Part shown: one piece after another, positions 1 to 64,000 of the stretch
How the letters are laid out: each line of letters starts with the position of its first letter
How positions within the stretch are numbered: the stretch's first letter is position 1
NCBI GenBank assembly: GCA_963665235.2
Contig: CAXXLX010000002.1
Location: 800,001-864,000 of the forward strand
Length of the DNA stretch: 64,000 bases
DNA from: Candidatus Poribacteria bacterium
GTDB lineage: Bacteria; Poribacteria; WGA-4E; WGA-3G
Direction of reading: 5' to 3'
Position numbers and translations under genes: made by a program
Notes under the pieces: model-generated
Seen by the model: only the letters and a program-made list of their open reading frames with translations
The model's database searches: none
Told to the model about the DNA's origin: nothing

Positions 1-568
1 CGGTCTTTGTGCTGACAGAGTGGCTTGATGTGACATGCTCGCCGCCATCCAGGTCCAGCATGAAGATTAAAAACGATGCCATCCAAATCGGTAGGAGCCC
101 AAATCCTTTCGGCACGTAAGTTCGAATGCCTTGCGCTGCCTGAATGCGTGCGATATATTCTACATATTTCTGTGAGTTGTATCGGACCTCACACCCGGCT
201 ATTTTCTCAATAGGTTTCCCGGCTGATGTTTCCCTCGCGACGAGGCTTTTTCCGAGCGTCGCCAAAATTATGCCGACCTGATTAATTGGGAAGCGCGTAT
301 CCCAGGGGTATAAAATATTTTGCGGACCCCGGATACCCGCAGTTGAGACCTGTGCCTCCTTGGCATAGTTGCGAAACCAATCCCAGAGATTCAGTTGGTC
401 AATCAGGTCTTTGTCAAGCACGAACGTGAATGCCCCCGGCTCGTCTTGTGGAAAAAGGGGAGTTTTTACCGGGTCTGGCGTATTCTGTTCAACGACTGAA
501 AAGAGTTGCTGCTCCGTTTGATTGCGTTTTTCAAGATACGCCGTATCGACAGGAATGATCATCTTCAC
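1..568 (-). CDS. Phosphoglucomutase/phosphomannomutase family protein, runs off the window start
   Basis: Manual translation from GTG at 568 (GGAGA RBS) gives STAGIRG (FGTAGxRG-like), EVRYNS and the active-site-like TSSH motif; not in the ORF track. Confidence 0.75.
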   Translation of the reverse strand, partial: MKMIIPVDTAYLEKRNQTEQQLFSVVEQNTPDPVKTPLFPQDEPGAFTFVLDKDLIDQLNLWDWFRNYAKEAQVSTAGIRGPQNILYPWDTRFPINQVGIILATLGKSLVARETSAGKPIEKIAGCEVRYNSQKYVEYIARIQAAQGIRTYVPKGFGLLPIWMASFLIFMLDLDGGEHVTSSHSVSTKT

Positions 569-670
569 TCTCCAAAAAAGATTTTGGGGCTATTATACCA
601 TATATCCACAATTTGTGTCAGTTAATTTGTAGGATATTAGGATATGCCAGAGACATTCAATCCGCTCATC

Positions 671-1422
671 TCATGTAGTCTCTGCTGAATTAAATTTAAC
701 GATTTTCTCCCAAAGTATGTTACCGTCGTTATCACAAAATTCCTTGATAAATTCAAAAGTAAACTTGTTGATAATTTTATCATACTCTTCCATAAATTGC
801 GCGTTTTTCTCTTTGGCTTGATGTCCCAGCGGTTCAATGATGTCAGTATACAAGTTGTCATCAGCTGAAATAAATGCCCAAAATTTTTGGCCACACAACT
901 TTATATAGTCGCCCTTATCTGGCTTCCGATTTTTTCCATAGCAGCAACCGTTGATAGCAACGACATTTGTAGAGGGTGTATTTGTCCTGAGAATCCGTTT
1001 TGCTCTCTGCATTTTTTTGATTTGAAATTGTCCTGCATTTTTTTGATTTGACTACTATTTCCCCAATTTGGCCCAGATTTAATCGATATAATATATCTTA
1101 CGCTGTCTTTTTCAAACTCTAAATCAATTCCTTCTGCTGAAGATTTTCGACCATCATATACTTGTGTGCAAATAAAAATAGCAAGCCCCTCCAGAAACCC
1201 GCCAAAAATCGTTTCTTCTTGCGAAGATAGATGAGCCTCTAGAATAGTCTTAACAAATTCCGATGCCGTGTTAATATTTTTCGCCTTGAATAAATATGGA
1301 TTTTTGCGTTTGACAACATTCATCAGTTTCAATTTTTGAAGGTTTTCTAACCTTCTCTGATGAAAGATTTGAATATTCGCCTCAACATAATCCGTGAGCT
1401 CTTGTTGTGTAATGGGTTTCAC
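671..1422 (-). pseudogene. Type II restriction endonuclease (EcoO109I/PmeII-like), frameshifted
   Basis: GTG at 1422 gives KRKNPYLFK...EGIDLEF...ISIKSGPNWGNSSQ. It continues in another frame (GCCYG...LCGQKFW). A 14-nt extra segment at 1007-1020 breaks the frame. Confidence 0.8.
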
Positions 1423-2266
1423 ATTCCACCTCTTCAAATAACGAATATTGTGATTGTGTCGATTCGATGTGCTCTTTTGCCACCTGATAATACTGCGGCA
1501 AGATTTCAATGCCGGCAGAATTTCTCGATAACCGCTGAGCGACCTGACATGTCGTTCCGGAACCCATAAACGGATCCAGCACCCAATCCTTTTCCTTCGT
1601 AAATAGCCTAATAAACCATTCGGGCAACGTCTTCGGAAAAACGGCACTATGTTTGCGATTGCCCGTTTCTGTCGCAAGATGCAAAACATTCGTCGGATAC
1701 GCCATTTTTCTGCCTACCCAATTTGAAACGTTTTTACCAAACCCGCTCCCCACTTTTGATGTATCCCGCCCTTTATCTGTTTCGCTGAGGTTTTTCAATC
1801 GTTTTTCCGCCCACTCGCCCATCGGCACCATGACAGCCTCCTGATACATATTGAACTTCTTCGTTTTGTTGAACTGTAAACACCGCTCCCAGGCATCTCT
1901 GAATCGGTTTGGCCATTTGCCCGGATAGCAATTTTTCTTGTGCCAGACAAACTCCTCTGTCCACAACCAACCCTGTTTTCTCATCTCGAGTATCAATTCA
2001 ATAACATAGGTGTGCCGTTCACCGCTAACGGCGTTCTCTTTAATGTTCAGGATGAAGGTGCCAGATGGCTTGAGGACTCTTAGAAATTGTTCGGCACGAG
2101 GCATAAACCAATTAACGTATTCATCAGGTTTGATTCCGTTATACGTTTTGGCGCGGCGGTCTGCGTAAGGGGGAGATGTTATGATTAGGTCAAACGAATC
2201 GGTGTCAAAATTGGAGAGGACCTCTAAACAATCTCCGAGATACAAATCGGTTTTTACTATTTTCAT
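1382..2266 (-). CDS. DNA methyltransferase, N4-C/N6-A, beta class
   Basis: TSPPY catalytic motif near the N-terminus and DPFMGSGTT SAM-binding motif near the C-terminus; overlaps the endonuclease start. Confidence 0.92.
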   Translation of the reverse strand: MKIVKTDLYLGDCLEVLSNFDTDSFDLIITSPPYADRRAKTYNGIKPDEYVNWFMPRAEQFLRVLKPSGTFILNIKENAVSGERHTYVIELILEMRKQGWLWTEEFVWHKKNCYPGKWPNRFRDAWERCLQFNKTKKFNMYQEAVMVPMGEWAEKRLKNLSETDKGRDTSKVGSGFGKNVSNWVGRKMAYPTNVLHLATETGNRKHSAVFPKTLPEWFIRLFTKEKDWVLDPFMGSGTTCQVAQRLSRNSAGIEILPQYYQVAKEHIESTQSQYSLFEEVECETHYTTRAHGLC

Positions 2267-2424
2267 TGGAAACTGCCTTTGGACACTAAACTTTGGACGA
2301 AGTCACGGATAGCCTCATTTAGATATTATAGCAGATGTAGCGTTGCAAATGCAAGGAAAAAATAGAGAAGGTGGTAAATATTTTGTCAAAAATTGAACAG
2401 TTCTGCACTAAAAATAAATTTTGC

Positions 2425-2453
2425 TTGACAAATTCTGTGAAAATCTGTTTAAT
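2425..2453 (+). promoter_or_regulatory. Sigma-70-type promoter
   Basis: TTGACA-17 bp-TTTAAT upstream of the RidA-fabV genes. Confidence 0.5.
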
Positions 2454-2525
2454 AGTAGAGACAGGTACAAAAATGCTGCCTTTGCAGCACCTTAGAATTA
2501 ACCTACTTGGGAGATATTAAATTAC

Positions 2526-2987
2526 ATGAAAATAGAGAAACGACTTGAAGAACTAGGTGTGAAATTACCACCTCCGGCGGTCCCCGTGGCGAATTACGTC
2601 ACAACGGTGCAAACCGGAAATCTTGTCTTTACGTCTGGACACGGACCCGGCACAGGCGAAGGTAAAATCTATAAGAGTCAACTCGGTACAGATGCGACTA
2701 TTGAAGAGGGGTATGCCTCTGCGCGTCAGGTTGCAATCGAATTATTGAGCACGCTCCAACATGCCCTCGGCGATTTGGACCGGATTAAGCGGATTGTGAA
2801 GGTTGTCGGTTTCGTTAACTCGGCACCAGATTTCACGGACCAGCCGGCTGTCGTCAACGGTGCATCCGACTTTTTCGTTGAGGTATTCGGCGATAAGGGA
2901 AAACATGCACGTTCGGCAGTTGGCATGGTACAATTGCCCGGCGGCATTCCGGTTGAAATTGAGATGGTTGTTGAAATTGAGGAGTAG
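2526..2987 (+). CDS. RidA/YjgF/UK114 family protein
   Basis: VANYV...VFTSGHGP, VNGASD, GKHARSAVG, PVEIE motifs. Confidence 0.9.
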   Translation: MKIEKRLEELGVKLPPPAVPVANYVTTVQTGNLVFTSGHGPGTGEGKIYKSQLGTDATIEEGYASARQVAIELLSTLQHALGDLDRIKRIVKVVGFVNSAPDFTDQPAVVNGASDFFVEVFGDKGKHARSAVGMVQLPGGIPVEIEMVVEIEE

Positions 2988-2999
2988 ACTTTAAATACC

Positions 3000-4193
3000 A
3001 TGGCAGTTCAAATTGTTAAGCCTCGCATTCGCGGTTTTATCTGCACAAATGCGCATCCTGCTGGGTGCCAGGCGAACGTTCAAAACCAGATAGCACTGAT
3101 TAAGGAGCGTATTCCGCACAAATCGGCAGGGTTAAATGCGCTCGTTGTGGGCGCGTCAACCGGTTACGGTCTTGCTTCTCGGATTGCCTTGACGTGGGCG
3201 TACGGTGCTAAGACACTTGGGCTTCTCTACGAACGGCCCGCGGATAGCCGACGGACCGCAACGGCAGGCTACTATAACACGGTTGCGTTTCATCAAGCGG
3301 CAGAACGCGATGGGTTTTTGGCAGAGAGCCTCAACGGTGATGCCTTTTCGGATGAAATAAAGGCGGAAGCCCTCACCCGAATCAGAGAGAATTTTGGCAA
3401 AATAGATATGCTCGTCTATAGCATTGCGGCTCCCCGACGAATTCATCCCCGCACTGGCGAAGCGCATACGTCTCAACTAAAACCGATTGGCGAAGCCTAC
3501 ACCGGGAAAACCGTGGATTTGAATCGGGAGGTCGTTGTGCCTGTAACGATTGAACCGGCAAACGAGCAGGAAATCTCGGACACAATTGCTGTTATGGGGG
3601 GCGAAGATTTAGAGATGTGGGTGTCGGCACTAGCGGATGCCGATTTGCTGGCACCAGCAGTAACGGTTGTCGCTTATACCTATATCGGCAGTGCATTAAC
3701 TTGGGCAATTTATCGAGATGGCACTATCGGCAGGGCAAAAGATGACCTGAAGCTACGGGTTGACGCGCTCGATGAAAAACTTGCGAAGCAATTAGGCGGC
3801 AATGCCTACATTTCGGTTAATAAAGCAGTCGTTACACAAGCTTCAGCGGCCATCCCTGTCGTTCCGTTGTATATAAGCATTCTTTACGATATTATGAATG
3901 CGAAGGGTATCAACGAGGCACCGATTGGACAGATGCAGCGGCTCTTCTCGGAGCATCTTGGACCGGGACTAAAACCGCAACTGGATAGCGAACGTTACAT
4001 TCGCCTAGATGATAGAGAATTACGGCAAGACGTAACCGAGGCTGTCACGGCGCGTTGGGAAGAGATTGATACCGACAACTTCCATGACCTCTCCGATTAC
4101 GCAGATTTCAGAAGACGGTTCCGAAACCTATTCGGCTTTGAGGTCGACGGCGTGGACTACGATGAAGCCGTGGAAACAGAATTAGTATTCTAA
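3000..4193 (+). CDS. fabV: Enoyl-ACP reductase FabV / trans-2-enoyl-CoA reductase
   Basis: PRIRGFICTNAHPAGC, GASTGYGLASRI, NGDAFSDE, YIG...Y.DGTIGRAK, FGFEVDGVDY. Confidence 0.93.
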   Translation: MAVQIVKPRIRGFICTNAHPAGCQANVQNQIALIKERIPHKSAGLNALVVGASTGYGLASRIALTWAYGAKTLGLLYERPADSRRTATAGYYNTVAFHQAAERDGFLAESLNGDAFSDEIKAEALTRIRENFGKIDMLVYSIAAPRRIHPRTGEAHTSQLKPIGEAYTGKTVDLNREVVVPVTIEPANEQEISDTIAVMGGEDLEMWVSALADADLLAPAVTVVAYTYIGSALTWAIYRDGTIGRAKDDLKLRVDALDEKLAKQLGGNAYISVNKAVVTQASAAIPVVPLYISILYDIMNAKGINEAPIGQMQRLFSEHLGPGLKPQLDSERYIRLDDRELRQDVTEAVTARWEEIDTDNFHDLSDYADFRRRFRNLFGFEVDGVDYDEAVETELVF

Positions 4194-4207
4194 GGAGGAA
4201 TTTAATA

Positions 4208-4699
4208 ATGGGACGTTATTTCAACCGCGTATTGACATTTTTAGTAATCGCTTGTTGTTTAGTGCTTCAGCCTGCTGAGGCAACAGATAATAAAGATGCT
4301 GACTTCGGATTCGGCTACATGTTTACCTCCCTGTCCAATAGAGAGCTGATAAGCGCAAATGGTCTCAGTTGGAAAACGCCGCTCTCAGAAAGTTTCAGTA
4401 TTCAAAATGTTTTATGGCTTTTGGAAGATGAGAAGACAAGCGTGGCAGTGACAAACCGATTTTTGTATACCGTCAAAATACATTCTCGAAGCCAGCTCTA
4501 TTGGGGTTGGGGTACGGTTTATCCGAGACAGTGGCAGTATGAAACACTCATAGGTTTTGAATACTTCTTTTTAGAGAATGCTGATTTCGGATATACCATT
4601 GAGTTTGGTTTGAGCCGCTTAAAACGTGCAGCTGAAGATTCAGAGGATGGTAGTAGATTAGGCAAGCGTTTACTGTTCGGTTATCATCTTTACTTCTGA
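4208..4699 (+). CDS. Hypothetical secreted or outer-membrane beta-barrel protein
   Basis: Signal peptide, alternating aromatic beta-strands, C-terminal YF. Confidence 0.6.
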   Translation: MGRYFNRVLTFLVIACCLVLQPAEATDNKDADFGFGYMFTSLSNRELISANGLSWKTPLSESFSIQNVLWLLEDEKTSVAVTNRFLYTVKIHSRSQLYWGWGTVYPRQWQYETLIGFEYFFLENADFGYTIEFGLSRLKRAAEDSEDGSRLGKRLLFGYHLYF

Positions 4700-4736
4700 T
4701 TACGTAAGTTAGGAATCGCTTTATAAGGAGAAAGTT

Positions 4737-5459
4737 ATGGCACAACCTTTGGTTACAGTTTGGAATGAATTTAGGCACGAAAAAACGAACGAAACCATCC
4801 GCAAAATTTATCCGAAAGGCATTCACACCGCTATTGCTGATGGGTTAAATGAACACGGCATTGAAACGCTAACCGCTACGTTAGACGAGCCGGAGCACGG
4901 TTTGACTGACGAAGTGCTGGATAAAACGGATGTCCTAATATGGTGGGGACACGCTGCGCACGGTGCCGTTGAAGATGCAATCGCTGATAAGGTGAAGGCA
5001 CGGGTGTTACAAGGTATGGGATTAATCGTCCTACATTCCGGGCACTATTCTAAACCCTTTACCCGCTTGATGGGAACATCGTGTAGCCTCAAGTGGCGTG
5101 AGGCAGCCGAAAAAGAACGCATCTGGGTGATTGAACATAGCCATCCAATCGTTGAAGGCCTCGGCGAATACTTCGAAATTGAGCACGCTGAAATGTATGG
5201 CGAACCGTTCGACATTCCGGAACCCGACACGCTTGTTTTTATCAGTTGGTTTCCCGGCGGTGAGGTCTTTCGGAGCGGGTGTTGCTACTATCGCGGCAGA
5301 GGAAAAATCTTCTATTTCCGCCCCGGGCATGAAACATACCCAATCTATTACGATGAAAATGTCCGACATGTAATCGCCAACGCAGCGCGATGGGCAGCAC
5401 TCGGAGACGCACCTAAACCCGTTTTCGGACATTCACAACCGTTGGAACCCCTCAGTTGA
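4737..5459 (+). CDS. ThuA-like (trehalose utilisation) domain protein
   Basis: [42 protein letters not shown]. Confidence 0.9.
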
Positions 5460-5486
5460 GGAAAAACCGCAATAAGGAGATGAACT

Positions 5487-6209
5487 ATGGAACAGACAAA
5501 ACCGAAACTTGACCAGCTGCTACAGGACGGTTTCATTTTAATAGAGGGTGCGTTGTCACCAGAGGAAACCGAAAACATTCGTCAGCGGGTTAACTACGCC
5601 CGCGAACAGGGTTGGGAAGAGGGATTGAACGCAGTCGGTAATATGTGGTTCGATTCCCTGCTTGACCGCGAACCGGATACATACGGGCCCCTTGTCGGAC
5701 ATTCTAGCGTCCGTCCCTATCTTGAAGGCCTGATGGGAAAACAGTGCCAGCTACGGAGCTTGCGTGCACATATCAATCCAGGCCCTTATCTACAAGAGTG
5801 GCACATGGACTTTTACGGCTATTGGCACGAAAAACGATATGTTGAGGAACACCCGTTTGCAATGGCACCTGCCGGTATCAACACCACCTACTATTTTCAA
5901 GACAACGGCCCCGGAGAAGGGCACCTCAAGTTTGTCAAAGGTGGACATCTAAACGAACCGCCGCATCTATATCCGTTAGACCGTCCCAAATTTGAGGAGT
6001 GGTGTGAATCACAAGAACACGTTATTCTGTATCCGAAGGCGGGGGATTGTGTCGTGTTTATCAATCACATTCCGCACCAGGGTGCAAAAGAACGCGACGA
6101 TATGGAACGTAGCAACGTTGTGTGCCATTATCAGGTAACACCGATGTATGATGGCGTTTGGCACGTCTCACGCCCGCGCGGGTATCAGGGCACTTTTCCG
6201 TTTGCTTAG
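5487..6209 (+). CDS. Phytanoyl-CoA dioxygenase (PhyH) family 2OG-Fe(II) oxygenase
   Basis: DGFILIEGALS, WHMD (HxD), GGH, distal His in IPHQG, then R. Confidence 0.85.
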   Translation: MEQTKPKLDQLLQDGFILIEGALSPEETENIRQRVNYAREQGWEEGLNAVGNMWFDSLLDREPDTYGPLVGHSSVRPYLEGLMGKQCQLRSLRAHINPGPYLQEWHMDFYGYWHEKRYVEEHPFAMAPAGINTTYYFQDNGPGEGHLKFVKGGHLNEPPHLYPLDRPKFEEWCESQEHVILYPKAGDCVVFINHIPHQGAKERDDMERSNVVCHYQVTPMYDGVWHVSRPRGYQGTFPFA

Positions 6210-6258
6210 ACATAATAGTAGGCACACACCCTGTGCCTACTCTCATTGATGAGAATAG

Positions 6259-7077
6259 GTGACACTTATGCGTACATTTATTATTTTTCTATACGTTGTA
6301 TATCTGGTAGGCAGTTTTCAATTTACCTGCACAGCCGAAACATTTAAGGGCTTGGTCGTTTATTTCTCATTTGAAGAGGGCAGCGGTAAAACCGTTGTGG
6401 ACCGCTCAGGCAACGGCAACAACGGACAATTAGCAGGTGACACCGATTGGACTGATGGTAAATTCGGTAAAGCTCTCAATTTTGGTGGGGAGAACGGCAT
6501 TGTTCACGTCAAACATTCGGACACTTTTGAATTTACAGATGGCATTACGATTTGCGCCTGGATCCGCCCTACGTTGATAGAGGGACCCGGGGAATGGCAA
6601 CTTATTGCAGCCAAGGGACCCGATGTTGATGAGTTCTTTGAGATTCTGTTACATCCAGATGGCTTTATATGGATGGGGTGGAGATTATCGGTTGGGCGTA
6701 TAGTGCCTGAGAAAAGTCCGCCAGATATTGTCAAAGATAAATGGCAGCACATTGCCGTTTCGTTTCAAGCAGATAGGTGGTGGACAATTTACCTTAATGG
6801 CAACGTCCTGATTGATTATCCAAGGGCACGCGCCAATTTGAAACCTGTCGAATCGCCGTTGCTGCTGGGAACAGAGGAGCCGTTCGCTCTGAACCGCTAC
6901 TATAACGGTGATATTGACGAGTTCGTGATTTTTAACCGGGGGCTCTCCGAGAACGACATTAAAAAACTACAGGCAGCGCCGGTGGAAACAATATTGGCTG
7001 TTGACCCGAGCGCGAAGCTCTCCACAACGTGGGGTACCCTCAAACAGAGATATAACGTTCGTGATGTGTCAAATTGA
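6259..7077 (+). CDS. Secreted LamG/concanavalin-like domain protein with C-terminal TTWG motif
   Basis: YFSFEEGSG..VVDRSGNGN, GKFGKAL, WQHIA, GDIDE; tail AVDPSAKLSTTWGTLKQ. Confidence 0.85.
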   Translation: MTLMRTFIIFLYVVYLVGSFQFTCTAETFKGLVVYFSFEEGSGKTVVDRSGNGNNGQLAGDTDWTDGKFGKALNFGGENGIVHVKHSDTFEFTDGITICAWIRPTLIEGPGEWQLIAAKGPDVDEFFEILLHPDGFIWMGWRLSVGRIVPEKSPPDIVKDKWQHIAVSFQADRWWTIYLNGNVLIDYPRARANLKPVESPLLLGTEEPFALNRYYNGDIDEFVIFNRGLSENDIKKLQAAPVETILAVDPSAKLSTTWGTLKQRYNVRDVSN

Positions 7078-7163
7078 CCTGAGGTCCGAAACGTTTTTAG
7101 CGTGAAAAGTGCCAAATTGGCATGCATACCCCCGCTATCTACCGAATTTGAAGGGGTTTCGGT

Positions 7164-7179
7164 TGGCACAAATATTGCA
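7164..7179 (+). promoter_or_regulatory. Sigma-54 (-24/-12) promoter of dnaK
   Basis: TGGCAC-aaata-TTGCA matches the RpoN consensus and lies 47 bp before the ATG. Confidence 0.75.
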
Positions 7180-7226
7180 TACAATAGAGATATAATTAAA
7201 ATAACTTGTAGAATTGGAGATTTAGC

Positions 7227-9155
7227 ATGAGCAAGGTCATTGGAATTGATTTAGGAACAACAAATTCATGTGTAGCTGTCTTGGAAAGTGGCGATGCCAA
7301 GGTAATAGAGAACGCGGAAGGGAATCGGACGACTCCCTCGGTTGTCGGTTTTACCAAAGAGGGGGAGCGTCCCGTCGGGCAGGTCGCTAAGAGACAAGCT
7401 ATCACGAATCCCGAAAACACAATTTTTTCCATCAAACGGTTCATGGGACGAAAATATAGCGAGATTGGTGACGATGCCTCCCGTGTGCCTTATGAATTAA
7501 AAAGCGATAAAGATGGCAATATTGCGGTAGATATCGAGGGCAAAACGTATTCACCTCCTGAGATATCCGCGATGGTTTTGCGGAAGATGAAGGAAACCGC
7601 GGAGGCATACCTCGGTGAAGAGGTCACGCAAGCGGTTATCACTGTCCCCGCCTACTTTAACGATTCCCAACGTCAGGCGACAGCCGATGCGGGCAAAATC
7701 GCCGGGTTAGAGGTGCAGCGGATTATCAACGAACCGACTGCCGCCTCTCTTGCCTACGGGCTCCAAACTGAAGGCGAGCGGAAAATCGCCGTCTACGACC
7801 TCGGCGGCGGCACGTTCGATATCTCTATTCTTGAAATCGGCGATGGGGTCTTTGAAGTCAAAAGTACAAACGGGGATACACACCTCGGCGGTGACGACTT
7901 CGACCAAGCTGTTATTGACTGGATGGCACAGGAATTCCTCAGCAGCCAAGGCATCGACCTACGGAAAGATCAGATGGCTTTACAACGTTTGAAGGAGGCA
8001 GCGGAAACCGCAAAATGTGAACTCTCTAGCACGTTACAGACCGATATCAACCTCCCGTTTATCACTGTCGATGCAAGTGGGCCGAAGCATCTTAACTTGA
8101 CGCTCACCCGTGCGAAACTTGAGCAGATTACAGATGAACTCGTCGAACGTTCGCTCCAACCGTGCCGACAAGCCCTCGCGGATGCAGAAATGCAACCCTC
8201 CGATATTGACGAAGTTATACTGGTCGGGGGACAGACCCGGATGCCGAAAGTACAGGAAGCGGTGCAGCAGCTCTTCGAAAAAGAGCCGCACAAAGGGGTC
8301 AACCCGGACGAAGTCGTTGCAATCGGGGCAGCAATTCAGGGGGGTGTGCTCGCTGGCGATTCCGAAGTGAAAGATATTTTGTTACTGGATGTAACGCCAC
8401 TTTCACTCGGTATTGAAACGCTTGGCGGTATGTTTACGCGGTTAATCGAAAAGAATACCACAATTCCGACTAAGAAATCGGAGAAGTTCACAACCGCAGA
8501 AGATAGCCAGACAGCCGTCGATGTGCACGTCCTTCAGGGAGAACGGGAACAGGCGGTCTACAACAAAACCATCGGTCGGTTCCGCCTGAGCGATATACCC
8601 CCCGCTCCAAGAGGTGTACCTCAGATAGAGGTTACGTTTGATATTGACGCAAACGGAATTCTCAATGTGTCTGCGAAGGATACGGCAACGGGGAAGGAGC
8701 AGAAGATTACAATTACTGCCTCCTCCGGCCTCACGGACGCTGAAATTGAACAGATGGTGAAGGATGCTGAAGCGCACGCGGAAGAGGATAAACAGAAAAG
8801 AGAAGAGGTTGAAACTCGCAACCGTGCGGATTCTATGGTCTACGAAACCGAGAAAAACCTACAGGAATTTGGCGATAAGGTTGACGACGCTACGAAGGAA
8901 AAGGTGAGCACCGCGGTGGAACGTGTCAAGGAGGCCTTAGCAGCAAACAATCACGACGAAATCCAGTCCGCAACCGATGCACTCACACAAGCCTGGCATG
9001 AGGCTTCCGCACAGCTGTATCAACAGACAACAGCGGATGCCCCGGAGGACGCGCCTGAAGACGCACCCACCGAAGACGCTGATGATGACAATGTCGTTGA
9101 TGCTGAATACGAAGTCGTTGACGAGGACACGAATGAAGATGCGGAGAAAAATTAG
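7227..9155 (+). CDS. dnaK: Chaperone DnaK (canonical Hsp70)
   Basis: [39 protein letters not shown] linker, full lid, acidic tail with VVDAEYEVV. Confidence 0.98.
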
Positions 9156-9276
9156 GCGAAGTATTCGGACGTTGTAATCGCGCCCTTCACCCTTGTAGGC
9201 GCGCTGAACCCCCTATAGACAGGCTTTTAGGCGCGCGTCTGCTTGTCGGGTTTCTCTTCGTTCAACTTTCTACACA

Positions 9277-9414
9277 AACCTAAGTTGCCACCTATAAATT
9301 TTTAGACTTGGGAACGCCGATTTTAGTCAAAAAATGATGATAATTATAACGTGAACTTCTATGGGGCACCCTTATGCCACAAACTAGGAAGTTTGTGCTA
9401 CTATGTGGCAACTT
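9277..9414. mobile_element. MITE class F (AACCTAAGTTGCCAC ends) carrying a GTAG-REP hairpin
   Basis: Inverted ends AAGTTGCCAC/GTGGCAACTT; homologous to 11549-11702 and 37047-37140. Confidence 0.6.
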
Positions 9415-9435
9415 TCTATACAAGAGGAACTATCG

Positions 9436-10041
9436 ATGTCTTATAGAGAGTTTACTTTAGAGGCAGTGGTGCCAGCATTTCAACTTGAGAAAATTGACAC
9501 CGTAGGTCTTTTTTCGGAGATAGAACCGGTAGTGCCAAGCGCAGCACTCACCGCGGACTTGAAAAAAAAGGTACCCTTAGCTACCACTATCGGCACCGAG
9601 AAAGCACGTTCCGAATTGATTGTTATCAATTTGCTGGTTGAACTTCGGGAACACTATAATCGGCGCATCAGCCTCTTTTCAGGGATTGACTTCAACGTTG
9701 ATGCCGACGCAGGTTTGAACGGCGTGTGCGATTTTTTAGTGAGCCTGTCGCCTAACCAATTTTATTTGGAGGCACCTATCATTAGCCTTGTTGGGGCGAA
9801 AAACATTGACGTGAAACTTGGACTTGGGCAGTGTGTGGCAGAAATGCTCGCTGCCCAACGGTTTAATGCTGAAAAAGGGAATGACATCCCTAGCATTTAT
9901 GGTGCCTCCACGACAGGGGTAAATTGGCAGTTTCTCAAGTTGTCGGAAAAATGTCTCCATATTGATATGGTAACCTATACCATCGAACGGTGCGACAGAA
10001 TTCTCGGTATACTGTCCAGCATGGTTGCACAGAAGCCGTGA
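9436..10041 (+). CDS. Hypothetical PD-(D/E)XK-like protein (MSYxxFTL...EKARSE family)
   Basis: GAGGA RBS before ATG 9436; EKARSELI, NGVCDF, VGAKN, GQCVAEM, TTGVNWQF. Confidence 0.65.
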   Translation: MSYREFTLEAVVPAFQLEKIDTVGLFSEIEPVVPSAALTADLKKKVPLATTIGTEKARSELIVINLLVELREHYNRRISLFSGIDFNVDADAGLNGVCDFLVSLSPNQFYLEAPIISLVGAKNIDVKLGLGQCVAEMLAAQRFNAEKGNDIPSIYGASTTGVNWQFLKLSEKCLHIDMVTYTIERCDRILGILSSMVAQKP

Positions 10042-10068
10042 CATTCTGTCAACCGATTAGATAAGAAA

Positions 10069-10100
10069 ATAGGCAGATACCGTGTCCGATACCTGCCTAT
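10069..10100. terminator. Hairpin between convergent genes
   Basis: ATAGGCAG...CTGCCTAT inverted repeat. Confidence 0.55.
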
Positions 10101-10128
10101 GCTTACTGTGATTTTGGATTTGTCTGAC

Positions 10129-10285
10129 CTACTGCTTCAGCACTCCCCACGTTACTTTTTTTTCCCCGATAGGGGATACAGATAGCACATCGTCACTTAT
10201 CCAATCTAGTGTCGCATCCTTGCCCGGGTGGTCTGTTAGCTGCGTTCTCACACCTGTCTCAATATGATACTTATAGATATTGGCT
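10129..10285 (-). pseudogene. Orphan C-terminal fragment of a TolB/PD40-like secreted protein
   Basis: IYKYHIETGVRTQLTDHPG...VSPIGEKKVTWGVLKQ; no signal peptide or protein body. Confidence 0.6.
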
Positions 10286-10364
10286 GGGGGGAACACAAAC
10301 GTGAAATCAGACGGACAGAGGTCAGACGGGTGGAGCCATTCAATCCGCAATTTAGACAATTCCC

Positions 10365-10456
10365 ATTATAACAGAAAGTTCCGCAAAAGTCAAATAAAAA
10401 AGAGTGTGTAAAGCATTTCTCTAGGTGTTGACAAAAAAAGCGAAATAGACTAAAAT
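10365..10456. promoter_or_regulatory. Back-to-back sigma-70 promoters
   Basis: Minus strand TTGACT-17-TATAAT (10393-10365); plus strand TTGACA-17-TAAAAT (10428-10456). Confidence 0.7.
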
Positions 10457-10498
10457 ATGTTCAAGATTGAGAGCTACAGCTACAAAAGGGAAAAAATT

Positions 10499-11545
10499 AT
10501 GCGAATCAGAAAAGTTGTCATGAGGAATGAAGCCGGCCGTATCTGGACAGAGGAGCAGGAAACGCCTGCACTGAAACCGGGACAGCTACTAATTGAGGTC
10601 TTCACCTCGATGGTCAGTCCTGGGACGGAGCTGGGGGGTATGAAACGGAGACGCGAGAACCCGGGGTCCGAGGCACACAAACGTCCGTTCGGATATACCA
10701 ACGCAGGGAGAGTCATCGAGACATCGGGAGATTGCGATGAATTTGAGGTCGGGGACAGAGTCGCAGGCATGGGCGGGGGGTACGCGCTGCATGCAACTTA
10801 TGCATGTGTGCCGCATAACCTGTGCGCTAAAATTCCCGATAACGTCAAGGATGAACACGCCGCATCTATTCACCTCGCGGCGACAGCATTGCATGCGGTG
10901 CAACGTGGCCGTATTCGTATCGGTGAAAACGTTGTCGTAGCGGGATTGGGCATCGTTGGGCAGTTTGCCTGCCAGATAGCTAAAGCCGCGGGAGCCTATG
11001 TGCTTGGAATGGACCGATTGCCGTTGCGGCTCGAGATTGCACAAAATGCTGGAATAGACCTCACAATAAATGTCTCTGAAACCGACCCGATTCCGATTGC
11101 AAAGGAATTCACCAGGGGGTATGGCATGGACTGCGGAATTATCGCATTCGGTGGCGATGCTACAAGTGCTTTTCAGCAGATTCGCGCAATGTTAAAAACA
11201 GCACCGGATACACACAAGATGGGCAGGATTGTCATTGTCGGCGGTGCGAGCATTACACACGGTTTCGCAGCAGGACTCGGCAACGTCGACGTTATCAGCG
11301 CAGCACGCACCGGTCCCGGGTACCACGATGAAGCTTATGAACACGGCGCGGAGTATCCACCTGTGTTCGTCCCGTGGCCGACACAACGTAACTTGGAATT
11401 ATCGCTGCGTCTCATGTCGGAAAACAGAATCAAGGTACAACCGTTGATTACGGATATCGTGCCGATTGACCAAGCCACAGAAGGATGCGAAAAACTAATC
11501 CAAACTCCAAACGAGGCGTTAGGGGTTATCTTTTCAATGCAATAA
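10499..11545 (+). CDS. MDR-family alcohol dehydrogenase-like oxidoreductase without catalytic Zn ligands
   Basis: SPGTE and PFGY replace C and GHE; GLGIVG Rossmann motif. Start moved to 10499 because ATG 10457 abuts the -10 box. Confidence 0.85.
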   Translation: MRIRKVVMRNEAGRIWTEEQETPALKPGQLLIEVFTSMVSPGTELGGMKRRRENPGSEAHKRPFGYTNAGRVIETSGDCDEFEVGDRVAGMGGGYALHATYACVPHNLCAKIPDNVKDEHAASIHLAATALHAVQRGRIRIGENVVVAGLGIVGQFACQIAKAAGAYVLGMDRLPLRLEIAQNAGIDLTINVSETDPIPIAKEFTRGYGMDCGIIAFGGDATSAFQQIRAMLKTAPDTHKMGRIVIVGGASITHGFAAGLGNVDVISAARTGPGYHDEAYEHGAEYPPVFVPWPTQRNLELSLRLMSENRIKVQPLITDIVPIDQATEGCEKLIQTPNEALGVIFSMQ

Positions 11546-11548
11546 GAT

Positions 11549-11702
11549 AACCTAAGTTGCCACATAGTAGCATAATCTTCCAGATTGTGCATATTTGTGT
11601 GCAAATTGGAAGTGAACGGGACAAATATTAGCTAATTATCAGCATATTTTCATTAAAGACGGTGTTTCCAGGTCTAAAAACTTATAAGTAGCAACTTGGG
11701 TT
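11549..11702. mobile_element. MITE class F
   Basis: AACCTAAGTTGCCAC...GTAGCAACTTGGGTT terminal inverted repeats with AAGAT duplicated on both flanks. Confidence 0.7.
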
Positions 11703-11713
11703 AAGATACAAAA

Positions 11714-12946
11714 ATGGAAATTAGAGAAGCACAAGAATCGGAATTGGAACAGGTCGTTGAACTTAACTGCATGGCGTTCAATCCGAACCAGCAGGAACGT
11801 TACTGGCAATACGTCCGAGGGGACAGCAGCTATAGACCTTCACAGACGCGGGTAGTCGTTGTAAACAATAAGGTTGTATCAACTTTACGCGTCTGGGAAC
11901 GGCGGATACGGGTTGGTGCATCTCTCGTGACGATGGGGGGCATCGGCGGTGTCTGCACAGATGAAAAGTACCGCGGGGTCGGATATGCCTCCGCGCTTAT
12001 GCGGCAGACAATTGATTATCTACAGCTAATCGGATGTGACCTCGGCGTGCTGTTTACTATCATTCCAGAGGAATTTTACCACAGATTCGGATGGACCTCC
12101 TTGCCACTACACGGTTTCACGATAAAGTTGAACTCGGCAACGATAGCTGAAAGACCATCGGACTGGCAGATTAGGGGTTTCAATTCAGAAACGGATTTAG
12201 ACGTAGTGGCAAAAATCTATGATATTGCTAATGCCCAACGGAGCGGCACTCTCTCGCGCACACGTGCCTATTGGGATATGCAACCTTCCCGTATCCGCGG
12301 TATCCTGCCAACCGTTGTCGCCACCGCCACAGGAGAAGCATCCAACTCCAATATAGGCGGATATCTCACCTATCAGATAGATGAAAAGTGTGCCGAGGTC
12401 CATGAAGTTGGACATCTCCCTGAAAATCCGGATATTTTAGACGCGCTTGTGTGCCACCTTTTACAAACGTGCACAGCAGATGGCGTTGAAGAGATAAAGG
12501 GCATGTTTTCACCGAAACACCCATTTGTAGAACGCCTTATTGTTAGGAGCAACGGAACATTAGGCACAATTACGGATACAGCAATGATGCTCTATGCCGT
12601 AAATTTACCGGTGCTTCTGCGCCGCCTTGTGGTAGGGTGGGAGTCACAAATTGCTGCTGCTGAGGAATCGTTTCCACAACTCGCTGTCAAATTTCCCACT
12701 GTCAACGGTCAACAGGCTGTATTGCATTACAACGGCAACGACACAATCCAAATCGTGGAGAACGCATCGGATGCGGTTCACTTGGAAATAATAATAAGTG
12801 AAGAAGATTTTTGGCAGCTGCTGTTCGGTGAAATAGGGTGGGCACAAGTCAATTCAGAGGACTCGGTGCCCTCGGAGGTCTCTCGATTTTTAGCCACGCT
12901 TTTCCCTAAACGTGATGTAATTTTTTGGTATCCCGACCGGTATTGA
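11714..12946 (+). CDS. Eis-like GNAT acetyltransferase
   Basis: GGIGGVCT..KYRGVGYASALM, FYHRFGW, second GNAT domain, SCP2-like C-terminus. Confidence 0.85.
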   Translation: MEIREAQESELEQVVELNCMAFNPNQQERYWQYVRGDSSYRPSQTRVVVVNNKVVSTLRVWERRIRVGASLVTMGGIGGVCTDEKYRGVGYASALMRQTIDYLQLIGCDLGVLFTIIPEEFYHRFGWTSLPLHGFTIKLNSATIAERPSDWQIRGFNSETDLDVVAKIYDIANAQRSGTLSRTRAYWDMQPSRIRGILPTVVATATGEASNSNIGGYLTYQIDEKCAEVHEVGHLPENPDILDALVCHLLQTCTADGVEEIKGMFSPKHPFVERLIVRSNGTLGTITDTAMMLYAVNLPVLLRRLVVGWESQIAAAEESFPQLAVKFPTVNGQQAVLHYNGNDTIQIVENASDAVHLEIIISEEDFWQLLFGEIGWAQVNSEDSVPSEVSRFLATLFPKRDVIFWYPDRY

Positions 12947-12962
12947 GGCAGAACAGTAAGAC

Positions 12963-13877
12963 ATGGCTAAAACAGACTCGAAACCTAAACGGCAAGGCAC
13001 ACAGACAAGCGCGTTCGGAGTATCCAAGCGGAGCGGCCACGACTCCAGTGAATTTTATGCCGGTAAACTCTACACCGATCAGCAACCCCCCGAACCTGAA
13101 ACGTGGATAGAAAACCCGATTCCCGCTGAAAACCTTGACCAACTCTATTGTGCCTCCAGCACACAGATGAACGCCGTTCCGGATGAAAGTATTCACCTCA
13201 TGGTTACGTCACCACCGTACAACGCCAAAAAGGAATACGACGATGATTTGTCGTTGGACGAGTATAGAGAGCTCCTCCGGGCAGTCTTTACCGAAACCTA
13301 CAAAAAATTGGTTACCGGGGGGCGGGCGTGTATCAATATCGCCAATTTAGGTCGGAAACCGTACATCCCGCTGCATAGCTACATCATAGAGGATATGCTG
13401 AACATAGGCTACTATATGCGGGGTGAAATTATCTGGGATAAAGCCTCAAGTGCAGGGAGTTCTACGGCATGGGGAAGTTGGCTCTCCGCGGCGAACCCGG
13501 TGTTGAGAGATGTCCACGAATATATTCTCGTCTTTTCCAAAGGCTCCTTTCATAGAAAACCGAACGGAAAAGAGAATTCCATTCGCAAAGCCGATTTCTT
13601 AGAATGGACAAAAAGTGTTTGGACGTTTCCCGCTGTTTCAGCCAAACGTATCGGTCACCCCGCCCCCTTTCCTGAAGAGTTGCCGCATCGCTTAATTCAG
13701 CTTTACACCTTCGTGGGGGATGTCGTGTTGGATCCGTTTTGTGGGAGCGGTACGACCTGTTTAAGTGCTGTGAAATCGCAACGACACTACATCGGATACG
13801 ATATTGAGGAGAAATATATCAAATTGGCAAACGAACGGATTAAACAGTACACCGCTCAGCTCCGTTTGCCAATATGA
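12963..13877 (+). CDS. Orphan DNA methyltransferase, N4-C/N6-A, beta class
   Basis: VTSPPYN, HPAPFP, DPFCGSGTT; no adjacent nuclease. Confidence 0.9.
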   Translation: MAKTDSKPKRQGTQTSAFGVSKRSGHDSSEFYAGKLYTDQQPPEPETWIENPIPAENLDQLYCASSTQMNAVPDESIHLMVTSPPYNAKKEYDDDLSLDEYRELLRAVFTETYKKLVTGGRACINIANLGRKPYIPLHSYIIEDMLNIGYYMRGEIIWDKASSAGSSTAWGSWLSAANPVLRDVHEYILVFSKGSFHRKPNGKENSIRKADFLEWTKSVWTFPAVSAKRIGHPAPFPEELPHRLIQLYTFVGDVVLDPFCGSGTTCLSAVKSQRHYIGYDIEEKYIKLANERIKQYTAQLRLPI

Positions 13878-13895
13878 TTACGGCTACCACACCTG

Positions 13896-16214
13896 CTACG
13901 TCGAAAGTGTATACGTCTTTCCTGCTGCCGTGTCGAACGTCACAACTGAATCCGATACGGCTGCTTTAACCGGTTGCTCCTCACATGCCACCGAAACGGT
14001 GCTCGATGTTCGGACAGTACAGTCTCTACCGAGTGCGGAACGGATTTTCGCCTCGGTGAGTTTTCCGTTTTCCCACGTCATATCCACTTCAAACCCGCCG
14101 CGGGCACGCAACCCTTTGACGTATCCTGTGTCCCATGCCTTCGGAAGGGCAGGCAGTAGGTTAATTTCACCTGCATGGCTCTGTAGCAACATTTCAGCGA
14201 TACCAGAGGTTCCACCGAAATTGCCATCAATCTGGAACGGTGGATGTGTATCAAAGAGGTTAGTCAGGGTACACTTGGCGAGAAGTGCTTGGAGATGGGT
14301 GTATGCTCCTTCAGCATCCTCAAACCTTGCGAAAAAGTTGATAAGCCATGCCCGACTCCATCCTGTCTGTCCACCGCCGTGTTGCAACCGATATTCCAGC
14401 GATTTTTTCGCTGCGGCTGCTAATTCTGGTGTGCCGCGCAAGGTAATTTGGCAACTCGGGTGGAGCCCATACATGTGCGACATGTGTCGATGCCCGGGTT
14501 CCGGTTCGTCGTAATCGAACACCCATTCCTGCAACCGTCCTGTCTTTTCGCTGATTTGGAGCGGGGCGAGCCGTTCGAGGGCGGAGGCCAACTCTGCCCG
14601 GAGGTCCGCATCTCCGCCGAGGATATCAATAGCAGCGATGCAATTGGTAAAAAGCTCGTGGATAATCTCCAAGTCCATCGTTGCAGCGTAGGTAAAAAGG
14701 GAACGGTTGCCATCAGGTTTCAGGAAACTGTTTTCAGGTGAGTGAGAGGGGTTCGTCACGAGTGTTCCTGCAAGCGGTGTGCCTTCCGGTGCCTCGACGA
14801 GAAAATCGAGGATAAAACGGGCTGCCCCCTTCATCAACGGATAGGCTTGTCTCTTCAGGTATTCCACATCTTCTCCGAAAAGGTAGTGTTCCCACACGTG
14901 TTCACATAACCATGCGGCCCCCATGGGCCAGACACCCCACACCCCATCCGCGGGTGTGGTAAACCCCCAGATATCGGTAAGATGATGGACGACCCATCCC
15001 TCAGCACCGTAATGAATTTTCGCTGTCCGATTTCCGGGTTCAACGAGCGATTCCATTAGGTCAAACAGCGGCGTATGGCACTCTGGCAGGTTACAAATTT
15101 CGGGCACCCAGTAGTTCATCTGGACATTGATATTGGTGTGGTAATCACTGTTCCAGGGGGCGTTCATGTGTTCGTTCCATACGCCTTGAAGATTAGCGGG
15201 GAGACATCCAGGGCGTGAGCTTCCCATCAATAGATAACGTCCGTATTGAAAGTAAAGAGCGACAAGCCCGGCATCTGACGCGCCCTCCTTGACAGCAGCT
15301 AAACGTTCGTCGGTTGGAAGATTTTCCGCTTCAGTTGAACCGAGATTTAAATCAACCCTTCTGAAAAGGGATTGATGTTCAGCGATGTGCTCTGTCCGAA
15401 TGTCCTGATAGGATTTGCCATCGACGGCTGACAGATACGTTTCGCAACGTTCGTGTGGATTGGCACTTGCATCTGTCTGGTTGATGTAGCTTGTCGCAGC
15501 GGCGATGAAGAGTGTCACAGCATCAGCATCGCTCACAGAGATGCCGTCGTTTTTCGCTTGCGAAGTGCCCCCTTCAACGTTCACCTGTAAATATGCTGCA
15601 AAACGTAGCACCCCATCATTGCCACACTGGCCGTCGAGACGTAGTAAATTGTTATCTATCGCTTCAACGGTGGCATCCTGTTCGCGTGTCATCGTTATAT
15701 CAAAATTGAGTTTTCCCGGTGGTTCGCTTTCAACCCTAACAACGATAAGATTGTCCACTGCTGTAGCAAAGACCTCTCTGCTGAAATTAAGCTCCCCTTG
15801 TTGGTAAGTTGTGTTTGCGATACCGGTATCCAAATCCAATTCTCGGCGATATGCTGTCACTTCAGCGTCGTTCGAAAAATCGAGGAACAGATTGCCTAGG
15901 GACTGGTAGGATTTGATCCGTTTCTCTATTCCGTGCAACATTTCGCTTGCGAGTTGGGTTGCCTCTTCGTTTTTATCGTCAAAGAGCAGTTGTCGCACCT
16001 TCGGGAGTGCTTCCAAAGCCTTTGGACTATTGTTATCATTATCGCCGATGCGAGGGCCGCCATCCCAAAGTGTTTCTTCGTTGAGTTGGATGCGTTCGCG
16101 TTCCACGCCGCCGAACACCATTGCGCCGAGCCGTCCGTTTCCGACAGGCAGCGCGTCTGTCCACGCCCCGGCTGGTTTGTTATACCATAAGGTAAATTTT
16201 TTATCATTTTTCAT
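13896..16214 (-). CDS. GH95 alpha-L-fucosidase
   Basis: [59 protein letters not shown]. Confidence 0.93.
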
Positions 16215-16278
16215 CAGTTAATGCCTCTCTTGTAATTACATTTATATCCACAAATGAATCAAAACAGGTTATGTAAGA

Positions 16279-17649
16279 TTAAGATTTAAAACGTACATCC
16301 CAAGCACATCGAAACCCGATATTTGCGGTAAACCTTGCTGAGTACTGAGAGAAGAGCGTGGTGAGAAAAGGCGAACCTCCATGGCGTGCAGCAATTTGAT
16401 TAGGTTTTGACGAAGTAAAATACGAACCACCTCGCAATACGCGATTATTTGTAATCTCCCAGAAGTCCGAAATTAATATGTCAAAATCCTCTTTCGAGTT
16501 TACACCCGCAATTGGATTCTGTAGCGGTGAATTTCCATAAAAAGCGATTTGATACGCATCAAGACACCACTCCCATACGTTTCCTACTATATCATGCAAA
16601 CCGTAATTGTTTGCTGGATATTTTCCGACAGATATAGTTTCACCAGCATTCTCACCACAATGCGCTTTGTCTGAATTCAAAGCGTCGCCCCATGGGTATT
16701 TTTGGCCTGTTAAGCCCCCCCGTGCTGCTTTTTCCCATTCCGCTTCTGACAGTAAACGTTTACCGCTCCATTTTGCATACGCCATCGCCGCATACCAACT
16801 GACATGAGTCACAGGATGGTCCCCTTTTCCAGCCGGAAAGTTGTTCCTATTCCAATGTTTTAGATAGTTTCCATCGTGGTATCTTCCAAGTCCAAGGATA
16901 GATAACCTCTTTTTTGCCTTATTCCACGCGTCCCGTTCCGATAGCTTCCGCCATTTGGGATTAGCCTCAATGAACATCTTATATTGTGCATTCGTCACCG
17001 GATATTTATCCACACAGAACGCATCAACGTAGACTGCATGCTCTCGATTTTCACGGGTATTCCACCATTCTTGGCTTCCCATTTGAAACTCGCCCGCTGG
17101 GATGAGCACCATATCTTCTGGGACTGAGACGCTTAAGGATGTTTGTTCGGAGGTGGAAGATTCCTCGGTTTCAGGTGTAGTCAATTCCTCTACCGAGATA
17201 GGCTCGGTCGGTTGTGGTATTTTAGTTTGTAGTGCTGCGATATGTTCCACCCGTTTTTGTGGGTCTTTCAACGTATCCCGTGCTTGATTTAGAACGGTTC
17301 GCCACTGTTCCTGCGTCCTACCGTCCGGACGCGGAAGTCCGCCCGCCTGCAACGAGGCACTATACTGCTTTTTATGTGCTTCATCAATGCGGGTCAAGAT
17401 GAAGGTTTCATCCCGATTTTCAAATTCATCTACCGAAAACCCAAGCACTTCAAAATAGTTTACACTTTCCCCCACAATTAGTCCTGAGGCTTTCAGAATC
17501 TCATCCGCTTCCGCTGCGGAGAGCCCAAACTGCTGCACCGCTTGCTGGAGAAGCCCGATGCGCTGTTCGTCGGTAATCGTTTTTGATAACGTTTTGAGTG
17601 TGTTGACAACTCTAATGAATTCGTCGTGGCTATCGGTATGTTGGTTCAT
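16279..17649 (-). CDS. Helical domain + J-like domain + FGE-sulfatase (CLec-fold) protein, paralogue 3
   Basis: NYFEVLGF...PRPDG...LNQARDTLKDPQKR; FGE motifs IPAGEFQMGS, VTNAQY, EAEWEKAARGG, GNVWEW, RVLRGGS, GFRC. Confidence 0.85.
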   Translation of the reverse strand: MNQHTDSHDEFIRVVNTLKTLSKTITDEQRIGLLQQAVQQFGLSAAEADEILKASGLIVGESVNYFEVLGFSVDEFENRDETFILTRIDEAHKKQYSASLQAGGLPRPDGRTQEQWRTVLNQARDTLKDPQKRVEHIAALQTKIPQPTEPISVEELTTPETEESSTSEQTSLSVSVPEDMVLIPAGEFQMGSQEWWNTRENREHAVYVDAFCVDKYPVTNAQYKMFIEANPKWRKLSERDAWNKAKKRLSILGLGRYHDGNYLKHWNRNNFPAGKGDHPVTHVSWYAAMAYAKWSGKRLLSEAEWEKAARGGLTGQKYPWGDALNSDKAHCGENAGETISVGKYPANNYGLHDIVGNVWEWCLDAYQIAFYGNSPLQNPIAGVNSKEDFDILISDFWEITNNRVLRGGSYFTSSKPNQIAARHGGSPFLTTLFSQYSARFTANIGFRCAWDVRFKS

Positions 17650-17692
17650 GTTTTCCGTTCTCTAAATTCTGTTTTTTTCGGGCATCTGCGGA

Positions 17693-18310
17693 TTACCATA
17701 GAGGGGATTCAGCTAGGCGAGACTGGTTAATAGTTGCGTTTAATTCGTAGCGTTCAGCAACTGACTCGACAAGCTCCAGTAACCATCGGTATGTTGGTTC
17801 ATGTTTTCCGTTCTCTAAATTCTGTTAGGTTTTTTCGCTCTCACTTCTCGCTCATGCAAAACTCCTTCGCTTGTGCAGATAGGGAGATAATGTGTCTACT
17901 TCAGGTATTTGATCGCCATCGTAGTCAAGATATTGAACCCTTCCGATATGAAATTGCTCGTTGGTTCCGAGACTTTTTACAAAAGACTCAAAGCGAGTTT
18001 TAATTGCAATACCTCCTTGGGTGCTAGAGTACAATTTCCACATCGCCTCTGATTCGTGTGTGCTTTCGTGCCAACAACTAATCAACGTAAAACGCGGTAA
18101 TTGCTGCATCACGGGGGCATACATATTGCTTTCTTCATCACGGAACGAATCTATGTTTCTCCTAGGTAATGAGCCCTCAAAAGGGTCCCCCAATTTGTCC
18201 GCCCTTGCGAAAAATAGGGCACCATTTTCCAAAATTGAGACAAATTTTGTGAAATCCATGTACCTCCACAAAATTGCGTCTGTGTGAGGGAGGTTGTGAA
18301 CACAAAACAT
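17693..18310 (-). pseudogene. DUF2971-like protein, disrupted
   Basis: LWRYMDF...DPFEG...ISCWH...AMWKLY...HKRRSF, then a frameshift at (H)EREVR. The middle is replaced by a copy of the downstream gene start; the tail WLLELVESVAERY...SPLW* survives at 17693-17785. Confidence 0.7.
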
Positions 18311-18515
18311 AAATAAAAATTCCGGTACTAGTTGACGTGCGGGTTTTGCCCAATCTGAGCATTTGTTAGTGTAACAGATTCTATGCAATAAGACTTCTAC
18401 TTCGTGCCCTGCGGCATATAAGGTTGTCGCTCGAGACTTCTTATCCTTGTCAATTTCTAAGATCTACTCAGGACCAGGTGAGATGTTTACGCGTTCCGCT
18501 ACGTGCACAGGCAGT

Positions 18516-18947
18516 TCACTTAGATGATACATTTCGCTTCCGTCCAGTTGGAACTGTTGCCCAATTAGCGTGTCCCCTATAGACCATGACCGCATTAATG
18601 AAGAAATGGGTTGGGTAACGCCAGACATAGGCGACGACTCTTTCATCAGAAATCTCAATCGGCAGGAGCGTCACCCGTTTGCCCTCTATGAGCTCCTTCA
18701 AATATCTAGCGGCTTTTTCGTCTTCGGGGGTGCCTTTTTCCGGGGGGATTATATTCGCTAAACGCACCTTTTCGAACCCCCTTAGTTTTTCCATCCGTTG
18801 TATAGGAGTTTCGGGCAGAAGTGGAAGCATTTTAATGTGTTCAAGAAAACTGCGGTTTTCTTGACTGGAAAATCGCATAACAGTTTCGGTAGGACTCACC
18901 TCAAAAGTATCGCCATCAATGACTTTTTCTACATTATACACATACAT
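18516..18947 (-). CDS. Thermonuclease (SNase-like) family protein, degenerate
   Basis: VEKVIDGDTF, VRLANIIPPE, RVVAYVW, INAVMVYRGHA. Confidence 0.7.
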   Translation of the reverse strand: MYVYNVEKVIDGDTFEVSPTETVMRFSSQENRSFLEHIKMLPLLPETPIQRMEKLRGFEKVRLANIIPPEKGTPEDEKAARYLKELIEGKRVTLLPIEISDERVVAYVWRYPTHFFINAVMVYRGHANWATVPTGRKRNVSSK

Positions 18948-19066
18948 TTTTTTCTCCTCCAGTGTGTTTTAGCTGATAACTGAACAATCGAATTGTAGCA
19001 CAAACCTGCAAAAAAGGCAAACAGAAAAGAGGGGTATAAAATTTTATCAGGAGTTCGGACAGCATC

Positions 19067-20380
19067 TTAAGAGGTGACTGCCCTGACACATCGGAAGCCA
19101 TAGCTGTAATATGTGAAATTGGGGGGAGCCCAACCGCAATAGGCGACTTGCGCGGCACGCTCGCTACTTGCCCAAGACCCCCCACGCAGTACACGAAACG
19201 TTGCAATATGCAAAAAATTGGTTGTGATTTCATCAATGCTGTCAACCATTAAACCGGGGTGTCGACGTGGGGTATTACCATCATGTTCATCAAGACACCA
19301 TTCCCACACATTACCCGCCATATCATACACGCCATAGTCGTTAGGTGGATACTTGCCAACGGGGGTTGTTCTTCCGAGCTGCATGCCGTAATTCGCAAGG
19401 TTTATATCAATTCCATCGCCCCATGGATATATTTTCCCTACTAATCCGCCACGTGCCGCTTTTTCCCATTCCGCTTCAGTTGGCAACCGTTTATTTGTCC
19501 ATTGTGCGTAAGCCATGGCGGCATACCAACTCACATTTACAACCGGATAATCTGCTTTCCCTCTAGGCGGAGTATTGCCATTCCAAGTATTTAAGTAGTT
19601 CCCATCGTGGTAATCTTTAACGATTGTATTTTTCTGCCACTGAGGATTAGCCTCTATAAACGCCTTATATTGTGCATTGGTCACCGGATATTTATCAATC
19701 AAAAATGCATCCATGAAAATTGTTTGTGCGGGCATTTCGCTCGTATTTTCCGCTTTGTCCTGCTCACCCATCTGAAACTCACCGGCAGGAATGAACACCA
19801 TACTATCAGGGACATCGAGATTGGGTGGAACTGATACCGGGTCGGTATTTGAAAGGGGTAATACGGAGATAGTTTCGTGTGTACTTTCTGGCGTTGGCTC
19901 TGCGTTCTCAAGCTCGATTTCGGGGGAAGGCAGGTCAGTCACGGATATCTCTAATGTATCTGCGTCGCTCAGGAATGTCTCCATATATTCTCGCCGCTTT
20001 TGTGTATCTACTAAAGTATCCCGCGCTTGATTTAAAACAGTTCGCCACTGTTCTTCTGTTTTACCATCGGGACGCACGCGCGCACCGGCACCCAACGATG
20101 CCCTATAGCACTTATCGTGAGCAGACTTAACAACGCTTACGATTGCTTGCTCATCTAAACCTTGGATATTTTCTATTGAAAGGTCCAGTACCTCAAAATA
20201 GTTTATCTCCTCCCCGACTACCAAACCGAGAGACTTCAGAATCTCTGTGGCTTCTTCAACAGCCAGCTCGTAATTCTGGACTGCCTGTCTCAGCAACCCA
20301 CGCCGTTGAATATCTGTAATAGTCGGTGATACATTTTTGAAGGTATTAAGGAGTTCAATAAATTCATCACGTTTGGACAT
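19067..20380 (-). CDS. Helical domain + J-like domain + FGE-sulfatase protein, paralogue 2
   Basis: NYFEVLDL...VRPDG...LNQARDTLVDTQKR; full FGE-fold motifs. Confidence 0.85.
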   Translation of the reverse strand: MSKRDEFIELLNTFKNVSPTITDIQRRGLLRQAVQNYELAVEEATEILKSLGLVVGEEINYFEVLDLSIENIQGLDEQAIVSVVKSAHDKCYRASLGAGARVRPDGKTEEQWRTVLNQARDTLVDTQKRREYMETFLSDADTLEISVTDLPSPEIELENAEPTPESTHETISVLPLSNTDPVSVPPNLDVPDSMVFIPAGEFQMGEQDKAENTSEMPAQTIFMDAFLIDKYPVTNAQYKAFIEANPQWQKNTIVKDYHDGNYLNTWNGNTPPRGKADYPVVNVSWYAAMAYAQWTNKRLPTEAEWEKAARGGLVGKIYPWGDGIDINLANYGMQLGRTTPVGKYPPNDYGVYDMAGNVWEWCLDEHDGNTPRRHPGLMVDSIDEITTNFLHIATFRVLRGGSWASSERAAQVAYCGWAPPNFTYYSYGFRCVRAVTS

Positions 20381-20414
20381 ATCTCATTTCACTTTAAAAA
20401 ATGTGACAAAACCT

Positions 20415-21701
20415 TTAAGATTGGATATCCTTTACACACCGAAAGCCGAAGGTAGGGAGCGTGTCCGTTGGATTACCTTTGAACCGGTAGGCACACCGCA
20501 CACCTGCGGAATCAATTCCCCATGAACCGCCACGCAACACGCGAGTGCTTTTAACGCTTTCGAAGTTTCGCGTTATCCACTCCACACTGTCTATGGCAGA
20601 GAAGGGATTTTGCGGTGAGGAATTCACATAGAAATAGGCATGATACGAATCCAGGCACCACTCCCACACGTTTCCACTTATGTCGTAGAGACCGTATCTG
20701 TTAGCAGGATAATGACCGACTGGTGTGGTATCACCAACATAATAGAAGTAGTTTGCATCGTCAGCACTTATTGAATCTCCCCACGGATATTTCTTGCCTG
20801 TCAAACCGCCCCGTGCGGCCTTCTCCCATTCCGCCTCTGTCGGTAAACGTTTCCCTTTCCACTGTGCGTACGCCATCGCTGCATACCAACTCACATTTAC
20901 AACCGGATGCTCACCTTTTCCACTCGGGTAGGTTTCATCCTCCCAATGCTTCAGGTAGCCTCCATCGTGATAGGCACTAGGAATATGGTCTTTGAACCAC
21001 CGCCGTTTGTGCCACTGTGGGTTAGCATCGACGAATTCCTTGAATTGTGTATTGGTTACCAAGTATTTGTCCATGAAAAATGCGTCGAGAGAAACGGTGT
21101 GAACCGGATGTTCGTCTTCGTTTGCTGCCGGGTCATCACTGCCCATTTGAAAATTGCCCGCTGGGATGAACGCCATGTCTGGCGGTGCGTCGATATTGGG
21201 TGTAACTATCTGATGATTTAATTCCTCAGTCTCAGTTAGCTCAGGCGGAGGCGATGGGTTTTCTTCCGGGAGTGCTTCTGCTTCAGTCTGCTGGAACATA
21301 GCGGCGTGTTCGTGCCTTTTCTGGGGGGCAATCAACGTATCCCGTGCTTGATTTAGAACGGTTCGCCACTGTTCCTCTGTTCTGCCATCGGCGCGGGGAC
21401 GACCCCCCGCCTTTAATGAAGCACTGTATAGGTTTTTGTGCGCTGCTGCCACGCGACTCATGACAGTCGTGTCGTTTAAGTTTTGAATCTCAGCGATTGA
21501 GAATCCCAATACCTCAAAATAGTTCACACGTTCACCGATACCTATTCCCGAGGCGTTGAAAATGTCAGTTGCTTCTTCAACAGTGAGACCGTGCTGCTGA
21601 ACGCCTAATCGGAGAAACCCTTTGCGTTGTTCGGCGGTAATTGTCGGTGAGGCGGTTTTAAGCGCCTTAAGAAATGCTATGAATTCCTCGCGTTTAGACA
21701 T
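20415..21701 (-). CDS. Helical domain + J-like domain + FGE-sulfatase protein, paralogue 1
   Basis: NYFEVLGF...PRADG...LNQARDTLIAPQKR; full FGE-fold motifs; starts 15 bp after the hsp70 stop. Confidence 0.85.
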   Translation of the reverse strand: MSKREEFIAFLKALKTASPTITAEQRKGFLRLGVQQHGLTVEEATDIFNASGIGIGERVNYFEVLGFSIAEIQNLNDTTVMSRVAAAHKNLYSASLKAGGRPRADGRTEEQWRTVLNQARDTLIAPQKRHEHAAMFQQTEAEALPEENPSPPPELTETEELNHQIVTPNIDAPPDMAFIPAGNFQMGSDDPAANEDEHPVHTVSLDAFFMDKYLVTNTQFKEFVDANPQWHKRRWFKDHIPSAYHDGGYLKHWEDETYPSGKGEHPVVNVSWYAAMAYAQWKGKRLPTEAEWEKAARGGLTGKKYPWGDSISADDANYFYYVGDTTPVGHYPANRYGLYDISGNVWEWCLDSYHAYFYVNSSPQNPFSAIDSVEWITRNFESVKSTRVLRGGSWGIDSAGVRCAYRFKGNPTDTLPTFGFRCVKDIQS

Positions 21702-21716
21702 AGGTTAAACCTTAAA

Positions 21717-23312
21717 CTATTCAACAACAAGGTCTTGTAGCTCCGTTTTTGCCTGTGCAACCTCTTCTTCATCGAGCGTAGGTCTCTCGATAATGGAAAA
21801 GATATCGTAAACCGCCGTGGGACCATCCTCGTCAAGGGATTTTGCTGTCACCTCAAGATTCTGATCCAGATTATATTTGTAGTTTACTTCAATCGGAGAC
21901 CCTTGCGGCAATCCATCGGGCAGTTCAAGGGTACATTCCCCCAATTTATAGTCATCAAATAGCTCAATTTCGCTTTTGTGCCTATCCTGTTCAAGCCCCT
22001 GCACCACTTCGATTAACGCCGAAGTCTGATTCTCATCTACTGTCAAAAACTTATCCGATCTTTCACACGGTATGGCTGTCATTTTGGGAATCATGACATG
22101 GATAATATGTTCGCGCTGTGGATTGAGCACGACGAGCCCGAGGTTGTGTGTAGCTCCATCTGTCACCGTTACCTTCGGTGCACCGTCCGGACCGAGAAAT
22201 CTATCAATAACAGCGTCAGGCATGTCTACTGTTTCGGGATTTCCCTCCGTGAGTTGGCGGAGCGTTCCCTGAATTGCTGCGCCAATCGCGACGACCTCGT
22301 CAGGATTGACTTCGTGTGGATTAATCTCTTTACCGCTGATTGCGGCGATCATTTCCTGGACCATGGGCATCCGAGTTGAGCCGCCCACCAATAGGATTTT
22401 GTCAACATCCGCCCAGGCCATTTCTGCCTCAGATAGGACAACGTCACACAAGGAGCGACACCTTTCGAGCAGGTCTGCGGTAAGTTCTGTAAATTTTTCG
22501 CCCGTTAATTCTACACGGGTCGTCTTTCCGTTGTATCCACAGACAATTAAGGCGCGCTGCCGCAAGGACAAAGATTCTTTTGCCCCGATTGCATCCATTT
22601 GAAGGTCCTGATATGTGTGAAGATCAGCTAGCGGATTTTCGCCGTGTTCAATTTCAAACATTTCAGCGACGTGTGTGATGATTTTATCGTCCCAATCCTT
22701 GCCGCCCAACCTATGGTCCCCGTTTGTCGCAAGCATCTGTATTTCCGATTCAGAAACCTTCATGATGGTTACGTCAAATGTTCCGCCGCCGAGGTCGAAC
22801 ACGAAGACATTTTGGTCGCTGCCCAATTGGTCAATGCCGTATGCTAGGGCGGCAGCGGTGGGCTCGTTTAGGACTTGCAGGACGTTCAATCCTGCGATTT
22901 TTCCAGCGTTGCGGGTTGCTTCCCTTTCAGCGTCATGAAAATAGGCGGGAACGGTGATGACCGCATCGGTAACCTCTTCATTCAGATAGGTTTCAGCATC
23001 CTGCTTGAGTTTTGTTAAGATAAGGGCGGAGAGTTCTTCAGGTGAATAATCCTTGTCGTTGAATGAGCGAAAAAATTCCTCTTTGGATTTACCCATCTCG
23101 CGTTTGACAAATTCCACAATCTGTTCGGGAACAGCTCTCGCGTTCTGTTTCGCAATCTTCCCAACCGTTATAAGAGTGTCCTCAAACATAATTACCGACG
23201 GGGTAATCCGCTCATTTTCTATATTGGGAATAATTTCCGCTTGTCCATGTTCATTGATGTGCGCTATCGCTGAAAACGTTGTCCCGAGATCGATTCCTAC
23301 AACCTTACCCAT
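21717..23312 (-). CDS. Specialised Hsp70 family protein, lid truncated
   Basis: [38 protein letters not shown]; 531 aa, ending just after the substrate-binding beta domain. Confidence 0.92.
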   Translation of the reverse strand: MGKVVGIDLGTTFSAIAHINEHGQAEIIPNIENERITPSVIMFEDTLITVGKIAKQNARAVPEQIVEFVKREMGKSKEEFFRSFNDKDYSPEELSALILTKLKQDAETYLNEEVTDAVITVPAYFHDAEREATRNAGKIAGLNVLQVLNEPTAAALAYGIDQLGSDQNVFVFDLGGGTFDVTIMKVSESEIQMLATNGDHRLGGKDWDDKIITHVAEMFEIEHGENPLADLHTYQDLQMDAIGAKESLSLRQRALIVCGYNGKTTRVELTGEKFTELTADLLERCRSLCDVVLSEAEMAWADVDKILLVGGSTRMPMVQEMIAAISGKEINPHEVNPDEVVAIGAAIQGTLRQLTEGNPETVDMPDAVIDRFLGPDGAPKVTVTDGATHNLGLVVLNPQREHIIHVMIPKMTAIPCERSDKFLTVDENQTSALIEVVQGLEQDRHKSEIELFDDYKLGECTLELPDGLPQGSPIEVNYKYNLDQNLEVTAKSLDEDGPTAVYDIFSIIERPTLDEEEVAQAKTELQDLVVE

Positions 23313-24000
23313 CCGTGTTACCTCCTTTCTCCGCTAAAGGCGGTTGCTCTGTAGCAGGCGTATAACGAAAGATAGTGACCTCCTCCGGTCGGAACACTTT
23401 ATCTCGCCAGTTGAACCCGATTTTATGAACTTCCGCAATTTTGCCATCCTGCTCCGGATCATCGGACGAGATGACCTTCCGTGTTTTGTGCAATTGTCGG
23501 TCAAGTGTTTGTAGCGTATCCTTATAAGGGGTCACGTCCATACGGTATAGCACTTCTTCAAGTTCAAAACGGAAGTTCTCCAAATTCTTTTGATAACGTG
23601 CCAGCTCATCCGGAAGACTATTCGCCTCGTTATCAACTATAATCTCATTGAGTTGTGTTTCAAGTAAAACAAAACTATCGTAAAGCTGGAGCAGGTTATG
23701 GATAATCGGTTTGTGAAGCACTTCAAGCAGGAATTGCTCCTTATACTCTTTCATCTCAGCGTACATTTTGTCGAACATCTGTGTCTGATTCTGGTTCCGC
23801 GCAATTTCCTTTTCAAATAAAGCTTGCAACGTTGTTAACTGTTGATTTAGCTCCGTGAGCGCAGTTGATTGAAGTAATTCAGCATCGGTTTGCCGCCGTG
23901 TATCAGCAGCGGCCCTATTTTCTTGACGGCGTAAAGCTGCGTCCGTTTCCACACCGGGCTTTGGTCTGGTATCCTCTTTTCCATTCACGTCGTTAGACAA
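23305..24000 (-). CDS. grpE: GrpE-like nucleotide exchange factor
   Basis: Long coiled coil, LLQLYDSF, then LH...IAEVHKIGF...VFRPEEV beta domain; TTG start after AGGAGG; 8-bp overlap with hsp70. Confidence 0.8.
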   Translation of the reverse strand: MSNDVNGKEDTRPKPGVETDAALRRQENRAAADTRRQTDAELLQSTALTELNQQLTTLQALFEKEIARNQNQTQMFDKMYAEMKEYKEQFLLEVLHKPIIHNLLQLYDSFVLLETQLNEIIVDNEANSLPDELARYQKNLENFRFELEEVLYRMDVTPYKDTLQTLDRQLHKTRKVISSDDPEQDGKIAEVHKIGFNWRDKVFRPEEVTIFRYTPATEQPPLAEKGGNTDG

Positions 24001-24219
24001 AATTGAATCCTCCTTGCATAGACAAAAGTGTTTTACTGCCAATAGAATATCATAAACAGAAAAAAAAGTCACGTTTAAAATTCGATTCGGGGAGTGTCCA
24101 TTTTGTCAAAGGAATAGAGAGGAAGTTTGAAGGTTGGAAGGATAGCTCACCGCTTAAATGGGACGTTTGTAGGCGCGCTTACAAAGAACGCCTACAAACG
24201 ATAGAGGGGTGCCTATTTT

Positions 24220-24409
24220 AACGTGAGTTTGGAAAAAGTTTTCCCTTAGTATTCGGGCAACCAGCTCGCTCCGTAGGGACGATATATTTATAGAAAAAGA
24301 CGTTTCCATCCTAATTCTTAGTCCCAGTATTCGGGCAAGCAGCCCGCTCTTTAAGGACGATATGTTTATAGGGGTTAGGCAAACCGACATTTATTATCAA
24401 ACTCACGTT
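24220..24409. mobile_element. MITE class E (AACGTGAGTTTG ends)
   Basis: AACGTGAGTTTG...CAAACTCACGTT with ATTTT duplicated; homologues at 28665-28902 and 52022-52268. Confidence 0.7.
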
Positions 24410-26873
24410 ATTTTAGAATTAACATACGACGCGTCGCTGAAAAGGAGCCCGCCTGAATCTGATAGAAATAGATACCGGAAGCGACATGTTCACTTAAGTT
24501 GTTACTGCCATCCCAATAGGCAGCCCGTGAACGGTTGCGATAATATCCTGCCCCCTTATGCCCTAGGTCAAGCGAGCGAACAACGGTGCCAGCGACATCG
24601 TAAATGGTAACCCTGACTGTCGCCGCCTCACTGAGTTGGTAGGGTATCCAAGTTTCCGGATTAAATGGATTCGGATAATTTTGTAGAAGACGCGGTGTTT
24701 CAGGGTGAGGCGACATTTCAAGCGTAACAGAGATGAAGCCTGTTTCAAGCATATCCGGCGTAACAGTGTATACTTGCGAGTCCCCTATAATATTACCCTC
24801 TGAATCAGCAATCCGAATTTCGAGAATATCACCGGCTTGAACGACAGCGTTCTGCATCAAATCACCGAAGGCAGCAGCGAAATACCCACGCCGCACAACA
24901 TCAATAACGGTGGTATGGGTCCGCTTGTTTGTTGCCCTGACAGTGTAACCTTCGGCAGTGTAGGGAAGCTTTCCGCTGACGACAAATGCCCACGTGTTCC
25001 CTGAACTGTTTACAGCGGGTGCAGCGAAGGCAGTCGGGGCATTTCCCCAAGCGTTTCCTCTGAACACAACAGTTTGGGCGGTTGGGACGTTAACAATATA
25101 TCCTTGTCCGCCCATAATTTCAAACCCATCGTCCGGTGCGTCTGCTGTAAACCCTTCAAATCTTTGATGCTGCGTATTGAACCGGATAAGCACTGTCGCA
25201 GCCAATTCTGTCATCAAAGTTCTAGCGGTGTAGGGTAAGTTCGGCTTAAGCGGAAGCGCAATCATATTCAAACCTTTTGCGAGCTCAACCGAAAAGGCGG
25301 GCTGTTCAAGAATAGCGAAGATAGTCGTAGTTCCGCTAACTTCGTTCCCCGTAACGAGGAGTGGATATTCTATAGGGCTGTCCGCTGCGTTGATGTACAG
25401 AATACCCTCCGGCCCGTGATCGCCGGCTGTGCTCTCTTCAGCATTGCCAGTGAAATCCCGATTGTTAATATACTGTACGAATTGGGGATGGGACGGGTCG
25501 GATATATCGTAAACGACAATTCCGCCGACGCGTTCGAACCCGATGAAAGCGTAAGTGTGTGCTCCAATCTGTCCGACCGCTATCCCTTCAGGCTCAGGGC
25601 CTTTATCGTCACTTCGCGTGTCGAAAGAATCGTTTTTGTCGTTGTTTGCATTGAAATCGTTCGGAATTAACGTGGCGGTGAGCTGTTCAAAGGCATCACC
25701 GCTATCAAAGATGAGTTGGCCATCTGCGCTCCAAATGGAGAAGGACCGCGCGCCATAATTGTAAATTGCTTCATGGAGACCATCACCATCCGCGTCTCCG
25801 GAGGCTGTTGTGGTTTTCAGTCGGCCTAGATTCTCAGATTCTTGGAGTTCTTCAGCATCAGTAAAAACCGTCGGATCCAATTCTAAATCGGCCACGCGAA
25901 CTTCCTCACTAAAACAGTCGTAGTCGCGAGCATCCCCTTCGTTTGCTGTAATCAGGAATGTTTCCCCGCCGGTCGTAAACGCTACGATGGCATCAGGTTG
26001 ATACATTCCACTGACCGGCCAGTTAGCGATATTAATTCCATCATCTTTGTCGCTTGCATCGAGACCACTGCCCTCCGCATAATTTTTGTATCCGAGCGGA
26101 AAGATGTTTGTCACCGTCGCGCTTGCTATGTTTAACACAGCAATTGCATTGTTTTCTTGAAGGACAACCCACGCTGTGCTAGAATCGGGAGCTACAGCGA
26201 TGTACTCCGGTTCGAGGTCCTGTGCAACAGTTGCCCCAGGGCCAAAGATGCGAATATCCGGGTGGATATTTTCGTGAGTGAAATGCCTAAAGTCGGCTGT
26301 ACGAACGTCGTTTTGGGTGAGATTCGCCACGCCATTTTTGAGTTCGATAACGCTTATTGAACCCTCCGGATCGCCGGCTTCCCCCGGAACACAATATTCG
26401 TCCGGTTCACCTTCATTTGCGACAAGAAGATAACGTCCATTAGGCGTGAAGATTAGCATATCCGGCAATGGGCCTACTGTCACCGCATTTAGAAATTCAC
26501 CGTCCGGGTTGAAAAAGACAGCTTTACCTGGGGCCTGTTTCAGCTCGGCTTCTATTGCGACCGCTACGACCCCATTATGCACAGCAACACTGTTAGCACT
26601 AGCACCATAAGCGGCAATGTCGATTTGAAAAAGGCGAACTGGCGTAGAGGGGGTGTTAATGTCCAGAACGTCGATATTACCGGAGTCGGCGTTCACTACA
26701 TAAAGCCGCTGGGTTTTGACATCATGTGCAACAATTTCTGCGGCGGATTCGTCAAAAATTCCACTTTGATATGTCCCGAGAGGTTGAATATCAAGTTGTG
26801 AAATAGCTGCTGAATTAAAGATAAATAATAGAAGTAAGCAGACCATTGACTTACTGCAAACTATCTTTTGCAT
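24408..26873 (-). CDS. Secreted choice-of-anchor-I / alkaline-phosphatase-associated beta-propeller protein with FlgD-Ig/T9SS-like tail
   Basis: Signal peptide; ANEGEP, DLEPEYI, YQPDAI, ANEGDAR, RSDDKGPEPEG, NEVSGTT; tail LLQNYPNPFNPETWIPYQL. Confidence 0.82.
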   Translation of the reverse strand: MQKIVCSKSMVCLLLLFIFNSAAISQLDIQPLGTYQSGIFDESAAEIVAHDVKTQRLYVVNADSGNIDVLDINTPSTPVRLFQIDIAAYGASANSVAVHNGVVAVAIEAELKQAPGKAVFFNPDGEFLNAVTVGPLPDMLIFTPNGRYLLVANEGEPDEYCVPGEAGDPEGSISVIELKNGVANLTQNDVRTADFRHFTHENIHPDIRIFGPGATVAQDLEPEYIAVAPDSSTAWVVLQENNAIAVLNIASATVTNIFPLGYKNYAEGSGLDASDKDDGINIANWPVSGMYQPDAIVAFTTGGETFLITANEGDARDYDCFSEEVRVADLELDPTVFTDAEELQESENLGRLKTTTASGDADGDGLHEAIYNYGARSFSIWSADGQLIFDSGDAFEQLTATLIPNDFNANNDKNDSFDTRSDDKGPEPEGIAVGQIGAHTYAFIGFERVGGIVVYDISDPSHPQFVQYINNRDFTGNAEESTAGDHGPEGILYINAADSPIEYPLLVTGNEVSGTTTIFAILEQPAFSVELAKGLNMIALPLKPNLPYTARTLMTELAATVLIRFNTQHQRFEGFTADAPDDGFEIMGGQGYIVNVPTAQTVVFRGNAWGNAPTAFAAPAVNSSGNTWAFVVSGKLPYTAEGYTVRATNKRTHTTVIDVVRRGYFAAAFGDLMQNAVVQAGDILEIRIADSEGNIIGDSQVYTVTPDMLETGFISVTLEMSPHPETPRLLQNYPNPFNPETWIPYQLSEAATVRVTIYDVAGTVVRSLDLGHKGAGYYRNRSRAAYWDGSNNLSEHVASGIYFYQIQAGSFSATRRMLILK

Positions 26874-26893
26874 AGTGTATATGTGCTCTTTAT

Positions 26894-28302
26894 CAAATCT
26901 TCCGCTACAAAACCCCCATGCTTTAGCTGGGGGATGTAGTAGCGGCGCATGAGTTGAAATTTTAATTTGACTTTTCCTGAAAAATGGGGTATACTCTATT
27001 TAATGCCTTAGCGGAGAATCTATAGACTTCTCCGCCCCTTTTTAGAGGCAGGTAGCAACTTTTCAAGGCAGGATACCCTTAGATGTATACCACAAAATAC
27101 AAACTTTTTCGTGCCCCGCGTAATCGTAATCTCAAGCGTTTAACGTGGGTGGCCCATGATGTTTGGAACTATTTTTTAGGTTGGCAGCGGACGCGCTATT
27201 CTCTTGGTCTTGCGTATATGTCGCTTCCTGAGATGTCGCGTGCCTTTACCGTCCTTAGGAACTCACATCCTGAAGTGTTTTCGCATTGGCGTGAGTTAGA
27301 CTCTTGGGCGGCGCGTGATATACTGCGGCGTTTAGACACCGGGTATCAGCGTTTTTTTAAGTGTATTGCGAAGCGTCCGCCTAAGTTTCGTTCATGGCGC
27401 AAACCGTATTCATTCACAATGTCCCCCTCTGGCTATAGTTTCTATGGTGATAGGGTCCGTATAATGGAAAAACAATATCGGTTTAATCTAAGCCGCGAGA
27501 TAGTAGGTAATATTAAGACAGTCACTATCAAAGCAGATAGCGTTGGTGACTTCTATATGTGTGTTGTAACAGATGACACCGTATCTGAAATCCTACCTAA
27601 GACGGGTAGTGCTGCAGGGTATGATTTCGGTATCAAAACGATGTTCACCTGTTCCGATGGCACAGCCTATGCGTCTCCTGAGTTCTATAAAACCTCTATG
27701 GCGGATTTGTCTGTAGCCCAACGTGCCCATGCTAAGAAAGTAAAGGGTAGCAACAACTGTGAGCGTTCCCGCTTAAATGTGGCGCGCAAACACCGTAAAA
27801 TCAAGAGACAACGTGAGGATCATCATTGGAAACTCGCGAAGCGTTTTGTGCATGAACAAGATCACCTCTGTTTTGAGACGTTGACTTTTGAGGGGATGAA
27901 ACGGTTGTGGGGGTGTCAAGTTTCTGATATTGCGCCCTACTCGTTTCATCAAAAGTTGCAACATCAAGCGGTCAAACACGGTAAAGAGGTTCACTATATT
28001 GACCGTTTTGAACCGACTTCTAAGACTTGTAGCCACTGTGGACAGCGAAAACAGCAGCTGGACTTGTCTGTTCGTCAATGGTGTTGTTCTACTTGCCATC
28101 AGAAACACCATCGTGACGTTAACGCTGCGATAAATATTTTAAAGGTTGGGGCGTCAACCTTTGGATTAGAGGATGTCAGCCTTGCTATTGCGAGCAGCCC
28201 TCGCAGACTTCACCCGAAGTCTATACCCCACAATCCGCACCAGAAAGCATGGGATTCACTTTCAAAAGAATCCCCCTTGCTTTAGCTGGGGGAGTATGTC
28301 AA
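26894..28302 (+). mobile_element. IS200/IS605-family element with tnpB only (IS1341-like)
   Basis: Left end follows TTTAT and has hairpin CCCCCATGCTTTAGCTGGGGG; right end GAAT-CCCCCTTGCTTTAGCTGGGGGAGTATGTCAA; no tnpA. Confidence 0.88.
27083..28285 (+). CDS. tnpB: RNA-guided endonuclease TnpB
   Basis: RuvC motifs GYDFGI, CFETL, HRDVNAAINI; zinc finger CSHC/CSTC; promoter TTGACT-17-TATACT at 26967-26995. Confidence 0.92.
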   Translation: MYTTKYKLFRAPRNRNLKRLTWVAHDVWNYFLGWQRTRYSLGLAYMSLPEMSRAFTVLRNSHPEVFSHWRELDSWAARDILRRLDTGYQRFFKCIAKRPPKFRSWRKPYSFTMSPSGYSFYGDRVRIMEKQYRFNLSREIVGNIKTVTIKADSVGDFYMCVVTDDTVSEILPKTGSAAGYDFGIKTMFTCSDGTAYASPEFYKTSMADLSVAQRAHAKKVKGSNNCERSRLNVARKHRKIKRQREDHHWKLAKRFVHEQDHLCFETLTFEGMKRLWGCQVSDIAPYSFHQKLQHQAVKHGKEVHYIDRFEPTSKTCSHCGQRKQQLDLSVRQWCCSTCHQKHHRDVNAAINILKVGASTFGLEDVSLAIASSPRRLHPKSIPHNPHQKAWDSLSKESPLL

Positions 28303-28318
28303 AGCTACTTGAATTTAA

Positions 28319-28902
28319 GGGTGTGTAAAGTTTTTGTACAACAGGACTTACGCAAATTTAGCAGGATGCTCGTAGGGGCGGGGTCTCCCCGTCCGCTAGG
28401 TCTCCCTCTAAATCCCATTATCTATGGACTTTATCAACGCGCTGCGTAAGTCCTATGTACAAGTTAATCTATTGATGTTTAAAACGGCCTGCTCCCATAG
28501 TGCGACTCATTGCTCATCAGAGCGGTGTTCGTAGTAGGGCAAATTTATTGCCCGTCGCAGCCCGGGTTCTAGTAGCAAAACCTATCACACATCACAACCC
28601 TATACAACCCGACGGGCGATGAATCGCCCTACTACAAACGGGTGTACGAAAACTTTACACACCCGATAATAAATGTTCGTTTTTCCTAACCTCTATAAAT
28701 ATATCGTCCTTAAAGAGCGGGCTGCTTGCCCGAATACTGGGACTAAGAGACCGGGCGTTAACGGATCTCTATAAATATATCGTCCTTAAAGAGCGGGCTG
28801 CTTGCCCGAATACTGGGACTAAGAGACCGGGCTGTTGTGTGTTTCTACGAACATACTGTCTATATTGGGCTAAGAGGTCAAAACTTTTTTCAAACTCACG
28901 TT
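28319..28902. mobile_element. Cluster of MITEs: class C (28319-28664, containing class D and GTAG-REPs) abutting a class E copy
   Basis: GGGTGTGTAAAGTTTTTGTAC...GTACGAAAACTTTACACACCC ends; inner CAGGACTTACGCA...TGCGTAAGTCCT; tandem CGTCCTTAAAGAGCGGGCTGCTTGCCCGAATACTGGGAC units. Confidence 0.7.
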
Positions 28903-29052
28903 CGATTTAGAAACATACACATTGGACAGAGAGATTGTTGGAGAACGGTGACACTCGCGTGGTTTTTCTGTAAAGAATGTATGTTAATTTCGTGAACGGT
29001 AGGCAACCGTGTAAGCAGGTCCGGAAACCTGCCTACACGGTTGGTTTTGAAG

Positions 29053-31056
29053 TTATTCCTCTTTAGAGGGGACATCCTCTTCAAGCTCTTCAGAGAGGTC
29101 GTCGGTTTCTGTGGGAATTTCGTCTTCACCGTTGATGATGACGGTCAGCTCTTTGGACCCGATAACAACAAAACCTTCAATAATGATTTCGGTTTCGAGC
29201 GGTGTTACGTCGATTTCCTCGGGGACCTCATCAGTTTCCTCATCCCCTTCCTCGGCTGGAATGTTATCAGCTTCTTCACCGTCTACTGTTTCTTCTTCCT
29301 CCAGTCCGGGTATATTTATGTTGAAATCTATAGGGAAATCATCGGAAAAATCAAAATCGGTACCTTGACCATGGCTGAGTGTTATCGTAATAGTACTTAC
29401 ATCTATCTGCCCTTCCATCTTCTGTTTGATGACTTCGTCAAGATTTTCAGGTAATTTTTCATCTCCATCTGAGCCGTTGTCGGAGAAGATGAGCTCGCCA
29501 GCCTCTCCATTAGCAGAAACGTTGAGAGTTGCCTCACCCACCGGAAAATCTTCCGGAATATCGAGGGTAACATCTCTATGAATTTTTCGCCCCTCCGTGG
29601 CGGCACTCCAATGCGGGAGTAGTACAACGGTGAAGGTAGCACTTTCGCCAGGGATAATTTCTTCAGGCGTAATCACCTCGTGGATTACCGCTTCCTTAAT
29701 TCTCGGATTGTCTTTGAAGGCAATTGACACCGAATCCAATGTAGCTCTGGCTGCAGGGTTTGCGAATATGTTAGTGAAAGGGTCTATAGTGCCAGCAACG
29801 TAACCGTATGCATCACCAAACACATTTGGAGATGCAACTCGGAATGATTCGGTATAGACGGTTTCAGTCTCTTTGAAGTGAAGTGAAACGGTTCCATCTA
29901 TTGTACCGGGGCTAATCTCTTTCCGGATTGCGTCTATTGTCGAGGCTGCAACGAGGGCTATATACCCCTCTTGCCCCTGGGCAACCTTGTGATGTTTCAC
30001 TGTTACGGGCCCGTCAACAACCTGGTAGGTGACCTCCACAGGAATCATTTCGGGGGGTGCCCCAAGTTGTCCAACAACCGCAGGAGTGAGGTCTTTGGTT
30101 AGCGTCCCGATTGGATTGCCGTAAATAGAAGCGGATTTATAGGATAGCGACAGGCTCGGAACGATTCCGTTGACGACAGCTCTATAGACAGGTAATGTAA
30201 TCTTGCCACCGCCGCCGAAATCACCGAGCGGATGGCCAAACGCTACGAATGTCCCATCGTCATAAACCTGTGTGACTGTGCCAAGCCCTACTGCGTTGAC
30301 GACATCGCCCGTTACAAAGGCGGCTCCAATCATATCGCCAGCTGCCAATTTTGTTCTATTTGCGGGGGGTGCGTCGAGCGGTTCCCCTGCATCAGCTATC
30401 AATTCAATGAATCTGAGATCTGGACCGTTCAGCTGTCCTGCAAGTTGTGAGAGTCTGTGCGGTTGTATGCCGGTAATCAGTAGAGGGGTTTTTACCGGGG
30501 CGTAAACAGCACTAATGCCATTTGTCGGCGCAGCCGGGGCAGGTTCAGCATCCAATAATAAATCTCCGAATGTCTGATGCGCTCTTGCAGCTTCCATCGC
30601 ATCAATAGCGGTGACCCAGAAACGTCTAGGTGACGCAGAGAATTGTTCACCATAGGCGAGGGCCCCCATGACACGCCCAGGAGGTCCGACCGGACTGCCG
30701 GACATGCCTTGTGCAATACCGCCCATGGCCTCCACCGCTTCATCCATCAGTTCGCACTCATAGAGTGGAAATCCGTAGCCAAAATCTCGAACGCCGCGGA
30801 ATCGAGCCTCAATCGTGACCCTCCCCGTGCCTTCAAGCACCGTAACGATTTGGACACGGGTTTTGTCCGCGAGCCGTCTGGATTCAGCCTCATACATATT
30901 TTCCAGAACGACATCGTCCCCAAGCGGGGCACCAAACCATTCTGCCATATTAACTTCTGTCGGGTTTTCAAATTGGGCATGCTCGTCATCGGAAGAACAC
31001 CCGAAGTGACAAAACACCATGACAAATATGCCTGCAAGGGCAAAAAAATGTTTCAC
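29053..31056 (-). CDS. SpoIVB-like peptidase S55 domain lipoprotein with acidic tail
   Basis: Lipobox FGC; GIAQGMSGSPV, AVGLGTVT, FVAFGHP. Confidence 0.78.
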   Translation of the reverse strand: MKHFFALAGIFVMVFCHFGCSSDDEHAQFENPTEVNMAEWFGAPLGDDVVLENMYEAESRRLADKTRVQIVTVLEGTGRVTIEARFRGVRDFGYGFPLYECELMDEAVEAMGGIAQGMSGSPVGPPGRVMGALAYGEQFSASPRRFWVTAIDAMEAARAHQTFGDLLLDAEPAPAAPTNGISAVYAPVKTPLLITGIQPHRLSQLAGQLNGPDLRFIELIADAGEPLDAPPANRTKLAAGDMIGAAFVTGDVVNAVGLGTVTQVYDDGTFVAFGHPLGDFGGGGKITLPVYRAVVNGIVPSLSLSYKSASIYGNPIGTLTKDLTPAVVGQLGAPPEMIPVEVTYQVVDGPVTVKHHKVAQGQEGYIALVAASTIDAIRKEISPGTIDGTVSLHFKETETVYTESFRVASPNVFGDAYGYVAGTIDPFTNIFANPAARATLDSVSIAFKDNPRIKEAVIHEVITPEEIIPGESATFTVVLLPHWSAATEGRKIHRDVTLDIPEDFPVGEATLNVSANGEAGELIFSDNGSDGDEKLPENLDEVIKQKMEGQIDVSTITITLSHGQGTDFDFSDDFPIDFNINIPGLEEEETVDGEEADNIPAEEGDEETDEVPEEIDVTPLETEIIIEGFVVIGSKELTVIINGEDEIPTETDDLSEELEEDVPSKEE

Positions 31057-31190
31057 TCATTTCTCCTATATGAGGGTTTTCGTTGAAACAGTGATGAGAT
31101 GGAGGTCCCTCATAACGCTCTATTTCCATCTTCGTTAATTAGCAATTAGTGATTGGCAAAAGGACAGCTGGGTAGCAACTTGCGTTATTA

Positions 31191-32327
31191 TCACACATAT
31201 CGCTTCCGCTTTCGAGCAAGAATCATGAGGATGATAAAGATACCGATGATGCCAATAAACATCCAATTGGTCATAAAAAATTCCGTGAAGATATTAAAAC
31301 CAAGCCACATCAACGTCTCAATGGCAAAGATGGCAAATACTTTGCCTCTATGAAAATTCAGGTGTCTGTTGTTGGCACCGTGTCTCTTCAATCTCCGTGA
31401 AACTCGGGTTGCAATGCCCAATGTGCCAAGAACAATTCCAAGGAAGATGTAGTTAGCAGTCTTTCGTTCCTCTGTTTTTGAATTTGCCCCGCCGAGTGGT
31501 GTCGGAAAGGAGTAGGCTTTGGGAGTCTGACTGGTAATACCTAATCGCTTCATATCAGCTTGCTGCTGCGATGTGAAAATGGTTTGTCTAAAGGTTTTCT
31601 CCGTATTTTCGCGTGCCGTTTCAAAGACCTCCTTCCATGTCAGAAAACCGTCTTTATCTTTATCGGGGTTGCCATCCAATGCCTCTATAAAGTTTCTGGT
31701 GAACCACCCTCCTGTCACGTTGTTACTCCATCCATATTGTCCCTCAGTGGCGGCTGTCACATGAAAAAACCCTTTGTGCTCAAGAAAAAGGTTCCGCAAT
31801 ACCCGTTCAGTTAAGCGGGTCAGGCTTCGGCTGCTCTGTAACGTAGGTTCTACCTTAGTTTGAACTAGATTACTGCAGCAGTCTGTGATAAGGAGTGTTA
31901 ATCGATGTGATTTCACCTGTTTTATAGCATTGACAAGCTCTGAGCGGAAGAGCCATTTTCCTTCAGTGGCGAGAAAAGTTTGTCGGTTAGGGTTCATACC
32001 ACCGTGGCCGGCATAGTAGATGAAAACGATGTCGTTTTCCGCAACGTTGATATTCTGAACCCACCGTAAAACGCGATTACGGGTTGCTGTCCCTTCGGAA
32101 CTCAGTAAGGTCACTGTTTCTACCTCACTGAAATCGTTATGAATAGCGTCTAAGAGTTGCTGCATCCTCTTTTGGTCTATTTTCACATTTCGCCCAATTT
32201 TGGGGTCGGCATCCATAATTATCAGCAGCGCGTGGACAGTTTGGGCATCGGCGGTTGCAACACAGACAGCGGAACTCAGCAAAAATGCTAAGAGTGCTAA
32301 AATATGTACAGATTTAACAGTATTCAC
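31191..32327 (-). CDS. Caspase-like (peptidase C14) protein with signal peptide and C-terminal TM helices
   Basis: FIYYAGHGG and LLITDCCS dyad, GGWFT; three hydrophobic C-terminal segments. Confidence 0.82.
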   Translation of the reverse strand: MNTVKSVHILALLAFLLSSAVCVATADAQTVHALLIIMDADPKIGRNVKIDQKRMQQLLDAIHNDFSEVETVTLLSSEGTATRNRVLRWVQNINVAENDIVFIYYAGHGGMNPNRQTFLATEGKWLFRSELVNAIKQVKSHRLTLLITDCCSNLVQTKVEPTLQSSRSLTRLTERVLRNLFLEHKGFFHVTAATEGQYGWSNNVTGGWFTRNFIEALDGNPDKDKDGFLTWKEVFETARENTEKTFRQTIFTSQQQADMKRLGITSQTPKAYSFPTPLGGANSKTEERKTANYIFLGIVLGTLGIATRVSRRLKRHGANNRHLNFHRGKVFAIFAIETLMWLGFNIFTEFFMTNWMFIGIIGIFIILMILARKRKRYV

Positions 32328-32354
32328 AATCTAAAATCTCCTTAATCGATTTCC

Positions 32355-32798
32355 TTAACGTTGGACAGGAATTGGAAACCGGATGTGTTTGAGTTCAATT
32401 TTTCTGTTTTCTTTAGCGGTAGTAGGAACAATGTAGTGGTCTTCGAATTCGGTTACGTCTTCAGCATAAATCCACTCTTCATTCCATAAGTATTGGAGCG
32501 CGACTTGCCGTGTTCCCCAGCCTTTCGGCGGTTTTAGGCGTTTTACTGCCACCTTGTCAGCGGGAATCTGGTTGCCAATTTTCGCTCGAACGGTGTCATT
32601 GAAGATGTAAACCTGAATCTGCAAATCCGATTCGGCATCCGCCTTCGTGACTTTCGCGGGGTACATATATTCACCCTCTTTTATTAAGACGATTTCTGAA
32701 TTCATAACATTCTCGCTACAAGCACTTATCAGGATAATCAGAATTAAAACGGTAAGTACTTGCAAATTTTTCTTAGGTAAGAAATAGTTCACTGCCAA
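32355..32798 (-). CDS. Hypothetical lipoprotein
   Basis: Hydrophobic signal with ISAC lipobox; AAGGAG RBS upstream. Confidence 0.65.
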   Translation of the reverse strand: MAVNYFLPKKNLQVLTVLILIILISACSENVMNSEIVLIKEGEYMYPAKVTKADAESDLQIQVYIFNDTVRAKIGNQIPADKVAVKRLKPPKGWGTRQVALQYLWNEEWIYAEDVTEFEDHYIVPTTAKENRKIELKHIRFPIPVQR

Positions 32799-33323
32799 CT
32801 AACTCCTTAGTCAAATCTAAATGTTAACTAGGACGGACGCATTGGGGATAAAATCCTGCAAAAAACCGAAAAATCTACACTATGCTCCGAATTTACGTCT
32901 GTCCTGGTCTGTTTAACTGCCCACTATTTTATTTTTTTAACGTGAGTTTGAAAAATAAGGTTTACAAAATAGGGTTGAATTAACTTGTACCCCTGCTTTA
33001 TCCTCACGAAGAGACAGACGATGCATTGCCCTACTATGAGCGGGTTACTTGCCCAGTATTCGTAGACACACATACAAATGTGCGTAAATCTTGTGTTATT
33101 TGGTTATTAGAGTCTATGCAGCTGTAAAAAGATAGTAAAAAATTCAGGGTTATAAACATAATTAGCGATTAGCGATTAGCAATTAGCAATTGGCAAGAGG
33201 GTTGTGATGCTAAAAGCATATCTGAAGTGCATCAAAGTTTTCTTTCTCTTGCTAATTGCCAACAGTCAACAGCCAATAGCCAACATTCTATAAACATAAC
33301 GGCCATACTGGGCTAAATCTAAG

Positions 33324-33361
33324 TCTAAAACACGTTTGCGTAAATCTATTGAATATGCCAT
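33324..33361 (-). pseudogene. IS630-family transposase N-terminal remnant
   Basis: Encodes MAYSIDLRKRVL, then runs into repeat sequence. Confidence 0.55.
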
Positions 33362-33409
33362 AATATATATACAGTCTAAAAAAATTGGTAAACCGTTCCA
33401 CAGACGCTT

Positions 33410-34390
33410 ATGGAAAACACAACACAAATCTATCACATCCAAACAGAACACAGCGGCAAACGGTTAGATCGGTTTTTGATAAGTACAACCGAAGGGGTAT
33501 CACGAACCTACCTCCAAAAACTGATTCGGACCGGGGCTGTTACCGTTAACGATAAGGTCTCTAAACAACCGAGTCGGACACTCCGTTCCGGTGACCACGT
33601 TTGTCTAACATTTCCCGATACTCGCCAGTTGGAGACACTACTTCCTGAGCATGTTCCGCTTGATATTCTTTACGAAGATAGCCACCTGATTGTCCTAAAT
33701 AAACCCGCGGGGATGCTTGTTCATCCCGCAAGCGGTGTTAACACAGGCACACTCGTCAATGCACTGCTCGCCCACTGCGATGACCTGTCCGGCATCGGGG
33801 GGATAGAACGTCCTGGCATCGTTCACAGGCTGGACAAAGATACGTCGGGAGTGCTGGTTGTTGCGAAAACAGATGTAGTGCATCGCCAACTGTCTATGCA
33901 GTTTGAAAAGCGGACGATAACTCGCGAGTACGTTGCGGTTGTGTGTGGTATTCCGGCTGAAGCTACCGGGACCATTAACGCGAATATCGCCCGGAGTCGA
34001 CGTGACCGGCGGCGGATGACAACGGTCGAGACAGGCGGTCGGCATGCTGTCTCACATTATAGCGTTTTGGAAATTTATCACAAATTCGCGCTCATTCAGC
34101 TGACGTTGGAAACCGGTCGGCTCCATCAAATTCGTGTGCATTTACAGCATATCGGACACCCGGTCGTCGGCGATGCGGTTTACGGTGGCGAACGACGCGC
34201 TCTGAACGATGCCGATGCCCCTCCTGTCAAACAGGCTCTTACGCGGCTTAAACGGCAAGCACTGCATGCGCGCACGGTCAAATTTGAACATCCTATCACA
34301 CATGAATCTTTAATTTTCTCTGCACCGAAACCAGCAGGTATGCAGCGACTTGTTCAGGCATTGCGGCAGTCGGTCCAGAATCTTTTATAG
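33410..34390 (+). CDS. rluD: RluA-family pseudouridine synthase with S4 domain
   Basis: RLDRFL S4 domain, NKPAGMLVHP, RPGIVHRLDKDTSG, GRLHQIRVH, QALHA. Confidence 0.9.
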   Translation: MENTTQIYHIQTEHSGKRLDRFLISTTEGVSRTYLQKLIRTGAVTVNDKVSKQPSRTLRSGDHVCLTFPDTRQLETLLPEHVPLDILYEDSHLIVLNKPAGMLVHPASGVNTGTLVNALLAHCDDLSGIGGIERPGIVHRLDKDTSGVLVVAKTDVVHRQLSMQFEKRTITREYVAVVCGIPAEATGTINANIARSRRDRRRMTTVETGGRHAVSHYSVLEIYHKFALIQLTLETGRLHQIRVHLQHIGHPVVGDAVYGGERRALNDADAPPVKQALTRLKRQALHARTVKFEHPITHESLIFSAPKPAGMQRLVQALRQSVQNLL

Positions 34391-34400
34391 GAGATAGCTT

Positions 34401-35387
34401 ATGGAATATGTCAATTTTGGTAAAGCAGGTGTTAAGGTAAGTCCCCTCGCCTTAGGATTGGGGCTTAGAGGACAAGACGATGAAAGTGCTGCCCAACGAC
34501 TGATTGAGCACGCTATCGATTCCGGCATCAACTTCATCGATTGCGCTAACATATACGGCCCGATGGATGACCGCGCAAACATCGGCCGCTCCGAGGTGAT
34601 TCTCGGTAAAGCGATTAAAGGGAAACGAGATGATGTCGTGATTACCTCCAAGGTTTGTAGCCACGTCGGTCAGGGCCCAAACGACTATGGGTTATCGCGG
34701 TATCACATCATGCGAGAAATAGACCGGTCGCTGACACGACTCGGCACGGACCACATTGATGTTTATTTGGTTCATGTGCCTGATGCGACAACACCACAGG
34801 AGGAGACAATCCGCGCCCTTGATGACTTGGTGCGTTTAGGTAAGGTCCGCTATCTTGGCTGTTGTAATCATCAAGCGTGGCAGGTTTGCAAAGCCCTCTG
34901 GATTGCCGATGCGATTAACGCTACTCCCTATATGTGTGTGCAGAATATGTATAACCTGCTAAATCGCGATTTGGAAACGGAGATGTTCGGGCTAGTGCGC
35001 GAGGAAGAGCTTGGCATTATGTGTTATAGTCCATTGTCGGTAGGTTTATTGAGCGGTTTCTATTCGCCGGATGAACCGCCGCCAGCTGGCAGCTTGTGGG
35101 AAAGGCGATACCGCGATGAATTTGACCGTCGAATGAGCGGGGCGACGGGACAGGTGATTACAACGCTCACCCAGCTTGCGAACGAGTTAGGCAAAACGCC
35201 AGCGCAACTTGCTGTGGCATGGGTGTTGTCACATCCTGAAGTCACCGTCGCTATCAGCGGAAGCGATACGGTTGAGCAGTTAGATGACACACTCGGCGGT
35301 GTCGGTTGGGAATTAGATGCAACCGTTCGGGAGACGTTGGATGAGGTATCCCGTTCATTTGTGCGTTTGACTGCCCCCCCTTTTTAG
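34401..35387 (+). CDS. Aldo/keto reductase
   Basis: INFIDCANIY, ITSK, SLTRLGTDHIDVY, GKVRYLG, YSPL, AQLAVAW. Confidence 0.92.
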   Translation: MEYVNFGKAGVKVSPLALGLGLRGQDDESAAQRLIEHAIDSGINFIDCANIYGPMDDRANIGRSEVILGKAIKGKRDDVVITSKVCSHVGQGPNDYGLSRYHIMREIDRSLTRLGTDHIDVYLVHVPDATTPQEETIRALDDLVRLGKVRYLGCCNHQAWQVCKALWIADAINATPYMCVQNMYNLLNRDLETEMFGLVREEELGIMCYSPLSVGLLSGFYSPDEPPPAGSLWERRYRDEFDRRMSGATGQVITTLTQLANELGKTPAQLAVAWVLSHPEVTVAISGSDTVEQLDDTLGGVGWELDATVRETLDEVSRSFVRLTAPPF

Positions 35388-35397
35388 AGGAGAGAAA

Positions 35398-36459
35398 ATG
35401 AAACGTTTGATTTTTGCAGACATCTATAGCTGGTCGGTATTTAGTGAGGCGCGGCAGGTTGATTTTAGTGGACATCTATGGGTTAGGGACGAGGGAAATA
35501 TCATCATAGACCCGGTTGCAATGTCCGATGCTGACCGTGCACAACTCGAACAACTTGGCGGCGCGAAATGGATTGTTATTACGAATCGGGACCATGAACG
35601 GGAGGCTGCGGTATTTCAGGAATGGACAGCGGCAGAAGTGATTGTGCATGAGGCGGATGCCGATTTGATAGACATTAAACCTGCCCGAACACTTCAAGAT
35701 GGCGATACCGTGGTTCCAGGATTACGCGCGGTACATCTCCCGTTCGGGAAAAGCCCCGGCGAAATAGCACTCCATTTTTCGCACAAACAAGCAATCCTCT
35801 TCGGCGACCTTGTCGTAGGTGCACCGATGGGCCGTTTGACGCTGCTTGCGGACGACAAGTTAGCGGATGCACCCAAAGCAGCGATGGCACTTCGCAAGGT
35901 GTTAGCACTGAATTTCAACACGGTCCTCGTCGGTGATGGACATTCTCTCTTTACGGAAGGGCGGCGACAATTAGTGGAATGTCTACAGGCACGGCGCGAT
36001 ATCTATATCAATCGCATCAATATCGATGAAATTGAATGGACGTATAGACAAGCACCGCAGCCTTACGATTTTGAGTATAAAGATATTGACCCGCTTATCG
36101 GTGCTAAAAATATAGGATACTGCGTTTACCGCCTGAACCCAGGGAAGACGAGCTTCCCGATGCACCTGCATCACTTTGGTGAGGAGATGTGCTACGTAAT
36201 GGAAGGTGCCTGCACCCTCAAGACTCCTCGGGGCGATATGGAGGTACGGCAGGGGGATTTTATTGCGTTTCCGCCAGGTGAAACCGGTGCACATAAATTC
36301 ACTAACGAAGGGGATACCCCCGTTGTCCTGTTTATACTCGGCACTACAACCCCACACGATGTGAGTGAATATCCGGACTCCAACAAGGTGCTACCATACA
36401 TACTTCGGGAAATTTACCGAAAAGGGGAGAGTTTGAGTTATTGGGATGGTGAGGTTTAG
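35398..36459 (+). CDS. MBL-fold / cupin fusion protein
   Basis: N-terminal ITNRDHER, GKSPGE, LFGD, LVGDG; C-terminal PMHLHHFGEE...GAHKF cupin. Confidence 0.75.
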   Translation: MKRLIFADIYSWSVFSEARQVDFSGHLWVRDEGNIIIDPVAMSDADRAQLEQLGGAKWIVITNRDHEREAAVFQEWTAAEVIVHEADADLIDIKPARTLQDGDTVVPGLRAVHLPFGKSPGEIALHFSHKQAILFGDLVVGAPMGRLTLLADDKLADAPKAAMALRKVLALNFNTVLVGDGHSLFTEGRRQLVECLQARRDIYINRINIDEIEWTYRQAPQPYDFEYKDIDPLIGAKNIGYCVYRLNPGKTSFPMHLHHFGEEMCYVMEGACTLKTPRGDMEVRQGDFIAFPPGETGAHKFTNEGDTPVVLFILGTTTPHDVSEYPDSNKVLPYILREIYRKGESLSYWDGEV

Positions 36460-36556
36460 TGTGGGAGGCGGCATCGGTCTTTTCTAAGCCTGATACGATT
36501 TCTCGCCTCAAATCCTAAACTCACAGTTAACATTATAAAATGAGAATTCTTAAAAC

Positions 36557-36940
36557 TACTAAACTTTGGACAATTTTAGGGGGGAACCCAACGTTCTTGT
36601 CAAACGGATAGGTGGAAGGGTGGAAGACTGGAAGGGTGGAAGAGGGGAAGAGGGGTTTGACGCGCAGCAGAGATATGCTTAGCATCACAACCCGCTTGCT
36701 AACTGCTAATGGTTTCCATAAACCCATGGTTTCCAACATTCTATAAACATTCCGCCCCGCTGGGGCTAGTTTTTGTTTTGTTTGTGTTTTCTATAAACAT
36801 TCCGCCCCGCTGGGGAAACCGCGCTTCCGTGCATTCGAGTCTATTTTGGACAAGTTGTCCGTGTGTGAGGACCTTAGAGAAAAATAAGAAATGCTTTGAA
36901 ATCGGGCATCAACCGGGCAGATATTGTCCAAACTATAGTA
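36557..36940. mobile_element. MITE class B with GGAAG octamers and two CCGCCCCGCTGGGG REP-like units
   Basis: TACTAAACTTTGGACAAT...ATTGTCCAAACTATAGTA ends with AAAC duplicated; right half homologous to 52269-52470. Confidence 0.7.
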
Positions 36941-37186
36941 AAACTAAATGGCCCTGAAATGGCCCTGGATAACTGTTGACTCAAAATCTGTAGAAGTGAT
37001 ATAATCTCTAGCAGGGGTGGATGTACTTTATCCTTCATTCTAAAATAACGCAAGTTGCCACATAGTAGCACAAACTTCCTAGTTTGTGCCATAAGGGCGC
37101 GAACTAGGAAGTTCACGGTACAATTAACAGCATTTTTTGGGCGAAGATATTGCACTAACTCAAACTGTTCTTGATAGGAGGCGTAG

Positions 37187-38827
37187 ATGCAAAATGGGCA
37201 GCTCACTATTGGTGAGTATCTTCTGAGAAAACTGCGAAGTTACGGTATCGACCACATTTTCGGCATCCCTGGCGATTATGTAGTGCAGTTTTTCGATCTG
37301 ATTGAGCAAAGCCCGATCCAACTCATCGGCACGACGCGAGAAGAAACTGCTGGATTTGCAGCAGATGCTTATGCCCGTACAAAGGGTATCGGGGCCGCAT
37401 GTGTGACCTATGGGGTCGGGGGATTATCTATGATTAACGCCGTTACCGGTGCCTACGCTGAAAAATCACCGCTCGTCGTCATTAGCGGGGGGCCAGGCAT
37501 AAATGAGCGCCGTAAGGATGCGCTCTTGCACCATAAAGGCAAAGATTTTTATACACAACAACGTATCTATGAAGAGATAACCGTTGCGACAGCACTACTT
37601 GATGAACCCTTTACCGCCTTTAATCAGATAGACAGAGTGCTGGACGCAGTCTATTGGCATAAGCGGCCGGGATATATTGAATTGCCACGGGATATGGTAA
37701 GTATGCCCGGATTGCTTTACCAACGTCCCACAACGGGTGAACACCACAGCGACACGAAAACATTGGATGCCGCCTTAACCGATGCAATTGATTTTATAAA
37801 TCAGAGTCAAAACCCTATCATTTTAGCGGGGGCTGAACTCCACAGATTCGGTTTCCAAGACAAAGCCTGCCGCCTTGCTGAAGAAAAACAGATACCTGTG
37901 GTGACAACGCTGCTCGGCAAATCCGTGATTCCGGAGGCACATCCGCTCTACTTGGGTATTTATAGCGGCGCAATGGGGAGAGCAGAGATTACAACACTTG
38001 TTAATACCTCCGACTGCGTTATCATCCTTGGTGCCTTCATGACAGATGTCAACCTTGGGATTTACACGGCAAACCTTGAGCGAAACCGCTGTATATACGC
38101 TAGCTCGGATCGAATCTCTGTTCGTTACTCCACTTATGAAGATATCACATTTGAGGACTTTATCGATGGCCTCTGTTCGCCCAAGCTCGAGGAACGGGGG
38201 GACATAGACTTGGAATGGGTGCTAACAGTACCAGAACCTTTTGAGATGGTGCCCGAGCAGCCATTAACAGTGCGGCGCCTGTTCCAACACCTCAATCAAT
38301 TTCTGCGCGAGGACATGACGATTATCCCCGATATCGGCGATAGTCTCTGGGGGGCTGTCGACCTACGTCTCCCTGCACACACCGATTTTATAAGTCCTGC
38401 CTATTATACCTCAATGGGTTTCGCAATCCCGGCCGCAATTGGTGCGCAAACAGCTAAACCTCAGTCTCGACCGCTCGCGATTGTAGGAGATGGTGCCTTC
38501 CAAATGACCGGCACCGAACTCTCAACAACTCTCCAATACGGCCTCAACCCAATTGTCCTTCTACTAAACAATTCGGGTTATGGCACTATCCGTCCGCTCG
38601 CTGAAGGCCCTTTTAACGATATAGAGAATTGGAACTACACCCAGGTGACAGAACTTTTTGGCGCGGGCCGCGCGTTTGTTGTTCAAACCGAAGGTGAATT
38701 TGATACTGCTATGAAAGTCGCACTTGACGAAACGCAACATTTTATCTTAATTGAGGCGAAGGTTGACAAATTGGACATGTCCCCTGCACTTACTCGGTTA
38801 GCAGAGCAGGTAGCTGAGAAAGTTTGA
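37187..38827 (+). CDS. ThDP-dependent alpha-keto acid (indolepyruvate/phenylpyruvate) decarboxylase
   Basis: IFGIPGDY, GFAADAYAR, GAYAEKSP, LLHH, GDGAFQMT...NNSGY. Confidence 0.88.
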   Translation: MQNGQLTIGEYLLRKLRSYGIDHIFGIPGDYVVQFFDLIEQSPIQLIGTTREETAGFAADAYARTKGIGAACVTYGVGGLSMINAVTGAYAEKSPLVVISGGPGINERRKDALLHHKGKDFYTQQRIYEEITVATALLDEPFTAFNQIDRVLDAVYWHKRPGYIELPRDMVSMPGLLYQRPTTGEHHSDTKTLDAALTDAIDFINQSQNPIILAGAELHRFGFQDKACRLAEEKQIPVVTTLLGKSVIPEAHPLYLGIYSGAMGRAEITTLVNTSDCVIILGAFMTDVNLGIYTANLERNRCIYASSDRISVRYSTYEDITFEDFIDGLCSPKLEERGDIDLEWVLTVPEPFEMVPEQPLTVRRLFQHLNQFLREDMTIIPDIGDSLWGAVDLRLPAHTDFISPAYYTSMGFAIPAAIGAQTAKPQSRPLAIVGDGAFQMTGTELSTTLQYGLNPIVLLLNNSGYGTIRPLAEGPFNDIENWNYTQVTELFGAGRAFVVQTEGEFDTAMKVALDETQHFILIEAKVDKLDMSPALTRLAEQVAEKV

Positions 38828-38867
38828 GTCTGGAAGTGAAATATTCATTAAACTAAATGACTCTGCC

Positions 38868-40223
38868 CTATTCTCTGCGCATCCGTTGGTTCTCTTTTGC
38901 TTGCACATCCGTTAGCTCAGGCTGAACAATTGTCCGTAGGACATCCTCTAATTCATTCCGAATTGCCGCATATTCAGGTTTTGATGCCAAATCGTTGTTT
39001 TCCTGTGGGTCAACGTTTACGTTGAACAGTTGCGGTTGACTTCCAACGTAATAGCAGAGCTTGTAATGTCCACGTTTGAGCATAAAGCCAGCATTAAGCA
39101 TGCCTCTGTGATGGTATTCTGAAAAGACAGCGCGTGTTGTTTTATTGGATTGATGCCGAGCAATTTTTAGAAGACTTTCCCCTGGTAAATCGGAGGGTTT
39201 TTCCAGACCTGCAACCTCCAATAAGGTGGGTAAGACATCTACCAAAGAGACGTTTTGCTCCACGCGCCCGGTCTCTTTTGAAGGTAAACGCAGCATTAAC
39301 GGTACTTTTACTGCCGGTTCGTAGAAACACTGCTTTTGCCAGATGCCGTGGTGACCTGCCATCTCCCCGTGGTCACTTGTGTAGATAACAACCGTATTTT
39401 CACGTAAAGGCGATGTATCAATTGCCTCTAGCACCCGTCCAATCTGTGCATCAAGCGCGGAGACAAGCGCGTAGTAGGCGACCAACGCACAGCGGACAGT
39501 GGCCTCTGGAGGCGGGATGTCATTTCGCCATGCCCAGCGGAGGTGTTGAATTACCGGGTGTTGAGATTCAAGCGGCTCGTTCCAGGTGTCAGGCAGTTCA
39601 ACCGTGTTTGGGTCGTACCGTGAGAAAAACTCCGGTGGGGCAATCAACGGAAAGTGGGGATGCATGAAACCGCAATAGAGCAGGAAGGGTTTTTCGGCAG
39701 GTGTATCAGCTTTTTTGTGGAGGAAGTCCACCGCTAAGTCTGTAACCTTTCGGTCATATTGTGTATGTTCATGGTCGCCCGGTCCGCATTCGGTGACGTG
39801 AGAATTGGAGCCGCGTCGGTCGTCCGCAGTGCGCCGTGGCGGATGTCCCTTTGTACTACGCCACCGCGGGAGATCATCCAGCAACCGTTCGGAAAAACCG
39901 AGCAGTCGGTCTGTACCGTTGAAATGTGTGCGTCCACATAGGACGGTTTCGTAATCCGCCTCTGTCAAATAATCCCCCCACGTTTTGTGCTGCCGTGTGG
40001 CAATTGCACCCAGATCCCACGCTTCAATTTGGTGCGGATAACGTCCGGTGAGTAAAGACAGGCGTGACGGGGTACAGATTGGGCTGTTGCAATACGCGTT
40101 ATCGAAGGTGTAACTCTGCTCGGCAAGCCGGTCAAGGTGCGGGGTCTGAACAACCGAATGTCCGCTGTTTCCCATGACGGTTCCAGTGTGTTCATCCGAG
40201 AAAAGAAAAACGATATTATTCAT
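38868..40223 (-). CDS. Sulfatase (choline-sulfatase-like)
   Basis: SDEH, CTPSR, YTSDHGEM, WQKQCFYE. Confidence 0.9.
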   Translation of the reverse strand: MNNIVFLFSDEHTGTVMGNSGHSVVQTPHLDRLAEQSYTFDNAYCNSPICTPSRLSLLTGRYPHQIEAWDLGAIATRQHKTWGDYLTEADYETVLCGRTHFNGTDRLLGFSERLLDDLPRWRSTKGHPPRRTADDRRGSNSHVTECGPGDHEHTQYDRKVTDLAVDFLHKKADTPAEKPFLLYCGFMHPHFPLIAPPEFFSRYDPNTVELPDTWNEPLESQHPVIQHLRWAWRNDIPPPEATVRCALVAYYALVSALDAQIGRVLEAIDTSPLRENTVVIYTSDHGEMAGHHGIWQKQCFYEPAVKVPLMLRLPSKETGRVEQNVSLVDVLPTLLEVAGLEKPSDLPGESLLKIARHQSNKTTRAVFSEYHHRGMLNAGFMLKRGHYKLCYYVGSQPQLFNVNVDPQENNDLASKPEYAAIRNELEDVLRTIVQPELTDVQAKENQRMRRE

Positions 40224-40887
40224 ATTTGTTACAGAACACTAAAAAGAATCTGTTTTCCTCTATCTCCTCTATCTGTTCACAAAAAAGATGTTTTTCAATG
40301 ATGTACTTAGCAAAGGCCACCGTCCAAAAGTAGGTGGGATAAGCAAACACGCCTTTGTCAGGTATTGTGATATGTCCTCCCACTGAACCTGTCAAGACAT
40401 CATAATCCGCCATACCTGCATCCCTGATGGAGTCATCGCGCATGATTAGAACGAAAAGCCCGTTATCTGTGAGAATTCGTTTTAGTTGAAGTGCTAAGTG
40501 CTCTAGTGCTTGATAGGACAGGTAAAGATGATTTTGCGGAAGTAGCGCGAAATCGAAAGAATTTGCTTTGTAAGGTAGAGCGGCAATATCCCCGATATTA
40601 AATTGGCATTGACTTCCTCTCTTGTGTGCCACCTTTTTAGCATGACTGAGCGGAATTTCTGCACAGTCGATACCGGTTGCTATTGCCCCCATGTTTTCCA
40701 TAGCGAAAGTCATCCGTCCGGCATTACAGCCCAGGTCCAATGCACGCATGCCGGGCTTTATGAGCTGACGCAAATGTTTTTCGTATCTATCAACGACAAA
40801 TTGCGAACGCGGATTATCTGGGTCGGTTGTTGGGTGAACCCCCGCTGTGTTGTACATTTTCCGAATTGCATTATTAATCGTCCGCAT
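40216..40887 (-). CDS. Class I SAM-dependent methyltransferase
   Basis: ALDLGCNAG, GIDC, GDIAALPY..NSFD. Confidence 0.85.
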   Translation of the reverse strand: MRTINNAIRKMYNTAGVHPTTDPDNPRSQFVVDRYEKHLRQLIKPGMRALDLGCNAGRMTFAMENMGAIATGIDCAEIPLSHAKKVAHKRGSQCQFNIGDIAALPYKANSFDFALLPQNHLYLSYQALEHLALQLKRILTDNGLFVLIMRDDSIRDAGMADYDVLTGSVGGHITIPDKGVFAYPTYFWTVAFAKYIIEKHLFCEQIEEIEENRFFLVFCNKYE

Positions 40888-40917
40888 ATCTATATTTTCT
40901 CTCGTTGCAATTCCACT

Positions 40918-41955
40918 CTAATGCATCTTGACAGAAAACACGTAACTGAGAATTGTCACCAAAATATACGCGCAGACTAGGACGACTCCAAATGAACGTT
41001 TCAATTGGGTTCCCGAAATAAAGATTCCGACGCGAAAGACTATCAAAATAAATAACATCATAGGAAACAGAAACATAAAAGCTTTCTCTGATGCCTGTAG
41101 TCCTGCTGGCGTTGCTGCTGCTGACACCCCAGCGACGAAAAGAACGTTAAGGATATCTGCTCCAATAATGTTTCCGACTGCTAACTCTCCATGTCCGCGC
41201 CGGACTGCCGTTATGGCTGTTACAAGTTCTGGCAGCGATGTGCCAAAAGCGACAAGCGTTGCAGCAATAATTTCGCTCGGTACCTTAAACCTTTCTGCTA
41301 GTTCACTTACCGTGGGAATCAGGATTTGCGCGGAGATAACGACAATAGCAATTGACCCGATGAGTTTCAGCAGGGTGAGGAGTGTGCTCTTCCCCTCGGA
41401 ATCTGTTTCCGCTTCGTGTTCAGTCTCAGGCGTTGTTGAACCTGCCCATCGGATAGATTGCCACACGTACAACGCTAACAGTGCGACAAAAACAAATCCC
41501 ATGAATTGTGGCAGCGTGCCTCCTTCGCGGAAGACTTTCGCTGGGGATGCCCAGGGAAAACAGGCTAATACCAAGAGAATTCCGGCACCGACCTGGACAT
41601 TTGATAAGCGCGAGGCCAACTGACGGTTGAACGATAACGGTGCAATTAACGAGGCTAGTCCGAGGATAAGTCCTGTGTCACAAATAATTGAGCCGACTGC
41701 GTTTCCGAGGGCGAGCCCCGGTTCTCCCTGTATCGCTGAAAAGACAGAAACGGCCGCCTCTGGTGTTGTTGTTCCAATACTTACAATCGTTGCGCCGATA
41801 ACAGCCTTTCCCAATCCCCATCGCTTTGAAAGCACTACCGCTTCATCAACAAGCCAGTCTGCCCCTTTACCGAGCATGGCGAGTGTCACCCCGGTGATAA
41901 GTAAAAGAGCTACGATAGGGAATTCGCTAATATATTCAGCAATCCAATGTTCCAT
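40918..41955 (-). CDS. Ca2+/Na+ antiporter (YrbG-like)
   Basis: Two alpha repeats, GTTTPE and GTSLPE; GNAVGS and GNIIGA. Confidence 0.9.
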   Translation of the reverse strand: MEHWIAEYISEFPIVALLLITGVTLAMLGKGADWLVDEAVVLSKRWGLGKAVIGATIVSIGTTTPEAAVSVFSAIQGEPGLALGNAVGSIICDTGLILGLASLIAPLSFNRQLASRLSNVQVGAGILLVLACFPWASPAKVFREGGTLPQFMGFVFVALLALYVWQSIRWAGSTTPETEHEAETDSEGKSTLLTLLKLIGSIAIVVISAQILIPTVSELAERFKVPSEIIAATLVAFGTSLPELVTAITAVRRGHGELAVGNIIGADILNVLFVAGVSAAATPAGLQASEKAFMFLFPMMLFILIVFRVGIFISGTQLKRSFGVVLVCAYILVTILSYVFSVKMH

Positions 41956-41982
41956 GAACTATAACTGTCCCTTCTAAAATCC

Positions 41983-43146
41983 CTAAACCTTTTGGCGTTC
42001 CCTTTGATGCCAAATATACAAAATCGGGCTTGCAATGAAAACCGAGGAATAGGTCCCGACTATCACTCCAACGATGAGTGCTAAGGCGAACGTGTTAATT
42101 TCCTCACCGGATGTAGAGAGGAAGAAGATAACAAGCACAACAAACAGAGTCGTCAATGACGTAATAACGGTTCGACTCAATGATTGATTGATGCTTCGAT
42201 TGAGCACCTCGATGTACTCAGTGCCACGCAAGGTTTGTCCGTTTTCGCGAATCCGGTCAAATACGACAATTGTGTCGTTGAGCGAATATCCTATGATTGT
42301 GAGGAACGCGGCGACGGTCGGGAGGTTAATCTCTTTTGAGAAGATGGCAAAGATGCCTAGCGTAATAAGAACGTCGTGGACAAGTGCCGCAATTGCACCG
42401 ATAGCGAAACGGAACTCAAACCGCCAAGAGATATAGACCAATAAGATGATGATTGACCAGAGGACAGACCAGAGTGCAGACACCTTGAGGTCCCGTCCAA
42501 CACTGGGGCCCACTTCGGAGACGTTGACCCCTCCGGAAATTGCCTGCCATCCCTCTCCGCCTGTGAGGAGTGCTTCGGTGAGAATTGTACCGATGCTTGC
42601 CTGTATTTGGACGATAGTGTTTTCGCTTAGGTCCACGCCGAATTCTTCTGCGAAAGTCAGTTCAATTGCAGCCCCCTCGCTAACAGTTTCGAGGGTTTGT
42701 ATCTCTTTACGTTGGCGCGTGCTGCCATCAATCAGTTCGACTGTTGTCCCGGGCCGCAAGAGGTGTACTTTTTCTGCGGTACTGCTGACCTGTAGTTGCA
42801 TCGCGGTTGCGTCGCCTGGGTCCGCTGTGACAGGAATATCAATGAGCTGTTCCTGAAATTCGGGACGATGGCCCATAGAGATAGAGGCTTCGTTCTTGCC
42901 AGCGTCGATTTGGATTTTTGCCTGTTCGTAACCTAATTCAGTGAGTTTTGCTGCCACCTCAGTTTCGGTAACCTGTCTAGTGAATTTGGCTTGGATTTTA
43001 ACACCCCCCCGGAAGTCAATTCCGAAGTTTGGCCCCCGTTGGACGCTAAGGAAGCCTAAACCGATGAGGATGACCACCGCTGAGGTGAGAAACCCGGTGC
43101 GATATTTGCTAATAAAGTTAAAGTTTGTACCTTTCAGAAATTCCAA
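41983..43146 (-). CDS. secF: Protein translocase subunit SecF
   Basis: GIDFRGG, VGPSVG, HDV, GYSLNDTIVVFDRIRE, GTYSSVFIA. Confidence 0.95.
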   Translation of the reverse strand: MEFLKGTNFNFISKYRTGFLTSAVVILIGLGFLSVQRGPNFGIDFRGGVKIQAKFTRQVTETEVAAKLTELGYEQAKIQIDAGKNEASISMGHRPEFQEQLIDIPVTADPGDATAMQLQVSSTAEKVHLLRPGTTVELIDGSTRQRKEIQTLETVSEGAAIELTFAEEFGVDLSENTIVQIQASIGTILTEALLTGGEGWQAISGGVNVSEVGPSVGRDLKVSALWSVLWSIIILLVYISWRFEFRFAIGAIAALVHDVLITLGIFAIFSKEINLPTVAAFLTIIGYSLNDTIVVFDRIRENGQTLRGTEYIEVLNRSINQSLSRTVITSLTTLFVVLVIFFLSTSGEEINTFALALIVGVIVGTYSSVFIASPILYIWHQRERQKV

Positions 43147-43179
43147 TTTTTTGTATCCTTTCCACGTTTGCTTTGGCTA

Positions 43180-45132
43180 CTAGATGCTTAATTTCTGTAC
43201 GTCCCGGTTTCCAAGTACCCACCCGTATATTTCGCGTGTGACGATAATTGCGGTGAACATACTGGCGAGGATGCCGATACCGAGTGTTATTGCAAACCCT
43301 TTAATCGGCCCGGTTCCGAAATGATAGAGGACGAGTGCAGTAAAAAATGTGGTGAGATTGGCATCTAAAATTGTGAGGAATGCGCGTTGGTACCCGCTGG
43401 TAATAGCTGGCCAAACGGGTTTGCCGGTTCGCAATTCTTCGCGAATTCGTTCAAAGATAAGCACATTTGCGTCAACAGACATGCCGATAGTGAGCACTAA
43501 ACCAGCGATGCCGGGGAGTGTTAGGGCGGCCCCAAATCCCGCCAATGCGCCAAGGATAATGAACATGTTCAAAACGAGCGCAATGATGGCAACGAGTCCA
43601 GAGAATTGGTAATAAATTATCATGAAAACTAGGACAACGCTTAACCCAATAACAGCTGCTTTAATGCCGTTGTCAATAGATTCTTGACCGAGGGTGGGAC
43701 CGACGGTTCGTTCTTCAGCGATTTGGACTCCGACTGGGAATGCTCCTGCGGTGAGGATATTAGCAAGATAGTCGGCTTCCTCAAAATTAAACTGTCCTTC
43801 AATAACCGCGCCGCCCCCGATAATAGGTTCCTTGATACGTGGTGCAGATTGTACTATGCCATCAAGTAGAATTGCTAACGCCTCCCCTGTATGGTTAGTG
43901 GTAACATCGGCGAATCTATTGCTACCTGCCCCATCAAACCGCATAGAGACAACAATCTCAAAAGTGCTTTGTGTTGTCGGAAAAGCCTCATCAATAAAAT
44001 CGCCGGTTAAGAGAACTGGACTTTCGAGGACATACCAGGCTCCTGTGTCGCGCTGGTAACGGATTTCACAATCTTCAGGCAGTTCGTCCGGTGGCGGTGT
44101 ATTCGCGGAGCCGCTCCACCAAGTGTCCCCGCTAGGCGATTTTCTGACCAGTTTAAATTCCAACCGGCCCATCGTTCGGACAATTTGCAGCGGTTTTGAT
44201 GAATCCTTTGCACCGGGCAATTCAACGATAATTCGGGGACGATTCGCCTCTTGTCGGATAGAGGGTTCAGCAACCCCGAACGCATCCACCCGATTTCGCA
44301 AGACGATAAGTACTTTTTCAATGGCATCCTCGCTGTATTCTTTAAGCCCCTTGGAGCCCAATTGGAGCTGAAATGTGGCTTGGTTATCGATGTCGGGAAG
44401 GAGCGTTGCGTCGTCAAAGAATTCTAGTTCATTTAGGATGTCCTTGGCTTTGTCAAGGTATTTCGTTTTCTCATCTGGTGCGGACCTATACCGAGAGGGT
44501 ATGCCGATGAGGACGTTGAGTGCGTTTTGTCCCTCCACGCGTTTTACGCCATCTTCTCGGCATAAAATTTCCTTTTCGCGCAACAGCTCAGGAATAGAGT
44601 CGACGCGTGCACGCATCAGTTCGTCCTTGGATTTTTCTAGGTCAACCTCCAAGACAAGATGAACGCCGCCTTTCAGGTCCAATCCTAACTTGAGCCGGTT
44701 ATCCGGTATTAGCCGCCTCAATAGCATTGGAAGGCTCCCGTATAGGTGCAAATCCGCTAAGATTGCTGCGGGGTTTTCTTGTGCTTTGTCGGATAGCAGT
44801 CTAACGTAAAATTCCCGTTCTTCGGTCGTATCAAATTGATAGTCAACCTGTTCTTCAAACCCGAGCGTCTCTAAATGAACCCGGAAAACGTCCTCGAACC
44901 CCGCTGTGGCATCCTGAAAACTTCTGCCTTCGGGGTATGTCACGTCTGCTAAACTGACCTTGAAGGCATTCTCTTCGCTGACTTCAAAGCGAGGCAGGAC
45001 CTCCTGCATCCAAAGGGGTAGGTTTCCATATAACGGATTATAGAAACGGTCAGGGGTGGGAATGAGATATAGAGCTGCGAGCAGCAAAATGCCAATAATT
45101 AAAACGAGCTTCCAACCACTAAATTTGTACAT
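43180..45132 (-). CDS. secD: Protein translocase subunit SecD
   Basis: LGLDLKGG, RVDAFGVAEP, VGPTLG, GMSVDANVLIFERIRE; start could be further upstream (to 45165). Confidence 0.95.
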   Translation of the reverse strand: MYKFSGWKLVLIIGILLLAALYLIPTPDRFYNPLYGNLPLWMQEVLPRFEVSEENAFKVSLADVTYPEGRSFQDATAGFEDVFRVHLETLGFEEQVDYQFDTTEEREFYVRLLSDKAQENPAAILADLHLYGSLPMLLRRLIPDNRLKLGLDLKGGVHLVLEVDLEKSKDELMRARVDSIPELLREKEILCREDGVKRVEGQNALNVLIGIPSRYRSAPDEKTKYLDKAKDILNELEFFDDATLLPDIDNQATFQLQLGSKGLKEYSEDAIEKVLIVLRNRVDAFGVAEPSIRQEANRPRIIVELPGAKDSSKPLQIVRTMGRLEFKLVRKSPSGDTWWSGSANTPPPDELPEDCEIRYQRDTGAWYVLESPVLLTGDFIDEAFPTTQSTFEIVVSMRFDGAGSNRFADVTTNHTGEALAILLDGIVQSAPRIKEPIIGGGAVIEGQFNFEEADYLANILTAGAFPVGVQIAEERTVGPTLGQESIDNGIKAAVIGLSVVLVFMIIYYQFSGLVAIIALVLNMFIILGALAGFGAALTLPGIAGLVLTIGMSVDANVLIFERIREELRTGKPVWPAITSGYQRAFLTILDANLTTFFTALVLYHFGTGPIKGFAITLGIGILASMFTAIIVTREIYGWVLGNRDVQKLSI

Positions 45133-45284
45133 CAATGCCTCCGATTCCGCTGCTGCTTTTTGCACGAACGAGAGATGTGCTGTAGAAGCGGAATGTTTTT
45201 ACGCTGAATATTCAAAAATCTTTCGCGCTATTCTTTGGAAAAAAATATATATCAGATATTATGGTCTCGCGTGGTCTCGCGAAG

Positions 45285-45357
45285 TGCGCCTGGGAGGAAT
45301 CGAACCCCCGACACGAGGCTTAGGAAGCCCCTGCTCTATCCCCTGAGCTACAGGCGC
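45285..45357 (-). tRNA. tRNA-Arg (anticodon CCT)
   Basis: GCGCCTG acceptor stem, TAGCTCAG D-arm, GGGGC-TTCCTAA-GCCTC anticodon arm, GGTTCGATTCC T-arm; CCA not encoded. Confidence 0.95.
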
Positions 45358-45440
45358 GTTTGTCGGCACACCCCTATAAGGGTGAACGTTGTTGTCCTTG
45401 CCGGTTGATTTCACAAATTGTAATTATACCCCAGTTTTTT

Positions 45441-45956
45441 CTAAAATTCAATGAGAGAAAAGATTTCCTGGTCTCCAAGTTTTTCGCGTCCGTTGAGTTG
45501 TGTGAGCTCAATTAAGAGGGCAATCCCAACTAGGTCCGCGTCAAGTTTTTCAACGAGTTCAACCGAAGCGGCAAGCGTGCCACCTGTAGCTAAAACATCA
45601 TCACAGATAAGCACGCGGCTCCCCTTGGGGAACGCGTCTTGATGAATGGCAAGTGTATCGGTGCCGTATTCAAGGTCGTAGGTCGCTTCGTGAGTGTCGA
45701 ACGGGAGTTTACCGCTTTTACGGATGGGAACAAAGGCGGCACCAAGCCGATACGCCAGCGCGGATGCGAAAATGAAACCACGGGCATCAATGCCAACAAC
45801 TACCTCAATTGACTCGGATTCATAACGGTGTGTGAACGCGTCAATTGCGTTCTGGAAAGCGGTACTGTTTCCTAAAAGCGGTGTAATGTCTTTGAATAAG
45901 ATGCCCGGTTTGGGAAAATCGGGTATATCTCGAATAAACGTTGAAAAATCGTGCAT
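45441..45956 (-). CDS. apt: Adenine phosphoribosyltransferase
   Basis: IPDFPKPGILFKDITPL, ARGF, LEYG, ICDDVLATGGT. Confidence 0.96.
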   Translation of the reverse strand: MHDFSTFIRDIPDFPKPGILFKDITPLLGNSTAFQNAIDAFTHRYESESIEVVVGIDARGFIFASALAYRLGAAFVPIRKSGKLPFDTHEATYDLEYGTDTLAIHQDAFPKGSRVLICDDVLATGGTLAASVELVEKLDADLVGIALLIELTQLNGREKLGDQEIFSLIEF

Positions 45957-45983
45957 TATCTACCTTTCTTATTATCTCGTCCC

Positions 45984-47036
45984 TTACGAAGATTCCGCAT
46001 GGGGATGTATCATAATTTTCATCCCTTTTCGGGATTCCATCGCCTCAAAAGCCTCGTCAATTTCCACAAGCGGGAAGTGATGTGTGATAAGCGGCTGTAC
46101 CCGAACTAATCCCTTTTCCAGAAGTCGGACCGCCAACTCATGATGACGCGGGACGCATCCGTGAGACCCGGTGACGAAACACTCCTTGTAATGGATAGTG
46201 TTCGATAGAATCTGCATCGGCCGCATCGTCTTCGGCAACCCGCCGAATAGGTTAACATACCCACGGTGTGCCACCATTTCAACGGCTTGTTCATGCGCCT
46301 CAACGGACGCGCAAGTGGTAACGACAATATCTGGGCCGGCACCATCTGTCTCCTCACGGCATCTTTCAAGCACGTCCTCCTCTTCGGAGGCGATGTAGGT
46401 ATCCGCTTCATAAAATTTCGCGAGTTTCATGCGTAATTGACTTCGCTGAATACCGATAACTTTCGTTGCACCCATGATGCGAGCGAGGTCAATCATCATA
46501 CACCCAATCGGGCCCAGCCCGATAATTACGACGGTTTTTCCGAGCGACATGTTTACCAACTCAAGCCCATTGATGGCACATGCAAGCGGTTCGGCAAGTG
46601 CTGCTTCGTCAAAACTCAGGCCGGCTCCAAATGGTGTAACCGGGCCCTCTTCCAGAACGAGCTGCGGCAGTTTCATATATTGTGCAAACGCCCCCGGAAT
46701 TTGGTAACCGATAGCGTAATTGATGTGGCAGTTGTTTCCGAGCCCGTTACGGCACCAGTGGCACTGCCCACACGGGACATCCGCACCGATGGAGACACGG
46801 TCGCCCTCCTTTACGCGGGTCACGTTTTTGCCAACCTTTACAATCACACCCGAATTTTCATGTCCAATAATTGTCGGCGGTTTGACACGCGGATTGCCGT
46901 GGCGGAAAATACGAACATCCGACCCGCATATACTGACAGATTCAACACGCATCAAGGCGGAGTCGTTGTCAATTTCTGGTTCCGGAACTTCCTGGACGCT
47001 CAAATTTTCGAGGCTTTCAAGTATAGCCGCTTTCAT
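45984..47036 (-). CDS. Zn-dependent polyol/sugar dehydrogenase
   Basis: ICGSD, GHE, CxxCxxC...C, GLGPIG. Confidence 0.9.
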   Translation of the reverse strand: MKAAILESLENLSVQEVPEPEIDNDSALMRVESVSICGSDVRIFRHGNPRVKPPTIIGHENSGVIVKVGKNVTRVKEGDRVSIGADVPCGQCHWCRNGLGNNCHINYAIGYQIPGAFAQYMKLPQLVLEEGPVTPFGAGLSFDEAALAEPLACAINGLELVNMSLGKTVVIIGLGPIGCMMIDLARIMGATKVIGIQRSQLRMKLAKFYEADTYIASEEEDVLERCREETDGAGPDIVVTTCASVEAHEQAVEMVAHRGYVNLFGGLPKTMRPMQILSNTIHYKECFVTGSHGCVPRHHELAVRLLEKGLVRVQPLITHHFPLVEIDEAFEAMESRKGMKIMIHPHAESS

Positions 47037-47047
47037 ATATTCTCCTT

Positions 47048-48112
47048 TTACGATGGATGAATAAGTACTTTTGCGTAAAATTCGCTTTTATCCCGCATCA
47101 TGTGCAGTGTTTCTGTGCTATTCATCAACGGCACCTTGTGTGTAATCAGGGGTGAGAGGGTTAGCTCACCTGACTCCATCGCTTTCAGCACGGTGCGCCA
47201 ATCATCGTCGTTACCCGCAATGCTATAATCGGAGTTCCACGTGCCTAAGAGGTTCACCTCCCGCCGCATCACTTGTGAAATGAGTGTCGCGGGCAGGGTT
47301 ACATCTGCAATAGGGTTACCGAGTAAAATGACGGTGCCGCTCCGTCTCACACTCCCTAAGGCGTTCAGATAGGTTTGCGGGACACCTGCGGCTTCAATGC
47401 ACACATGCACCCCCTTACTATCTGTTAGTATGTTTATCACGCTAATTACATCTTCAACGCTACTGTTAAAAACATGTTCAAACCCAAGCTGTTGTGCTAA
47501 TTCAAGCTTCGCGGGGACAATATCGAACAGAAAAACGGATGTCGCCCCCATGATTTTTGACCACTGCGCAGCCATTAACCCGATTGGCCCTGCTCCGAAG
47601 ATTGCAACTGTTTTGCCGACGAGCGAATTTTGAGCTCGGCGGAGCGCGTGGAGTGCCACAGCCGCCGGTTCTGTCATCGCCGCCGCTTCTAACGTTACGC
47701 CTTCCGGTACAGGAATTAAGTTCTCTTTCGGTGCAACGACAAATTCGGCAAACGCTCCATCACTTCGGGAGCCGAGATAGCCGTAATCATCACACTGGAC
47801 ATATTTACCTTTTTCACATGCGGCACAGTCCCCACACCAAAGCAGTGGGAAAACAACAACAGCATCGCCCGGTGCAAAGTTGCTAACGCCTGAACCGCAC
47901 GCGTCAACGGTGCCAGCAAATTCATGTCCGCACACTGTGGGAAAGCTATAGGTGCCTTTGGCAAAAATTCGCGGAATATCGGAGCCACATACGCCACAGA
48001 ACCCAATTCGCACACGGACCTCCCCTGTAGCAGGGGGGGGAATAGGGATGCGTTCTAGTCGTAAATCCCCAACGCCGTGCAGAACTAAAGCTTCCATCAA
48101 ATCGCTGCGCAT
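47048..48112 (-). CDS. Zn-dependent dehydrogenase (galactitol-1-phosphate dehydrogenase-like)
   Basis: VCGSDIPR, GHEFAG, LGSRSDG, GAGPIG, GTWNS; start moved to ATG 48112 after GGAGA. Confidence 0.88.
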   Translation of the reverse strand: MRSDLMEALVLHGVGDLRLERIPIPPPATGEVRVRIGFCGVCGSDIPRIFAKGTYSFPTVCGHEFAGTVDACGSGVSNFAPGDAVVVFPLLWCGDCAACEKGKYVQCDDYGYLGSRSDGAFAEFVVAPKENLIPVPEGVTLEAAAMTEPAAVALHALRRAQNSLVGKTVAIFGAGPIGLMAAQWSKIMGATSVFLFDIVPAKLELAQQLGFEHVFNSSVEDVISVINILTDSKGVHVCIEAAGVPQTYLNALGSVRRSGTVILLGNPIADVTLPATLISQVMRREVNLLGTWNSDYSIAGNDDDWRTVLKAMESGELTLSPLITHKVPLMNSTETLHMMRDKSEFYAKVLIHPS

Positions 48113-48116
48113 GCCG

Positions 48117-48914
48117 TTATCTTTCTCCAAGCGGTTGAGCCTTCCTACAAGCAACGCCTTTGGCGATAGCGGCGTGAATCTGTTTGATATTTTCCGCACG
48201 GGTGCCGGATGTGTGGAAAACACTGCTGCTTCCACCGACTAAAATATCGGCACCTGCTGCTACCATCTTAGGAATATTCTCGAAACTGACATTGCCATCC
48301 ACTTCAATTGGAAGGGAGGTGCCGCGTTCGGCTAAAAATTCCCTGCATTCCGAAATCTTTTGGAGTGTAGCAGGCACCATTTTCTGGCCTGCAAACCCCG
48401 GATTTACCGTCATAATTAGTACAAAGTCCAGCCGCGGAAGCACGTAATCCAACGCAGATAACGGAGTTGCTGGGTTTAGGGCAGCACCTGCTTTGATGCC
48501 GTGTTCCTGAATAACCGACAAGGTCCTATCGAGATGAACCGCAGATTCAACATGAACTGCTATTTGCTGAACGCCAATTTTTGCAACAGCCTCGACAAAA
48601 AAGTCGTTATTTTCTACCATCAGGTGAATGTCGAAAGCACAAGTTGTTTTCGGGCGCAGCTGTGCAATCAGCGATAACCCAATCGGCATATTTGGCACGA
48701 AGTGGGCATCCATTAAATCAAAATGGAGCATCGTAATGCCTGCCGTTTCCAATTGCTGAATATCCGCCTCTAAATTACAGAGGTCGGCGCACATGATGGA
48801 TGGCGACAGTTGAATGGTTTTATCCGGATGTGTCTGTTGCACTTGGTTCGTTGACTCTTGCGCTCGTTTTAACCGAATATCCGAGGCGTGCCGCTCAGAT
48901 ATACAAGTCAGCAA
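48117..48914 (-). CDS. rpe: Ribulose-phosphate 3-epimerase family (possibly hexulose-6-P epimerase)
   Basis: SPSIMCAD, HFDLMDAHFVPN, DIHLMV, MTVNPGFAGQ, EVDG. Confidence 0.88.
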   Translation of the reverse strand: MLTCISERHASDIRLKRAQESTNQVQQTHPDKTIQLSPSIMCADLCNLEADIQQLETAGITMLHFDLMDAHFVPNMPIGLSLIAQLRPKTTCAFDIHLMVENNDFFVEAVAKIGVQQIAVHVESAVHLDRTLSVIQEHGIKAGAALNPATPLSALDYVLPRLDFVLIMTVNPGFAGQKMVPATLQKISECREFLAERGTSLPIEVDGNVSFENIPKMVAAGADILVGGSSSVFHTSGTRAENIKQIHAAIAKGVACRKAQPLGER

Positions 48915-48950
48915 GATTGCTCTCCACTCAGTTCAATATTTCATTTGTTA

Positions 48951-48979
48951 ATTATAACATGAAATAGGGGATTTGTCAA
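48951..48979 (-). promoter_or_regulatory. Consensus sigma-70 promoter
   Basis: TTGACA-17 bp-TATAAT on the minus strand. Confidence 0.8.
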
Positions 48980-49339
48980 ATTTGCAGAAACATTAGAGTG
49001 TGTAAAGTTTTTGTACAAACCCGGTGTAAATGTTACACTTTTGACACAAAGTGTAACATTCGGTTTCCGGTTCTGAATGTGTCTGAACGCCCGCCCCGTC
49101 TATGTTTATAAGCCGTTTTGCCCTCTATTTTTCGCAACAGAAAAAAAGGGGTTGTGTCATTTCGACCGCCGATTTCAGGTATCTGTCCTGACCACTTTTC
49201 GGTCTGTTCTGCCTCCTATTTTTTCACACCGTTCCGGTGCATAAGTTACACTTTTGACACACGCTATCGGTGTCTGCTCAGGTTCGTTGCAAACCGTGCC
49301 GCTTTCCTCCGAAAAATGTTTTGGTTTTCTGTTATATTA

Positions 49340-49572
49340 TACCATTTTTATTAATTATTCTATCATTACCGGTTGTTTAGAAATGAAACGGAGAACGGAA
49401 GACCCAAACTGGAAGTTTATGCTACAAGAATCGCACAAACTGGAAGTTTATGCTACAAGAACCGCACAAACTAAAAGTTTATGCTACAAGGCACAAACTG
49501 GAAGTTTATGCTACAAGGCACAAACTGGAAGTTTATGCTACAAGAAAGAGACATTTTCAATTAGAAATGGTA
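49340..49572. mobile_element. MITE class A (TACCATTT ends, TTA duplication) with 5 REP units
   Basis: TTA-TACCATTT...AAATGGTA-TTA; internal GCACAAACTGGAAGTTTATGCTAC repeats. Confidence 0.85.
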
Positions 49573-49756
49573 TTAGTTGCGAACTGTTTGATTTTTCTTC
49601 AAAAAAAATATCGTGTGGGTGCGTAAAGTTTTTGTATTTATGTTACATCTTTTTTGTCCTGCCACCCTTCCACCTATCGCTTTGACAAAACCTTTACCCA
49701 CCCCTAAAATTGTCCAAAGTTTAGTAAATATTAAAATCCCTTCAATTTTTCGCAAA

Positions 49757-49839
49757 AATCTTATATTATGATTTTTATCACTTTTTCATAATATGGAATC
49801 TTATATTATGATTTTTATCACTTTTTCATAATATGGAAT
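49757..49839. repeat. 40-bp tandem duplication
   Basis: AATCTTATATTATGATTTTTATCACTTTTTCATAATATGG twice. Confidence 0.9.
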
Positions 49840-50193
49840 AATAACGGTTTTCGGTCAGTGTGCAGCTTCCTTCCTTCTAATCTTTCACCCTTCCCTTTGA
49901 CGGGACGCACCCCTAAAATTGTCTAAAGTTTAGTAACTTGTACAGAAACTTTACACACTCCTATTGGGTATGTAAAGTTTTTGTACCATGATAGAGGGAA
50001 GGGTGGAAGTGTGAATTTCGGGTGTGTTGTCTGAATCGCGGATTTATCGGATTTCGCGGATTTTAAGATGCGTAGCAATAGAAGGTTTGTGATTATGAGC
50101 TAGGGTGTTGTGTTTTCTATAAAGATACCGCCCCGCTGGGACTAGCTTGTTTGGCACTCGCGCTTCTATAAATATACCGCCCCGCTGGGGCTA

Positions 50194-51424
50194 GTGCTAA
50201 GTCATGCGGTAATTGACGGGTAAAGTTTTTTGAGTTTTATACGTGCATCGTCAGTTGTAAACCGCCAACTTATATCGGCACGTTGTTCGTTTCTTCGGTT
50301 TTGCCACGCCCGTATCTCCTTCTTTAGGGTCTCTTGGTCAGCGATCCGCTTTGAAAGACAGCCGCGGGATAGCACCGATAGTTCAATCTCCGCCATATTC
50401 AACCAACTGCCATGCTTCGGGGTATAGTGAAACTCAAGTCTTTTCGCAATACGCCGGGCTTCAGCCGGTTCAAAAGCTTTATACAGCGAAGCGGTTTTAT
50501 GTGTGTTGAGATTGTCACAAACGAGTGTAATCTTTTCAGCCTCCGGAAAATGGACATCCACTAGGTCTCGGCAAATGAAGGCAAAGTCAATGCTTGTGCG
50601 TCTGTCGGTTACCTCAACGTGCCGAAATCCGTCAAAGGGTGCGAAAATCATGAACAGATTACTCACACCATTTCGCTGGTATTGATAATCATATCGGAGC
50701 GGAGCCCCTTCAACCATGGGTAAAGGGCTTCGGGTTTCTTTGATGTGTTGTTTACTTGTTTCATCAACACAAACTACAGGATTTTTGGTATCTTGTGGAC
50801 GCTGATAGACTTCGAGAACATCCTCCATCGCTGCAACGAACTCCGCATTTGATTCGGGAGGAATACACCATTGCTTTTTTAGCCAAGGGCTAAGTTCGTT
50901 TTTTTTAGGACCCGGCGGATGGTCTCGTGAGATATGCTATCAAAATGTTCCAACTCCACCATCTTTTCCGCTAACAGCCGAAGCGTCCATCTCGCACACC
51001 CCTCTGGCGGTTCCGAGCAAACTAAAGCGATAAGATGTGCTTCTTTTTCACCATCAAACTTTTTGCCTGGGGTGTCTGAACGCTTTTTCGGGTTGAGTGC
51101 GGCTGTGAGGTTTTCAAGCACAAAGGCTTTACGGGTTCTCTCAATAGTCGGTATTGAAACTTCAACAGCCTCTTTTATTTTATCATCGGTGTAGGCGGGT
51201 CCGAACTCGCCTTCATCGGCTTTCAATAGGATCCGGGCACGGGTAAGTTTGCGTGCCGATTCTTTCCCAGAAGATATCAGAGTAATGAGATAATCTCGTT
51301 GGGACTGATCAAGAATGACTTGATATTGTTTTGCTGCCATAATAGACTCCAAGTTATGAATAATCACTTGAGTCTCATGATACCATTTTTATCAATAACT
51401 ATCAAGCAGCTGTTGACTAAACAC
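50194..51424 (-). mobile_element. IS630-family element B, copy 1
   Basis: CTAG on both flanks (TA duplication), about 1231 bp, inserted into a REP-like unit. Confidence 0.92.
50202..51340 (-). CDS. IS630 transposase (HTH ORF + DDE ORF, joined by a probable -1 frameshift at A8)
   Basis: RARILLKAD and RWTLRLLA; VCVDETS, CDNLNTH, NMAEIE; AAAAAAAAC slippery site near 50899-50906 in both copies. Confidence 0.88.
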
Positions 51425-52890
51425 TAGCTTGTGTTGTGTTGTTGTGTTTTCTATAAATATACCGCCCCGCTGGGACTAGCTTGTTTGGCACTCGCGCTTC
51501 TATAAATATACCGCCCCGCTGGGGCTAGCTTGTGTTGTGTTGTTGTGTTTTCTATAAATATACCGCCCCGCTGGGGCTAGCTTGTCTGGCGTTCACATTA
51601 AACATGTCGCCCCGATACCGCTAGTCCCGTAGGGACGATATATTTATAGAAGCAGATTTTTCGACAACCCCTAGTCCCGTAGGGACGATATATTTATAGA
51701 GATTAGTGAAAACGGACATTTATTTTCAAACTCACGTTTAAGTACAAAAATTTTACACACCCGTGTAAAGTGGGTGTGTAAAGTTTTTGTACTATGATAG
51801 AGGGAAGGATGGAAGATTGGAAGGGGGGAAGATTGGAAGGGGGGAAGATTGGAAGGGGGGAAGGATGGATTTCGCGCGTGTGTTGTCAGAATGCACGTCG
51901 CATTTGGGCGAGTACGCCGCAAATCGCGGATTAGCGCGGAGGACACGGATTTCGCGGATTTTTAAGGTGCGTAACAATCAAAGTTTTGTGATTGTAGGTT
52001 CGGGTGTTGTTCTTTCTATAAAACGTGAGTTTGAAAAAAGTTTTGACCTCTTAGCCCAGTATGGGCGGTATGTTTATAGAATACAACGGCTAAAACTCTT
52101 AGTCCCAGTATTCGGGCAAGCAGCCCGCTCTTTAAGGACGATATCTTTATAGAAGCAGCCTTAACGCTAAAACTCTTAGTCCCAGTATTCGGGCAAGCAG
52201 CCCGCTCTTTAAGGACGATATCTTTATAGAGGTTCGGGAAAACGGACGTTTATTATCAAGCTCACGTTCTATAAACATACCGCCCCGCTGGGGCTACTTT
52301 GTGGTGTGGTTGCGTTTTCTATAAATATACCGCCCCGCTGGGGAAACCGCGCTTTGGCGCATCGGAGTCTATTTTCTACTGTTTGTATTTGTGTGAGGAA
52401 CTTAGAGAAAAATCAGAAATGCTTTGAAAATCGGGCATCAGGCTCACAGATATTGTCCAAACTATAGTACGTTATAGTAGAACCTGTAATTATTTTCACA
52501 CGCGGCGGGAAAGGCACGGGCTGGGGGACCCAGCCCCTACGACGTTATACCATTTTTATTAATTATTCTATCATTACCGGTTGTTAGAAATGAAACGGAG
52601 AACGGAAGACCCAAACTAAAAGTTTATGCTACAATAAAGTGCACAAACTGGAAGTTTATGCTACAATAAAGTGCACAAACTGGAAGTTTATGCTACAATA
52701 AAGTGCACAAACTGGAAGTTTATGCTACAATAAAGTGCACAAACTGGAAGTTTATGCTACAATAAAGTGCACAAACTGGAAGTTTATGCTACAATAAAGT
52801 GCACAAACTGGAAGTTTATGCTACAATAAAGTGCACAAACTGGAAGTTTATGCTACAATAAAGTGCACAAACTGGATGAAGATTAATTTA

Positions 52891-55278
52891 TTAATTCGGT
52901 AATAATCCGACATAGCGTAGCAATGCTTGTGAGCCGCCTCTAAACTGTGTCATAAAGTCAAGCACCTTGTCTTTGAGGGTCTCCCACTCATCGCAGAGGC
53001 GATGGATATGCAGAACCGATTGCCGCACCCATCGCCATAACTTCTCAATCGGATTTGTCCACGGCGCATAAGTCGGCAGCTGCACTATTTCAATCGGGAG
53101 TTTTGTCAGTTCACCGATTTTCTCGGAAAGTTTTCCGGTCCAATTCGGCGGGGTCGGTTTCACAAAGGAGACCGATTGCGGCAGCAGTGCCTCCATCAAA
53201 TTGGCGTGAAAATGTATCGCCCGATTATCTTGGATAAGATAAATCCGTTGCTTGTCGGGATAGCGTTGGCAAATCTCGGTATAAAATGTATGGAGGGCTA
53301 CAACTGTGCAGCTTGGCACTTGCTGATAAACAACGTCTCCTGTATGGGGGTTCATAGCACCGATACCATAAATAGTTTTATCCGATTGATAACTCTGATG
53401 GGCTAATGGCGTTTTTGTCCCTGTCTGTGCCCAGTCTTTTGCTATAGTGGGGTTTCGGTAAAATGAGAACTCATCTTGATAAAGCACAGCCGTGTTCTGT
53501 GGGTTTTGATGGGTCTCTTCTAAAACTTGCTGTATCCGTTCGATTTTCTTGGCATAGTCTGTATCCGGACTCTGCAAATACAGTCTAGTGCTAGGTCATG
53601 CGGTAATTGACGGGTAAAGTTTTTTGAGTTTTATACGTGCATCGTCAGTTGTAAACCGCCAACTTATATCGGCACGTTGTTCGTTTCTTCGGTTTTGCCA
53701 CGCCCGTATCTCCTTCTTTAGGGTCTCTTGGTCAGCGATCCGCTTTGAAAGACAGCCGCGGGATAGCACCGATAGTTCAATCTCCGCCATATTCAACCAA
53801 CTGCCATGCTTCGGGGTATAGTGAAACTCAAGTCTTTTCGCAATACGCCGGGCTTCAGCCGGTTCAAAAGCTTTATACAGCGAAGCGGTTTTATGTGTGT
53901 TGAGATTGTCACAAACGAGTGTAATCTTTTCAGCCTCCGGAAAATGGACATCCACTAGGTCTCGGCAAATGAAGGCAAAGTCAATGCTTGTGCGTCTGTC
54001 GGTTACCTCAACGTGCCGAAATCCGTCAAAGGGTGCGAAAATCATGAACAGATTACTCACACCATTTCGCTGGTATTGATAATCATATCGGAGCGGAGCC
54101 CCTTCAACCATGGGTAAAGGGCTTCGGGTTTCTTTGATGTGTTGTTTACTTGTTTCATCAACACAAACTACCGGATTTTTGGTATCTTGTGGACGCTGAT
54201 AGACTTCGAGAACATCTTCCATCGCTGCAACGAACTCCGCATTTGATTCGGGAGGAATACACCATTGCTTTTTTAGCCAAGGTCTAAGTTCGTTTTTTTT
54301 AGGACCCGGCGTATGGTCTCGTGAGATATGCTATCAAAATGTTCCAACTCCACCATCTTTTCCGCTAACAGCCGAAGCGTCCATCTCGCACACCCCTCTG
54401 GCGGTTCCGAGCAAACTAAAGCGATAAGATGTGCTTCTTTTTCACCATCAAACTTTTTGCCTGGGGTGTCTGAACGCTTTTTCGGGTTGAGTGCGGCTGT
54501 GAGGTTTTCAAGCACAAAGGCTTTACGGGTTCTCTCAATAGTCGGTATTGAAACTTCAACAGCTTCTTTTATTTTATCATCGGTGTAGGCGGGTCCGAAC
54601 TCGCCTTCATCGGCTTTCAATAGGATCCGGGCACGGGTAAGTTTGCGTGCCGATTCTTTCCCAGAAGATATCAGAGTAATGAGATAATCTCGTTGGGACT
54701 GATCAAGAATGACTTGATATTGTTTTGCTGCCATAATAGACTCCAAGTTATGAATAATCACTTGAGTCTCATGATACCATTTTTATCAATAACTATCAAG
54801 CAGCTGTTGACTAAACACTAGCACGCTTATAGCTGATGCCCAGGCGTGAGAAGATTTGATGGATACCCGGCACAGAGATATTAGCAAGCCACGGCACAAC
54901 CTCGCCAACCGTGCGAAGCGTCCAGCGCGTTTGATGTGCCTTGACTTGTCCCGGGTCTTGTCCTATAGCCGTCAACGCCTCGGTTTCTGCTTCTTCGGGG
55001 GATTTGGGGGCGAACGCGGGTTTGCGGCCACGGCCCGGTCTATGAAACAATCCTTGAATGCCCTCTTCTTGGTATCGGCGAAGCCAGGCATAAACAGTGT
55101 CCGGATCTCGCTTCTTTAGCAGCCCTTTGAGGGCGACTTTGTGTGGAGAAGTTCCCGCGGCTATCTTTAGCAGGGCAGCCGCACGTTCCCGAAGATAAGC
55201 GGGTTCCCCTGTATCGCGGAGTTCAATCAGTCTTTGGCGTTCATCTTTACTGAGTTCAAGTTCATGGCGTTTTGACAT
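52891..55278 (-). pseudogene. IS630-A transposase split by IS630-B
   Basis: Removing the inner IS restores YKRA-RLYLQSPDTDY; DDE residues in YQDEF, IQDNR and NPIEKLW. Confidence 0.88.
53588..54818 (-). mobile_element. IS630-family element B, copy 2 (ORFs 53596-54222 and 54273-54734)
   Basis: Near-identical to 50194-51424 with a handful of SNPs; CTAG flanks. Confidence 0.92.
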
Positions 55279-55594
55279 AAGACAATACCTCCTGGGACAA
55301 TAGGATAACATAAAAACAGAAATTACCGAATTAATTTCTTAATCTTCATCCAGTTTATGCTACAATAAAGTGCACAAACTGGAAGTTTATGCTACAAGAA
55401 AGAGACATTTTCAATTAGAAATGGTATTATGTGCCAAATTTGCGTAAGTCCTGGTACAAAAACTTTACGCACCCCCCCTCTACAGCAATCCTTGACAGTA
55501 CTTAACCGTTTGTGATATACTGAAGTTGCCAATTAGATAAGGCAGCGTCATCCATTCTCAATAACCAATCCCTAAACACAAGCATAGGATAAAT

Positions 55595-56950
55595 ATGAGA
55601 AAACCAAATATAGTCTATATTCATTCACACGATACGGGGCGGTATGTGCAACCTTACGGACATGCGATTCCGACTCCGAACATCCAAAAACTTGCGGAGG
55701 AGGGGGTTCTGTTCCGGAACGCCTTTTGTGCAAATCCGACCTGTTCTCCCTCGCGGGCAGCACTGCTGACTGGGCAGTGGGCACACAGCTGCGGTATGGG
55801 CGGTTTAGCAAACCGTGGATGGAGCCTCCCCGTGCCGGAGCATCTCATTCCACATACGCTGAATCGTGCCGGGTATGTCACCGCCTTGGCGGGATTTCAG
55901 CATGTCGTCCAAGATGTTAAGGAGACAGGCTACCAGCGGATTTTATCTCAAGAGCAGCGGAACGCTGGTGCAGAAGAACGCGCACAGGCATTTATTGCCG
56001 AAAAACATGATGCCCCCTTTTTCATAGATATCGCGTTCGGGGAAACGCATCGCAGGGGAAAAGGCTTCGCTCCCCCACCAGATGGCGAACCGAAAACCGA
56101 TCCGCGCTATGTGAAACCACCTGAACCGTTCCCCGATACACCTGTAACCCGACAGGATATGGCGGAATACATAGACTCAGCACGCACACTTGATAAGAAA
56201 ATGGGGGTGGTGTTCGACGCATTGGCGGAAAATGGTCTCGCCGATAACACACTCGTGATATGCACAACTGACCACGGCCTCGCTTTTCCGCGAATGAAAT
56301 GTCACCTCACGGACCACGGTATCGGCGTGATGCTGATACTCCGCGGCCCAGGCGGGTTTGACAGCGGAAAAGTGGTCGATGGACTCGTCAGTCAGATTGA
56401 CCTATTTCCGACTATCTGCGAATTGGCAGAGATTGAACCTCCGGCGTGGCTTCAAGGGACCTCTGTGCTTCCGCTTGTCCGTGGCGACGCAGACGATATT
56501 CGCGATGCCATCTTCGCCGAAGTCAATTATCACTGCTGTTATGAACCGCAGCGCGCTATCCGAACCAAGCGGTGGAAATATATCAAACGGTACGACACTG
56601 CAAAACATTGGGCTCTCGCGAACTGTGACGATAGCATCAGCAAAACCTTTATGATGGAACACGACTGGAGAAGCCATCCTGTTCAATCGGAGCGGTTATA
56701 CGATTTGGTGTTCGATGCCTCCGAAGCGCATAACATCGCGAGGAATCCTAAGTACGAACGGGTTTTAGGCGAGATGCGTGACCGACTGGAACAGTGGCGC
56801 GCTGAAACCAATGATCCGGCGTTTATGCAACCGCCGGAAGGGGCAGTCCTGAATTCACCGTGGTGTGTGTCACCGAACGACCCGCGTAGTCCGGCAGTAG
56901 ATATACTGTACCCCGCTGAAGAGGTGCCCGAACGCGATGAAATCTGGTAA
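55595..56950 (+). CDS. Sulfatase (N-sulfoglucosamine sulfohydrolase-like)
   Basis: KPNIVYI, CSPSR, TTDHG, FPRMKC; promoter TTGACA-18-TATACT at 55492-55521. Confidence 0.88.
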   Translation: MRKPNIVYIHSHDTGRYVQPYGHAIPTPNIQKLAEEGVLFRNAFCANPTCSPSRAALLTGQWAHSCGMGGLANRGWSLPVPEHLIPHTLNRAGYVTALAGFQHVVQDVKETGYQRILSQEQRNAGAEERAQAFIAEKHDAPFFIDIAFGETHRRGKGFAPPPDGEPKTDPRYVKPPEPFPDTPVTRQDMAEYIDSARTLDKKMGVVFDALAENGLADNTLVICTTDHGLAFPRMKCHLTDHGIGVMLILRGPGGFDSGKVVDGLVSQIDLFPTICELAEIEPPAWLQGTSVLPLVRGDADDIRDAIFAEVNYHCCYEPQRAIRTKRWKYIKRYDTAKHWALANCDDSISKTFMMEHDWRSHPVQSERLYDLVFDASEAHNIARNPKYERVLGEMRDRLEQWRAETNDPAFMQPPEGAVLNSPWCVSPNDPRSPAVDILYPAEEVPERDEIW

Positions 56951-56966
56951 ACGTCTTGCGGCTTAT

Positions 56967-57602
56967 CTAAAGCCGATTCCCCGTCCATAACGTGCCCCGA
57001 TGGATAACCGTTTGAAAACTCGGGTTCTCAAGCACTGCCATGTCGTGGCCTAGGGCGAAGTAGAACACTCTGCCCTCGCCATATATATGGTGAAACGCCA
57101 TGACATGCGTCTCTTCTTTCGTTTCATCATAGGCGTGCATCAGCGGGTGCGATGCGGCGGGGTCATGTTTTAGATAGTAAAGTTCATCTGTTACGTCAAA
57201 ATCGGTTAAGCCTTCAGTAATTGGGTGTTCGTTGTCGCCCACGGTCACGGTGAAGTCCATATACGGACTATGTCCGTTGAAAAAGCCGTTGAGCATGCCG
57301 TGGTACCCCTCAGATTCTCGGAAGGAGGCGGCTGCAGTATGCAATCCGAAAAATCCGCCGCCGGTTCGGATATAGTTGAGCAAACCGGTCTCTTGTGCAG
57401 TTGTGAGTTCTCCGACATCGGTGTAAAAGAGGAGGGTGTCATATCCATCGAGTCCATCGGCAAGTACACCGTAGTCCTGCGAAAAAGTAGCGTTAATACC
57501 ATCGGTATCGTTGAGCATGGTTGTCAGAAATTGTCCGTTTCCGACGTGGTCGTGATAAATCCCTTCCGTTCCGACAAATATAAGTAATTGAAGTGCGTCC
57601 AT
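56967..57602 (-). CDS. ThuA-like domain protein
   Basis: GGGFFGLH, HPIT, DELY, GRVFYFALGH. Confidence 0.85.
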   Translation of the reverse strand: MDALQLLIFVGTEGIYHDHVGNGQFLTTMLNDTDGINATFSQDYGVLADGLDGYDTLLFYTDVGELTTAQETGLLNYIRTGGGFFGLHTAAASFRESEGYHGMLNGFFNGHSPYMDFTVTVGDNEHPITEGLTDFDVTDELYYLKHDPAASHPLMHAYDETKEETHVMAFHHIYGEGRVFYFALGHDMAVLENPSFQTVIHRGTLWTGNRL

Positions 57603-57614
57603 TTTTTTCCTCCG

Positions 57615-58646
57615 TTAGCTGTTAGGCATTACAAGCACTTTGACAGAGCCGTGTTCATCGCGGCCCGCAGCGACGGCGAATGCTTGTGTAATATTGTCTA
57701 AGTTGAACCGGTGCGTAACCAGTGGGTTCGGATTAAGTTTACCGGTGGCGAGCAGGTCAATGGCGATTTGGAATTCCGTTTTTCCGCCGCGTCGTCCGTA
57801 ACAGAACGACCAGATAATGGTAAGTTCTCGGCTTCGGGCGTACCTTTCGGAAAAGGTGAGCGGTGTGCGGTGCCCGCCTACCATACAGACGCGTCCCCGT
57901 TTTGCGGCTATTGCGGTCGCTTGCTCCAATGTATTTGCTGTACCACCGACCGCTTCAAAGACGACATCCGCGCCGCGTCCGGCACTCCATTCCATGACTG
58001 CCGCTGTCCCATCTGTCTTATCCACATGAATAGGTACGGCACCGACCGCTTCTTGGGCGATGTGTAGCGGTGCATCCGGTTTTCCTAACATGGCGATAGA
58101 GGTCGCCCCGGCAATATCTGCTACCTGTGCAATTGTTAAACCGACAGGCCCGCTGCCGATGATAGCGACACGGTCTCCGGGGGATACCATGGCTCTGTTG
58201 ACAGCGTGAACGGCTACGGCGTAGACCTCCGCCAGTGCACCTCCCTCAACGGTGACGCTATCGGGTAATGCATAGACGTTTGATGTGCGAGCTGCCATAA
58301 ATTCTGCGAATCCGCCCCCGCCGTGCCGTAAATTCGCGCAGATGTTATAGTAGCCGTTGTAGCATTCCGGGCAGTTGTTACATGGACTGATCGGTTCAAT
58401 TGCGACGCGGGCTCCTGTTTGATAGCCTGCAACGTCTTTACCTACATCAATAATTTTGCCTGCCAATTCGTGCCCGCCAATCCGAGGGGACAAAGGTTGG
58501 GCCGGCTGATGGTGATACCCGTGCAGGTCGCTTCCGCAGATGCCAGCCGCTTCCACTTCTACGAGGACCTGTCCTGCTTCAGGGGTTGGATCTGGTACTG
58601 TTTCAACTCTAATGTCTTTTCCACCGTAAAACTGTGCTGCTTTCAT
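57615..58646 (-). CDS. Zn-dependent alcohol dehydrogenase
   Basis: ICGSD, GHE, CxxCxxC, GSGPVG. Confidence 0.9.
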   Translation of the reverse strand: MKAAQFYGGKDIRVETVPDPTPEAGQVLVEVEAAGICGSDLHGYHHQPAQPLSPRIGGHELAGKIIDVGKDVAGYQTGARVAIEPISPCNNCPECYNGYYNICANLRHGGGGFAEFMAARTSNVYALPDSVTVEGGALAEVYAVAVHAVNRAMVSPGDRVAIIGSGPVGLTIAQVADIAGATSIAMLGKPDAPLHIAQEAVGAVPIHVDKTDGTAAVMEWSAGRGADVVFEAVGGTANTLEQATAIAAKRGRVCMVGGHRTPLTFSERYARSRELTIIWSFCYGRRGGKTEFQIAIDLLATGKLNPNPLVTHRFNLDNITQAFAVAAGRDEHGSVKVLVMPNS

Positions 58647-58803
58647 AATAGCCTCCGAAAACGTTCGTAGTCTGTCTTAAAACATAGCACAGCTGAAAAA
58701 TGATGTCAATAACCCTGTTAACCTTCCCTTTGCTGACGTGCAATAAATTGGGCATCTACAAACCCACCTTACTTGAAAAGACGATAACGGGCGGATACAG
58801 ATG

Positions 58804-59619
58804 TCACTCGTTTGTAATGCTCCGTGCCTGTGACCATGCCTGCGACGCCCCGCTCTGGAAGAATCGATATTGGTCGTGCACCACTTCACCATCAAGCAGA
58901 ACGGTGAAACGTACAGATAGGTCGTGATGTGTTTTGTTTATGATTAGAACCTCCAGTTCCCAGTCCTCAGGGTCAAGGTCAAGGGGGAAGTCTCGGCTAA
59001 AACTCTCGGTAAGCGAAAATTCGTTTTTCGTACCGGTAGAATCAGTGACAATGACATCCAACGTTCCAGCGTCTCCAGCGCCTCCAATCTTTTCTATTTT
59101 CCATGAGTTGTCGCTGCGCCTCTGAGCAATCAGGGTAATAGGGGTGCCATTTATGGAAAAATTTTCAAAATTAACTCCTGCACCAATGAACATATTCAGA
59201 ATTCTAAGCGTCCCATCGTCAAGAACAAACATCTCGATATCTGTCCCAGGATAAAAGCAACTGTCCCCAGTATATAATACCATTTTTATTAATTATTCTA
59301 TCATTACCGGTTGTTGGAAATGAAACGGAGAACGGCACAAACTGGAAGTTTATGCTACGATAAAGCACACAAACTGGAAGTTTATGCTACAATAAAGAAA
59401 CATTTTCAATTAGAAATGGTATAAGATATCCCCCGCTTTACAGACAGGGCCATCAGGTTCGATTGGGGGCGGCGGACTGGGTAGGGTAAATTCTATCTTT
59501 ACAGTCAATATTTCAGGAGCTGTCATTTCTTCGCTATCTTCGCCACAACCTGCAAATAACGGCAATATCAACAGCAGAACGGATAAAAAATGTGTAAGTG
59601 ATGGATTCAATTTCATCAT
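58804..59619 (-). pseudogene. Lipoprotein gene disrupted by a class A MITE
   Basis: FAGC lipobox. Removing 59278-59421 plus one TAA restores VCKAGDILYTGDSCFYPGT, matching the paralogue at 63699-64000. Confidence 0.85.
59278..59421. mobile_element. MITE class A with 2 REP units
   Basis: TAA-TACCATTT...AAATGGTA-TAA. Confidence 0.9.
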
Positions 59620-59809
59620 AAACTCCTTTGATTGATTTTCGATTGCACCGGGCAATCGGATTGTTGATAAGAAACTCCTTTTTTATTCCTATCAACAGTC
59701 AGTAGCGGTTCGGGACGATTCATAAGTTTTTCACCGCCCACACACGCTACTGACGACTGAAAGGGTTGCCAAGTCATCTGGTCCAACACCAGAGGGCTTT
59801 GCTGTTATT

Positions 59810-60460
59810 TTAGGGGTGCTGGCTTTTACCGTTTCCGAACCGAGTGCCGAGCCCGAAAATGAGTGAGAATTCATTAGCACCATCATCTACATTCGACAGC
59901 AACAGTCGTTGATACTGCCCCTCTGCCCGAAAGACAAAAGCAGCTCCTATACGCCATTGATACCCTAAACCGCCTCCAAAACTTGTCAAGGTTTCTTCGT
60001 CGGAAAAGAAGTCATCGTCACCGGAACCGGAAAATATAGTTCTGGAGACCCGTCCCAGGACATAGGGACTTGACCGTAAATGGCTAAGCGGAAAGAATGC
60101 TGCCCGGCTTCCAAGATGGAGTGCCGTTAGGCTTTCAGTTTCCGACTCTCCCTGATACTCTGCTGAAATTGACACGCTCCCAAAACTGAATTCCGACCCA
60201 ATAGCGAACTGCTTACTCGGAAACCACGTAGCATATAGCGAAGTCGGAGAGGACCCTATATCCAAAAATGCGTTTGCGGGTAGCTTAATAGAAGTGAAGC
60301 TTGTCGTTAAATCATCACCTTCAATGAGATGGGAGATCCCAAATTGTGTTCCGACTTCAAATTCATTCGCCAAAGCGGGAACTGTTGCTAAGACAAGAAA
60401 AGCAAACATTGTTAAGATTGACACGGTTTTATACTGCTTGACAACTAAAGTTTTCATCAT
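59810..60460 (-). CDS. Outer-membrane beta-barrel protein
   Basis: AAAGGAG RBS, signal peptide ending ALA, SPYVLG, GGGLGYQW, FGLGTRF. Confidence 0.7.
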   Translation of the reverse strand: MMKTLVVKQYKTVSILTMFAFLVLATVPALANEFEVGTQFGISHLIEGDDLTTSFTSIKLPANAFLDIGSSPTSLYATWFPSKQFAIGSEFSFGSVSISAEYQGESETESLTALHLGSRAAFFPLSHLRSSPYVLGRVSRTIFSGSGDDDFFSDEETLTSFGGGLGYQWRIGAAFVFRAEGQYQRLLLSNVDDGANEFSLIFGLGTRFGNGKSQHP

Positions 60461-60560
60461 AAACTCCTTTTGATTTTTCGATTGCAATGTGCAATCAAGG
60501 TATTGAATAGAAGGATGGCACACAACAATCTGCCATCCTTCCAAGTGTTTCTGATAAGGG

Positions 60561-63266
60561 TTACTTCCTTATCAACATTCTCCGCGTGGCAGAAAAATCG
60601 CCTGCCGTGAGTGTGTAGAAATAGACACCGCTCGCGACGGGTTCACCGACTGCATTTCTGCCATCCCAATACGCCGCACGGCTCCGAGACTGATAGACCC
60701 CCGCGGGTTGATGCCCGAGTGCCAACTGCCGGATAACGTGTCCATTTGAGGCATAGATCGTAATCATCACCGCTGCGGGTTTGGACAGCTGATACGGTAT
60801 CCACGTCTCTGGGTTGAACGGGTTCGGATAGTTCGGTAAGAGTGTTGTCTCTTTCGGTGTTAACACAGTCAAGAGTTGTTCCAAAACCAGAATGCCACGT
60901 TGGAAAGCGGCATCAGAAAAGTTGAGCTGCCGTGCTTCCTGTAGCCATGCTTCCACTATCTTACGTGTCGGCATATTATCATGGTTAAGACTCCACAATA
61001 CGGGTGCAGCAGTATCCCCATTTTCACTATTATTTCCGATAGCTGCCGCGACCAATGTCAAATCAACGATATTGACGACACCGTCACCGTTGACATCCGC
61101 ATCATTTGCCCCACTCTGTCCGAAGTTCGCAGCAACCAGGGTTAAATCGACAATGTTAATAACACCGTTATCGTTAACATCCGCAGGCAATTGTGCATCC
61201 TTTGGCAGTTGCGTTGGTTCGGTAATCTCAGCATTTTCTGTAGTGGGTGTAGAACTGCCGCCGACACTGTCAGCCAGCAGCACACTAGATAGGCTCACAG
61301 TAGAAGCTTTGGCAGCAACAACCTCAAATGTGATAGTCGCGAGTGTACCATCACCGCTGCTTCCACCTGCTACTGACGATGCCGCAAGAGTTAGGGTATT
61401 TCCTTCGGCAACTGGCGGAATAAAGAACGCACTTGTAGGGAGATAGTCTCCGTTGGCACTTTCTACATACCGGAGCACGGCGGTATCAAACTGCAGAGTT
61501 GCCTGGTATCCTGCAACGTTTTTTCCAGTCATAATATCCAAAGAGAGTGTGAGTTGTTCTCCGAGCCCTGGCGATGCCATTGGTGATGGTGTCAGACGAA
61601 CCGTAGTTGATGGAGTAGAATCAGTGGGAGATAAGGGTATAAGTGATTCGGTATTCTCTGTGATTTTCCAAACCTTTTCACCATCAGAGATCAAAGACCC
61701 ATCCGGACTCCATGCTAAATCCGCAATGCTCACTCCTACCAAAATGGATCCCACTTCGGTAAAGTTTGCATCGGTTTCATAGAAAGATATTCTACCATCA
61801 TCACCGCCGACCGCAAGATATTTATCATCTGGACTGAAAGCAATTGCCCAAGGTGAAAATTCTTTGTAATCTATTTGATGAATAATACTGGGGGTGGCCA
61901 TATTGTTTGTATCATAGATGGAAACATTGTGGTCATCTAAGTAGTTACCATCAGCAGCAAAGTAGTTACCATCCGGACTGAAGGCAACATCAAAGATGGC
62001 TCCCCCAAGTTCTACTTGTGTTTCATTTACATTGTCTGACCACCAACTGCTTAATTCATAGAAGATTACAGTCCCATTGTTGTGACCCGTGGCAAGATAC
62101 TTACCATCCGGACTGAAGGCGAGACTATCTACCCTGGATGCATTTTTCCGTCCCCACCACTTATAGTTTCCATTATCTAGGTTCCAAAGAAGAACACGGG
62201 AATTATCTGAGAATGATACTGCTACATACCTACTATCCTGACTAAAGCGAACTGCGTAAATTTCTCCACGCGTTATGGAGGAAGGCATCAAAAAAGTTTC
62301 AACGACACCTTCCATGTTCGAATTTACGATAGCCAAGATAGGTTGTTCATCATTGCCAACGTGTGTGCCATACGCAAGATATTTCCCATCAGGACTGAAA
62401 TCTAAACCCCAGACAGACTTTTCTGGATTATCAACATTCGGTTTATAAGCTGTAACTAGCTCACCGGTACTCACGTCCCAGAGGACTGTAGCGTTAACAT
62501 TACTACCGGTAGCAATATATCTTCCATCAGGACTAAAGGCTACCCCATAACTAAATAAGACCGACAATTCATTTTTTGTCCGCAGATTGTGTATCTCTGT
62601 AATAAGCGGATTGTTGACTGTTGTCGCGGCTAGTGCCTTCAAATAGTTTATAGGTACAGCAAAATTGAGATTCTGTCCATCTATACGAGAAGCAACAGAG
62701 ATGCCGATGACTTGGCCGCTACTATTGAGCACAGGACCGCCACTACTCCCATCAGAAATAGGAGCAGTCATCTGAAGTAATTTGACTCCGCTTTCTTGTC
62801 GGATACCACTGATGATACCGTCTGAAAACGTGCCTTCCAATCCCTTTGGGTTACCCGCAACGTAAATTTTTTCTCCGACTTGAACCGCATCACTGTCCCC
62901 GAGGGGAAGTATCGGAGCATTAACACCTTTGACTATTACTATTGCAATATCGTGTGTTTCATCAACAGCACGGATAGATTCAATCTTATGTGCCGTTGTT
63001 TCCCCAACCAATTTTGCTGTGCCTACTGCTGCACCCTCAATTACGTGATGGTTCGTTGCGATCAGACCTTCACCGATGACGAATCCGCTCCCTGTAACTT
63101 GATCGTCAGTGGTGAGCTCAACCTCAATATGTAACGTAGAATCTAAAGCGATCTTGGCAAGTTCTTGGGTCGTTAAGGCAGCTACACCAGATATTCCGTA
63201 GAGTAGCAATAGTCCAGTAAGAATTGCCATAAATAATTTTCGACTTAATATAAACATTTTCCTCAT
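60561..63266 (-). CDS. Secreted trypsin-like serine protease + WD40 + cohesin + dockerin + FlgD-Ig/T9SS-like tail
   Basis: ATNHHV, HDIA, GSSGGP triad; repeated FSPDG blades; DVN.DG.VNIVDL twice; LLPNYPNPFNPETW. Confidence 0.85.
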   Translation of the reverse strand: MRKMFILSRKLFMAILTGLLLLYGISGVAALTTQELAKIALDSTLHIEVELTTDDQVTGSGFVIGEGLIATNHHVIEGAAVGTAKLVGETTAHKIESIRAVDETHDIAIVIVKGVNAPILPLGDSDAVQVGEKIYVAGNPKGLEGTFSDGIISGIRQESGVKLLQMTAPISDGSSGGPVLNSSGQVIGISVASRIDGQNLNFAVPINYLKALAATTVNNPLITEIHNLRTKNELSVLFSYGVAFSPDGRYIATGSNVNATVLWDVSTGELVTAYKPNVDNPEKSVWGLDFSPDGKYLAYGTHVGNDEQPILAIVNSNMEGVVETFLMPSSITRGEIYAVRFSQDSRYVAVSFSDNSRVLLWNLDNGNYKWWGRKNASRVDSLAFSPDGKYLATGHNNGTVIFYELSSWWSDNVNETQVELGGAIFDVAFSPDGNYFAADGNYLDDHNVSIYDTNNMATPSIIHQIDYKEFSPWAIAFSPDDKYLAVGGDDGRISFYETDANFTEVGSILVGVSIADLAWSPDGSLISDGEKVWKITENTESLIPLSPTDSTPSTTVRLTPSPMASPGLGEQLTLSLDIMTGKNVAGYQATLQFDTAVLRYVESANGDYLPTSAFFIPPVAEGNTLTLAASSVAGGSSGDGTLATITFEVVAAKASTVSLSSVLLADSVGGSSTPTTENAEITEPTQLPKDAQLPADVNDNGVINIVDLTLVAANFGQSGANDADVNGDGVVNIVDLTLVAAAIGNNSENGDTAAPVLWSLNHDNMPTRKIVEAWLQEARQLNFSDAAFQRGILVLEQLLTVLTPKETTLLPNYPNPFNPETWIPYQLSKPAAVMITIYASNGHVIRQLALGHQPAGVYQSRSRAAYWDGRNAVGEPVASGVYFYTLTAGDFSATRRMLIRK

Positions 63267-63365
63267 AAACTCCTTTTGATTTTCTGATTGCAATATGCAA
63301 TCGAAGTATTGAATGGAAGAATGGCACACAATAAATTGCCATCCTTCCAGTTTTATCTAATACGC

Positions 63366-63641
63366 TTACTTGCGTATTAACATCTTGCGCGTGGCAGAAA
63401 ACTCGCCTGCGGAGAGTGTGTAAAAATAAACACCGCTTGCGACAGGTTCACCCACTGCATTTCTGCCATCCCAATACGCCGCGCGGCTACGGGAGTGATA
63501 GACACCGGCGGGTTGATGCCCGAGTGCCAACTGCCGGATGACGTGTCCATTTGAGGCATAGATCGTCAACTTTACGTCTGCTGCTTCAGAGAGTTGGTAC
63601 GGGACCCACGTCTCTGGGTTGAACGGGTTCGGATAGTTTGC
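63366..63641 (-). pseudogene. Orphan FlgD-Ig/T9SS-like C-terminal domain
   Basis: ANYPNPFNPETWVPYQL...ATRKMLIRK with no upstream body; highly similar to 60561-60836. Confidence 0.75.
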
Positions 63642-63698
63642 CAATATGAACCACCCTCAATGAATTAGGTCTATCAGATGGCTATTGATTCCTTAAGG

Positions 63699-64000
63699 TT
63701 AATCTCCAATTTCCTCTATTTCCCATGAACCATCATCGCGTTTATTGGCAACAAGGGTATACCGTTTACCATTGATATTTGAATCCTTAATATTTAGGCC
63801 TTGGCCGGCAGTAAAGAACAAGAACTGTGCGCTTCCGTCATCAAGAATAGTCAGCTCGTTATTGGTCCCAGGGTACGTACAACTGTCACCGGGTTGGAGA
63901 ATATCACCGACTTGACATACCCCCTGTTCTGCGGGTTGAGGCGGTTGTTCCGGTTGCGTTTCAACTTCTTGTTCTGCGGGTTGTTCCGGTTGCGTTTCAA
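63699..64000 (-). CDS. Partial lipoprotein-like paralogue of 58804-59619 with ETQPEQP repeats
   Basis: Manual translation ETQPEQPAEQEVETQPEQP...VCQVGDILQPGDSCTYPGT...SWEIEEIGD*. Confidence 0.7.
   Translation of the reverse strand, partial: ETQPEQPAEQEVETQPEQPPQPAEQGVCQVGDILQPGDSCTYPGTNNELTILDDGSAQFLFFTAGQGLNIKDSNINGKRYTLVANKRDDGSWEIEEIGD

What the first reader, a model, noticed from the sequence alone, without database searches (positions are those of the whole stretch)
16279..24000. Candidate undescribed system: dedicated GrpE and lid-less Hsp70 served by three J-like/lectin-fold adaptor proteins
Seen: a co-oriented, tightly spaced run of grpE-like, hsp70 (8-bp overlap) and two paralogues, with a third paralogue after two inserted genes. 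Each paralogue has a ~55-aa helical N-domain, then a J-domain-shaped unit (NYFEVL / helix II / loop / helix III LNQARDTL / QKR), a Pro/acidic linker and an FGE-sulfatase domain. None has a signal peptide, and a normal dnaK exists separately at 7227. Known: J-domains deliver clients to Hsp70, and the FGE fold is the CLec ligand-binding scaffold also found in DGR targets and conflict systems. Inference: this is a self-contained cytoplasmic chaperone machine in which interchangeable CLec receptors select targets (host, phage or damaged proteins) for a private Hsp70, possibly for surveillance or defence rather than housekeeping folding.
Basis: partly seen in the sequence, partly recalled or inferred. 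Interest (0 to 1): 0.88.

Follow-up and report, generated by a model that had tools for sequence, protein, structure and literature searches.

The report
Private Hsp70 with J-like adaptor array
A sponge-symbiont bacterium carries, beside its normal chaperone genes, an optional second Hsp70 chaperone set whose helper proteins join an altered docking domain to interchangeable binding heads; I found no published description of it, and what it acts on is unknown.

Summary
On the minus strand of a Candidatus Poribacteria window lie a GrpE-like gene, a lid-less but ATPase-competent Hsp70 (8-bp overlap) and three paralogous adaptors. Each adaptor has a 3-helix N-domain, a J-fold domain without HPD (invariant R-x-D-G loop), a disordered linker and an FGE-fold head lacking the catalytic Cys pair. 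An SNase-like and a DUF2971-like gene separate the third paralogue.

The link to Hsp70 is strong. The same 61 of 176 genomes of the phylum hold the adaptor module and the private Hsp70. 39 of 56 related loci show Hsp70 directly followed by adaptors (1-9 per locus). A complex model passes its controls (0.71 against 0.12), with the invariant loop as the contact.

The module also occurs on WD40, ankyrin, TPR and HEAT proteins and on a Zorya ZorD effector. It therefore looks like a portable Hsp70-docking tag.

The cassette is accessory (22 of 65 genomes in one genus). Its role is open: defence or surveillance is plausible but unproven. A sulfatase-helper reading was tested and weakened.

No paper describing it was found. 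The scan has noted the same kind of system before on other DNA (Poribacteria, Verrucomicrobia). Verdict: a new variant of the Hsp70/J/NEF triad.

The parts
23305..24072 (-). GrpE-like nucleotide-exchange factor (255 aa from a GTG start; orthologues 215-265 aa)
   Evidence: Pfam GrpE 45.5 bits against cut-off 25.8. NCBIfam GrpE equivalogs reach only 19.8 bits against 176. Orthologues lie upstream of the private Hsp70 in 27 of 56 loci.
21717..23312 (-). Private lid-less Hsp70 (531 aa): NBD, altered and lengthened interdomain linker, SBD-beta, and a stub of lid helix A
   Evidence: Pfam HSP70 400 bits, profile positions 1-490 of 599. DnaK equivalog 420 bits against cut-off 648. 41% identical to the window's DnaK in the alignment (39% over the blastp match). 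Residues at the alignment positions that I recall as the catalytic ones of DnaK (D8, K70, E150, D173, T178) are invariant. The lid is missing and the segment aligned to DnaK's LLLDV reads VTVTD after an insertion of about 15 residues.
20415..21701 (-). Adaptor 1 (428 aa): 3-helix N-domain (aa 1-55, 21537-21701), J-like domain (aa 56-135, 21297-21536), linker, non-catalytic FGE-fold head (aa 173-428, 20418-21185)
21378..21407 (-). Helix II-III loop GGRPRADGRT (aa 99-108) of adaptor 1, which stands where HPD would be. G99, R103 and D105 are invariant; G100 and G106 are nearly invariant.
   Evidence: Alignment of 69 sequences. Lowest entropy of the module over 190 adaptors. Residues 93, 96-104 and 106 are the confident contacts in the complex model.
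19067..20380 (-). Adaptor 2 (437 aa), same architecture
18516..18947 (-). SNase-like small protein (143 aa) inserted in the array; whether it belongs to the system is uncertain
   Evidence: Pfam SNase 22.3 bits against cut-off 21. Relatives lie inside adaptor arrays in 9 of 56 loci.
17852..18388 (-). DUF2971-like protein (178 aa at most; the start is uncertain) inserted in the array; whether it belongs to the system is uncertain
   Evidence: PADLOC PDC-S31, E 8.9e-15. Pfam DUF2971 only E 0.052. Relatives lie in 6 of 56 loci, 5 of them with the SNase-like gene.
16279..17649 (-). Adaptor 3 (456 aa), same architecture
   Evidence: (weak HscB match at aa 115-159, E 0.0011).

Best explanation
This is an accessory, self-contained Hsp70 machine. 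It has its own GrpE-type exchange factor, an ATPase-competent Hsp70 without a lid, and a family of adaptor proteins.

Each adaptor carries a constant docking module: a 3-helix domain plus a J-fold domain whose HPD is replaced by an invariant P-R-x-D-G loop. To this it joins a variable, non-enzymatic binding head. In the window the head is an FGE/C-type-lectin fold; elsewhere it is WD40, ankyrin, TPR or HEAT.

Proposed working (inferred):
1. The head holds a specific ligand.
2. The loop docks the adaptor on the nucleotide-binding domain of the private Hsp70, not of DnaK.
3. The Hsp70, cycled by its own GrpE, remodels, holds or releases whatever the adaptor brings.

Shown: the architecture, the J fold, the loss of FGE catalysis, the genomic and phyletic coupling, and the modularity of the heads. 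Modelled only: the contact. Inferred: ATPase control, the clients and the cellular role.

Because the cassette is optional among close relatives, I take the role to be a niche or conflict function rather than housekeeping folding.
For: 1. Coupling.
- In 39 of 56 related loci the private Hsp70 gene is followed within 600 bp by an adaptor gene. 43 of 56 loci hold the Hsp70 within 10 kb.
- The adaptor module (E<=1e-10) and the private Hsp70 (E<=1e-150) occur in exactly the same 61 of 176 genomes of the phylum. The handle lists are identical; by genus the counts are 34/40 and 22/65.

2. J fold.
- The profile against PDB sequences gives 4 hits, all J-type co-chaperones, but weak (E 0.21-1.3).
- The AF2 model has pLDDT 83.
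- The 15 best of 48,161 chains by VIA-align are J-domains or J-domain proteins, with Z 5.9-8.2 over residues about 57-140. The Foldseek top rows are J-domains at probability 0.99, though with E>=0.16.
- The distant member P0117 hits Pfam DnaJ at E 1.2e-4, below the cut-off.

3. Docking.
- Complex model score 0.71 (runs 0.73, 0.65, 0.71); best of 3 controls 0.12.
- That mark was reached by 58 of 80 solved complexes and 2 of 110 mismatched pairs.
- The runs agree in at least 76% of contacts, and the partner's pLDDT is at least 79.
- The calibration holds only roughly here: my own alignments were used and ATP rode along.
- The contacts are adaptor residues 93, 96-104 and 106, the most conserved stretch of the module.
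- Of the 20 Hsp70 contact residues, 14 are invariant in 15 private Hsp70s. 11 are invariant and differ from the canonical DnaK, against 79 of 355 over the NBD (hypergeometric P 0.001).

4. Modularity.
- Only 131 of 1.84 billion representative proteins match the module at E<=1e-3.
- Of 20 scanned: FGE in 9, ANK 3, HEAT 2, TPR 2, PEGA/PG-binding 2 (one also carries TPR), an Hsp70 NBD fusion 1, no family 2.
- The own genome has 4 more copies, with TPR, WD40 or unassigned C-termini.

5. Non-catalytic heads.
- The Cys pair of tcFGE aligns to I and to a gap.
- 0 of 172 adaptors with a recognisable RGGS motif have two Cys in the next 14 residues. 36 of 208 adaptors had no such motif and were not counted.
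- Variability concentrates in surface segments 231-260, 311-325, 351-385 and 394-418, while the core 271-300 is nearly invariant.

6. The Hsp70 keeps residues at the alignment positions that I recall as the ATPase positions of DnaK.
Against: - There is no HPD, so the one feature known to be needed for J-domain action is missing. The domain could be a mere scaffold.
- Every sequence and fold match to J-domains is individually weak (E 0.16-1.3; Z at most 8.2, in a range the tool calls common for helical models).
- The complex model is a prediction. Its confident contacts are not at the DnaJ site of DnaK, so either the mode is new or the pose is wrong.
- The private Hsp70s are 72-88% identical, so 'invariant' interface residues carry limited weight.
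- The genomes are kin, so the perfect co-occurrence reflects fewer independent gains and losses than 61.
- 16 of the 43 loci with the Hsp70 have no detectable GrpE-like gene.
- No ligand, no expression data and no phenotype exist.
Confidence: 0.65

Rival explanations
1. It is specifically a conflict (anti-phage or anti-invader) system. The diversified FGE-fold and repeat heads are sensors of foreign proteins. The private Hsp70 with its GrpE is the ATP-dependent switch. Nucleases such as the SNase-like protein, or tagged effectors such as ZorD, are the output.
For: - The cassette is accessory and patchy among close relatives (22 of 65 and 34 of 40 genomes in two genera).
- The paralogues form tandem arrays of 1-9 with variable heads.
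- In locus L040 a complete ZorA-ZorB-ZorC-ZorD operon has the module fused to the C-terminus of ZorD (ZorD model E 0, residues 51-1123; module at 1133-1265). Two further genomes show the module in the same frame behind a 1271-1279-aa frame with one stop.
- The DUF2971-like neighbour matches the candidate defence family PDC-S31 (E 8.9e-15).
- Distant versions of the cassette carry an Hsp70-vWA fusion (L064, L065, L066), and in L064 a caspase-CARDB gene. These domains are typical of the conflict systems of Kaur et al. 2020, which also use FGS heads (PMC7159879, passages read).
Against: - No core protein matches a PADLOC model at E<=0.001; the weak rows are E 0.004-0.007.
- The window has no obvious effector besides a marginal SNase match (22.3 bits against 21).
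- The SNase and DUF2971 genes are present in only 9 and 6 of 56 loci.
- PDC families are candidates, not proven systems.
- The ZorD fusion is one locus.
- No diversity-generating template repeat lies near the heads.
Confidence: 0.3
2. It is a sulfatase helper. The FGE-like heads grasp the CxPxR motif of unfolded sulfatases, of which Poribacteria have many, and hand them to the private Hsp70 for holding, maturation or folding.
For: - An orthologous cytoplasmic Cys-type sulfatase (77-92% identical between full-length copies; one truncated copy 63%) lies upstream on the same strand in 38 of the 43 loci that hold the private Hsp70.
- In L043, L049 and L052 its ORF runs into the Hsp70 ORF. In L043, L044 and L052 it stands directly upstream where grpE stands elsewhere. 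The 8-bp overlap is my inference from the printed starts.
- The nearest solved relatives of the heads are true FGEs (E 3e-35).
- The own genome has 41 sulfatase-like ORFs, 26 of them with CxP[SA]R.
Against: - The sulfatase orthologue is in 126 of 176 genomes, the cassette in 61. In one genus the counts are 64 of 65 against 22 of 65. So the sulfatase does not need the cassette, and the adjacency looks like a shared insertion site.
- In this genome the sulfatase is on another contig, at C1:1839477-1840811.
- The catalytic Cys pair and Arg276 of tcFGE are absent.
- The segment of tcFGE that holds the Pro- and Arg-binding residues Trp84, Phe86, Trp108 and Trp109 (PMC6676471, passages) was left unaligned and is about 25 residues shorter in the adaptors (inference).
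- The same docking module sits on WD40, ANK, TPR, HEAT and ZorD proteins.
Confidence: 0.08
3. The adaptors are cargo, not co-chaperones. The N-terminal module is a tag by which the private Hsp70 holds, stores or hands over the lectin-like and eukaryote-like repeat proteins themselves, for example for export towards the sponge host.
For: - The tag sits on protein classes (ANK, WD40, TPR, HEAT) that are known, from my recall of the sponge-symbiont literature, as candidate host-interaction factors.
- A long disordered Pro/acidic linker follows the tag (entropy 3.1 bits). It could itself be the Hsp70 substrate.
- In the second subfamily, several members have hydrophobic stretches after the J-like domain that look like transmembrane segments (by eye, no predictor run). 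In some of them PG-binding, PEGA or FGE parts follow.
Against: - No secretion genes lie next to the cassette in the window.
- The window adaptors have no signal peptide or membrane segment.
- The model places the contact on the NBD, not in the substrate-binding domain.
Confidence: 0.08
4. The J-like domain is a decayed relic without any action on Hsp70, and the gene order is inherited synteny only.
For: HPD is missing, and there is no Pfam DnaJ hit for the three window proteins at E<=0.1.
Against: - The loop and helix III are the most conserved part of 190 adaptors.
- Only 131 representative proteins match the module, and the P-R-x-D-G signature is shared with a second subfamily.
- The module and the Hsp70 co-occur in the same 61 genomes through repeated presence and absence within genera.
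- The coupling persists in rearranged contexts (L064, L065, L066).
Confidence: 0.03

Closest known systems
DnaK-DnaJ-GrpE triad and class C J-domain proteins (a J-domain plus a targeting domain)
   Same: Three roles are encoded together: an Hsp70 with intact ATPase residues, a GrpE-fold factor, and partners with a four-helix J fold joined to a target-binding domain. The logic of 'many adaptors, one Hsp70' is that of class C J-proteins.
   Different: - HPD is absent; there is an invariant P-R-x-D-G loop instead.
- An extra 3-helix N-domain is present.
- The Hsp70 lacks the lid and has a changed linker. It scores below the DnaK and HscA equivalog cut-offs.
- The modelled contact lies on NBD lobes IB/IIB rather than at the DnaJ site.
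- The cassette is accessory, not universal.
HscA-HscB and HscC-DjlB/DjlC, the two other prokaryotic Hsp70 types (Mayer 2021, PMC8215388, passages read)
   Same: It is a specialised Hsp70 paralogue with its own co-evolved J-type partners. The Hsp70 is shorter than DnaK, with a deletion in NBD lobe I (private Hsp70: about 18 residues). HscB and Jac1 are the best sequence matches of the J-like module.
   Different: - According to that review, HscA and HscC lack the GrpE signature and work without a NEF. This system has its own GrpE-like gene.
- HscB has HPD, and DjlB/DjlC have HPE (PMC10410713, passage). This module has neither.
- Those systems do not have tandem arrays of up to 9 adaptors.
- I did not compare sequences with HscC directly.
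NTP-dependent conflict systems of Kaur, Burroughs, Iyer and Aravind 2020 (PMC7159879, passages read)
   Same: FGS (FGE-fold) heads are used as non-enzymatic binding modules, always C-terminal to other domains. One theme there (GAP1-N2 GTPase systems) links HSP70, GrpE and a DnaJ-fused component. vWA and caspase neighbours occur in the distant versions found here (L064-L066).
   Different: - Pfam assigns no GAP1-type GTPase, MoxR or vWA gene to any of the seven genes of the window's unit.
- The J-like domain there is described as DnaJ, fused to FNIII repeats.
- The passages I read do not describe grpE-hsp70-(J-like-FGS)n. Their source-data tables were not available to me and might list it.
Non-catalytic FGE-fold proteins: pFGE/SUMF2 (PDB 1y4j) and the DGR variable protein TvpA (PDB 2y3c)
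   Same: The heads match both by sequence (E 4.7e-29 and 1.4e-13). Like both, they lack the catalytic Cys pair. The most variable segment follows the RGGS motif, where I recall that the DGR variable region lies.
   Different: - The heads are cytoplasmic and fused to an Hsp70-docking module.
- No template repeat was found in 15900-24600; the paralogues are only 66-75% identical in DNA.
HPD-less J-like proteins such as Tim16/Pam16 (PDB 2guz, Z 5.4, rank 24)
   Same: They have a J fold without HPD and still act within an Hsp70 machine. As I recall, Tim16/Pam16 regulates rather than stimulates.
   Different: Tim16 acts through a J/J-like heterodimer with Tim14. No HPD-bearing partner is encoded in this cassette.

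Membership tests
J-domain proteins (Pfam PF00226 DnaJ) | Four-helix J fold with an antiparallel helix II/III hairpin | tested here: met
   AF2 model pLDDT 83. The 15 best VIA-align chains are J-domains or J-domain proteins, Z 5.9-8.2 over residues about 57-140. Foldseek top rows are J-domains at probability 0.99 with E>=0.16.
J-domain proteins (Pfam PF00226 DnaJ) | His-Pro-Asp motif in the helix II-III loop | tested here: not met
   The loop reads GGRPRxDGRT. R103 and D105 are invariant in 69 sequences and no HPD is present. The second subfamily has VPRxDG.
J-domain proteins (Pfam PF00226 DnaJ) | Score above the Pfam gathering threshold | tested here: not met
   No DnaJ hit at E<=0.1 for the three window proteins. 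The distant member P0117 scores 22.5 bits against a cut-off of 27.8.
J-domain proteins (Pfam PF00226 DnaJ) | Stimulates the ATPase of its Hsp70 | not testable with these tools
   Only a complex model is available: 0.71 against a best control of 0.12.
DnaK / HscA (NCBIfam NF001413, TIGR02350, TIGR01991) | Score above the equivalog cut-off | tested here: not met
   420 bits against 648; 407 against 822; 329 against 708. The window's real DnaK scores 1030 against 648.
Hsp70 superfamily (Pfam PF00012) | NBD plus SBD-beta, with conserved ATP-binding and hydrolysis residues | tested here: met
   400 bits. D8, K70, E150, D173 and T178 are invariant in 15 private Hsp70s and identical in DnaK. That these are the catalytic positions is my recall.
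Hsp70 superfamily (Pfam PF00012) | Alpha-helical lid (SBD-alpha) and C-terminal tail | tested here: not met
   The profile is matched only to position 490 of 599. The alignment ends within lid helix A, and about 110 residues of DnaK have no counterpart.
GrpE (Pfam PF01025) | Score above the Pfam threshold over the whole domain | tested here: met
   45.5 bits against 25.8, profile positions 8-163 of 165. The NCBIfam GrpE equivalogs are not met: 19.8 against 176.
Formylglycine-generating enzyme | FGE-sulfatase fold (PF03781) | tested here: met
   197-222 bits. Best solved relatives are tcFGE and human FGE, E about 1e-35 to 1e-34.
Formylglycine-generating enzyme | Copper-binding Cys pair (Cys269/Cys274 of tcFGE; PMC6676471) | tested here: not met
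   The pair aligns to I and to a gap in adaptor 1. 0 of 172 adaptors have two Cys in the 14 residues after RGGS; 36 of 208 had no motif and were not counted.
Formylglycine-generating enzyme | CxPxR-binding groove (Trp84, Phe86, Trp108/109, Ser290 of tcFGE) | tested here: inconclusive
   HMMER left tcFGE residues 75-129 unaligned, and the adaptor segment there is about 25 residues shorter. No structural superposition was made.
DGR variable proteins | A template repeat nearly identical to the 3' variable region, plus a reverse transcriptase | tested here: not met
   No such repeat in 15900-24600; the only repeats are the paralogues at 66-75% identity and two short intergenic repeats. A genome-wide search for a reverse transcriptase was not made.
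Known or candidate anti-phage systems (PADLOC-DB 2.0) | Core proteins match a system model | tested here: not met
   GrpE-like, Hsp70 and the adaptors give no match better than E 0.004. Only the DUF2971-like neighbour matches, to PDC-S31 at E 8.9e-15.
GAP1-N2 GTPase systems with HSP70/GrpE/DnaJ (Kaur et al. 2020) | GAP1 GTPase and a FNIII-repeat component next to HSP70 and GrpE | tested here: not met
   Pfam finds no GTPase or FNIII domain in the seven genes of the unit or in its flanks.

The most novel reading that the evidence does not exclude
This would be a fourth kind of prokaryotic Hsp70 system that serves as the hub of an innate surveillance network. A repertoire of diversified lectin-fold and repeat receptors, and even a Zorya effector, would plug into one private Hsp70 through an HPD-less J-like tag. 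The tag would dock on the nucleotide cleft (lobes IB/IIB) and gate nucleotide exchange rather than hydrolysis. Binding of a foreign (phage or host) protein would then be turned into an ATP-dependent switch.
Probability: 0.22. Interest if true: 0.9.

Novelty: new variant of a known kind. Interest (0 to 1): 0.72.

Why it matters
- Textbook accounts hold that prokaryotes have three Hsp70 types (DnaK, HscA, HscC; Mayer 2021) and that a J-domain needs HPD. Large censuses of J-proteins discard HPD-less sequences (PMC10410713, methods passage), so this family is invisible to them.
- Here is a natural, conserved Hsp70 set with its own exchange factor and a docking domain that has rewritten the 'essential' motif. 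Perfect phyletic coupling shows that the parts still depend on each other.
- It offers a direct test of how much of the J-domain mechanism is dispensable.
- It gives a first functional handle on many 'FGE-sulfatase', WD40, ankyrin and TPR proteins of sponge symbionts that are usually read as sulfatase maturases or host-mimicry factors.
- Through the ZorD fusion and the vWA/caspase neighbours, it suggests a possible link between Hsp70 machines and prokaryotic immunity.

Tried and rejected
- **Sulfatase-helper reading.** The striking upstream sulfatase (38 of 43 loci) proved to be a core gene present in 126 of 176 genomes, whether or not they hold the cassette. It is kept only as a weak rival.
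- **DGR diversification.** No template-like repeat lies near the heads.
- **Known defence system.** PADLOC gives nothing for the core proteins.
- **Expression.** No RNA holder is listed among the 5 runs that hold the stretch.
- **Wider gene-neighbourhood survey of the second J-like subfamily.** The range outside this phylum therefore rests on L064, on unnamed representative proteins, on Atlas neighbour clusters and on unchecked earlier notes.
- **Atlas search with the module alone.** Best score 0.83, below the level the tool treats as more than a lead.
- **The N-terminal 3-helix domain.** It has only unspecific fold matches: ENT, RecX, EMSY and others at Z about 5.
- **Promoter and terminator scan.** 19 promoter-like sites against 12.2 +/- 3.6 expected; no terminator-like site on the coding strand. 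This is too weak to define the transcription unit.
- **Literature searches that found no description:** 'Hsp70 + FGE-sulfatase + GrpE', 0 papers; formylglycine/Hsp70/conflict systems/J domain; Poribacteria + Hsp70, 15 papers, none relevant by title or abstract; Poribacteria + formylglycine, 1 unrelated paper; J-like domain/HPD/GrpE/operon; Hsp70/anti-phage/DnaJ/FGE; 'J-domain proteins in bacteria'; Hsp70/vWA/GrpE/caspase.
- **Not seen.** Barriot et al. 2020 (J Mol Biol), known to me only from citations in PMC8215388, is not held. The supplementary tables of Kaur et al. 2020 and of PMC10410713 were closed. Any of these could list this architecture.

Full report
**What is there**

The window comes from a Candidatus Poribacteria genome: the record titles of the 56 related loci name this phylum. 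The own assembly has 5.3 Mb in 4 contigs. On the minus strand the ORFs are:

- a GrpE-like gene, 23305-24072;
- an Hsp70 gene, 21717-23312, overlapping the former by 8 bp;
- two paralogous genes, 20415-21701 and 19067-20380, after gaps of 15 and 34 bp;
- a small SNase-like gene, 18516-18947;
- a DUF2971-like gene, 17852-18388;
- a third paralogue, 16279-17649.

Pfam confirms GrpE (45.5 bits, cut-off 25.8), HSP70 (400 bits) and an FGE-sulfatase domain in each paralogue (197-222 bits). The paralogues are 54-55% identical.

The flanks are unrelated: a GH95 glycosidase downstream, a secreted 'choice-of-anchor I' protein upstream, and a TnpB-like gene beyond it. The housekeeping DnaK is at 7227-9155 (1030 bits against the 648-bit DnaK cut-off).

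**The Hsp70 and its GrpE**

- The private Hsp70 fails the DnaK and HscA equivalog cut-offs (420 against 648, 329 against 708).
- It is 41% identical to the window's DnaK in the alignment (39% over the blastp match).
- In an alignment of 15 orthologues with that DnaK it keeps residues at the positions that I recall as the nucleotide-binding and catalytic ones of DnaK (D8, K70, E150, D173, T178).
- It lacks about 18 residues of NBD lobe I.
- The segment aligned to DnaK's LLLDV reads VTVTD and follows an insertion of about 15 residues.
- It ends inside lid helix A, about 110 residues short of DnaK.

So it is lid-less but looks like a working ATPase.

**The adaptors**

The first 150 residues, folded with 69 diverse homologues, give a confident model (pLDDT 83). 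A three-helix bundle (residues 3-51) is followed by helix II (77-98), a ten-residue loop (99-108), helix III (109-124) and helix IV (126-142).

Evidence for a J fold:
- A profile of the module against all PDB sequences finds only four chains, all J-type co-chaperones (Jac1 twice, HscB, a trypanosome DnaJ-like protein), at weak E-values of 0.21-1.3.
- A Foldseek-independent comparison with 48,161 chains ranks J-domains or J-domain proteins in places 1-15 (Z 5.9-8.2, residues about 57-140).
- Foldseek's top rows are J-domains too (probability 0.99, but E>=0.16).

Each line is weak on its own. Together, and with the DnaJ sub-threshold hit of a distant member (P0117, E 1.2e-4), they make the J fold the clear best reading.

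There is no HPD. Instead the loop carries invariant G99, R103 and D105 (GGRPRxDGRT). A second subfamily shares the signature as VPRxDG.

The FGE heads match true FGEs best (E about 1e-35). But the copper-binding Cys pair (Cys269/Cys274 of tcFGE; PMC6676471, passages) aligns to Ile and to a gap. None of 172 adaptors with a recognisable RGGS motif has two cysteines in the following 14 residues; 36 of 208 had no motif and were left out. The heads are binding modules, not enzymes.

Over 190 full-length adaptors, the module's loop and helix III and the structural core of the head are the most conserved parts. The linker and four surface segments of the head vary most.

**Is the module tied to this Hsp70?**

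Four independent kinds of evidence say yes.

1. *Gene order.* Of 56 related loci, 43 hold the private Hsp70 within 10 kb. In 39 it is directly followed by an adaptor gene. The arrays hold 1-9 adaptor genes, median 4.
2. *Phyletic pattern.* Among 176 genomes of the phylum, the module and the private Hsp70 are each found in 61, and these are the same 61 genomes. Both are present or both absent within genera (34/40, 22/65, 2/3). The genomes are kin, so the number of independent events is smaller than 61. Still, not one genome has one part without the other.
3. *A complex model.* The score is 0.71 (three runs: 0.73, 0.65, 0.71), and the best of three controls is 0.12. That mark was reached by 58 of 80 solved complexes and 2 of 110 mismatched pairs. 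The runs share at least 76% of contacts, and the partner's pLDDT is at least 79. The calibration is only roughly applicable, because I used my own alignments and ATP rode along.
   - The confident contacts on the adaptor are residues 93, 96-104 and 106, that is, the end of helix II and the invariant loop.
   - On the Hsp70 they are 63, 66-68, 80-83 and 205-234.
   - By alignment these correspond to DnaK positions 63-68, 99-102 and 223-252 of the window's DnaK.
   - From my recall of the DnaK subdomain boundaries these are lobes IB and IIB, the flanks of the nucleotide cleft where GrpE and other exchange factors bind. They are not the lobe IA/IIA-linker site used by DnaJ in PDB 5nro.
   - Because the pose is not the solved one, a pass 'from memory' is less likely. 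But the pose itself may be wrong.
   - Eleven of the 20 contact residues are invariant in the private Hsp70s and different in DnaK, against 79 of 355 in the NBD (P 0.001).
4. *A fusion.* One representative protein (P0045, 536 aa) joins an Hsp70 NBD to the module. It is a single case and could be an artefact.

**A portable tag**

An exhaustive profile search of 1.84 billion representative proteins finds only 131 matches. This is a small, distinct family, not a fringe of DnaJ.

Twenty representatives carried these C-terminal parts:
- FGE heads: 9
- ankyrin repeats: 3
- HEAT repeats: 2
- TPR: 2
- PEGA/peptidoglycan-binding parts: 2 (one also has TPR)
- an Hsp70 NBD: 1
- no known family: 2

The own genome has four more copies elsewhere, with TPR, WD40 or unassigned C-termini. 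Neighbouring array genes in other MAGs carry WD40 and ankyrin heads.

In locus L040 the module is fused to the C-terminus of ZorD within a complete ZorA-B-C-D operon.

In three loci outside the sponge-associated family (L064 from a metagenome; G029 and G007) the core is Hsp70-vWA, GrpE-like, lid-less Hsp70 (71-75% identical to the window's) and one J-like adaptor. The adaptor has HEAT repeats in L065; in L066 the HEAT repeats are in the gene that overlaps it by 4 bp; in L064 no family is assigned. In L064 there is also a caspase-CARDB gene. The window's version thus looks derived: the vWA-Hsp70 was lost and the adaptor array expanded.

**What it does**

The cassette is optional among close relatives, so it is not housekeeping.

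I tested the obvious idea that FGE-like heads serve sulfatases. An orthologous cytoplasmic sulfatase lies just upstream in 38 of the 43 loci that hold the Hsp70. However:
- that sulfatase is present in 126 of 176 genomes regardless of the cassette (64 of 65 against 22 of 65 in one genus);
- it lies on another contig in this genome;
- the substrate-groove segment of FGE is not conserved in the heads.

The adjacency is best read as a shared insertion site.

A conflict or surveillance role fits several observations: the accessory distribution, the tandem diversification, the ZorD fusion, the PDC-S31-like neighbour and the vWA/caspase company. But no core protein matches a known defence model, and there is no clear effector in the window.

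I therefore commit to the mechanism, at 0.65: a private Hsp70 machine recruited by loop-docking adaptors to targets chosen by their heads. I give the defence role about 0.3.

**Novelty**

- The reviews and censuses I could read recognise three prokaryotic Hsp70 types (PMC8215388, passages) and exclude HPD-less sequences (PMC10410713, passage).
- Kaur et al. 2020 describe FGS heads and an HSP70-GrpE-DnaJ theme in GTPase systems, but not this arrangement in the passages read.
- Eight full-text searches found no description.
- Supplements, and Barriot et al. 2020, were not available to me.
- The scan itself has noted the same kind of system before on other DNA: two other Poribacteria windows and several Verrucomicrobia triads.
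- In keeping with this, the nearest Atlas clusters of the Hsp70 are short Hsp70s (524-575 aa) of Verrucomicrobiota, Planctomycetota and Cyanobacteriota (score 0.98; a lead without alignment).

I class it as a new variant of a known kind.

Noticed in passing
L002-L055 (e.g. L030:2970-4247, L043:3052-4344); own genome C1:1839477-1840811: A cytoplasmic Cys-type sulfatase (CxPSR motif, no signal peptide) lies upstream of the cassette in 38 of the 43 loci that hold the private Hsp70. In some loci it overlaps the Hsp70 start. It is a core gene (126 of 176 genomes), so the site looks like a preferred insertion point for the cassette.
   Followed up: yes
L040:2365-10414: A complete type I Zorya operon (ZorA, ZorB, ZorC, ZorD) whose ZorD carries the 3-helix plus J-like module at its C-terminus. 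In G100 and G094 the module follows a 1271-1279-aa frame with one stop codon. A PDC-S11-like gene sits just upstream (L040:1378-2358).
   Followed up: partly
L064:5015-7096, L065:16237-17901, L066:10625-12892: Hsp70-vWA fusion proteins are encoded upstream of the GrpE-like gene in the three distant versions of the cassette. L064 also has a caspase-CARDB protein (625-3516) and two membrane-anchored FGE proteins.
   Followed up: partly
window 17632-17673 and 17785-17826: An exact 42-nt direct repeat duplicates the first six codons and the 24 nt upstream of the third adaptor gene, 153 bp further upstream. It may be a recombination scar from the insertion of the SNase/DUF2971 pair.
   Followed up: no
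window 24248-24293 and 24326-24371: A 46-nt imperfect direct repeat (87% identical) lies in the 336-bp intergenic region upstream of the GrpE-like gene. It could be a regulatory element.
   Followed up: no
window 27083-28285: A TnpB / IS605 OrfB-like gene (Cas12f1-like TNB domain) lies two genes upstream of the cassette. This fits a local rearrangement that separated the cassette from the sulfatase.
   Followed up: no
own genome (26 ORFs, e.g. C1:3107635-3108714, C1:118665-119501): The genome has 26 FGE-domain ORFs. Most have lipoprotein-type or signal-type N-termini. By eye, none of the 21 with a recognisable motif has the Cys pair. Yet there are 41 sulfatase-like ORFs, 26 with CxP[SA]R. The enzyme that makes formylglycine here is therefore not an FGE of the canonical type (an anaerobic-type maturase was not searched for).
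   Followed up: partly
own genome C1:2542913-2546425: A 1170-aa ORF with a distant Hsp70-like region (27-28% identity to both Hsp70s of the window).
   Followed up: no
window 50202-51367 and 53596-54761: A two-gene unit (208-aa and 162-aa ORFs) appears twice in tandem on the minus strand, about 3.4 kb apart.
   Followed up: no
L026-L041 and L043-L054 types: 16 of the 43 loci with the private Hsp70 have no detectable GrpE-like gene. An ankyrin-type gene (L034, L041) or the sulfatase itself (L043, L044, L052) stands directly upstream instead. Nine genomes hold two private Hsp70 copies.
   Followed up: partly
P0045 (536 aa, unnamed representative protein): An Hsp70 NBD (residues 30-381) is fused to the adaptor module (residues 403-534) without an SBD. 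This is a single case and may be a deletion or a gene-calling artefact.
   Followed up: no
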